A stretch of 32,000 nt of DNA, from positions 1,026,506-1,058,505 of the forward strand of contig CAZVUO010000001.1 of assembly GCA_964630235.1 (NCBI GenBank), in the 5' to 3' direction. This stretch comes from an uncultured bacterium. Its GTDB lineage: Bacteria; Oederibacteriota; JAAXVQ01; JAUVAV01. The notes beneath the pieces were generated by a model that saw only the letters and a program-made list of their open reading frames with translations, ran no database searches and was not told the origin of the DNA. Made by a program: the position numbers and the translations under genes. Below, piece after piece: positions 1-32,000 of the stretch; positions within the stretch are counted from its first letter, which is position 1, and each line of letters begins with the position of its first letter.

Positions 1-56
1 CTCGCAATGACCTTCGAGAAAGGTGCTAAGCGCTCATGGTAGCGAGGAGGAATGCA

Positions 57-338
57 ATGCCTGCAACCCGCAAGGCCTGGAAAGTGGATGTGTTGGTCAC
101 CCTGAAGCCGAGCGTCCTGGACCCACAGGGCGCGACCGTGCAGCGCGCCCTGGAATCGCTGGGTTACACGGACCTGGCCAGCGCCCGCCTGGGCAAATAT
201 CTCCAGCTCGTGTTCCGCGGGCGCCTGAGCCGCAAGCAGGTGGAACAGCAGGCCCGGCGCATGTGCGACAAGCTGCTGGTCAATCCGGTCATCGAGCAGT
301 ACCGCCTGACCATCCTGGCCGACGGAGGCCAGGCGTGA
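57..338 (+). CDS. purS: FGAM synthase subunit PurS
   Basis: ORF 36..338 has a PurS-like sequence ([29 protein letters not shown]...). The in-frame ATG at 57 lies 6 nt after AGGAGG (45-50), so it is preferred over 36. The stop overlaps the purQ GTG start (GTGA, 335-338). Confidence 0.88.
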
Positions 339-1036
339 AATTCGGCGTGGTGGTGTTCCCGGGCAGCAACTGCGACCACGACTGCTACTACGCGGTCCGC
401 GACGTGCTGGGCCGGCCCGCGCGCTTCATCTGGCACGGGGAGCGGTCCCTGCCGGACGTGGACTGCGTGATCCTGCCCGGCGGGTTCTCCTACGGCGACT
501 ACCTGCGCACCGGCGCGATCGCGCGTTTTTCGCCGGTCATGGACGCGGTGCGGCGCCACGCCGAACGCGGCCGGCCGCTGATCGGCATCTGCAACGGCTT
601 CCAGATCCTGCTCGAAGCCGGCCTGCTTCCCGGCGCCATGCTCCGCAACCGCGACCTGCATTTCATCTGCCGCTACGTGCACCTGCGCGTGGAATCCCGG
701 CGCTCGCCTTTTACCCGGCAGCTGGCCGAAGGCCAGGTGCTCAAGATCCCGGTCGCGCACGGCGAGGGCAATTATTTCTGCGATCCCGGCACGCTGGAAC
801 GCCTGCGGGCCAACGGCCAGATCCTGTTCCGTTACTGCGGACCGGACGGCGCGGTCGGCCCTGAGCACAATCCCAACGGTTCCCTGGACAGCATCGCCGG
901 CATCTGCAGCACGGCCGGCAACGTGGTGGGCATGATGCCCCATCCCGAGCGGTGCATGGAGCCGGCCATGGGCTCCACGGACGGAAGGGAACTGTTCCGT
1001 TCCTTGCTGGCAGAAGCCGCCGCCCGCATCGCGTGA
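335..1036 (+). CDS. purQ: FGAM synthase glutamine amidotransferase subunit PurQ
   Basis: Lies inside ORF 23..1036. The GTG at 335 gives [16 protein letters not shown]. Class I amidotransferase nucleophile context GICNGFQ and MMPHPER are present. The upstream part of the 337-aa ORF only overlaps purS out of frame. Confidence 0.93.
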
Positions 1037-1061
1037 TCCCCGTCGCGAGGTCGAAACATCC

Positions 1062-3584
1062 GTGACCCGCAAACCTTCCGCGCCTGTTCGTCCCATGCAA
1101 ACCGGCCTGCCGCTCTGGCTGCTCCTGCTCCTGGCCGGCTGGCTGGCCTTCCTCGCTTACCACACCCTGCGCGCCCATCCCATCTCCCTCAGGTCCTGGA
1201 CGACGTTCTTCGATCTTTCCCGGTTCGGGCCCCTGCAGTGGACCGTGGCCGGCCCGCACCTGCTCTCCCTGCTCAAGAACCTTCTGCTCCTGGCCGCCTG
1301 GCTGGCCGCGGCCTACGGGCCGGGCCAGTTCCTGCGCCGGCGCTGGCTGGCCGTTCAGGCGCCGCGTCTGGAGCTGGCGCTGGAAAGCCTGGCCCTCGGG
1401 TTCGCGCTGTGGATGCTCCTGCTGTTCGGCCTGGCCAGCCTCGGCCTGCTCTACCCGTGGCTCATGGCGCTCCTGCTGTTTCCGGCCGCGGGCTGGGGCC
1501 TCTGGGCCGCGTGCCAGCACCGCGACGACCTGCGTCCCCGGCGCGGCTGGCTCCTGGGCCGGCCCGGCTGGCCCGAAGCGGGCCTGGCCGCGGTTGTTTT
1601 TCTGTTCGCGTCTTTTACAGCCGCCATGGCCCTCACGCCGGAAATCTTTTTCGATTCCCTGGTCTACCACCTGGCCGTGCCCGCGGCCTGGATCCGCCAG
1701 CATGGGTTTACGCCCCTCCCGTACAACTTTTTTTCCAACTTTCCCATGGGCCTGGAGATGCTGTACACCGGCAGCCTGCTCCTGTCCGACGAAATTCTCT
1801 GCCGCCTGCTGCACACGGTTCTTGGCTGGCTGGCCGGCCTGTCCACCTTTGCCCTGGGACGGCGCTGGTTCGGCCGCAAGGCAGGGCTCTGGGCCTTGGG
1901 ACTGTTCCTGTGCATTCCCGTGGTGGTCATGAACCAGCTGGTCTCGGGCGTGGACGTGGCGGCGGTTTTTTTCGGCGTCCTGGCCGTGAACCGGTTCTGG
2001 GCCTGGGCCCTGGGTCCGGCCCAGGACGGATCGCGGCAGGGACTTCTGGCCGCCGGCCTGCTCATGGGTGCATCCCTGGGCGTGAAATACAACATGATTT
2101 TTCTTCATGCCCCGGCCGTGGCCATCGGCGGCTTTTTGGCGTGGAAGCAGGGCCGGCGGGTTTCCGACCTGATGAAGACCCTCCTGCTGCTGGCTGCCGC
2201 GGGGTCGCTCCTGGTTTTGCCCTGGATGGTGAAGAGCACGGCCTACACCGGCAATCCGGTGTTTCCCTTCCTGTACCGCCTCCTGCCCAGCCCGCAGGTG
2301 CACCCTGAAAAGATGCAGCAGCAAATGGACGGCTTCAAGGAATACGGCCAGCGCACCTGGACCCAGTTCCTGCGCCAGCCGTGGGACCTGACCTTCTACC
2401 TGCCGACCAGTAATTCCTTCATCGGGCAGGCTTTCCTGTTTCTTTTGCCCGGCGTTCTGATCCTGGCCTGGGCCTCCCGCCGGGGGCCTCCGGCCGCGTG
2501 GTGCTTTCTCGCCACGGCCGCGGCGGCCGTGCTGGCGTGGAGCAGCCAGACGCAGATCACGCGCTACTTGATCCCCGTGTTTCCGGTCCTGGCCGTGCTG
2601 TCCGCCGTGGCGCTGAACCAGTGGGAAGCGCGGCACGCACTCCTGGCCGGCCTGGGACGGCTGGGCGTGCTGGGTTTTTGGCTCTGGAGCTTCGGCGTCA
2701 CCCTGACCATCGGCCTGCCGAACTACGACCCCTTCGGCGTGCTCCTCGGCCGCGAATCCCGCTGGGCCTATCTGGACCGAAAACTCATGAACAGCTATGC
2801 GCCCCTGGCCCGGCAGGTGAACGCGCTTCCGCCGCGGAGCAAGGTGCTTCTCTTCGGCGAAACCCGCTCCTATTATTTTGACCGGGAGGTGACCGCGGCC
2901 ACGGTCTACGACTACAACCCCCTGCTGGAATGGATCGCCGGGGCCGGATCCGGCGAGGAGGTGTGGCGGCGCCTGCGGCAGGAAGGGTACACGCACGTGC
3001 TGGTGCATGGCGCGGAGGCCGCCCGCACCCGGGGCTACGAGCCCCGCCGCTGGACCGGCGCGGACGTGCGGCGCTGGCAGGAGCTCGAGGCCCGCTACTG
3101 GCGGCCAGCCGCGGCGCACGGCGCCCAGCAGCTGTTCGAGGTGCGCGCGGAACCTGATCCCGGCGCGCCGGTCAAAGCCGGCCGCCCGCTGTTCGCGTAC
3201 GATCCGGACCTGCTGGGCAACATCATCGCCGGGTATCAGCAGGCCTCGGTTGCCCTGCAAAAAGGCGACCATGAAGGCGCGCGGGTCCGCTGGCTGCAGC
3301 TGACCCGGATTGCCCCGGACTGGGGGCCGGCCTACGTGGACCTGGCCTGGCTCAGCCTCCGGGCCGAGCGCCAGGACGAGGCCTTCGCTTTTTACCAGCA
3401 GGCTGACCGCCTGATCGTGCTGGACCCGGGGTCCTACAACAATCTGGGCGTTCTGTATCAGCGGGCCGGGCGCGTCGCGGACGCCAGGCGCTGTTTCCGT
3501 GAAGCCCTGGCCGCGGCGCCGGGCCTGGAGGCCGCAAGGGACAATTTAGATCAACTCGAAAAGGCCGCGCCGAAGGATCAATAG
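1062..3584 (+). CDS. Polytopic membrane protein with C-terminal TPR repeats, GT-C-type glycosyltransferase-like (family unresolved)
   Basis: 840-aa ORF. The first ~560 aa are a run of >10 hydrophobic helices. The C-terminus has TPR-like repeats (NNLGVLYQRAGRVADARRCFREALAAAP). This architecture recalls PMT/ArnT/DUF2723-type GT-C enzymes. Start is GTG 1062 or ATG 1095. Confidence 0.6.
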   Translation: MTRKPSAPVRPMQTGLPLWLLLLLAGWLAFLAYHTLRAHPISLRSWTTFFDLSRFGPLQWTVAGPHLLSLLKNLLLLAAWLAAAYGPGQFLRRRWLAVQAPRLELALESLALGFALWMLLLFGLASLGLLYPWLMALLLFPAAGWGLWAACQHRDDLRPRRGWLLGRPGWPEAGLAAVVFLFASFTAAMALTPEIFFDSLVYHLAVPAAWIRQHGFTPLPYNFFSNFPMGLEMLYTGSLLLSDEILCRLLHTVLGWLAGLSTFALGRRWFGRKAGLWALGLFLCIPVVVMNQLVSGVDVAAVFFGVLAVNRFWAWALGPAQDGSRQGLLAAGLLMGASLGVKYNMIFLHAPAVAIGGFLAWKQGRRVSDLMKTLLLLAAAGSLLVLPWMVKSTAYTGNPVFPFLYRLLPSPQVHPEKMQQQMDGFKEYGQRTWTQFLRQPWDLTFYLPTSNSFIGQAFLFLLPGVLILAWASRRGPPAAWCFLATAAAAVLAWSSQTQITRYLIPVFPVLAVLSAVALNQWEARHALLAGLGRLGVLGFWLWSFGVTLTIGLPNYDPFGVLLGRESRWAYLDRKLMNSYAPLARQVNALPPRSKVLLFGETRSYYFDREVTAATVYDYNPLLEWIAGAGSGEEVWRRLRQEGYTHVLVHGAEAARTRGYEPRRWTGADVRRWQELEARYWRPAAAHGAQQLFEVRAEPDPGAPVKAGRPLFAYDPDLLGNIIAGYQQASVALQKGDHEGARVRWLQLTRIAPDWGPAYVDLAWLSLRAERQDEAFAFYQQADRLIVLDPGSYNNLGVLYQRAGRVADARRCFREALAAAPGLEAARDNLDQLEKAAPKDQ

Positions 3585-3590
3585 AAGTTC

Positions 3591-3675
3591 GTCATTCCGG
3601 CGCGTAGTAAGCCGGAATCCAGAGGTCTTGGATACAATCGTCCTGGACCCCGGCTAAGACCATGCCGGGGTGACG
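3591..3675. repeat. Inverted pair of REP-A palindromes (GTCATTCCGGC-N-GCCGGAATCCAG type)
   Basis: 3591-3622 reads gtcattccggcgcgtagtaagccggaatccag. 3643-3675 reads ctggaccccggctaagaccatgccggggtgacg and is the same unit inverted. Related copies are at 10280-10340, 11105-11136, 11440-11471, 14834-14865, 16616-16650, 18510-18541 and 22174-22258. Confidence 0.8.
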
Positions 3676-3693
3676 AATAAAAGAGAGACGACT

Positions 3694-4602
3694 ATGCCGA
3701 CGCAAGACGCATCCCGCGAAGCCGTTCCTTGCAGCGTGTGCGGCGAGCAGCCGCCTGTCCGGCCCGCGTTCGAGAGCAAGGGGTTCCGGATCGTGCGCTG
3801 TCCGCGCTGCGGAGTATTGCGGGTATCGCCGCGCTTGACCGCAAACGCACTGAAAGCGTATTATGGCCCGGCGTATTGGAAAAGCGGCGATTCCGTGGCG
3901 CGGGGCTATTTCGACTACCTCGGCGACGAGGCCAACATCCGCCGCACGTTCCAGCGCAGGTGGCAGTGGCTGGGAAAACGGCTGCCGCGCGCCGGCCGCC
4001 TGCTGGATCTGGGTTGCGCCAGCGGATTCCTGCTGGACGAAGCGCGACGCGCGGGCTGGGACGCGGTCGGGGTGGAATGGTCCGAACACGCCCGCGCGAA
4101 CGCGCCGGCCGCGGTCCGCTCGCGCATCGCGGCCAGCCTCGCGGAGCTGAAGCTCGCGGACGCGAGCGTGGACTGCGTCACGGCCTGGGACTACCTCGAG
4201 CACAGCCAGGACCCGGCTGCTGAACTGGAAACCTGGGCCCGCCTGCTCGCACCCGGCGGCTGGCTGTCGGTCATCATCCCGGACGCCGGATCCTGGCTGG
4301 CGCGGCTCCTGGGCCCCCGCTGGGAAGAGTTCAAAAAGCCCGAAGAGCACCTGTACTTTTTCACGGGCCGGCAGCTCGAACGCCTGCTGGCCCGGCTGGG
4401 CCTGCGCGTTCTGGGCCGCCGCTACGAAGGCAAATACGCCAGCCTGAAGTTCGCGTTCTCGCGGTTCAAACCCGGCGACGGCCCGCTGCACGGAGCCAGC
4501 CGGCTGGCCGGAAAGCTGGCGCGGGCCCTGGGCCTGGAGGACCGCGTGGCGTACGTCAATCCATTCGACAAGCTGCACGTGGTCGCGCAAAAGGCGTCTT
4601 GA
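3694..4602 (+). CDS. Class I SAM-dependent methyltransferase with N-terminal zinc ribbon
   Basis: ORF 3670..4602, with ATG at 3694 preferred. Has CSVCGEQ...CPRCG (CxxC x2) followed by SAM motif I LLDLGCASGFLLDEA. Confidence 0.85.
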   Translation: MPTQDASREAVPCSVCGEQPPVRPAFESKGFRIVRCPRCGVLRVSPRLTANALKAYYGPAYWKSGDSVARGYFDYLGDEANIRRTFQRRWQWLGKRLPRAGRLLDLGCASGFLLDEARRAGWDAVGVEWSEHARANAPAAVRSRIAASLAELKLADASVDCVTAWDYLEHSQDPAAELETWARLLAPGGWLSVIIPDAGSWLARLLGPRWEEFKKPEEHLYFFTGRQLERLLARLGLRVLGRRYEGKYASLKFAFSRFKPGDGPLHGASRLAGKLARALGLEDRVAYVNPFDKLHVVAQKAS

Positions 4603-4778
4603 TCCCCTGCGCAGGCTTACGCGGGGGCGCGAGGTAACATCCATTCATCTGCCTGCTCCGGGGCTGTCGCACCGACTGGAGGTATGATGGGAAAAGTGGC
4701 ACTTCCTGCGGTCGCCCTGAAACGGCAGGATAATTCGAGGCCGGGACGGCTACTCCGGCCCAGGGGCCGGAGGGCTCC

Positions 4779-5477
4779 ATGAAAGTATCGGTATTGATCC
4801 CCGCCCGCAACGAGCAGGCCACGATCAAGGAACTCCTGCGCCGGGTCCTGGCCGAGTTCGAATTCATGGACGGCGAAGCGATCGTGATTGACGACGGCTC
4901 GAGCGACGCCACGGCCGAACTGGCCGCGGAGGTTCCGGGCGTCAAGCTGGTCCGCCTGTCGCCCGGCCGCGGCAAGGGCGCGGCCATCCGGGCCGGCCTC
5001 GCGGAGGCCAGCGGCGACGTGATCTTGGTCCAGGATGCGGACCTGGAATACGATCCCACGGATTACCCGGCCCTGCTCGCGCCCTTCAAGGAAGGCCGGG
5101 CGCAGGCCGTGTACGGATCGCGCCTGCTGGGCGCGCGCGCCGGCCGGCAAACCGGCGTCTCCAATCCGGCTTTTTACTGGGGCGGCCGGTTTTTATCCTG
5201 GTTGACCCGCATTTTGTACGGTGCTAAAATGACCGACGTTGCCACGGGGTACAAGGTTTTTCGCGCCGACGTTTTGCGCGGCCTAGGGCTGGTCCGGGAC
5301 GGATTCGAGTTCTGCCCCGAGGCCACGGCCTTGCTGCTCAAGCAGGGAATTCCCATCCTGGAAGTCCCGATCTCCTACTCCCCCCGTTCCGTGCTGGAAG
5401 GCAAAAAGATCCGCTGGACCGACGGCCTGATCGCGATACGCACGCTGCTGGCCCTGCGGTTCCGCCGCGGCAGGTGA
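4779..5477 (+). CDS. Family 2 glycosyltransferase, polyprenyl-phosphate sugar synthase-like
   Basis: Contains VSVLIPARNE, VIDDGSSDAT and VQDADLEYDP (GT-A/GT2 signature with DAD). The stop is 3 nt before the purL ATG. Confidence 0.88.
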   Translation: MKVSVLIPARNEQATIKELLRRVLAEFEFMDGEAIVIDDGSSDATAELAAEVPGVKLVRLSPGRGKGAAIRAGLAEASGDVILVQDADLEYDPTDYPALLAPFKEGRAQAVYGSRLLGARAGRQTGVSNPAFYWGGRFLSWLTRILYGAKMTDVATGYKVFRADVLRGLGLVRDGFEFCPEATALLLKQGIPILEVPISYSPRSVLEGKKIRWTDGLIAIRTLLALRFRRGR

Positions 5478-5480
5478 AAG

Positions 5481-7767
<2,287 letters not shown>

Positions 7768-7787
<20 letters not shown>

Positions 7788-9228
7788 AGATCTGGAACAA
7801 GGGGATACCATCCACGAGGCCTGCGGCATTGCCGGCGTGTTCGGGATGCCGGAAGCGGCCAACCTGGTGTACCTCATGCTGCACGCGCTCCAGCACCGGG
7901 GCCAGGAGGGCGCGGGCATCGTCTCGGCCAGCCAGCAGGGGTTCCTGTCCGTGCGCGGAGCGGGCCTGGTGGCCGACGTGTTCAACGCGGCCAAGCTCGC
8001 CACCCTGGAGGGCGGTTCGGCCATCGGGCACGTGCGCTATTCCACCACCGGGCCCTCGGTCGAGAAGAACGCCCAGCCCCTGGTGGTCGAATGCCGGCGC
8101 GGCCATCTGGGCCTGGCGCACAACGGCAACCTGGTCAACGCCGATGGCCTGCGCCAGGAGCTGGTGGACAAGGGCGCGATCTTCCAGACCTCTTCTGATT
8201 CCGAGGTCCTGATCCACCTGCTGGCGCACGAGCGGGAAAAGGATTTCCTCGCGGCGCTTACCCAGAGCCTGCGGCAGCTGCAGGGCGCTTACTCCTTCCT
8301 GCTGCTGCGCGACCACGCCTTGATCGCCATCCGTGATCCCTACGGCTTCCGGCCCCTGGCCATCGGCCGCATGGGGGAAGGTTATGTGTTCGCCTCCGAG
8401 ACCTGCGCCTTTGACCTGATCGGCGCGGAGTACGTGCGCGACGTGGAACCGGGCGAGGCGGTGTGGGTGGACAAGAACGGCCTGCAGTCCTACCGTTTCA
8501 GCGCCGTGCCCACGCCCGGCGCGCTCTGCATTTTCGAGCACATCTACTTCAGCCGGCCGGACTCGCGCATCTTCGGCGACTCCTGCTGGGAGGCGCGCAA
8601 GCGCCTGGGCGTCATGCTCGCCAAGGAGAACCGGCACGCGGCGGACCTGGTGGTGCCGGTGCCGGACTCGGGCGTGTGCGCGGCCATCGGGTTCGCCCAG
8701 GAGGCCGGGATCCCCTTCGAGATGGCGCTCATCCGCAACCACTACGTGGGCCGGACCTTCATCGAACCGTCCCAGAACATCCGCGACTTCGGCGTGCGCC
8801 TCAAGTTCAACGTGGTGCGCGAAGCGGTCAAGGACAAGCGGGTGATCGTGATCGACGATTCGCTGGTGCGCGGCACCACCTCCCGCAAGATCGTGAAGAT
8901 GCTGCGCCAGGCCGGCGCCAGGGAAGTGCATTTGCGGCTCAGCTCGTCGCCGGTCACGCATCCCTGTTTCTACGGCATGGATTTTCCCACGCGCCAGGAG
9001 CTAATCGCGGCCACGCACACCCTGGAGGAGATCGCCAAATACCTGCGCGTGGACAGCGTGGCCTACCTGTCCATCGAGGGCATGCTGGCCGCCATGCCGG
9101 ACCAGCAGAGGAAGTTCTGCCGCGCCTGCTTTACCGGCGACTATCCGGTGGATTTTTCCGACCGCGGCCGCCGGTCCGACCAGCACGTGGAGGAAAAAGA
9201 AGTGGCCAAGGAGCGATTCAACCACTGA
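7768..9228 (+). CDS. purF: Amidophosphoribosyltransferase PurF
   Basis: Short propeptide followed by the Ntn nucleophile CGIAGVFG. PRTase motif [14 protein letters not shown] and Cys cluster [10 protein letters not shown] are present. Overlaps the purL end by 20 nt. Confidence 0.95.
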
Positions 9229-10274
9229 TGAGCGCGACCACTCGCAAACCGATCGATCCGTACGCCGAAGCTGGTGTCAACATTGACGCGGGCAACGAGA
9301 CCGTGCGGCGCATCAAAGCCCACGTGCAGTCCACGCGCACCCCTGAGGTACTGGCCGATGTGGGCGCGTTCGGCGGCCTGTTCAAACTGCCGGCCAAGCT
9401 GAAGGCGCCGGTGCTGGTGGCCTCCACGGACGGCGTGGGCACCAAGATCCTGGTCGCGGCCGCGGCCAACCGCTTCGACACCATCGGACAGGACCTGGTC
9501 AACCACTGCGTGAACGACATCCTGGTGCAGGGCGCCAGGCCGCTGTTTTTTCTCGATTACTTCGCCACGGGCAAGCTCGAACCCAAGATGGTGGAGCAGA
9601 TCGTGAAAGGCCTGGCCCAGGCCTGCCGCGAGAATCACTGCGCGCTCCTGGGCGGCGAGACCGCCGAGATGCCGGGCCTGTACCTGGACCAGGATTTCGA
9701 TCTGGCCGGCACGATCGTGGGCGTGGTGGAGCGGAAGAACATCATTGACGGCGGGAGCATCAAGCCCGGCGACGCGATCATCGGCCTGCCTTCCACGGGC
9801 CTGCACACCAACGGCTACTCCCTGGCGCGCAAGATCTTCTTCTCGGACCTTATGCTCACCCCGCGTACCGTGATCCCGGAGCTGGGCCTGTCCGTGGCCG
9901 AGGCGCTCATGGCCGTGCACCGCTCTTACCTACCTGCCATCTGGCCGCTTTTCAAGAGCGTCACCATTAAAGGCCTGGCGCACATCACGGGCGGCGGGTT
10001 CCTGGAGAACATCCCGCGCATCCTGCCGCACGGTGTCTGCGCCCGCATCCGCAAGGGTTCGTGGCCAGTCCTGCCGGTCTTTTCCTTCATGGCCCAGAAG
10101 GCCAGCCTGCCGGAAACCACCCTGTACCGGACCTTCAACATGGGCATTGGCATGGTGGTGATCGTGCCCAAATCCCAGGCCGACCGCACCCTCCAGCTCC
10201 TCAAACAGAAAAAAGAAAAAGCATACCTGATCGGCGAGATCGGGAAAGGGAAACGGGAGGTCAGGCTGGTTTAA
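9228..10274 (+). CDS. purM: AIR synthetase PurM
   Basis: Lies inside ORF 8463..10274. The ATG at 9228 overlaps the purF stop (TGATG). Contains YAEAGVNIDAGN, ASTDGVGTK and GGETAEMPG. The 5' 255 codons of the long ORF overlap purF in another frame. Confidence 0.95.
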   Translation: MSATTRKPIDPYAEAGVNIDAGNETVRRIKAHVQSTRTPEVLADVGAFGGLFKLPAKLKAPVLVASTDGVGTKILVAAAANRFDTIGQDLVNHCVNDILVQGARPLFFLDYFATGKLEPKMVEQIVKGLAQACRENHCALLGGETAEMPGLYLDQDFDLAGTIVGVVERKNIIDGGSIKPGDAIIGLPSTGLHTNGYSLARKIFFSDLMLTPRTVIPELGLSVAEALMAVHRSYLPAIWPLFKSVTIKGLAHITGGGFLENIPRILPHGVCARIRKGSWPVLPVFSFMAQKASLPETTLYRTFNMGIGMVVIVPKSQADRTLQLLKQKKEKAYLIGEIGKGKREVRLV

Positions 10275-10279
10275 TAGCT

Positions 10280-10340
10280 ATCGTCACCCCGGCGTTTACT
10301 TTAACTATGATCGTCACCCCGGCGAAAGCCGGGGTCCAAT
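10280..10340 (+). repeat. REP-A half copy plus full copy
   Basis: atcgtcaccccggcg (10280-10294) is repeated at 10310, where it completes the hairpin gtcaccccggc gaaa gccggggtcc. Confidence 0.7.
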
Positions 10341-10345
10341 TTAAT

Positions 10346-10380
10346 AAGGGGCGCGATATCTTCTTCGCGCCCCTTTTTTT
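10346..10380 (+). terminator. Rho-independent terminator after purM
   Basis: Stem ggggcgcga / tcgcgcccc with an 8-nt loop, followed by a T7 run (10374-10380). Confidence 0.8.
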
Positions 10381-10388
10381 ATTAATAA

Positions 10389-10418
10389 CCCCTCTCCCTT
10401 GAGGGGAGAGGGTGAGGG
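10389..10418. repeat. REP-D palindrome, left island edge
   Basis: Reads cccctctcccttgaggggagagggtgaggg. Its reverse complement, with a 1-nt indel, sits at 20197-20225. Confidence 0.75.
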
Positions 10419-11094
10419 AGAGGGTGCTGAGATTTTCCTCCCCCTTTTCTAAAGGGGGAGAAGGGGGATTACTCCTAAACCTTCAAGCTGGAGGTTGATT
10501 AAATGTTAGTAATCTCCCCTTGCCCCTCTTTAAGAAAGAGGGGTAGAGGGCGGAAGGTCTTTATCTCCTGCTCATCTGTTCCACTGCTCAACTGCTCAAC
10601 TGCTCTGCCCTGCGTACTCTGCAGGGCTTGGGGGGAGGGTGAGGGAGAGGGTGCTGAGAATTGCTTCCCCCTTTTCTAAAGGGGGAGAAGGGGGATTACT
10701 CCTAAACCTTCAAGCTGGAAGTTGATTGATTGTTAGTAATCTCCCCTTGCCCCTCTTTAAAAAAGAGGGGGAGAGGAAGGAAAGTCTTTACCTCCTGCTC
10801 ACCTGTTCAACTACTCAACTGCTCTGCCCTGCGTACTTTGCAGGGCTTGGGGGGAGGGCGAGGGAGAGGGTGCTAAGATTTTCCTCCCCCTTTTCTAAAG
10901 GGGGAGAAGGGGGATTACTCCTAAACCTTCAAGCTGGAGGTTGATTAAATGTTAGTAATCTCCCCTTGCCCCTCTTTAAGAAAGAGGGGTAGAGGGCGGA
11001 AGGTCTTTATCTCCTGCTCACCTATTCAACTACTCAACTGCTCTGCCCTGCGTACTCTGCAGGGCTTGGGGGGAGAGTGAGGGAGAGGGTGAAC
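10411..11094 (+). repeat. Three tandem ~219-227-bp composite repeat units
   Basis: The unit start GG(T/C)GAGGGAGAGGGTGCT recurs at 10411, 10638 and 10857, with a partial fourth start at 11076. Each unit holds four or five distinct hairpins, e.g. ccccctttt cta aaaggggg, cccctcttt aag aaagagggg and gccctgc gtactct gcagggc. Confidence 0.85.
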
Positions 11095-11099
11095 ATCGC

Positions 11100-11136
11100 T
11101 TGCCGTCATACCGGAATGCCCCTAACCGGTATCCAG
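11100..11136 (+). repeat. 37-nt direct repeat, copy 1 (contains REP-A)
   Basis: ttgccgtcataccggaatgcccctaaccggtatccag, repeated at 11435-11471 with 1 mismatch. Confidence 0.85.
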
Positions 11137-11142
11137 ACGGGG

Positions 11143-11367
11143 TTAATCCCAAATTTGGTCGCGCAGGTAATCTGGATGCAAGGTTAGAATTTTGACTAGG
11201 ATGAATGTGAATAGAGCCGGGATCAAACCTAAAACCAGGCCAAAAAAAGAATAGGTGTAAAAAAGAAAAAACACGAAAAAGACCGGATGCTTGGTCATGG
11301 TCAGCGCCCCGCTAAGGCAAGTATAGCGCGGGTAGGAGAGGGTGGCAATGGCCCTCTGCCTTTTCAT
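11143..11367 (-). CDS. Hypothetical small two-helix membrane protein
   Basis: Part of ORF 11143..11379. The ATG at 11367 follows GGAGG. The hydrophobic core reads HPVFFVFFLFYTYSFFGLVLGLIPALFTFILVKIL. No recognisable family. An alternative ATG is at 11298. Confidence 0.4.
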   Translation of the reverse strand: MKRQRAIATLSYPRYTCLSGALTMTKHPVFFVFFLFYTYSFFGLVLGLIPALFTFILVKILTLHPDYLRDQIWD

Positions 11368-11434
11368 CCCCCTCCCCAAGTTTCATGGTGGGAGGGGCGT
11401 AGGGGAGGGGGTTTAATGCATGTTAAATAATAGT

Positions 11435-11471
11435 TTGCCGTCATACCGGAATGCCCCTAACCAGTATCCAG
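11435..11471 (+). repeat. 37-nt direct repeat, copy 2
   Basis: 36/37 identical to 11100-11136. The pair brackets the small minus-strand ORF. Confidence 0.85.
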
Positions 11472-11664
11472 TACTATCCCCTTGCCCCGCGACAAGCGGG
11501 GAGAGGGTGGGGGTGAGGGGAACAACTGAGCAGTTATCGTGGGACCGCCGCGCATCCGCACAAATCTCCTTCTCGTCCCAACCTGCACATTTTACTGGTT
11601 ATAGGTGGAAATTGAGGGGGAGGGGAGTATAATGCCGGTTGAAAGCGTTAAAAAGGAGGGATTA

Positions 11665-12576
11665 ATGCCTGTTCCTGACTTTCAATCCTTTTTCAAACCG
11701 TTACTTGAATTAGCTGCCGACGGAAACGAACATTCTATCCAGGAAGCCAGAGAAAAAATCGCGAAGAACATGTCCCTTGATAAAGAGGCTTTAGCCGAGC
11801 TTTTACCGAGTGGTACTCAAAATAAATTTGATAACCGCGTAGCCTGGGCAAAGAGTTATTTTGTCCAGGCAAAGGTTTTGGAACCTACTCGCCGTGGTTG
11901 TTTTCGCATAACCAATAGAGGTCGTGAATTATTGGGACAAGGGCACAAGCGCATTGATGTTAAGGTGTTAGGACAATATCCTGAGTTTATTGAATTTCAC
12001 ACTGCTGGGCGGAGTTCTGCCTCGCAACCTGCAATCGTACCCGACGAAAAACAAGCCGAAACACCAGAAGAAATACTGCAAAAAGCCTATCAAAGTATTC
12101 GGGGCGAATTGGCAAGTGATATCTTGAACCGGATCAAGTCAAACACCCCCACATTTTTCGAAAATTTAGTCGTTGATTTAATGGTGGCGATGGGCTACGG
12201 CGGCTCGCGTGCTGATGCTGGGAATGCGATTGGCCGAGCTGGTGATGAAGGCATAGATGGTATCATTAAAGAGGACAAACTTGGGCTCGATACCATTTAC
12301 CTACAAGCGAAAAGATGGGATGGGTCCGTCGGCAGACCGGAAATTCATAAATTCGTAGGTGCTCTTGAAGGCAAGCGAGCTAAAAAGGGTGTGTTCATCA
12401 CAACAGGGAAATTCACGGATGAAGCCGTAAAATATGTAGGCAACATTAATCCAAAAGTGATCCTTATTGATGGCCGCGAGCTTGCCAATCTGATGATTGA
12501 TCATGACCTCGGGATTACAGTCACGGCAAAATATGAGATTAAGAGGATAGATTCGGATTATTTTGGGGAAGAATAA
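11665..12576 (+). CDS. mrr: Mrr-family type IV (modification-dependent) restriction endonuclease
   Basis: N-terminal Mrr_N-type winged helix (PDFQSFFKPLLELAADG...RVAWAKSYFVQAKVLE). C-terminal PD-(D/E)xK core (GDEGIDGIIKEDKLGLDTIYLQAKRW). The ATG at 11665 lies 5 nt after AGGAGG. In-frame ATG 11632 and GTG 11605 are also possible starts. Confidence 0.9.
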   Translation: MPVPDFQSFFKPLLELAADGNEHSIQEAREKIAKNMSLDKEALAELLPSGTQNKFDNRVAWAKSYFVQAKVLEPTRRGCFRITNRGRELLGQGHKRIDVKVLGQYPEFIEFHTAGRSSASQPAIVPDEKQAETPEEILQKAYQSIRGELASDILNRIKSNTPTFFENLVVDLMVAMGYGGSRADAGNAIGRAGDEGIDGIIKEDKLGLDTIYLQAKRWDGSVGRPEIHKFVGALEGKRAKKGVFITTGKFTDEAVKYVGNINPKVILIDGRELANLMIDHDLGITVTAKYEIKRIDSDYFGEE

Positions 12577-12663
12577 AGAGGAAATGGAGACCCCTCACTA
12601 ATTAATGAGCTAAAATCGGATTAATTTAGGTGTATCCTCGGGTTTCAATTTGTGAGGTGCAAA

Positions 12664-14358
12664 ATGAAAATAGATTCTCGTGATCGATGTATCAAGGATT
12701 TATTTCAATCAGGTTATTATAAAATACCTAGATTTCAAAGACCTTATTCTTGGGATAAAGAGAATATAATAGAATTTTGGACGGATGTTTTTATTGAAAG
12801 TGAAAAAGAATATTTTATTGGTTCGATGGTTGTATATAAAGAACGAGAATACTATGGAATAGTTGATGGACAACAGCGCCTAACAACAATAACAATGATT
12901 CTATGCGCGTTACGTAACTGTTTTAGACAAGAAGGTTACAAGGATATGGCAGATGGGATACATGCATTAATTGAAAGATCAAATATAGATAATAAGCCAC
13001 AATTTGTTTTATCGACGGAGACTTCATATCCATATTTTCAGGAAAAAATACAAAAGTATGATAATACTACATTTCACGAAAAACCAAGTGAAGAAGAAAT
13101 GAATTTATTTAATACATTTGAATTTATAAATATGTCTATTAACCAAGCGGTTGAAAATATTAAAAATGATAACAGTTTATCGGATGAGAAAAAACCAGGA
13201 GAAATCAGAAACAAATTAATAAATATGCGTGAAAATATATTGGGATTGAAACTTATATTAATAGAATTAGATAATGAAGATGATGCATATGTAATATTTG
13301 AAACCTTAAATACACGAGGTAAAGATTTAGGAGTAGGTGATTTAGTTAAGAACCATCTGGCAAAACAAATTAAACCCAAAACAGCTAATGTAGACACTCT
13401 TAAACATCAATGGGAAAAAATAATTAAAACCCTTGATGAATCACCAGCTGACTTAAATATCGATACATTTTTATTACACTATTGGTTGTCAAAACATGAC
13501 TACACTACTGAGAAAAAATTATATAGAGAAATAAGGAAAATAGTAGTAAAGGATAATGCTCAACCATTTTTAGATGAGATATCTAAGGATGCCATAACCT
13601 ATCGGGAAATAAACGAAACCAGTTATAGGAGATGGAGAATAGACCAAATAGAAATTAGGAAATCACTAGATGCCCTTTCGATATTCAAAGTTAAGCAACA
13701 GATGCCTTTGGTACTGGCAATTATGAGAGATTATCAAAATGGTGATATTAAGAAGAAACATGTTGAAAGATTATTGACAATTATTGAGAAATTCCATTTT
13801 AAATTTACAGCTATCACATCGCAAAGATCATCTGGCGGAATATCTCAAATGTATGCTATTGCCTCAAAAAAGATCAGTAATACAAAAAATATCGATCAAA
13901 AGCTTGCTGCTGTGGAAGAATTAGAGGCAAAAATAAGTGAAAAGAGTCCCACTGAGGAAGAATTTATGCTTGGATTTAAAGGTATTATATGTACTGACAA
14001 ATATATTAAACAAAAAAGACTAGTGAGATATATATTAGAAAAAGTACATTCTAATTATTATAAAGACCACGCGCCAGTTAATTATGACGAAATGACAATT
14101 GAACATATTTTACCTCAGGCAAATATAGGGTTGAAATATGATTTGAACGAAAAGGTTGTTGGACAAATCGGGAATTTGTTATTTGTGCCGCAGGATATTA
14201 ACGATGAACTCAAGAATAAAAAATATGAAGATAAATTAAAAATATTAAAAAAACATAGGTATCCATTAGATGAACGTCTTAAAAAGGAGAAAGAGTGGGA
14301 TGCTTCAACAATCAATCGTAGAACATCATTCCTATCAAAAATATTATATAACAATTAA
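12664..14358 (+). CDS. DUF262/DUF1524 (GmrSD-like) nuclease
   Basis: N-terminal DUF262 motif VDGQQRLTTI. C-terminal His-Me/DUF1524 motifs MTIEHILPQ and IGNLLFVPQDINDELKNKKY. The ATG at 12664 lies 4 nt after GAGGTG. The gene is very AT-rich compared with its neighbours. Confidence 0.88.
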   Translation: MKIDSRDRCIKDLFQSGYYKIPRFQRPYSWDKENIIEFWTDVFIESEKEYFIGSMVVYKEREYYGIVDGQQRLTTITMILCALRNCFRQEGYKDMADGIHALIERSNIDNKPQFVLSTETSYPYFQEKIQKYDNTTFHEKPSEEEMNLFNTFEFINMSINQAVENIKNDNSLSDEKKPGEIRNKLINMRENILGLKLILIELDNEDDAYVIFETLNTRGKDLGVGDLVKNHLAKQIKPKTANVDTLKHQWEKIIKTLDESPADLNIDTFLLHYWLSKHDYTTEKKLYREIRKIVVKDNAQPFLDEISKDAITYREINETSYRRWRIDQIEIRKSLDALSIFKVKQQMPLVLAIMRDYQNGDIKKKHVERLLTIIEKFHFKFTAITSQRSSGGISQMYAIASKKISNTKNIDQKLAAVEELEAKISEKSPTEEEFMLGFKGIICTDKYIKQKRLVRYILEKVHSNYYKDHAPVNYDEMTIEHILPQANIGLKYDLNEKVVGQIGNLLFVPQDINDELKNKKYEDKLKILKKHRYPLDERLKKEKEWDASTINRRTSFLSKILYNN

Positions 14359-14360
14359 TG

Positions 14361-14391
14361 GAATGGTGCCGGAGTTGGTTTGTTAGTTTAA
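14361..14391 (+). repeat. Junction motif copy a
   Basis: gaatggtgccggagttggtttgttagtttaa, starting 3 nt after the GmrSD-like stop. Followed by TAATAA and, 50 nt later, DUF1801 fragment 1. Confidence 0.85.
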
Positions 14392-14441
14392 TAATCCTCC
14401 CCCTTCACCCTTCGACTGGCTAAGGGCGCCATCGGAGCACC

Positions 14442-14621
14442 ATGAATCAACCTCAGTCCTCTCCCTCCTCCTTGATCACCCGCCGCATTGCGGAACTGGG
14501 CGACTGGCGCGGACAGGTCCTGAGCCGGGTGCGGGCGCTAATCAAACAAGCTGATCCTGAGGTAATCGAAGAATGGAAGTGGAGGGGGGTTCCGGTGTGG
14601 TCCCACAATGGGAGCGTCTGA
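14442..14621 (+). pseudogene. Truncated DUF1801 (YdhG-like) gene, copy 1
   Basis: 59 codons: MNQPQSSPSSLITRRIAELGDWRGQVLSRVRALIKQADPEVIEEWKWRGVPVWSHNGSV. From memory, full-length family members continue for about 60+ more residues. The reading frame is closed by the TGA of the motif b prefix. Confidence 0.6.
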
Positions 14622-14650
14622 ATGGTGCCGGAGTTAGTTTGTTAGTTTAA
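14620..14650 (+). repeat. Junction motif copy b
   Basis: gaatggtgccggagttagtttgttagtttaa. Truncates DUF1801 copy 1 and begins composite X1. Confidence 0.85.
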
Positions 14651-14889
14651 GCGGCGATACATTTTCCTTCCCCCGCCCTCGCCCCAAGCCCTGCAACCTA
14701 CGCAGGGCAGAGCAGCTGAACAGCGGAGCAGGCGAGCAGGTGAAGAAAGATCACCACCCGCCCCCGCCAGCCATTTAAATCCAGATCGCCGCGTCCCTCT
14801 GGTCCTCGCAATGACTAATAAATATAAATCCCCTGGATTCCGGCTTAAGACATGCCGGAATGACGGCGGAGTGTGAATGGGGACGGAGT
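14624..14889 (+). repeat. 266-nt palindrome composite X1
   Basis: About 262/266 identical to 18302-18567 by eye. Made of the junction motif, an inverted copy of the tandem-unit segment (ccctcgccccaagccctgcaacctacgcagggcagagc...), REP-B (14782-14816), REP-A (14834-14865) and a terminal tgaatggggacggagt. Confidence 0.85.
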
Positions 14890-15491
14890 GGAGTTACCCC
14901 ACTTTTGTAGACACAAGAGAAGGGCAATTCAACTCATACTGTGCGGGGCTCAAATACCCCAGCGTTGAGTGCATTCTCCTGCGATTGTAAAACACTTCGA
15001 TGTATTCAAACAACTGCGCTTTTGCTTCTTCTCTGGAACCGAACCGAGCGTCGTTCTGCAACTCGGTTTTGAGCGTCTTGAAAAAGCTCTCCACGACCGC
15101 GTTGTCCCAGCAATTGCCTTTGCGGCTCATGCTGATTTGAATGTTGTACTCCTTCGCCTTGGCCTGAAAAAGGTGGCTCCGATACTGGCTCCCTTGATCC
15201 GAATGGTGGATTAAAGAGCCCTCTGGCTGCCGACTCAATATCGCCATCTCTAATGCATCCAGCACAAGGCGTTCGGTCATTTGGCCGTGCATCGACCAGC
15301 CTACGATCCTTCTCGAAAACAGGTCCATTACAATCGCCAGATGGACCCAACCCGAACCCGTCCAAAAAGCGGTCATGTCGGCCGCCCACACTTGGTTCGG
15401 TTCGGGAACGCTGAATTGCCTTTGAACCAAGTTGTTCGCTGCCGTCGCCGTCTTGAAGGCGCTTTTCCAACGCATCCGGCGGTGTGTGAAA
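14889..15491 (-). mobile_element. IS3-family insertion sequence remnant (right end plus 3' part of orfB)
   Basis: The terminal TGGAGTTACCCCACTTTTGTAGACAC at 14889 resembles IS3-family IRs (TG...CCCC...GACAC, from memory). The left part, including orfA and the 5' part of orfB, is missing and replaced at 15492 by junction motif c. Confidence 0.8.
14894..15475 (-). pseudogene. IS3-family transposase OrfB, C-terminal DDE (rve) portion
   Basis: Contains VWAADMTAF, LIHHSDQGSQY and CWDNAVVESFFKTLKTE (the DDE triad context). Only 193 aa remain, with no HTH region or orfA. Confidence 0.85.
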
Positions 15492-15518
15492 GGTGCCGGA
15501 GTTAGTTTATTAGTTTAA
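15492..15518 (+). repeat. Junction motif copy c
   Basis: ggtgccggagttagtttattagtttaa. Cuts the IS3 transposase. Followed by TAATAA and, 51 nt later, DUF1801 fragment 2. Confidence 0.85.
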
Positions 15519-15569
15519 TAAATATCCCCTCTGCCACATCAGCCCACTTAAGGCGATATCAGGGGTACT

Positions 15570-15674
15570 ATGAAACAACCAGTGGTTTCTCCCTCCGCCT
15601 TGATCACCCGCCGCATCGCTGAACTTGGAGACTGGCGCGGCCAAGTCTGCTTGGGGACGTTCTTAAAAGATTAA
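15570..15674 (+). pseudogene. Truncated DUF1801 gene, copy 2
   Basis: MKQPVVSPSALITRRIAELGDWRGQV, after which homology ends at about 15648. There a second junction-type sequence begins (ttggggacgttcttaaaagattaaatc), which recurs at 16069-16098. Confidence 0.5.
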
Positions 15675-15692
15675 ATCAGGTCCTCTTACTTT

Positions 15693-15809
15693 GAACCCGC
15701 CAGTGCCAGCAAGCAAAACCTAGATTGCCGCGACCTTGTGGTCCTCGCAATGACTGCTTTGGATTTCGCCCTTCGACAGGCTCAGGGCACTACCTACTCA
15801 AGACGTCCT
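15693..15809 (+). repeat. REP-B composite copy
   Basis: gaacccgccagtgccagc...tagattgccgcg...ctcgcaatgactgctttggatttcgcccttcgacaggctcagggcactacctactcaagacgtcc. The last ~65 nt appear identical to 17750-17814. Confidence 0.75.
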
Positions 15810-15891
15810 CACCCTCTCTCTCGCCCTCTCTCCTCGAGGGAGAGGGGAATGCCTAGGTGAGGATCAAGGTAATGTCCGCAGGAGGTTCAGC

Positions 15892-15922
15892 GAATGGTGA
15901 CGGAGTTAGTTTATTAGTTTAA
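15892..15922 (+). repeat. Junction motif copy d
   Basis: gaatggtgacggagttagtttattagtttaa followed by taaag and then, immediately, copy e. Confidence 0.85.
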
Positions 15923-15927
15923 TAAAG

Positions 15928-16064
15928 GAATGGTGCCGGTGTTAGTTTATTAGTTTAAGCTTCCGAACCCGCCAGCGCCAGCAGGTAAAACCCAGATTGC
16001 CGCGTCCCTTTTTGGCCTAGCAATGACTGCTTTGGTTTTCGGCCTTCGATAGGCTCGGGGCGCT
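15928..16064 (+). repeat. Junction motif copy e (15928-15958) plus REP-B composite
   Basis: The first ~80 nt appear identical to 17660-17740 (gaatggtgccggtgttagtttattagtttaagcttccgaacccgccagcgccagcaggtaaaacccagattgccgcgtccct). Confidence 0.85.
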
Positions 16065-16246
16065 ATCTGCTAGGGACGTTCTTAAAAGAGTGAATCTGCT
16101 CTTGCCCTTTTCCCCGTTCAGGTTGCCTAAAAAAGCTATCAATGTTTTGGTGCGGACCACTAATGAGGAGGGTGTCAACAAAGTGTCCTCGAAATTGTGG
16201 AATATTAACAGCATGGTGATAATAAAGAAAATAAATAATTCTAATT

Positions 16247-16495
16247 TTACTTAATAATTGCCGCTCTGATAGTACTATAGTATGCTCCGTTAATAAATAT
16301 TCTACAAATGTAAATACCAGAAGCCATGTTTCTACAATTCCAAGTTAAGATCTCACCAGCACTAAGTTGTTGATGGAGATCAGCTACTTTTTCACCGACT
16401 GAATTATAGATTCTTAGCTGGACTTCTACGTTTTTATCCAAATCCAAAGCAAAGTTAATAACAACTGCAGCTGGGTTCGGATAAATGTGAACCGG
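16247..16495 (-). pseudogene. Fragment encoding a T9SS-type C-terminal sorting domain
   Basis: From ORF 16247..16543. HIYPNPAAVVINFALDLDKNVEVQLRIYNSVGEKVADL...SGIYICRIFINGAYYSTIRAAIIK fits the Por secretion-tail pattern. There is no upstream protein body, and the 5' side runs into a REP-B element (16520-16600). Confidence 0.55.
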
Positions 16496-16763
16496 GACGT
16501 AGATAAGTATATAAGTATATATGAACCCGCCGGTACCAGCCATTTAACCCAGATTGCCGCGTCGCCCGCTTTACAAATTCGGGGATCCTCGCAATGACTA
16601 ATAAGCGCACATTCCCTGGATTCCGGCTTAATACGCGTCGGAATGACGGACATATGAATTAATAGTCCTGCCCCATATTATACAAATGGAATAAGCCGGA
16701 ATCCGGTCAAATAAATCAGCATTAACATTCAACCCAAGCATAATTTAGGGTGGGGTGGTCTTC

Positions 16764-16802
16764 TTGACAAATTGTACAATAAGAAGTACAATAAATTGTA
16801 CA
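16764..16802 (+). promoter_or_regulatory. Sigma70-type promoter with palindromic operator for the TA operon
   Basis: TTGACA (16764-16769), a 17-nt spacer and TACAAT (16787-16792). The TTGTACAA palindrome at 16772-16779 and TTGTACA at 16796-16802 overlap the promoter. Confidence 0.7.
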
Positions 16803-16838
16803 GAAGGCGAGCATGGGGTAAAAGGGGGAATAAGTGCC

Positions 16839-17105
16839 ATGACCACATTAGCGATATCCGAAGCCCGCAAGGAGCTTAACCATCTGCCGAAACGGTTGGA
16901 AAGGGAACACGAAGCCATTGGGATCACCCAGAACGGCAAACCCGTGATGGCGATTATGGATTGGGATTTCTACGAGACGATTATGGAGTCCTTGGAAGTA
17001 TTAGGAGATGATACGCTGCTGGCTAAAGTGAAAAAGGGGCTTCAAGAGATCAACACCGGCAAGGGTATTAGTTGGGAAACGGCGAAAAAGGCGCTTAATC
17101 TTTGA
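16839..17105 (+). CDS. Phd/YefM-family type II antitoxin
   Basis: MTTLAISEARKELNHLPKRLEREHEAIGITQNGKPVMAIMDWDFYETIMESLE. An RBS (aaaggggg) lies upstream. The stop overlaps the toxin TTG start (TTGA). Confidence 0.85.
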   Translation: MTTLAISEARKELNHLPKRLEREHEAIGITQNGKPVMAIMDWDFYETIMESLEVLGDDTLLAKVKKGLQEINTGKGISWETAKKALNL

Positions 17106-17419
17106 AATACAAGGTCATCATTGCTCCTTCTGCCCTGGAAATGCTCAAACGCGTCGAAGACCGGCGCGTTCGCGAGATATTGATCCGAAGCATTGATGAC
17201 TTGGCCATAGAGCCGGGGAAGAAGGGCAAACCCCTTATGGGTTCTCTGGAAGGTTTACGAAGTATTAGAGCAGTGGGCCAGCGATACCGGATTATTTACC
17301 AAATCAAAGATGATACTGTGGAAGTTATTATAATCGCAGTAGGATTAAGAAAAGAAGGCGATTCAAAGGATATTTATAACCTGATTAAAAAGATGGTTAA
17401 ACACAATCTGTTAGGTTAG
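17102..17419 (+). CDS. RelE/ParE-family type II toxin
   Basis: 105 aa. YRIIYQIKDDTVEVIIIAVGLRKEGDSKDIY is typical of RelE/ParE toxins. Translationally coupled to the antitoxin. Confidence 0.85.
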   Translation: MKYKVIIAPSALEMLKRVEDRRVREILIRSIDDLAIEPGKKGKPLMGSLEGLRSIRAVGQRYRIIYQIKDDTVEVIIIAVGLRKEGDSKDIYNLIKKMVKHNLLG

Positions 17420-17444
17420 CAGACGCTTGGCGTAATGAGCGTAT

Positions 17445-17473
17445 TGGGGACGGAGTTAGTTTGTTCGTTTTAA
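17445..17473 (+). repeat. Junction motif copy f (GGGGACGG variant)
   Basis: tggggacggagttagtttgttcgttttaa, 26 nt after the toxin stop. The 17-mer cgtattggggacggagt (17440-17456) recurs inverted at 18832-18848. Confidence 0.8.
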
Positions 17474-17498
17474 TTTCTCTCGCCAAGTTCCCGCTGCC

Positions 17499-17658
17499 CT
17501 ACTTTCCCACCTCCACCTCCACTGGCAAAGCCTCTGCTTTTACCTCTTCCACGATCTTGCACATGACCGGACCCTGGTGATAGGACGCGTGGAGCGTGTA
17601 GCGTCCTGGCCCGCTGAAGAAGACGACCATAAAGCCTCTCAGCATTTCCTTATCCTTA
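17499..17658 (-). pseudogene. 3'-terminal fragment (last 52 codons plus stop) of a homologue of gene 20229..20978
   Basis: 160 nt aligns without gaps to 20229-20388 with 13 differences. Encodes KDKEMLRGFMVVFFSGPGRYTLHASYHQGPVMCKIVEEVKAEALPVEVEVGK*. Cut at 17658/17659 by the prefix of junction motif g. Confidence 0.85.
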
Positions 17659-17659
17659 T

Positions 17660-17814
17660 GAATGGTGCCGGTGTTAGTTTATTAGTTTAAGCTTCCGAAC
17701 CCGCCAGCGCCAGCAGGTAAAACCCAGATTGCCGCGTCCCTCTGGTCCTCGCAATGACTGCTTTGGATTTCGCCCTTCGACAGGCTCAGGGCACTACCTA
17801 CTCAAGACGTCCGC
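17660..17814 (+). repeat. Junction motif copy g (17660-17690) plus REP-B composite
   Basis: See 15928-16064 and 15693-15809 for the matching copies. Confidence 0.85.
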
Positions 17815-17869
17815 GCCCTCTCCCTCGCGCGAATATAAGGAAAAACAATAAACGTGTTTACTCTGACTT

Positions 17870-18289
17870 CTATAGGATGGGAACATACGTGCTCCAGATC
17901 TCAATAATTATCTGGCATTGAAGGCATCTCAAATAAATGGAACCGCTGCTCGGAGGTGCACACTGCTCAAATACCACATCTGAATCAACAGACACGTGCT
18001 TGCTGCCGCATTTATCACATTGAATGGTAAATTGATTCACGTTATTTATAGGAGGATAGAATATATCAAGCTCGACTCTATTTTCGCATTCCGAGCAGAC
18101 AAAATATACCCCGCCCAAATATAAAGAAGCTCCAAACGAAAAGCCAAAGTCTGAATCGAAATAAACTTTATCAGTGTTACAGCATGCACAAGTTATTGTA
18201 AAGTCGGGATGAGTCATCTTTAAGAAATCGTCTTGCTCAGGTGGATAACTAATCATATTTAAATGCTCCAACATAAGATATCTCGACAT
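17870..18289 (-). CDS. Hypothetical protein with two tandem 4-Cys zinc-ribbon-like repeats
   Basis: Internal duplication: FTITCACCNTDKVYFDSDFGF...GGVYFVCSECENRVELDIF aligns with FTIQCDKCGSKHVSVDSDVVF...GSIYLRCLQCQIIIEIW (CxxC...CxxC twice). Only 12 nt separate the ATG from junction motif h and no SD is visible. It may be 5'-truncated or not expressed. Confidence 0.5.
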   Translation of the reverse strand: MSRYLMLEHLNMISYPPEQDDFLKMTHPDFTITCACCNTDKVYFDSDFGFSFGASLYLGGVYFVCSECENRVELDIFYPPINNVNQFTIQCDKCGSKHVSVDSDVVFEQCAPPSSGSIYLRCLQCQIIIEIWSTYVPIL

Positions 18290-18301
18290 TATACGTGAAA
18301 C

Positions 18302-18328
18302 GGTGCCGGAGTTAGTTTATTAGTTTAA
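18302..18328 (+). repeat. Junction motif copy h
   Basis: ggtgccggagttagtttattagtttaa. Begins composite X2. Confidence 0.85.
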
Positions 18329-18567
18329 GTGGCGACACCTTTTCCTTCCCCCGCCCTCGCCCCAAGCCCTGCAACCTACGCAGGGCAGAGCAGCTGAACA
18401 GCGGAGCAGGCGAGCAGGTGAAGAAAGATCACCACCCGCCCCCGCCAGCCATTTAAATCCAGATCGCCGCGTCCCTCTGGTCCTCGCAATGACTAATAAA
18501 TATAAATCCCCTGGATTCCGGCTTAAGACATGCCGGAATGACGGCGGAGTGTGAATGGGGACGGAGT
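18302..18567 (+). repeat. 266-nt palindrome composite X2
   Basis: Near-identical duplicate of 14624-14889. I saw 4 differences, all within the first ~40 nt. Confidence 0.85.
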
Positions 18568-18583
18568 TAAGTTATTAACTTAA
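18553..18583 (+). repeat. Junction motif copy i (palindromic variant)
   Basis: gaatggggacggagttaagttattaacttaa. Here the AT-rich part is a perfect palindrome, TTAAGTTA-T-TAACTTAA. Confidence 0.8.
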
Positions 18584-18843
18584 GGATCAGAGCAAAATAA
18601 ACCGCCGCTGCCAGCCATTTAAATCCAGATTGCCGCGGCCCTCTGGTCCTCGCAATTGTATGCGGGACACTGGTGAATGAATAACTTAAGTACAGAAAAA
18701 ACAGCAAGGAATTATAGTTGTTGGTTAGAAGTTAAGCTACTAATTCACCAGTGTCCCCGAGAGCATAGACACGCCACCTTGATTGGTATTATACTACTTT
18801 TTCGATGAGTCCTCTTTTTTGGGGGAAGCCCACTCCGTCCCCA
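18556..18843. mobile_element. Candidate 288-nt MITE-like element with 12-nt perfect terminal inverted repeats
   Basis: TGGGGACGGAGT at 18556-18567 and its reverse complement ACTCCGTCCCCA at 18832-18843. The interior holds a REP-B piece and the long hairpin at 18664-18757. No coding capacity. Confidence 0.5.
18664..18757. repeat. Long hairpin (15-bp perfect stem, 64-nt loop)
   Basis: gggacactggtgaat (18664-18678) pairs with attcaccagtgtccc (18743-18757). The loop is AT-rich with repeated AACTTAAG/AGTTAAG words. Confidence 0.7.
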
Positions 18844-18879
18844 ATACGAGAACATATTTATCTGACGCGGGAGGCTTAA

Positions 18880-20157
18880 ATGCTATGCCTTTGGAAAGTA
18901 AAAATCAAATTCACCATCGAATTCGAGGCTGATTTAGATACCGAACCTTCCAAAATCCTGCCACCCGAATTGCTCAGCATTCCGGAATTAAAAGCCATGC
19001 TGGAATTTTTAAGCAAAATCAAAGTCCACAGTGTAATGAACAACACGCCCCTGGAAATGGAATTTGAGGTGGATAAAAACGGGCAGATCTGCGGGGAATT
19101 GAAAATCGCCAATACGTTTGACCTGGACCAGGATGCCAAAGCAGATCAATTCGAGATTTATTCGGCTACAGGAGAGTTGAAACAATCAACGGATTATACT
19201 GCGGCAGAGGTCAAGACCGGCCGGGAAATCAAGATTGAGGACGAACGTCTGGCCGCCAAAGGCGTTTCCGGGGAGCAACCGGACCGGACTTTCGGCGTGG
19301 ATTTCAATCTGGGGTTTGATGTGCCGACAAAATACACCATGAAAATACCCTTTGTGCCGCCCCCGGCTGACAGCCAATTATCCCAGACCTACAAGGACAT
19401 AGCCTATTTTGATTATGACTACACCAAAATCACCAACACGGCCGCTTCCCGGGAATTGCAGCTGCCGGATGCGGTTACTAACATATTCACCAACATTAAT
19501 GCCAGGACCTATACCGCGGAGGCGACCATCACCCGCAAGGATTGGTGGCTGCGGCAGAATATCAAAAGCAGCAGCGTGCGAACCCCGACCAGCAAAGCGC
19601 CGACCAAAGGCGGCACCTGGGTGGATCTGGACAAAGATCCCAATGCGACTTATGACCCGGAGGGCGGCGGGCTGCTTTTGCATGGAAACGTGACTTTTGA
19701 TTTGGCGGGGGCGCCGGCCAATACCATTGAACAATTCAACACGGTCCGGGATATGCGGGTTTGGAACAAAAAACCAGGCGGATCTGACCCCGGGTTCGGG
19801 GAACTGCAGCCCTGGCATGATGACTGTCTGGGTGATCAGCCCAACACATTTCGACCGAGCTGGTTTGATCTGCCGGGTAATCTTTATCCCCTGGAGCACA
19901 AGGCGGACAACCTGCCCAATGAAATCTATTTGGCGGAGTTTCTGTGGGCGGTGCAAAGTTATCCGGAATTTGGGATGCTATATTATTATGTGATGATAGA
20001 AACTAAACCGAATTATTACCGGTTGTTTGTTTCTCCGGCAGTGAATGTGAGTGAAAAACAATGGGAAGCACTGCGATCTTCAAAATCGCCCGGGAAAATA
20101 TCCGAAGACCTGTTAAAAAAACTACCCTGGAAAAAAGTGGTTCTGCCCAAAAAATAA
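18880..20157 (+). CDS. Hypothetical 425-aa protein, no recognisable domain
   Basis: The ATG lies 5 nt after GGGAGG (18869-18874). The long ORF shows no signal peptide, TM segment or catalytic motif that I can recognise. It sits between repeat DNA and the REP-D hairpin. Confidence 0.7.
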   Translation: MLCLWKVKIKFTIEFEADLDTEPSKILPPELLSIPELKAMLEFLSKIKVHSVMNNTPLEMEFEVDKNGQICGELKIANTFDLDQDAKADQFEIYSATGELKQSTDYTAAEVKTGREIKIEDERLAAKGVSGEQPDRTFGVDFNLGFDVPTKYTMKIPFVPPPADSQLSQTYKDIAYFDYDYTKITNTAASRELQLPDAVTNIFTNINARTYTAEATITRKDWWLRQNIKSSSVRTPTSKAPTKGGTWVDLDKDPNATYDPEGGGLLLHGNVTFDLAGAPANTIEQFNTVRDMRVWNKKPGGSDPGFGELQPWHDDCLGDQPNTFRPSWFDLPGNLYPLEHKADNLPNEIYLAEFLWAVQSYPEFGMLYYYVMIETKPNYYRLFVSPAVNVSEKQWEALRSSKSPGKISEDLLKKLPWKKVVLPKK

Positions 20158-20196
20158 ATAGGCCCGAAATGCAGTGAATAATTGATGATGTGTCCA

Positions 20197-20225
20197 CCCT
20201 CACCCTCTCCCTCAAGGGAGAGGGG
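20197..20225. repeat. REP-D palindrome, right island edge; probable bidirectional terminator
   Basis: ccctcaccctctccctcaagggagagggg, with a 9-bp stem ccctctccc/gggagaggg. It lies between the convergent genes ending at 20157 and 20229 and is the inverted copy of 10389-10418. Confidence 0.7.
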
Positions 20226-20228
20226 CGC

Positions 20229-20978
20229 TTATTTTCCCACCTCCACCTCCACTGGCAAAGCCTCTGCTTTTACCTCTTCCACGATCTTGCACATGACCGG
20301 GGTTTGGTGATAGGAAGCATGCAAAGTGTATCGGCCTGGCCCGCTGAAGAAGACGACCATAAAGCCTCTCAGCATTTCCTTATCCTTAATATGATTTTTG
20401 ATCCACGCGCGGTTGACGCCAAAGACCAGTATGGATGACCGCTCGATCTCGGGAATGGTCTTGAGCTCGTCCATGCCATCTGGGTCCAGGGTCGCGACTG
20501 ACAACTGTTCGGGTTTCAGCTCGGAATTAGGGACCCAGCAGGCCTGCAAGGCCGTAACGTGCCCGGCCCCTGGCTTAAGCACCTTGCCGGCCTTGCGCAC
20601 CGCGTCCTCGTTCACCGGCTCGGCTGGCGGTCCATAGTAAGTGCGCAGTTCGTGGCCAGACGCGCTCTGGCCCTGGGCCTGGGGTTTGAACTTGAGGTCC
20701 CATTCCATGCCCATGCTGGCCACTGAGATCTGCCAGGACAAGGCAGTATAGGCCGGGTAGATCGTGACCGGCAGGGGCGAGTTATTGGTCAGGCGCAAAC
20801 GGATGGTGACATCGCGCATTTTATGGCTGGGCCACAGCGCTGGTTCGATCTCGGCTTCAAGCAGGATGTTCATGGCGTTTCCTTTCTCCGCCGCCGAAAC
20901 AGCGGGCGCGCAGGCCGTAAAGGAAACAAGAAGAACGCCTGCGCCAAAATACCGTATCACGTCCAGCAATGCTCCCAC
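20229..20978 (-). CDS. Hypothetical secreted protein / possible lipoprotein
   Basis: N-terminal signal-like segment RYFGAGVLLVSFTACAPAVSAAE (possible lipobox FTAC). GGAGG-rich RBS. The start is ambiguous (GTG 20978 or TTG 20969). No recognisable domain. Confidence 0.72.
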   Translation of the reverse strand: MGALLDVIRYFGAGVLLVSFTACAPAVSAAEKGNAMNILLEAEIEPALWPSHKMRDVTIRLRLTNNSPLPVTIYPAYTALSWQISVASMGMEWDLKFKPQAQGQSASGHELRTYYGPPAEPVNEDAVRKAGKVLKPGAGHVTALQACWVPNSELKPEQLSVATLDPDGMDELKTIPEIERSSILVFGVNRAWIKNHIKDKEMLRGFMVVFFSGPGRYTLHASYHQTPVMCKIVEEVKAEALPVEVEVGK

Positions 20979-21287
20979 CTCCTCATCCTTCGCGTTCTGC
21001 GGGCACCCAAGTCAATTCTAGGACGATAAAACCGGGAAAAACAGGGAAAATTCAATTTTTCCAGGATGGCGCCGATTGTCTGCCCAGTGCCTAAAAAAAT
21101 CCGCTTTTGGAACTGCCTGGAAAATCAGCCTGTTTTAAAGCCGGTTCGCGTAAAAAAAAACGATTTGCAGCTCCCTCGAATATTCCCCTTCAAATTCAAC
21201 CCTTTTTCAACCCCGTCCAGCCGCCTGGACCGCCATTTTTTCTGAAACCTTTTTCGCCTGGCGGTGTCACACTTTACGATTGACCTT

Positions 21288-21367
21288 GCTTCAGCAGCAG
21301 CGACCCCTCCGGTGCTGAAGCAGAGCCCAGCCAGGTCCTCCCAGGATCTGGCTGGGTCTTTTTTTTA
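21288..21367 (+). terminator. Two consecutive hairpins ending in a T-run (orphan terminator / attenuator-like)
   Basis: gcttcagca (21288-21296) pairs with tgctgaagc (21313-21321). Then cccagccag (21326-21334) pairs with ctggctggg (21348-21356), followed by tcttttttttat. Confidence 0.55.
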
Positions 21368-21500
21368 TCCCCTGCGCAGGACACATCGCATGAGTAAGAG
21401 CTGACGTCCTGCTTCGGGGATGTCGCTGTTTCCCATCCCCTCCGCAGGGGGGCTCCATAAATCACTTGCCAGCCACTGTGCCGTTGTTTACATTACCTGT

Positions 21501-22151
21501 ATGGCCTCTCCCAAGCACGAACTCCCCATCCCGGAAAACCTGCAGTGCGCGGAGCACAACCGGACCGGCAAGTGGAAATGCGGGGTGTGCGGCCAGCCCG
21601 TGTGCAGTGAATGCAAACCCGTGGCTTTCAATTACCAGGTTTTCCATCCCCGCTGTATAGCCGAAGCGCACCGCCGCCAGGAGCGCGGGGAACAGCTCAA
21701 GCAGGAGGCTGAGGCGCCTTCGCCAGGTCTGAGGTTCGTGGCATGGAGCTTCATGGTCGGCGGCATGCTCCTGTTCGGACTGGCCCTGCTTTTTTTCGGC
21801 CTCTCCCTGTTCAGTCATTCCATGCCCATCCGGGCCATCATGGCCGGGACCGTGGCGCCGAGTCTGGATTCCATTCCCGGCAGCCGCACCGTGCTGAACT
21901 GGATGGGCGCCATCAGCCTGGGGTTGAGTGCGGGCGTGTTTTTGCTGGGCGTGGGCCTGCTCAATTGCGTGGCTGCCAGCCGCCAGATCGTCCTGTTCCT
22001 GGCTTGGACCGAGGTCATTGTGGCCGCGCTGGTGTGGACGGTGGTGTTGATGATGGGCGAGGGGTTCTGGGATGTGCCGGTGCTTGGCGCGTTCCTGATC
22101 GTGTTTTTTTCGCGCCGCGGCGTGAAGCGGCAGTTCGAGAAGGTGTTGTAA
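21501..22151 (+). CDS. Membrane protein with N-terminal Cys-rich (B-box-like) zinc finger
   Basis: ATG at 21501 inside ORF 21420..22151. Has CAEHNRTGKWKCGVCGQPVCSECKPVAFNYQVFHPRC, then about 4 hydrophobic helices. Confidence 0.7.
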   Translation: MASPKHELPIPENLQCAEHNRTGKWKCGVCGQPVCSECKPVAFNYQVFHPRCIAEAHRRQERGEQLKQEAEAPSPGLRFVAWSFMVGGMLLFGLALLFFGLSLFSHSMPIRAIMAGTVAPSLDSIPGSRTVLNWMGAISLGLSAGVFLLGVGLLNCVAASRQIVLFLAWTEVIVAALVWTVVLMMGEGFWDVPVLGAFLIVFFSRRGVKRQFEKVL

Positions 22152-22173
22152 CGGACGGTGTTATATTTATTAC

Positions 22174-22258
22174 GTCACCCCGGCATGGTCCTAGCCGGGG
22201 TCCAGGGCATTAGGAGGGAAAAAATGCTGGATTCCGGCTGACGACCTGCCGGAATGAC
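22174..22258. repeat. Inverted pair of REP-A palindromes
   Basis: gtcaccccggcatggtcctagccggggtccag (22174-22205) and ctggattccggctgacgacctgccggaatgac (22227-22258). Confidence 0.8.
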
Positions 22259-22272
22259 GCAAAAGAAAATTG

Positions 22273-22364
22273 GTCATTGCGAACCCGAAGGGCGCGGCAA
22301 TCTGTCAGTTCGAAGAGGGATTGCTTCGTTGCCCTTCGACAAGCTCAGGGCGCCTCGCAATGAC
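22273..22364 (+). repeat. ~91-nt REP-B composite with 10-11-nt terminal inverted repeats
   Basis: GTCATTGCGAacccgaagggcgcggcaatc...gcccttcgacaagctcagggcgcCTCGCAATGAC. A direct copy is at 22842-22932. The window also starts (1-10) with the ctcgcaatga end of such an element. Confidence 0.8.
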
Positions 22365-22386
22365 ACGAACGATGCGTCGCCCCGGA

Positions 22387-22767
22387 TTAGTCCGCTTCCC
22401 GCGGGCCGCGGCGGTCGGCCTTGCGCTTGGCCTGATAGTGTTTGGAATCCAGCCGCCGGGCCTGCGCCGCGGCTGACGGGCGGCGGTGCTTGCGCCTGAG
22501 TTTTTCCCGCGCCGAACGCTCGGCCGCGAGCTGGGCCTGGCGCCGCGCCGCGAGCTTTTCGGTCAGCAGCTGCCGCGCCAGGGCGCGATTCCGGCTTTGC
22601 GAGCGCTCGGACTGACAGCGCACCTCGAGGCCCGTGGGCCGGTGGCGCAGGACCACGCAGGTGGAGGTTTTGTTAACGTGCTGGCCGCCAGGGCCCTGGC
22701 TGCGCACGAAGCGCTCCTCCAGGTCCTGCTCGCGCAGGGGAAAAGGATTGTAGTTATGGGATGTCAT
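22387..22767 (-). CDS. arfB: RF-1 domain (GGQ) peptidyl-tRNA hydrolase, ArfB-like ribosome rescue factor
   Basis: RSQGPGGQHVNKTSTCVVLRH (GGQ motif) plus a basic C-terminal tail (KLRRKHRRP...KRKADRR). The size (126 aa) fits ArfB/YaeJ-type proteins. Confidence 0.78.
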   Translation of the reverse strand: MTSHNYNPFPLREQDLEERFVRSQGPGGQHVNKTSTCVVLRHRPTGLEVRCQSERSQSRNRALARQLLTEKLAARRQAQLAAERSAREKLRRKHRRPSAAAQARRLDSKHYQAKRKADRRGPREAD

Positions 22768-22841
22768 CTCGCAGTCCTCGTCGGTTATCCCCTCCCCCTC
22801 GAGGGGTTTTATGATCTGTGCAACTGCTGAATCACCAAGTT

Positions 22842-22932
22842 GTCATTGCGAGCCCGAAGGGCGTGGCAATCCGATTGGTAGCCGGGGATTGCTTCGGCGC
22901 CCTTCGACAAGCTCAGGGCACCTCGCAATGAC
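22842..22932 (+). repeat. ~91-nt REP-B composite, second copy
   Basis: GTCATTGCGAGcccgaagggcgtggcaatc...cttcgacaagctcagggcacCTCGCAATGAC. Same orientation as 22273-22364, so the two copies flank the arfB-like gene. Confidence 0.8.
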
Positions 22933-23008
22933 TTATCAATTGATTATTCTACTGTCCGGCCTGTGAAATGAGAAGGATTAATACACTTGCACTGAAAGGA
23001 CCTTCACC

Positions 23009-23668
23009 ATGCCCTGGATGACCGGGCTGTTCAATCTAGCCATGCTGTTGGGCCTGGCGTATCTGGCTTACAAACTCGCCTGGGTGCCTCTGTTCGCGGT
23101 GCTCAACGCCGTGCTGACCGAGGTGCCCAAGGTTTTGCGCCAGCAGGCCGCGGTCAGGGCCGGCAAAGGCGCGGCGGTCAAGGCGCCGGAAGCGGATAAA
23201 ATCCCGCTCTGGCCGCTCGGGGCCGCGTATCTCCTGTGGGGGTACGGGCTGGCGCGGATCACCTCCGCCGCGGCGATCATTGCGGGCCGAACGTTTGACT
23301 TGCCTGACTGGAGTTACCAGCTCCTGGCTTCGTTCCTGCTGGGTCTGTATCTCGCCGCCGACCGGCTGGCCACGCTCCGGTACGCGGAGGTGAGGGGCCA
23401 TGCCGGCCTGCGGGCCGCGTACCTGCGCCTGAGCTGGCTCATTGCCGGGCTCGGCGTCTACGGCCTGCTGCACGTGTGGCTGTGGCCGGCGTTCGGCGGC
23501 AGGGGCTGGGTTCTCCCGCTCCTGGGCTGGGTCCAGCAGTTGCTGTCTATCGCCGGGGCGGGCATCGCCCTGGGCGTGGTGGGGCTGATCTATCTGGTCC
23601 GTCTAATGTTCCGTCTTTTCTTTTATTGGCGGCGCCGGGAGACCGGTGCCAAGCGTCAAGGACGTTAA
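23009..23668 (+). CDS. Hypothetical integral membrane protein
   Basis: 219 aa with about 6 hydrophobic segments. No motif recognised. Confidence 0.6.
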   Translation: MPWMTGLFNLAMLLGLAYLAYKLAWVPLFAVLNAVLTEVPKVLRQQAAVRAGKGAAVKAPEADKIPLWPLGAAYLLWGYGLARITSAAAIIAGRTFDLPDWSYQLLASFLLGLYLAADRLATLRYAEVRGHAGLRAAYLRLSWLIAGLGVYGLLHVWLWPAFGGRGWVLPLLGWVQQLLSIAGAGIALGVVGLIYLVRLMFRLFFYWRRRETGAKRQGR

Positions 23669-23680
23669 AGGGAGGGAAGC

Positions 23681-23908
23681 ATGCCGTCGGAAACGAACAA
23701 CACGGCTTTGGGCCTGATCATCGTGGGCGCCCTGCTGAGCCTGATGCGGGAACTGATCACCAAGTGGTACCTCGCCCTGTACCAATGGCTCAGAAAAAAA
23801 CCGCCGAACCCGCGCCTGGGACCGCTGTTTCAAATGTATTTGATGCTGACCGGCATGATGCTGACCGTGATGGGACTGCTCTGGCTTTTTGGGGTTGTGA
23901 AGCTCTAA
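23681..23908 (+). CDS. Hypothetical small membrane protein
   Basis: 75 aa with two hydrophobic helices. A GGGAGGGA RBS lies upstream. Starts 12 nt after the preceding gene. Confidence 0.45.
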   Translation: MPSETNNTALGLIIVGALLSLMRELITKWYLALYQWLRKKPPNPRLGPLFQMYLMLTGMMLTVMGLLWLFGVVKL

Positions 23909-24378
23909 GCCGTGGCGGGCTGGGGCTTGGCGGGCACCCGCATGGCTGTTTCCTCGATGTTCAGCAGTTTGGAAATGTTCGCGGACAGGGCGTCCAGGTC
24001 GAACGGTTTGCTCATGTACAGCTCGGCCTGAAAAACGTACAGGCCTTTGAACCTGGACATGAACTGGGTCATGGCGGTCAGGATGATGACCCGGATGTTC
24101 TTGGTGTCCGCGTTGCTTTTGATGCTGTGGCAGACCACCCAGCCGTCCACCTTGGGCATCATGATATCCAGCACCACCAGGTCCGGTTTCTCCTCCACCA
24201 CTTTTTCCAGGGCTTCCAGCCCGTCGTAGGCCGTGATCACCTGGTAGCCTTCGAATTTCAGCTGCAGCTGGATCAAACGCACCAGGGAGTCTTCGTCGTC
24301 CACCACCAGGATCTTTTTTGCGCGCTTGGCTTCCTGCAAGGCCGCGTCGTCGGGTCCGGTGATCAGGTTTTCTATCAT
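23905..24378 (-). CDS. Single-domain response regulator (CheY-like receiver)
   Basis: KILVVDDEDSLVRL...PDLVVLDIMMPKVDG...RVIILTA...MSKPFDLDAL carries the receiver acidic pocket, phospho-Asp and the conserved T and K. Confidence 0.88.
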   Translation of the reverse strand: MIENLITGPDDAALQEAKRAKKILVVDDEDSLVRLIQLQLKFEGYQVITAYDGLEALEKVVEEKPDLVVLDIMMPKVDGWVVCHSIKSNADTKNIRVIILTAMTQFMSRFKGLYVFQAELYMSKPFDLDALSANISKLLNIEETAMRVPAKPQPATA

Positions 24379-24720
24379 GGCTCACGGCCTCCGTTGCGTG
24401 ATAGAGCCCTCCGGCGACTGAAAGAAGTCCCTTGAGGGACCGAAGGGCTCCCACAGGGATACCCACTTCAACCTTCGCTGCCCCTTCTTGGAGACATCCC
24501 GGAGCAACGATCCCGCATTCACCCCGGGCAAGCATGCGGTGCCTTGCGGAGGGGATGGCGCCGCCGGAGCGGCTGAACGCTTGCGTTGATCAATTCCCCT
24601 CCGGGACAAAAGAGGCGGGGGAAAGAGGGGAAGGCGGAGGAGTCGGTCCCGGAGGATGGTGTCTGCTCCGCGAAAAGCGGCGGGGCGTGAAACCCGTGGT
24701 CAGGAAGTTCAGGGCGCGCT

Positions 24721-24798
24721 TCAGATCAGCAGCAAGCCGAACAGCATGAACAGCAGGCAGCCAGCGATCCACAAGTTATCTACCGGTTTCCATTCCAT
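24721..24798 (-). CDS. Candidate 25-aa hydrophobic peptide (speculative)
   Basis: Encodes MEWKPVDNLWIAGCLLFMLFGLLLI. GAGGG lies 4 nt upstream of the ATG. It sits alone in an ~890-nt gap, about 20 nt downstream (on the minus strand) of the 24821-24890 hairpin. Confidence 0.25.
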   Translation of the reverse strand: MEWKPVDNLWIAGCLLFMLFGLLLI

Positions 24799-24820
24799 GG
24801 CACCCTCTTGGAGCTGGTAG

Positions 24821-24890
24821 CGAGGGCGAAGCTGCTTTCAGGAGAACCGCCGCCGGGGGGTGGGTTAGGTCCGCCGCAGCTTCGCCCTCG
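24821..24890. repeat. Large hairpin (15-bp perfect stem, 40-nt GC-rich loop)
   Basis: cgagggcgaagctgc (24821-24835) pairs with gcagcttcgccctcg (24876-24890). On the + strand it is followed by agattttta. Confidence 0.7.
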
Positions 24891-25210
24891 AGATTTTTAC
24901 TTTCAGCGTCGTGGTTGGTGTCGCGGGTAATATATAATGCATAAGTCGTACCAACCGCAAATGCCCACTCATCTCGACAGTTCCCTGAAAACGGCTGCAA
25001 TATAGGCATAAAACCACAGCGGATTTTTTGTCTCAAAACGTCAGGGCTGGAATGGGGATTCTGTTCCCTAAAACCATGCCTGCGTTATACAGAATATGCG
25101 GCAGTATCCCTATGGCGGGGATTACCTATTATAGACAGGCTCGCGACAGGACGGTTTGGGGTCTGCTTCGGGTGTTTTCCATTTCGCTTTGCGTGTGTAT
25201 CTCTTTGCGC

Positions 25211-25239
25211 TTGACAGGCAAAAAAAATACGGAGATTAT
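25211..25239 (+). promoter_or_regulatory. Putative sigma70 promoter of purN-purH
   Basis: TTGACA (25211-25216), a 17-nt spacer and GATTAT (25234-25239). A GAGGAGGAGG RBS lies at 25251-25260, ahead of the ATG at 25273. Confidence 0.55.
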
Positions 25240-25272
25240 TGAATCTTTCCGAGGAGGAGGCAGCCGCGGTTT

Positions 25273-25905
25273 ATGACCACACGGATCGCGATCTTGGCTT
25301 CGGGCGGAGGCACAAACTGCCAGGCGTTGCTGGATGCCTGGCGGTCCGGCCAATTCGTCTCCGCTGATATCCGCCTGGTGGTGAGCAATAAAGCGGACGC
25401 CGGTGTCCTGGAACGCGCGCGCAGCGCGGGGGTCACGGACCTGTTCCTGGACCCCGCGCAGTACCCGGACCGCGTGGCCTATGACCTGGAGCTGGCCAGC
25501 CGCCTGCGCAGCCAGGGCGTGAACTTGGTCTGTCTGGCCGGCTACCTGCGCATCCTGACGCCGGAATTCATCCGGCAATTCCCCCTGCAGATCATGAATA
25601 TCCATCCCGCCCTGCTCCCCGCGTTCGGCGGGGAGGGGATGTACGGGCGCCATGTGCACGAAGCGGTGCTCGCGGCCGGCGTGAAATATTCGGGCTGCAC
25701 CGTGCACTTCGTGGACGAGGGCACGGACACCGGCCCGATCATCCTGCAGGCCGTGGTGCCGGTGATGGACCACGACACGCCGGACAAGCTCGCGGAGCGG
25801 GTGCTGATCGAGGAGCACCGCCTGTACCCGCGAGCTGTGGTTTTATACTGCGAACACCGTTTGGAAGTGGCCGGCCGCCGCGTGCGCGTGCTGGAAAAAG
25901 CGTAG
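25273..25905 (+). CDS. purN: GAR formyltransferase PurN
   Basis: RIAILASGGGTN, NIHPALLPAFGG and CTVHFVDEGTDTGPII. Confidence 0.93.
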   Translation: MTTRIAILASGGGTNCQALLDAWRSGQFVSADIRLVVSNKADAGVLERARSAGVTDLFLDPAQYPDRVAYDLELASRLRSQGVNLVCLAGYLRILTPEFIRQFPLQIMNIHPALLPAFGGEGMYGRHVHEAVLAAGVKYSGCTVHFVDEGTDTGPIILQAVVPVMDHDTPDKLAERVLIEEHRLYPRAVVLYCEHRLEVAGRRVRVLEKA

Positions 25906-25929
25906 AGTCTACCCAAAGGAGTTTTCGGC

Positions 25930-27513
25930 ATGGTGAAAATCAAACGGGCATTGATCAGTGTATCGGACAAAACCGGGATCGTGGAGCTGGGCCAGGGCTT
26001 GATCCGGCACGGCGTGGAGATCCTGTCCACCGGCGGCACGGCCAAGGCGCTGAAGGAGGCCGGCCTCAAGGTGAAGGACGTTTCCGAGGTCACGGGCTTT
26101 CCGGAAATGATGGACGGGCGGGTGAAGACCTTGCACCCCAAGATCCACGGCGGCCTGCTGGCCCTGCGCGACAACCCGGACCACATGCGCCAGCTGGCGG
26201 AGCAGAAGATCGAGCCCATTGACATGGTGGTCGTGAACCTGTACCCCTTCGCCCGCACCGTGGCCAAGCCCGGCGTGCACCTGGAGGAGGCCATCGAGAA
26301 CATTGACATCGGCGGGCCTTCGATGATCCGCTCGGCCTCCAAAAACTTCCGCAGCGTGGCCGTGGTGGTGAACCCGGCCCGCTACGCGGCCCTGCTCGCG
26401 GAGATGGACCAGCAGGAAGGAGAGGTGGGCGACGACACCCTGAAGCAGCTCGCGGTGGAGGCCTTCGACCACACCGCGGAGTATGACGCCGGCATCCACC
26501 GCTACCTGTTGGAGAAGCTCGGCGCCGAGGCGGGACCCTTCCCGGAGACCATTCGCTTTACCTTTCACCGGCAGCAGGCTCTGCGTTACGGCGAGAATCC
26601 GCACCAGCAGGCCGCCTGGTACCGCCAGGCCGCCCTGAACGCGCCGGACGCCGAGGCCACGCTCAGCTCGGCCAAGCAGCTGCAGGGCAAGGAACTGTCG
26701 TTCAACAACCTGCTCGACCTGCACGCGGCCCTGGAGCCGGTGAAGGAATTCGCGGAGCCCGCGGCCTGCATCATCAAGCACACCAATCCCTGCGGCCTGG
26801 CCATCGGCGCGGACATCGCCGAGGCCTACCGCAAGGCCTACCACGCGGACCCCCTGTCCGCCTACGGGGGCATCGTGGGCCTGAACCGGCCGCTGAACCG
26901 GGCCGTGGCCGAGCTCATGCAGGATATCTTCCTGGAGTGCGTCATCGCGCCCGGGTTCGAGCCCGATGCCCTGGAGCTGCTGCGCGCCAAGAAGAACCTG
27001 CGCCTGCTCGAGATCGGCGCCCTGGCCCCGGCCTCCGGCGCGCTCCTGTCCTGGCAGACCATGGACCTGAAGCGCGTGTCCGGCGGCCTCCTGCTCCAGG
27101 AGCGGGACCGCGGCCAGGTCAAGCCCGACGGCCTGAAGGTGGTCAGCCAGCAGCAGCCCACGGCCGAACAGATGCGGGACCTGCTCTTCGGCTGGCAGGT
27201 GTGCAAGCACGTCAAGTCCAACGCCATTGTCCTGGTCCATCACGGCGCCACGGTGGGCGTAGGGCCGGGGCAGACCAACCGCGTGGGCGCCGCGGAGATC
27301 GCGGTGCGCCAGGCCGGGGAGCGGGCCCGGGGCGCGGTCGTGGCCTCGGACGCCTATTTCCCGTTCCGCGACGGGGTGGACCTGCTCGCCAAGGCGGGAG
27401 TTTCGGCCGTGATCCAGCCCGGCGGGTCGGTCAGGGACGAGGAAGTCATCGCCGCGGCCAACGAACACAAGCTGCCCATGGTGTTCACCGGCATGCGGCA
27501 TTTCAAACACTAA
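25930..27513 (+). CDS. purH: Bifunctional AICAR transformylase / IMP cyclohydrolase PurH
   Basis: N-terminal MGS-like domain ([28 protein letters not shown]). C-terminal AICARFT domain ([24 protein letters not shown] end). Confidence 0.95.
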
Positions 27514-27603
27514 CAGGGTGCTGAAAAACCCGAATAGATTCCGCTAGCACCCTGCACTGGCCCTTCAGGATAGAGCAGGCTGGTAGGGCCAGCACCTGAC
27601 GGT

Positions 27604-27638
27604 TACCCCATGAAAAATCTCTGATTTTTCATGGGGTA
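27604..27638. repeat. Perfect 15-bp-stem palindrome
   Basis: taccccatgaaaaat ctctg atttttcatggggta. It is one of five hairpins between purH and the PilZ gene. The others are at 27514-27554, 27557-27592, 27664-27686 and 27763-27787. Confidence 0.75.
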
Positions 27639-27762
27639 TTCCACGCGGCGCGATCGATGAATACCCTTGCGGCAAAGCCGCAGGGGATACAGATGTCATA
27701 CCCCGAGCCAGGGCTCCGCTCTTGTTCACGCCGTAGATACGGTGGAGTAAAGGCGAAGGGGT

Positions 27763-27787
27763 AAAAAGTCCGCTCTGCGGACTTTTT
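27763..27787. terminator. Bidirectional terminator-like hairpin
   Basis: aaaaagtccgc tct gcggacttttt, i.e. a GC stem flanked by an A5 run and a T5 run. Confidence 0.6.
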
Positions 27788-27818
27788 CATCAGCCTACTG
27801 AGCCGGGAGACGGCTGCC

Positions 27819-28166
27819 ATGACCCAGAACCGAAGGATCGAATACCGCCTGCAGGCCGACCTGCGCGTGCTCAACTTCGAACTGCCCGATGCGCCGGAGG
27901 AATCCGCCACGGGCGTGATCCGGGAGCTGTCCGCGTCGGGCTGCAGGCTGGAATGCTCCGTGCCCCTCCAGGTCGGGCAGGCGCTCACGCTCAGTTTCAA
28001 ACTGCTCGACGGGCACCAGGTGGACGGCGTACAGGCCCGCGTGATCCGGCGGCTGTCCCAGCGTTCGCGGCGCGTGGTGGCGCTGGAGTTTGTGGGACTG
28101 CCGGAGACCGCGCAATACTTGATCCGGGAATACATTGTGTGGCGGGAAGCGCAAGTGAGCAATTGA
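27819..28166 (+). CDS. PilZ domain protein (putative c-di-GMP binding)
   Basis: NRRIEYR (RxxxR) and ELSASG (D/NxSxxG-like) at the expected spacing. 115 aa. Confidence 0.78.
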   Translation: MTQNRRIEYRLQADLRVLNFELPDAPEESATGVIRELSASGCRLECSVPLQVGQALTLSFKLLDGHQVDGVQARVIRRLSQRSRRVVALEFVGLPETAQYLIREYIVWREAQVSN

Positions 28167-28222
28167 GCAATAGAAAACAGCGCAATGGATAAAAGACGTT
28201 TCGCGATAGGGAAGGGGAACCC

Positions 28223-29512
28223 ATGAAAGTCATGGTCATCGGCGGCGGCGGCAGGGAACACGCCCTGGTTTGGGCCGCGCGGCGGTCGCCGCGGGTCCAC
28301 GAGGTGCTGGCCGCGCCGGGAAGCGCGGGCATGGCTAGCGAGGCCACGTGTCTGCCCATCAACGCGGACGACCTCGTCGGACTGGTCGGGATCGCGGAAC
28401 AGGAACGGCCTGATCTGGTGCTGGTCGGCCCCGAACTGCCGCTGACCCTGGGCGTGGTGGACCGTCTGAAGGCCGCCGGGATTCCGGCCTTCGGACCCGT
28501 AGCCGCCTGCGCCCGCCTGGAAGGCAGTAAGCATTTTGCCAAGCAGTTCATGGAAAAATACCGGATCCCGACCGCGCGGTCCGTCACGGTGGACAGTCTG
28601 GCCGCGGCTGAAGCCGCGCTCGGCCGGTTCACACTTCCCGTGGTGGTTAAAGCGGACGGCCTGGCGGCCGGCAAGGGCGTGACCGTGGCCGCCACCCGGG
28701 ACGAAGCCCTGGGCGCGCTGCGCCAGATCTTCGAGGCGCGCGTCTTCGGGGCCGCGGGCGACCGCGTGGTCCTCGAGGAATTCCTGGCCGGCGAGGAAGC
28801 CAGCGTGCTGGCCCTGTGCGACGGCCGCACGGCAATTCCTCTGCTCCCGGCGCAGGACCACAAGCGCATTTTCGACCAGGACCAGGGTCCGAACACCGGC
28901 GGCATGGGCGCCTATGCGCCCGCGCCCGCGGTGACGCCCGAGATCCTGAAGCGCGTGCAGCGCGAGATCCTGGACCCCGTGATCGCGGGCATGCGGGCCG
29001 AGGGAACGCCGTACCAGGGCGTGCTGTACGCGGGCCTGATGCTCACCGCGGACGGGCCCAAGGTCATCGAGTTCAACTGCCGCTTCGGCGATCCGGAGAC
29101 CCAGGCCGTGCTGCCGCTTTTGGCCTCGGACCTGGTGGAACTGGCGCAAGCATGCGTGGACGGCGCGCTGGACCAGCATCCCGTGTCCTGGAAACCCGGG
29201 GCCGCGGTCTGCGTGGTTCTGGCCGCGCCGGGATATCCCGGGTCCTATCCCAAGGACCTGCCGATCACCGGACTGACCGAAGCGGAGTTGATCCCGGAGA
29301 TCACGGTCTGGCACGCGGGCACGGGCTGGCAGGACGGCCGCTGGGTCACGCAGGGCGGCCGGGTGCTGAACGTGGTGGCGCGGGCCGAAACCCTGGACCA
29401 GGCCGTGAACCGCGTCTACCAGGCCGTAAGCCGGATCCAGTTCAAGGGCGCGCATTACCGGCGCGACATCGCCCAGCGCGCGTTGCAGCCCGGTCTCTAC
29501 GCTGGGCGGTAG
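28223..29512 (+). CDS. purD: Phosphoribosylamine-glycine ligase PurD
   Basis: MKVMVIGGGGREHAL, an ATP-grasp region (VVVKADGLAAGKGV) and EFNCRFGDPE. Confidence 0.95.
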   Translation: MKVMVIGGGGREHALVWAARRSPRVHEVLAAPGSAGMASEATCLPINADDLVGLVGIAEQERPDLVLVGPELPLTLGVVDRLKAAGIPAFGPVAACARLEGSKHFAKQFMEKYRIPTARSVTVDSLAAAEAALGRFTLPVVVKADGLAAGKGVTVAATRDEALGALRQIFEARVFGAAGDRVVLEEFLAGEEASVLALCDGRTAIPLLPAQDHKRIFDQDQGPNTGGMGAYAPAPAVTPEILKRVQREILDPVIAGMRAEGTPYQGVLYAGLMLTADGPKVIEFNCRFGDPETQAVLPLLASDLVELAQACVDGALDQHPVSWKPGAAVCVVLAAPGYPGSYPKDLPITGLTEAELIPEITVWHAGTGWQDGRWVTQGGRVLNVVARAETLDQAVNRVYQAVSRIQFKGAHYRRDIAQRALQPGLYAGR

Positions 29513-29536
29513 CCCCGGAACCATCAAGGAGGAGTC

Positions 29537-30067
29537 ATGATGCAGGATAAAGCGTTTGTGGGAATCGTGGTGGGAAGCGATTCGGATCTTCCCGTGCTGC
29601 AGGAAACCGTGAAAATGCTCGAGTACCTGGGCGTCGGCTACGATCTGACCATCGCCTCGGCGCACCGCTCGCCTGGCCGGGTGCGCGAATGGGTGCAGGC
29701 GCTCGAAAAGCGCGGCGCCGAGGTGATCATCGCCGGCGCCGGCGGCGCGGCCCACCTGCCCGGCGTGATCGCGGGCGAAACCCTTCTGCCGGTCATCGGC
29801 ATCCCCATGCCCACGCTGTACTTCAATGGAGAGGATTCGCTCCTGTCCATCGTGCAGATGCCCTCCGGCGTGCCGGTCGCGGCCATGGCCGTGGGCAAGA
29901 ACGGCGCCACCAACGCGGCCCTGTTCGCGGCCCAGATCCTCGCGCGCAAATATCCCCCGGTCGCCGACGCACTCAAGAAGTTCCGCGGCGAGCTGCTGCA
30001 GGGCGTCGAGAAAAAAGCGGCCAAACTGGCCCAGCTGGGCCTGGACAAATACATCGAGACCATGTAA
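29537..30067 (+). CDS. purE: N5-CAIR mutase PurE
   Basis: VGIVVGSDSDLPV, SAHRSP and AGGAAHLPGV. Start is ATG 29537 or 29540. Confidence 0.93.
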   Translation: MMQDKAFVGIVVGSDSDLPVLQETVKMLEYLGVGYDLTIASAHRSPGRVREWVQALEKRGAEVIIAGAGGAAHLPGVIAGETLLPVIGIPMPTLYFNGEDSLLSIVQMPSGVPVAAMAVGKNGATNAALFAAQILARKYPPVADALKKFRGELLQGVEKKAAKLAQLGLDKYIETM

Positions 30068-30080
30068 GCCCGCTGGCCGC

Positions 30081-31328
30081 ATGCCTCCGCTGTTTCCGCC
30101 TTTGCGCGCCATCGTATTCGACCTGGATGGCACGCTCTACCGAAGCGCCCGGCTGAACCGGGCATACGAGCGATCCGTGTACCGCGTCGTGGCCCAGACC
30201 CTGCGCGTGACCCCGGCCGAGGCCCGCCGCCGTTTCGACGCCGAGTACGCGCGTTTGCGCGGACGCTTGCGGCGCACGCCTTCCAAGCTCTACACCCTGA
30301 CGCAGCTCGGCATCTCGGACCAGGACTGGGCCAGGGCCGCGGGCCGGTGGATCAAACCGCATCTGTATTTGCGGCCCGACCCGCGTCTGCGCCGGACGCT
30401 GCTGGCCCTGCGCCCGCACGTGAAGCTGGCCGTGGTCACCAACAACCACCGGGGCAACCTGCTCGCCACCCTGCGGGTTCTGGGCGTGGAGGACTGCTTC
30501 GACGACCTGCTGGCGCTGTCCGACACGCGCCTGTTCAAGCCGTCCAGCCGCCTGTACCGCTTGAGCGCGGAACGGCTGGCCGTGGACCCGGCGGACTGCC
30601 TGTCCGTGGGTGACCGGTACGAGCTGGACCTGGCGCCCGCGGCCCAGGCCGGCATGCATACCCTGCTGGTTCAGCGGCTGGATGATTTGTACCGCCTGCC
30701 CGAACGGGTGCGGCCGGCAAGCGGGACCTGGCTTCCCACGCGCACGCCGGCCCAGCGCCGCCGGGCCGTGGCCGCCGCGGCCGCGTGCCTGCGCGCCGGC
30801 CGGCTCGCGGTCATGCCCACGGACACGGTCTACGGCCTGGCCGCCATACCGACACCTTCCGCCGTGCGCTGGATTTTCCGCGCCAAAGGACGGCCTGAAC
30901 GCCATCCTCTCGTCCTGCTGCTGTCCGACCCCGCCTCAGCCGGCCGCTTCGCCCGCTTTAGCGGTCAGGCGCGGGAACTGGCCCGGCGCTACTGGCCAGG
31001 CCCCTTGACCCTGGTTCTGCCGGCCAAGCCCGGCACGCCGTGGGCGCGGCTGACCCGCAGCCAGGGGACCGTGGCTCTGCGCGTGCCGGCGCACAGCCTG
31101 GCGCGCGAGATCATCCGGCGCTGTGGCGGTGTCTTAGCCGTGACCTCGGCCAATGTTTCCGGCCTCCCGGCGCCGGCGAAAAGCAGAGATATTCCAAGCC
31201 AAATCAGGGCATTCAGCGGCTGCCTGGTGGCAGGGGACAAGGGGCTGGAAGCCCAGCCTTCGGCAGTGGTCAAGGTTGCTGGCCAAGGCCTTCAGGTGCT
31301 GAGACCGGGCCGGCTGAAACTGGGATAA
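30081..31328 (+). CDS. Apparent fusion: HAD-superfamily hydrolase (N) + YrdC/TsaC-type threonylcarbamoyl-AMP synthase domain (C)
   Basis: ATG at 30081 inside ORF 29826..31328. HAD motifs: VFDLDGTLY, VVTNN, FKPS and VGDRYELD. YrdC motifs: AVMPTDTVYGLAA, KGRPERHPLVLL, YWPGPLTLVL and VTSANVSG. There is no stop between the halves. An internal GTG near 30708 cannot be excluded as a separate start. Confidence 0.78.
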   Translation: MPPLFPPLRAIVFDLDGTLYRSARLNRAYERSVYRVVAQTLRVTPAEARRRFDAEYARLRGRLRRTPSKLYTLTQLGISDQDWARAAGRWIKPHLYLRPDPRLRRTLLALRPHVKLAVVTNNHRGNLLATLRVLGVEDCFDDLLALSDTRLFKPSSRLYRLSAERLAVDPADCLSVGDRYELDLAPAAQAGMHTLLVQRLDDLYRLPERVRPASGTWLPTRTPAQRRRAVAAAAACLRAGRLAVMPTDTVYGLAAIPTPSAVRWIFRAKGRPERHPLVLLLSDPASAGRFARFSGQARELARRYWPGPLTLVLPAKPGTPWARLTRSQGTVALRVPAHSLAREIIRRCGGVLAVTSANVSGLPAPAKSRDIPSQIRAFSGCLVAGDKGLEAQPSAVVKVAGQGLQVLRPGRLKLG

Positions 31329-31375
31329 ATCCCAAAAAAGACCGCAACCAAAAGGACACGACGGGGTTTCAGGTG

Positions 31376-31969
31376 ATGAAGGATCAAATCGCGCGGGACG
31401 AGGATGTCACTTTGATCCGGCGCTGGCAGGCCGGCGAGGAAGCCGCCTTGACCGCGCTGGTGGACAAATACCGGGAGCGGGTGAGAGCCGTGGCCTACCG
31501 GTTTCTGCAAAATCAGACCGAGGCGGAAGACATCGCCCAAGAGACTTTTATCCGGCTGGTCCAGGCGCGGGACCGCTACGCCCCGCGCGCCAAGTTCAGT
31601 TCCTACCTCTTCACCATTGCCAACCACTTGTGCCTGAACGCCCTGCGCCACCGCAAGCGGCATCCCACGCAAAGCATGGACGCGCCGGTTTCGGAAGAAG
31701 CGGACGCCCCGGCCCGGCAGTGGGCCGACGCCTCGGCCAAGTCGGCCGTGCAGGTGCTGGAAGAAGAGGAACGGCTGGTCATGGTCCGGCAGGCAGTAGA
31801 CAGCCTTCCGCCGGACGAGCGCATGGCCCTGATCCTTGACCACTGGGAAGAACAGCCGCTGGAGCAGATCGCCGAAGTGCTGCGCAAGAGTGTGCCCGCG
31901 GTGAAGTCAATCTTGTTCCGGGCCCGGGCCAAACTGCGCATCAGCCTGGCCGCATACTGCCAGAAGTAA
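31376..31969 (+). CDS. ECF-type sigma-70 family factor
   Basis: ATG at 31376 inside ORF 31040..31969. Region 2 reads AEDIAQETFIRLV...FSSYLFTIANHLCLNALR. Region 4 reads LPPDERMALILDHWEEQPLEQIAEVLRKSVPAVKSILFRAR. Confidence 0.88.
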   Translation: MKDQIARDEDVTLIRRWQAGEEAALTALVDKYRERVRAVAYRFLQNQTEAEDIAQETFIRLVQARDRYAPRAKFSSYLFTIANHLCLNALRHRKRHPTQSMDAPVSEEADAPARQWADASAKSAVQVLEEEERLVMVRQAVDSLPPDERMALILDHWEEQPLEQIAEVLRKSVPAVKSILFRARAKLRISLAAYCQK

Positions 31970-31986
31970 CTTGAAAGGAGGACGCC

Positions 31987-32000
31987 ATGGACTGCCTGCA
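31987..32000 (+). CDS. Start of a downstream ORF (possible anti-sigma factor; partial)
   Basis: The ATG lies 5 nt after AAGGAGG. Only MDCL is inside the window. The function is guessed solely from its position after an ECF sigma gene. Confidence 0.25.

Follow-up and report, generated by a model that had tools for sequence, protein, structure and literature searches.

What kind of sequence recurs, always in one orientation, at the points where genes and mobile elements break off in a stretch of DNA from an uncultured bacterium? An earlier note on this stretch, all 32,000 nucleotides of which we call the window, described nine same-orientation copies of a 27-31-nt motif and saw in them a one-directional site of cassette accretion with no assignable recombinase. 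Our analysis leads to a different answer. The motif is probably the outer terminal repeat of small elements of a RAYT-like Y1 (HUH) transposase with a C-terminal HTH domain (TIRYT/TIRtron), and the window would then hold a local pile of solo ends. Judged by its sequence, the motif is of an already known kind, the end of the little-studied TIRYT/TIRtron family.

A same-orientation array in a low-GC island

The array lies in a low-GC defence and toxin-antitoxin island of an FCPU426-like genome. A pattern scan of the 32 kb detected seven copies within three mismatches of the 31-mer and nine that fit a degenerate pattern, every one of them within 14361-18583 and in + orientation, against 0-0.07 predicted from shuffled sequences; scan and shuffle control thus agree with the count and orientation first described. 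No further copies or orphan right halves were found elsewhere in the 32-kb window, in line with the reported confinement of the motif to 14.3-18.9 kb. The orientation bias is of only modest significance after duplicated units are discounted, with about six independent copies and a two-sided p of about 0.03 by our own estimate. Seven of the nine copies have the head GGTGCCGG instead of GGGGACGG, a change within the inferred cleavage heptamer, and these seven have a 4-nt prefix, GAAT, in common. The motif has no match in Rfam. The absence of inverted symmetry asserted earlier applies to a single copy, which forms no hairpin (0 kcal/mol on folding), but not to the inverted pairs found at four loci in other genomes (L003, L006, L001 and L009), nor to the window itself, where copy i pairs with an inverted stump.

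Junctions and truncated neighbours

Motif boundaries are sharp on both sides, in the window as in other genomes, and several left edges coincide exactly with cuts in neighbouring genes. DUF1801 gene fragment 1 (14442..14621, +; 59 codons, covering only positions 2-32 of 85 of the PF08818 profile) ends at copy b (14620..14650, +), and the TGA that closes it at 14621 overlaps the motif prefix. Copy b heads a 276-nt repeated unit, D3 (14621-14896). The stump GAATGGGGACGGAG, which consists of the initial 10 nt of the repeat (14875..14888, +), is directly followed by an IS3-type end (TGGAGTTACCCC...); the IS3-family fragment that begins there (14889..15487, -) comprises the terminal repeat and a 193-aa 3' part of orfB with Pfam rve, rve_2 and rve_3, and is cut on its far side by copy c (15488..15518, +). 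Its orfB fragment (14894-15475, -) lacks the N-terminal part and orfA, so that the ORF and Pfam scan bears out the loss already noted. After copy c come a leader and DUF1801 fragment 2 (15570 to about 15648; D13/D14), the latter cut in turn by another type of repeat, class B, at 15653. Copy d (15892..15922, +; the GGTGACGG variant) is succeeded after 5 nt by copy e with its REP-B (15928..15958, +), as the sequence had been read before.

Further right, a paralogous fragment of the 3' end of the gene at 20229-20978 (17500..17658, -; D6), the lipoprotein-gene fragment of the earlier note, is a 92% copy of 20230-20388 whose homology runs from the stop codon and stops at copy g (17660..17690, +; followed by REP-B). 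The second D3 unit (18299-18574) is headed by copy h (18298..18328, +), and 8-12 nt separate this copy from the first codon of the ORF at 17870-18289(-), the Zn-ribbon ORF for which such a short gap had been reported. Not every left neighbour is truncated, since an intact GmrSD gene precedes copy a (14361..14391, +; a class A repeat of the GGTGCCGG variant, 2 nt past the GmrSD stop codon) and an intact ParE gene precedes copy f (17446..17472, +; the GGGGACGG variant, 26 nt past the intact Phd/ParE toxin-antitoxin pair at 16755-17419). Copy i (GGGGACGGAGTTAAGTTATTAACTTAA; 18553..18583, +) contains a hairpin core of 7 bp; among the window copies it comes closest to the repeat flanking the intact Y1 gene in L033. 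Both stumps reported to accompany the nine full copies are present, but the inverted one, TATTGGGGACGGAG (18833..18846, -), forms a palindrome with copy i, from which it is separated by about 250 nt of inserted repeats. A short IS3-type end fragment, TGGGCTTCCCCCAAAAAAGAGGAC... (18758..18832, -), is inserted after this inverted stump.

The repeat in other genomes and its link to Y1 transposases

A near-identical 27-mer, GGGGACGG(A/T)GTTAGTTTATTAGTTTAA, is dispersed on both strands in other genomes. We counted 25 copies, spread over 18 loci of three further MAGs and one metagenome contig and each sharply delimited at both its inner and its outer edge; L003 and L006 have the repeat as inverted doublets, the window as a cluster. 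In the three MAGs its copies are mostly intergenic and stand in either orientation to the neighbouring genes, a distribution that does not support a dedicated accretion site. The earlier note had named motif copies at non-junction sites with the same flanks in different strains as evidence that would speak against its reading, and one copy that two species-level MAGs share at orthologous sites comes close to this. Host lineages differ as well: the window is FCPU426-like, bin_296 is related to Desulfuromonadales, and L008 belongs to Firestonebacteria.

Inverted pairs of the 27-mer enclose decayed PF01797 genes in L009 (5135-4427; tblastn E 1.6e-63, HMM E 1e-44) and L001 (7051-6661; E 3e-31). 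Only decayed Y1 genes were found with the exact 27-mer; intact ones are flanked by related, non-identical inverted repeats, AGGGACGGAGTCAAGTTATCAA in L033, AGGACGGAGTTAGCTTAGYTTCATAA in L030, GGGGACGTAGTTAGGCAATAAGG in L024 and GGGACGTTGTTTGCTGG in L032. The intact homologues are 55-64% identical and have the PF01797 domain, the HUH motif (NHFH/NHVH) and the tyrosine in RY[IV]HLNP. A C-terminal Bac_DnaA_C domain scores above the cutoff in L029 (E 4e-9) and weakly in P0105 and P0080 (E 0.03-0.15). No target-site duplication was seen around complete elements in the flanks examined. The 32-kb window contains no Y1 gene or remnant, which agrees with the reported absence of an acting enzyme there. 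The further claim that no recombinase can be assigned does not stand: inverted motif copies bracket Y1/HUH transposase genes elsewhere, consistent with published TIRYT/TIRtron elements, and an enzyme is assignable, though absent from the window, because the motif is the end sequence of a known family of Y1-moved elements. The motif repeats may be cut or moved by such a Y1 transposase.

Scars at the outer end of the repeat

Short tandem duplications span the junction between flank and repeat at 10 of the 25 copies, against 1.2% of random positions, and where such units adjoin a full repeat, six breaks out of nine fall after GGGGACG. Such duplications are present on both sides of the intact elements in L024 and L032 and upstream of the one in L033. 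A second regularity concerns IS3-type ends, which in two unrelated genomes, those of the window and of L008, sit exactly after GGGGACGGAG, the IS then being cut by a full repeat. The order of stump, IS3 end with part of orfB, and full repeat occurs in one orientation both in the window and, independently, in the Firestonebacteria locus; the IS3-type end at 18758..18832 and the IS3 end of L008 share 88% identity over 34 nt, and the IS3 lengths retained in the three cases are 598, 714 and about 75 nt. The earlier proposal that the motif is a mobile-element terminus at truncation points is thus upheld as to the terminus and, for several left edges, as to the cuts, and the association recurs in unrelated L008. 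We found no mention of flank-plus-head duplications, a GGGGACG breakpoint or IS3 insertions at a fixed position in PMC3733652 or PMC6006769, and both the junction-spanning duplications, broken mostly after GGGGACG, and the insertion of IS3 at a fixed position after GGGGACGGAG appear to be unreported.

A model for the array and its alternatives

These features suggest the following model. A complete element would consist of a repeat, about 30-60 nt, a Y1 gene and an inverted repeat, and most genomic copies, whether solo repeats or inverted doublets, would be non-autonomous and presumably depend on a transposase supplied in trans, which for the window would be encoded elsewhere in the genome or have been lost. 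Sequence scars suggest that single-stranded DNA is cleaved by the enzyme at the repeat's outer end, with GGGGACG most often immediately 5' of the cut, and that failed or one-ended strand transfers at this cut could give rise to the short flank-plus-head tandem duplications. Longer-range versions of the same event may produce the exact junctions between repeats and truncated genes, either by adjacent deletion or by copying of a repeat-headed segment over a variable distance and rejoining at another repeat. The array would thus be a pile of solo repeat-headed fragments, apparently stacked in one direction in a foreign low-GC island and probably reshaped later by IS3 insertions after GGGGACGGAG, invasion by host REPs and homologous recombination between units.

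How much of this pile could have formed passively? It is conceivable, if rather unlikely, that the motif copies are decayed remnants with no enzyme acting at their ends in this genome, and that ordinary recombination, gene conversion, segmental duplication and deletion built the stack and its junctions, much as in a BIME cluster. The three classes of right flank described earlier are indeed repeated units, shared by copies a and c (D14/D13), by b and h (D3, 97% over 276 nt) and by e and g (D12, 100% over the initial 82 nt, then divergent). Unit g is a recombinant, because its tail is 92-96% identical to another REP copy, at 15693-15824 (D7, D9), which makes it a mosaic of that REP and unit e. 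REPs of the high-GC host core genome have invaded the island (14830-14865, 16616-16651 and 18508-18543 match L019-L021), and the junction at copy i and the inverted stump is identical in one related strain. Local copying would also be expected to yield a shared variant head, and because the GGTGCCGG head and common GAAT prefix occur in seven of nine copies, these seven may owe their number to local duplication and recombination and not to transposition. The sequences clearly point to a contribution of homologous recombination among repeats; the repeated insertion at or just inside an existing copy that the note proposed may have taken part as well. Recombination between 31-nt repeats nevertheless leaves unexplained the exact outer-edge cuts of DUF1801, IS3 orfB and the lipoprotein gene, the independent stump/IS3/full-repeat arrangement in L008, and the fixed-breakpoint junction duplications in other genomes.

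The opposite extreme, which supplies the idea of the earlier note with an enzyme, is a directional HUH platform on which a single repeat, cleaved behind GGGGACG, is origin and recombination site at once, and repeat-headed segments are copied or excised and rejoined in the same orientation. Cassettes with a complete 5' end and a truncated 3' end would accumulate in a stack of the integron-like or rolling-circle (IS91/ISCR/Helitron-like) type. The common orientation of nine copies, one stump and both class B repeats fits this, as do units that start exactly at the repeat and end variably (one DUF1801 gene breaks off at codon 59, the other at about codon 27), the variable extent of retained IS3, the direct repeat heads that form the edges of the D3 unit, and cassette-like cargo near repeats, with toxin-antitoxin pairs in the window, L018, L028 and L029. 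We consider it improbable all the same: most copies in other genomes are solitary or inverted and do not form direct arrays, the orphan right halves expected from insertion into a resident copy were not seen, neither circular junctions nor presence/absence variants turned up, with one related strain compared, and we know of no Y1 transposase that acts as a directional cassette platform. Least credible of all, and in our view very nearly dismissible, is a site of the integron attC or another tyrosine-recombinase type, or a promoter or terminator common to cassettes. Small genes and toxin-antitoxin pairs do lie between copies, and the motif stands about 50 nt upstream of both DUF1801 starts, but it has neither a hairpin nor an attC-like imperfect palindrome, matches nothing in Rfam, stands in either orientation to adjacent genes and, in other genomes, encloses those of Y1 transposases; a scan of 20 ORFs from 7.7 to 24.4 kb revealed no integrase. 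An integron attC or CALIN was rejected on the same absence of folding and of an integrase among the scanned ORFs, and because GTTAGTT does not fit GTTRRRY.

Comparison with known systems

TIRYT/TIRtron elements have a RAYT-like Y1 transposase and hairpin-free terminal inverted repeats starting GGGGWSAS (Di Nocera, De Gregorio and Rocco 2013, PMC3733652) and form subclass 2.1 of the Y1 HUH superfamily (Quentin et al. 2018, PMC6006769); their published repeats occur as singles, dimers and clusters without hairpins (PMC3733652; PMC6006769). Inverted motif copies likewise lie near a PF01797 gene, as the exact 27-mer in L009 and L001 and as close variants in L033, L030 and L024, although the window has no Y1 gene. 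The outer end starts GGGG-A-C and fits GGGGWSAS to a varying degree: GGGGACGG, the form of copies f and i, both stumps and all MAG copies, at 7/8 positions, and GGTGCCGG, the majority form in the window, at 5/8. The associated Y1 protein has the HUH motif, the catalytic tyrosine and a C-terminal DnaA_C-like HTH, and the repeats, hairpin-free, make up a moderately abundant family of singles, dimers and clusters. The window differs in being a dense head-to-tail array of solo ends without a transposase gene, and the motif in its flank-plus-head duplications, putative GGGGACG breakpoint and fixed-site IS3 insertions.

The motif also resembles the REP/REPIN-RAYT systems (REPtrons) of Proteobacteria, being a short, dispersed, mostly intergenic repeat that is inverted around a Y1 transposase relative, occurs as singletons and inverted doublets, keeps copies at orthologous positions and is targeted by an IS3-family element. 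Insertion of the IS3-family element IS1397 into E. coli REPs is a parallel for the last feature. A REP forms a hairpin that bears a GTAG or CGTC tag, whereas the motif does not fold, and the motif-associated protein has an extra HTH domain. A classical REP or REPIN, an imperfect palindrome of 20-40 nt with an unpaired tag, was rejected because there is no stem; GACG, the reverse complement of CGTC, is in the head, but CGTC REPs also have a stem of 8-9 bp and a CCA tail, and the motif has neither. RAYTs are typically single-copy and vertically inherited; for the motif elements, decayed Y1 gene copies and a cross-phylum distribution suggest horizontal movement.

With IS200/IS605 elements (IS608, 'peel and paste') the motif elements share the Y1 HUH catalytic domain, the absence of target-site duplication and a short fixed sequence beside the inferred cut. 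IS200/IS605 elements have unlike left and right ends, subterminal hairpins and no terminal inverted repeats, and were rejected because the motif ends are inverted repeats without hairpins. The resemblance to IS91/ISCR/Helitron elements and integron arrays is functional only (fixed 5' end, variable 3' end, one orientation, small accessory genes): their enzymes are Y2 Rep or IntI, and the motif has no ori/ter pair or attC structure. The 38-bp inverted repeat of the Tn3 family (GGGG...TAAG) was rejected too, as the motif is 27-31 nt long, the base after TTTAA varies among its copies, the enclosed gene is Y1 and not DDE, and a 5-bp target duplication is absent.

Two more GGGGAC-headed repeat classes occur in the array region, class B at 15653 and 16072 and class C at 18664 and 18757. 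The class B repeats (D16) are GGGGACGTTCTTAAAAGA... (15653..15682, +), whose relatives flank Y1 genes in L027, L029 and L032, and AGGGACGTTCTTAAAAGAG... (16072..16101, +). Class C is an inverted doublet with no assigned strand (18664..18757; arms 18664-18689 and 18732-18757; I8), and its outer ends read GGGGACAC, an exact match, 8/8, to the published GGGGWSAS.

Results

The motif array and its junctions

The earlier note described nine same-strand copies of a 27-31-nt motif between 14361 and 18583 and none elsewhere, and our scans bear this out. The 31-mer consensus finds seven sites in the window at three or fewer mismatches, a degenerate pattern recovers all nine copies (here a to i), all on the plus strand, and shuffled sequence is expected to yield 0 to 0.07 copies. 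Neither a mismatch-tolerant scan nor one confined to the AT-rich right half found further copies elsewhere in the 32 kb. Two stumps, in which the start of the motif is cut off from the rest, are also present, one of 14 nt at 14875-14888 and one inverted at 18833-18846, the palindromic partner of copy i.

The junctions proposed in that note hold as well. A DUF1801 fragment of 59 codons closes in a TGA that shares bases with the motif prefix; orfB of IS3 survives as a fragment that has lost its N-terminal part, and orfA is gone; a stretch of 159 nt, paralogous to the gene at 20229-20978 at its 3' end, halts at copy g; and 8-12 nt separate copy h from the start codon of the minus-strand ORF at 17870-18289. 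The claim that the DNA to the left of the copies is unrelated and often truncated stands only in part: truncations do coincide with the motif, but the genes that precede copies a and f, GmrSD and ParE respectively, are intact. The three proposed classes of right flank are real and correspond to the repeat families D13/D14, D3 and D12. Units headed by a repeat start exactly at it and end arbitrarily: DUF1801 is cut at codon 59 in one case and at about codon 27 in another, and the retained lengths of IS3 are 598, 714 and ~75 nt.

Units b and h are 97% identical, while units e and g are identical over 82 nt, beyond which g switches to match another copy of a hairpin repeat (REP). From these patterns, ordinary recombination has evidently also shaped the array. 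Seven window copies carry GGTGCCGG and a common GAAT prefix, features that favour local copying as the origin of at least some of them.

Distribution of the motif in other genomes

Rather than being a unique accretion site, the motif is a dispersed repeat. A scan of one genome per species recovered a near-identical 27-mer, GGGGACGG(A/T)GTTAGTTTATTAGTTTAA, in three other MAGs, on many contigs and on both strands; a metagenome scan with a 22-mer gave a single match, on one metagenome contig, and viral contigs and plasmids gave none. The flanks vary from copy to copy on both sides, which marks the 27-mer as a discrete module. Its hosts are an FCPU426-like bacterium, Firestonebacteria and a lineage with an HflX nearest to that of Desulfuromonadales (64%), and near-identity across such unrelated hosts points either to horizontal spread or to a tight constraint that a mobile enzyme imposes. 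The motif takes up no fold (0 kcal/mol, with shuffles no worse). It had been said to lack inverted symmetry, yet it does form inverted pairs, with spacings of 38 and 81 nt in loci L003 and L006 from these other genomes. In a further locus, L005, a 37-nt direct repeat (97% identical) surrounds an inverted-repeat doublet of ~77 nt at 4572-4734, with a 6-7-nt spacer on each side; this resembles a target duplication of exceptional length, or else insertion into a duplication that was already there.

Association with Y1 transposases

Although no recombinase had seemed assignable to the motif, a Y1 transposase class can be assigned to it from other genomes. In loci L009 (5135 to 4427) and L001 (7051 to 6661), inverted motif copies enclose frameshifted remnants of Y1 'IS200-like' transposases that retain NHFH and an RYKS segment. 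The reconstructed protein, used as a query, matched thousands of PF01797 proteins, some of them named 'REP element-mobilizing transposase RayT' at source. Intact Y1 homologues are flanked, at 30-60 nt from the gene, by related inverted repeats, namely AGGGACGGAGTCAAGTTATCAA in L033, which is very close to window copy i, AGGACGGAGTTAGCTTAGYTTCATAA in L030, GGGGACGTAGTTAGGCAATAAGG in L024 and GGGACGTTGTTTGCTGG in L032. The homologous proteins carry the HUH motif and the tyrosine, and at least that of L029 has a significant C-terminal Bac_DnaA_C domain. At the level of sequence, these arrangements show the motif to be an end of Y1-transposase elements.

A clear flanking repeat pair is absent at three Y1 homologues: L027 has GGGGACGTTGTTT on one side only, L029 has a repeat on one side only and L028 has none. 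Complete elements have no target-site duplications around them, an absence that is expected of a Y1 enzyme. In the window itself, tblastn and a family HMM over all six frames found no Y1 gene or remnant at E values up to 10. The short Y1 gene of L027, an ENA contig, lies within a 495-nt perfect inverted repeat (2400-2894 and 3434-3928) that probably reflects a hairpin artefact of assembly rather than biology. Toxin-antitoxin pairs (MNT/HEPN, HicAB, PIN and ParE) repeatedly adjoin motif repeats or Y1 genes, as at 203-1079 of L018 and in L028 and L029, and the Phd/ParE pair is their parallel in the window.

Junction duplications, a shared head and IS3 insertions

Outside the repeat there are often tandem units in which 4-19 nt of the local flank are joined to the initial ~7 nt of the repeat. 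Exact duplication of a full unit across the junction occurs at 10 of 25 copies, compared with 1.2% among 20,000 positions drawn at random from the loci that carry them. The duplications reach four units and are found on both sides of intact elements. L007 has TGAAAAGTCCAGGGGACG twice; L024 has CAAATAGGGGACG three times on the left (2887-2969) and GGATATTGGGGACG twice on the right (3988-4035); L032 has GGTTGCGCCAGAGAGGACG four times, in the flanks of 1501-2406; and L033 has a long GCGTTATAG run at 330-445 that includes AGGGACG. Further cases lie in L002, L003, L006, L011 and L012, and degenerate ones can be read in the sequence ahead of window copies i, c, b and f. In six of the nine units that abut a full repeat, the break falls after GGGGACG. 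The same heptamer heads several otherwise different repeats, in the window at 15653 and 16072 and in L008, L013 and L017.

Three IS3-type ends, and a fourth sequence also starting with TG, follow directly after GGGGACGGAG. In the window they lie at 14889 (site 14875-15518) and, on the minus strand, at 18832 (18758-18846); in L008, a locus from a Firestonebacteria MAG, they lie at 3899 (3186-3909) and 1571 (1560-1581). The IS3 elements of the two genomes are different, and in each genome a full repeat of the same orientation then truncates the element within orfB. The placement of these ends recalls IS3-family elements that target REP sequences.

Discussion

Relation to known repeat systems

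RAYT-like genes with long terminal inverted repeats that share GGGGWSAS, in place of REP hairpins, have been named TIRtrons and their proteins TIRYTs, and their repeats occur singly, as dimers and in clusters, in families of moderate abundance (Di Nocera et al. 2013, PMC3733652). TIRYTs have been equated with subclass 2.1 of the Y1 superfamily, long proteins with a C-terminal HTH (Bac_DnaA_C, HTH_23 or HTH_28) whose genes have no REP-like structures nearby; they are the second-largest prokaryotic Y1 HUH subclass, present in 14.9% of strains (Quentin et al. 2018, PMC6006769). The motif family agrees with TIRtrons on the features open to test, with an imperfect fit at the head. Its head, GGGGACGG, matches GGGGWSAS at seven of eight positions and the GGTGCCGG variant of most window copies at five, whereas the inverted doublet at 18664-18757, which belongs to a third class of repeat in the window, has GGGGACAC and fits exactly. 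We file the motif as a probable new member of the known TIRYT/TIRtron kind, and an apparently enzyme-less 'accretion site' becomes, for annotation, a recognisable repeat class, one that breaks short-read assemblies and attracts IS3 elements.

The defining features of classical REPs, integron attC sites, IS200/IS605 ends and the Tn3 38-bp repeat were each tested and found to be lacking, so the motif is none of these. A CRISPR was rejected on the irregular spacing. The reverse complement reads ...CTCCGGCACCA like a tRNA 3' end, but has no T-arm, and a split target site was dismissed because orphan right halves are absent from the window.

A possible mode of action

The junction duplications, which we did not find mentioned in the two TIRYT papers (PMC3733652, PMC6006769), the shared GGGGACG head and the IS3 insertions at a fixed position appear to be new features. 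Three scars, namely the recurrent GGGGACG breakpoint, the flank-plus-head duplications on both sides of intact elements and the repeat edges at which genes are truncated in two unrelated genomes, jointly predict where cleavage would occur and suggest that the events are one-ended. At the repeat's outer end the enzyme would nick single-stranded DNA, in most cases following GGGGACG. The short duplications might be left by strand transfers, aberrant or involving one end only, that land close by, and longer-range transfers might produce the exact junctions between repeats and truncated genes, which would account for the DUF1801 and IS3 units with an exact start and an arbitrary end. The truncations themselves could come from deletion of adjacent DNA or from copying of repeat-headed segments over variable distances.

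Taken furthest, the array and its duplications would record an undescribed Y1/HUH mode, in which a single hairpin-free repeat serves as both one-ended origin and recombination site, cut 3' of GGGGACG, with rightward DNA copied or excised over a variable distance and rejoined at a same-orientation repeat. We consider this improbable; if true, it would amount to an HUH-driven, integron-like platform that gathers small defence and toxin-antitoxin genes. Of the earlier note's interpretation, the mobile-element terminus is borne out, while directional accretion survives only as a minority reading, to which we give at best the same slight chance and perhaps a slimmer one.

The island, its host and a related strain

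The array sits in an island at 10-22 kb with 30-57% GC, against 64-70% in the window flanks. The island begins directly after purM with ~3.4 tandem copies of a 219-nt unit (10349-11100) and contains Mrr, GmrSD, the Phd/ParE pair, gene fragments and many short repeats; no integrase and no Rfam-supported tRNA call was found at its borders. The adjacent Mrr-type and GmrSD-type restriction genes (11605-14358) lie in its lowest-GC part (30-40%, in a genome of ~67%). A 75-nt piece of the 219-nt unit recurs inverted in both 276-nt D3 units (14669-14743 and 18347-18421). An Rfam scan of the whole window gave no family and no tRNA at gathering threshold, so that a 95-nt tRNA-Asp called by ARAGORN on the minus strand inside long ORFs (26754-26848) is probably a false positive.

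A GC-rich hairpin repeat, CCCTGGATTCCGGC...GCCGGAATGACGG, occurs inside the array at 14830-14865, 16616-16651 and 18508-18543 and also upstream of purL in the high-GC core genome (L019 5820-5858); host REPs have thus colonised the foreign island.

The window's PurF shares 85% identity with the PurF of a MAG from candidate division FCPU426. Short-read assemblies of the window organism are interrupted both at the edge of the island and within the array, the 219-nt tandem array being an end point of their contigs. Look-ups of PurF and a 425-aa ORF yielded short-read contigs alone, broken at the repeats, and exact-protein look-ups of GmrSD and a 139-aa ORF returned no record, which put most of the array out of reach of strain comparison. 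The strain check proposed earlier could be made with one related strain (sample DRR321573, locus L034), which agrees with the window at the junction that joins copy i to the inverted stump. At 18656/18657 this strain has 36 more nt of host REP (L034 ~97-132); it otherwise equals the window, bar one substitution, from copy i across the inserted repeats to the inverted stump. Between the two, the variable part is REP length, not the motif.

Follow-up and report, generated by a model that had tools for sequence, protein, structure and literature searches.

An apparently displaced 3' end of an island-border gene in an uncultured bacterium related to candidate division FCPU426

The window, i.e. the whole 32,000-nucleotide stretch of DNA analysed here, contains an island of approximately 10 kb located between purM and a gene for a lipoprotein-like protein. 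The latter forms the right-hand border of the island and is referred to as the border gene. The GC content is 27-55% in the island vs approximately 67% in the core. The island contains genes for the type IV restriction proteins Mrr (the 323-aa ORF) and GmrSD, a Phd/ParE toxin-antitoxin pair and many short repeats, in addition to remnants consisting of a type IX secretion tail fragment, a truncated IS3 element and two DUF1801 5' fragments. It is foreign DNA, horizontally acquired, that has been rearranged. At its right-hand edge the last 160 nt of the border gene are present twice, on either side of a 2.57-kb interval, as listed below.

14873-15487, minus strand: truncated IS3 element, with the end TGGAGTTACCCC at 14889 and the C-terminal part of the transposase at 14894-15475
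17442-17476, plus strand: variant module g6, after the ParE toxin gene, 22 nt beyond the stop codon of the left copy
17499-17658, minus strand: left copy, a dead 3' end of the border gene comprising 52 codons and a TAG stop codon; mosaic allele
17571-17604 (equivalent to 20301-20334), no strand: divergent tract with 11 of the 13 differences between the copies, bounded by recombination breakpoints within identical blocks
17659-17692, plus strand: module g7, the junction at which the left copy is severed
17693-17830, plus strand: REP-like modules (REP-B of the original prediction), 92% identical to 15693-15824
17870-18289, minus strand: 139-aa ORF with four CxxC pairs, GC 39%; module g8 truncates the region upstream of it 8 nt ahead of the ATG
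18298-18574, plus strand: module g8 and composite X2, a 97% duplicate of 14620-14896
18553-18757, plus strand: module g9, a REP module (18602-18656) and a 26-nt inverted repeat (18664-18757)
18758-18849, minus strand: left-end remnant of an IS3-family element, aligned to the inverted repeats of a related IS3 (L032)
18861-20211, plus strand: 425-aa gene block, consisting of the ORF (18880-20157) with minimal flanks
20196-20228, no strand: REP-D hairpin (z = -2.9) between the 425-aa gene and the stop codon of the border gene
20229-20978, minus strand: intact border gene (249 aa) with an N-terminal signal or lipoprotein-like sequence; the right copy comprises the final 160 nt of the gene (20229-20388)

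The two copies align without gaps over 160 nt and differ at 13 positions (92% identity), as originally predicted. In the left copy these positions are 17499, 17502, 17571-17574, 17586, 17589, 17592, 17594, 17595, 17601 and 17604. Identity is uninterrupted over runs of 68 nt and 54 nt, and the packing of 11 differences into 34 nt has a probability of approximately 5e-6 under random placement, which agrees with the claim that the differences are bunched in the middle of the repeat between long identical blocks. Read in the frame of the gene, nine substitutions are synonymous and affect eight sense codons (18, 19, 21, 22 with two changes, 23, 24, 28 and 52), one distinguishes the stop codons (TAG on the left, TAA on the right) and three fall into a single codon, GGT (Gly) in the left copy and ACC (Thr) in the right copy, the sole amino-acid difference between them. 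Of the division given in the original prediction, the Thr/Gly codon with three changes, the stop codon difference and the number of eight codons stand, whereas the ten synonymous changes become nine once the stop codon is excluded. The right copy corresponds, as claimed, to the last 52 codons plus the stop codon of the lipoprotein-like gene, and the left copy is severed exactly at the motif named in the prediction: the match ends at 17658/20388 and module g begins at 17659. Diversification by a diversity-generating retroelement was considered and rejected. In the gene sense the differing sites read A,C,G,C,C,C,G,G,G,G,T,G,G in the left copy and C,A,T,T,G,T,T,A,A,C,C,A,A in the right copy and are not at template adenines, and there is no reverse transcriptase.

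Translation of the border gene from Met36 would yield a product of 214 aa. The gene has a GC3 of 0.71 and 12 homologues and matches no family in Pfam, NCBIfam or PADLOC. Both copies are on the minus strand; the promoter-less fragment, within which the source contig has a called ORF of 48 aa (P0017), has the orientation of the full-length gene and is located downstream of it. Because the differences are almost all synonymous, the left copy is best regarded as a displaced, allelic 3' end that acquired them within a working gene and is now a non-functional relic.

Support for this assignment was obtained by a three-way comparison of the two copies with the allele of the sister lineage. At 13 sites (gene positions 7-34 and 112-130) the left and right copies agree and the sister allele differs, whereas at 10 sites (gene positions 55-87) the left copy agrees with the sister allele and the right copy differs. 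The flanks of the left copy are therefore those of the right copy and its middle, apart from 1 nt, is that of the sister allele. Since the pattern switches partner between positions 34/55 and 87/112, recombination breakpoints are placed within the identical blocks, where the original prediction had proposed that they be sought. The left copy and the sister allele also have the Gly codon, the TAG stop codon and the first bases of the 3' flank (GCAGCG) in common; together with the middle tract and the synonymous bias, these features bear out the earlier proposal of a displaced original or allelic 3' end. Mosaicism extends over the whole gene: identity to the sister lineage, scored in 40-nt windows, switches back and forth between 97-100% and 78-85%, with the gene upstream of the border gene being approximately 99-100% identical. 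A recombinant border-gene allele (P0018/L026) has a window-like 5' end and a sister-like 3' end. Alleles of the border gene are, according to these data, patchworks of short recombination tracts, which explains why the copies are identical over 54 and 68 nt yet differ at 11 positions within 34 nt.

The same pattern could have arisen in another order, in that an insertion duplicated the 160 nt and the copies, once identical, diverged when the dead left copy received a tract of 33-76 nt from a sister allele. The duplication might have occurred, for example, by a long staggered break, by replication template switching or by unequal exchange between sister chromosomes at dispersed repeats. The identical flanks of the copies and the single nucleotide that separates the left middle tract from the sister allele agree with this sequence of events, as do two independent public assembly contigs (L009 and L012) in which the left locus carries the right-type middle tract in a background otherwise 100% identical to the window over 1.2-1.7 kb. 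The right-type tract in these contigs may reflect a real ancestral identity or equally a bubble collapse by the assembler. Moreover, the two differences at the stop-codon end are still present in L009 and L012, which shows that the outer ends of the copies differed. In addition, the state of the right copy is common to outgroup alleles at 5 (L002) or 6 (L001) of the 10 middle-tract sites, and a foreign patch in a dead fragment is no more parsimonious than one in a live gene. Local duplication followed by patch import is therefore considered rather unlikely.

A left locus that may carry either middle tract, next to a border gene that is patchily mosaic between strains, could also indicate a silent cassette, a fragment retained as a gene-conversion donor that varies the C-terminus of a surface protein. 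Such a donor would vary only one amino acid, as all other changes are synonymous, and a single fragment is present, amid other dead fragments cut by the same module g. A cassette function is thus extremely improbable.

In relatives (L001, L002 and L016-L025) a single border gene is followed by unrelated DNA, which identifies the gene as the edge of the island; the sister lineage likewise carries one gene, followed by different DNA. The original prediction had called for relatives that lack 17659-20228. Single-gene relatives of this kind exist, but they also lack the left flank, and a true empty site, in which the left flank continues into a full-length gene, was not found in any genome examined. 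The predicted full-length allele with a left-type end was absent from the protein collection.

The interval between the copies is a patchwork rather than a single unit. At least five independent pieces make it up, and several of them are duplicated elsewhere in the island. A segment of 17660-17741, starting in g7, is 100% identical to 15928-16009, and an additional 36-nt REP piece is present within the region of module g9 in two other contigs (L027 and L028). The 139-aa ORF has no homologue and was not called as a gene in the collection, which leaves its status as a gene unsupported; it has no match in Pfam, NCBIfam or PADLOC and two marginal matches in PHROGs (E >=0.003, unknown function). 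The 425-aa ORF, regarded as an orphan in the original prediction, has approximately 50 distant relatives. Its product yields no significant match in Pfam, NCBIfam, PADLOC or PHROGs and is modelled as an all-beta fold (pLDDT 85.8) for which no fold match was obtained in the PDB or among viral structures. The 425-aa gene block, the largest piece of the interval, recurs at 97.2% identity in L030 and L031, where both flanks are different, REP-D is cut by a module g, and module g rather than the lipoprotein-like gene follows the 425-aa gene. The window and the L030/L031 block differ by 28 synonymous vs 7 non-synonymous codons.

These data bear on the proposal that an integrative element carrying a replacement gene end, 17659-20228 or 17499-20228, targeted the 3' end of the gene and that the 160-nt copies are its attL and attR. 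Direct repeats of a gene 3' end do flank foreign-looking DNA of lower GC content, and the identical blocks within them could hold a crossover core. However, searches of Pfam, NCBIfam, PADLOC and PHROGs and the structure model revealed no integrase or other recombinase encoded in 17659-20228; the sole recombinase-like gene in the window is that of the truncated IS3 transposase. Also arguing against an element are the duplication of its pieces elsewhere in the island, the different setting of the 425-aa gene in L030 and L031, the lack of a match to the interval among plasmids, phages and viral contigs, and the missing empty site. Its left end would be a module that marks eight other unrelated junctions, and the 2.57-kb segment was not encountered elsewhere as a discrete unit. 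We consider this part of the original prediction not to hold and an integrative element to be very improbable.

The source of the sequence, a metagenome-assembled genome, and the abundance of repeats in the interval, at which assemblers switch paths, raise the possibility that two co-occurring strains were joined via repeats, one in which module g interrupts the gene and one in which the 425-aa gene adjoins an intact gene, such that the copies never resided on one chromosome. Among the public assembly contigs examined, no independent contig spans both copies. Each junction is nevertheless represented on its own: the left flank runs through the left copy into module g in L009 and through the left copy in L010-L012, the 425-aa gene is continuous through REP-D into the right copy in L005, L027 and L028, and the gene body continues into the right copy in L006. 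The junction types occur together in single samples, SRR29900433 (L005, L008) and DRR381270 (L011, L029), and short-read contigs over the gene body, the 425-aa gene and, in L010 and L011, the left locus are 100% identical to the window. The length of the source contig, 1,187,144 bp, suggests that it was assembled from long reads able to span 2.7 kb. A chimera is accordingly judged quite improbable. In a collection of 15 billion protein sequences, the source contig provides the only end-to-end record of the window-type gene. The sister allele was assembled whole in more than 18 contigs, the window-type gene never end to end in short-read assemblies, which is consistent with a duplicated end fixed in this lineage.

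Module g, at which the left copy ends, consists of 33 nt, TGAATGGTGCCGG(T/A)GTTAGTTTATTAGTTTAA, also written GAATGGTGCCGGAGTTAGTTTATTAGTTTAA. It occurs nine times in the island, always on the plus strand and each time with a different cut sequence on its left, and was restricted to this lineage in every collection searched. It is not a palindrome, has no secondary structure (minimum free energy 0) and contains a direct repeat of TTAGTTTA rather than a dyad. The lack of folding, the direct repeat and the absence of a tyrosine recombinase led to the rejection of module g as an integron attC site. It was also rejected as the terminal inverted repeat of IS3, as the IS3 ends in the window, TGGAGTTACCCC and TGGGCTTCCCCC, lie inside g-like sequence, which is therefore flank or target of IS3; the inverted repeats of a 59.5%-identical IS3 begin with TGAGCTTCCCCC. 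An IS3-family element has inserted twice at one position of g-like modules, after GGGGACGGAG. The truncated IS3 is inserted in a g-like module (14873-14888) and cut on its other side by module g3. The left-end remnant, with the inverted repeat TGGGCTTCCCCC, its outer end at 18832 and an ATG approximately 64 nt inside, adjoins an inverted half g-like module (18833-18849). None of the mechanisms tested accounts for the joint at the edge of module g.

In the model that we favour, DNA starting with module g would have been joined to the border gene 160 nt before its end, thereby severing the gene. An intact allele, which now stands 2.57 kb rightward together with a REP-D hairpin of its own and the 425-aa gene beside it, would have been installed by homologous recombination in the gene or its conserved upstream flank. 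The net result would be a replacement of the island border by one homologous and one non-homologous, g-bounded joint, with short-tract exchange between alleles, and the left copy would be the relic of an allelic gene end. The order of these events and the making of the g-bounded joint are inferred from the arrangement of the DNA, and we assign the model somewhat better than an even chance. The general idea of one homologous and one motif-bounded crossover, already put forward in the original prediction, fits the data best.

Module g aside, the scar is of an ordinary kind, and the displaced gene end is in itself of little importance. It provides an example from an uncultured lineage in which the border gene of a variable, defence-type island keeps a fossil of an earlier allele, in which short recombination tracts make island-border genes mosaic, and in which the fragment serves as a marker that dates and orients one rearrangement. 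Island turnover would here proceed by piecewise replacement rather than by integration of whole elements. Of potentially wider importance is module g, since an enzyme-directed joint would represent a new way of accreting DNA. Module g may be the site of a trans-acting enzyme that joins g-led segments to arbitrary targets, a tentative and improbable idea. If it were correct, a one-orientation array of captured and cut segments, including the restriction genes, the toxin-antitoxin pair, gene fragments and the 425-aa gene, would have been built at the locus, with the gene end as one product. Such accretion of cassettes would be distinct from that of integrons and would involve neither a palindromic site nor an IntI in the vicinity.

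Several known systems resemble the locus in part. REP sequences form clusters (BIMEs) and are targeted by IS3-family elements such as IS1397 and ISKpn1; they normally do not abut cut coding sequences. The island likewise is a mosaic of short repeated modules with IS3-family insertions at a fixed position, but module g, unlike REP, is non-palindromic, confined to the island, present in one orientation and adjacent to cut coding sequences. As with the attL and attR sites of elements that target gene 3' ends, an imperfect direct repeat brackets foreign DNA and the gene is left intact; the locus differs in that there is no integrase, discrete unit or empty site and in that one boundary is a module common to many junctions.

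Arrays of orphan 3' fragments occur downstream of rhs, cdiA and T6SS effector genes (PMC5361080). They share with the present locus a promoter-less 3' fragment downstream in the same orientation, with foreign DNA in between. The displaced ends of those arrays are different toxin domains with cognate immunity genes, whereas the end described here differs by one residue and shows no match to toxin or immunity families and no immunity-like partner, and the border gene itself lacks toxin features. Its assignment to this class was therefore rejected.

Homology-facilitated illegitimate recombination is known from transformation in Acinetobacter, Pseudomonas stutzeri and Streptococcus pneumoniae and has been invoked for displaced effector ends in the T6SS clusters of Vibrio cholerae (PMC5361080; PMC3240628). 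As in that mechanism, a conserved gene would anchor one side and a non-homologous joint would lie on the other, and the old DNA would have been pushed outward as a remnant, with the new intact copy beside the conserved flank. Conservation of the border gene and of the flank upstream of it, together with their mosaicism between strains, is compatible with the homologous side. The joint at 17658/17659 coincides, however, with the edge of a recurrent 33-nt module found at no fewer than nine junctions, which argues against random microhomology and suggests an additional, sequence-directed step.

The sequences at 17499-17658 (left copy) and 20229-20388 (right copy) align without gaps and differ at 13 of 160 nt. 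The right copy comprises the last 52 codons and the stop codon of a lipoprotein-like ORF, the border gene (20229-20978, minus strand), which encodes 249 residues from a GTG start and 214 residues from Met36, the start annotated on the 1,187,144-bp NCBI source contig, where a 48-aa ORF is called at the left copy. Eleven of the 13 differences are packed into 34 nt flanked by 68 and 54 nt of complete identity, a clustering with p ~5e-6 under random placement. The gap-free alignment and this probability confirm the direct repeat with mid-repeat divergence described in the original prediction. Its total of 13 differences was also correct but its count of ten synonymous changes was slightly off: there are nine synonymous substitutions, spread over eight sense codons, and one change of stop codon (TAG in the left copy, TAA in the right). 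Three further changes lie in a single codon, which encodes Gly in the left copy and Thr in the right. The strong synonymous bias indicates that the divergence arose while both sequences belonged to working genes. A diversity-generating retroelement was considered and rejected, because the copies do not differ at adenines and no reverse transcriptase is present. Identity of the left copy ends exactly at 17658 and the next base opens a recurrent module, TGAATGGTGCCGGTGTTAGTTTATTAGTTTAA, designated module g, such that the left copy is severed precisely where the prediction had placed the cut.

Twelve homologues of the border gene were found, with the closest named relative in a candidate division FCPU426 genome. 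Two more distant FCPU426-type genomes (L001, L002) contain a single copy of the gene, with other genes on both sides. In a sister lineage of strains with a single, different allele (proteins P0001 and P0015; contigs L004 and L016-L025), the upstream B-box gene is ~99-100% identical to that of the window over most of its length and the border gene is 91% identical. Right after the stop codon the sister lineage continues with unrelated DNA, consisting of REP elements and a 348-aa gene that is unrelated to the 350-aa ORF of the window; the lineage has neither module g nor a toxin-antitoxin pair. In 40-nt segments along 20229-21000, compared with L016, L018 and L026, stretches of 97-100% identity alternate with stretches of 78-85%, and the divergence increases toward the 3' end. 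The allele P0018/L026 is recombinant, being window-like for ~140 codons and sister-like beyond. The alternating identity and the recombinant allele mark the border gene as a site of active recombination at the island edge, its alleles being patchworks. An invariant 23-mer of the gene had no match in metagenome contigs.

The two copies were then compared site by site with the sister allele (positions in gene sense). At 13 sites within 7-34 and 112-130 the left copy equals the right copy and the sister allele differs; at ten sites within 55-87 the left copy equals the sister allele and the right copy differs, and at site 160, in the stop codon, the left copy again groups with the sister allele. 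Among the ten middle-tract sites, the right copy agrees with an outgroup allele at 5 (L002) or 6 (L001). Flanks like those of the right copy around a middle like that of the sister allele point to the fragment being a third, mosaic allele with breakpoints within the identical blocks, where recombination had been anticipated. Likewise borne out was the proposal of a displaced allelic 3' end, since the middle tract, the Gly codon, the TAG stop and the post-stop bases GCAGCG are all common to the left copy and the sister allele. The best-supported conclusion makes the left copy a leftover allelic gene end, a relic at the edge of a variable island. The same flanks and the same sister-like tract also bear on a local duplication followed by import of a patch, which carries the most weight among four rival explanations.

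The second rival by weight, an assembly chimera of two strains, is addressed by short-read contigs (Logan). Contig L005 is an exact match to 18538-20262 in 13 samples and L006 to 22914-20359 in 11 samples; L010 and L011 match 16140-17601 and 16348-17658 exactly. The contigs break at the repeat edges, as expected if both copies are present. For the window-type gene, the source contig is the sole record of the complete sequence, whereas the sister allele is whole on >18 contigs. L009 and L012 cover the left locus with the TAG end but a right-type middle tract, and are otherwise 100% identical to the window; this arises either from gene conversion, one copy having served as template for the other, or from bubble-collapse during assembly. 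The former possibility touches on the rival of least weight, in which the fragment is a functional conversion cassette. A full-length allele with a left-type end, the hypothetical uninterrupted allele, was absent by exact look-up from a 15-billion-sequence protein collection.

The interval between the copies (17659-20228) contains the following features:

17660-17741: module g copy g7 and REP modules, 100% identical to 15928-16009; the overlapping 17697-17828 is 92% identical to 15693-15824
139-aa CxxC-rich ORF, 39% GC, which lacks a gene call in the collection
copy g8 with a 276-nt composite, 97% identical to 14621-14896
copy g9, a REP module and a 26-nt inverted repeat
IS3 left-end remnant, inserted in an inverted half g-like module
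18880-20157: gene for a 425-aa protein, then the REP-D hairpin

Judged by these parts, the interval is a patchwork and not a unit. No homologue at all was found for the 139-aa ORF. In another strain (L030, L031) the 425-aa gene is present with 97.2% identity over window 18861-20211; it is flanked left and right by other DNA, and module g, not the border gene, comes after it. Together with the lack of any match to the interval in plasmids and phages, this different flanking counts against the segment being a discrete unit. It bears on the third rival by weight, the originally predicted integrative element carrying a replacement gene end: no part of 17659-20228 encodes a recombinase, and three of the four defining features of such an element failed.

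The 28 synonymous versus 7 non-synonymous codon differences between the 425-aa gene and its counterpart in L030 indicate that the gene is real. Nor is it an orphan, as had been assumed, since an exhaustive profile-free search retrieved an uncharacterised family of ~50 relatives, 25-35% identical, that share a conserved C-terminal region and the invariant residues H268, N270, R290, D315, D330 and P332; no Pfam domain was found in them. AlphaFold with the family alignment yielded a confident all-beta model (pLDDT 85.8, pTM 0.83), for which neither the PDB nor viral models contained a fold match; the single-sequence model was useless (pLDDT 33.7).

The window core of ~67% GC is interrupted at ~10.3-20.2 kb by DNA of 27-55% GC. 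The island and its flanks comprise:

left core flank, ending at 10274: purL-, purF- and purM-type genes
10403-11091: tandem repeat of a 219-nt unit (x 3.1, 91% match) with REP-like modules
11605-14358: adjacent type IV (modification-dependent) restriction genes, Mrr-type (45% GC) and GmrSD-type (30% GC)
14442-14620 and 15570-15647: two DUF1801 5' fragments, 80% (diverged)
16247-16543: type IX secretion C-terminal sorting domain, a 98-aa fragment, 37% GC
IS3 transposase, C-terminal half only
Phd/ParE toxin-antitoxin pair
17659-20228: the interval between the copies
right core flank: border gene, B-box membrane protein, ArfB-like RF-1 domain protein, response regulator

In a genome of 67% GC, the restriction genes look like a defence island of foreign origin. 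The sorting domain is a hallmark of Bacteroidota, and its occurrence as a fragment in an FCPU426-related genome gives a hint of where some of the island DNA came from. Inverted copies of parts of the tandem repeat lie at 14669-14743 and 18347-18421. Gene orientation converges on the island, and at ~10 kb the cumulative GC skew changes from a fall to a rise, in a 32-kb window that is too short to call a replication landmark. The 95-nt tRNA-Asp that ARAGORN reported on the minus strand (26754-26848) lies within long ORFs of either strand, in DNA of 67% GC, and is probably a false positive; no known RNA families or tRNA were found at the junctions.

Module g (GAATGGTGCCGGAGTTAGTTTATTAGTTTAA, 33 nt) occurs in seven copies with ≤3 mismatches plus two variants, where zero are expected. 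All nine lie on the plus strand within 14361-18587, beginning at 14361, 14620, 15488, 15892, 15928, 17442, 17660, 18298 and 18553. The module is non-palindromic, has no fold (minimum free energy 0) and contains an internal direct repeat of TTAGTTTA. The same REP type follows six copies at 41-209 nt. The DNA to the left differs at every copy and includes:

the stop codon of GmrSD
a DUF1801 gene, truncated at codon 59
an IS3 transposase gene, broken within its N-terminal part
the border gene, severed 160 nt before its end
the upstream side of the 139-aa ORF, broken off 8 nt ahead of the ATG

In the other strain, module g cuts the REP-D hairpin (L030:1527-1559). Each DUF1801 fragment is preceded at equal distance by module g, and the first (14442-14620) takes its stop codon from the next copy. 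An exact search of species-representative genomes gave no match to module g, nor did metagenome or viral contigs, and a degenerate scan gave three matches, all chance coding ones. An integron attC site was rejected, since the module forms no hairpin and IntI is absent, the 323-aa ORF being Mrr. A dif/Xer-type site was likewise rejected, the internal repeat being direct and not a dyad in a comparison by eye with dif.

The possibility that module g is an IS3 inverted repeat was rejected, since the repeats of a related IS3 (L032, transposase 59.5% identical), which begin TGAGCTTCCCCC, placed the g-like sequence as an insertion target. The IS3 ends in the window begin TGGAGTTACCCC (14889) and TGGGCTTCCCCC (18832, minus strand), and both adjoin ...GGGGACGGAG, the first half of a g-like module. 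The g-like modules thus served as an insertion target on two occasions (14873-14900 and 18821-18849), both times at an identical position, with the two types of end represented once each. Some members of the IS3 family target REP sequences; the repeated use of this position suggests that an IS3-family element targets the g-like module sequence-specifically. Module g is the only element here that could lead somewhere new.

In the best-supported reading, that of a relic allelic end, the resident gene would have been joined, 160 nt short of its end, to DNA that starts with module g. To the right, homologous recombination in the gene or in its conserved flank would have installed the intact allele together with the adjacent REP-D and 425-aa gene, and short-tract exchange would have produced the mosaic of alleles. 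The feature is real and its explanation ordinary. The displacement of the left copy resembles homology-facilitated illegitimate recombination and the gene-end displacement of rhs, cdi and T6SS loci (PMC5361080, PMC3240628). Unlike the rhs, cdi and T6SS ends, the displaced end is functionally equivalent to the present one, and in contrast to homology-facilitated illegitimate recombination the non-homologous joint lies at a recurrent module rather than at random microhomology.
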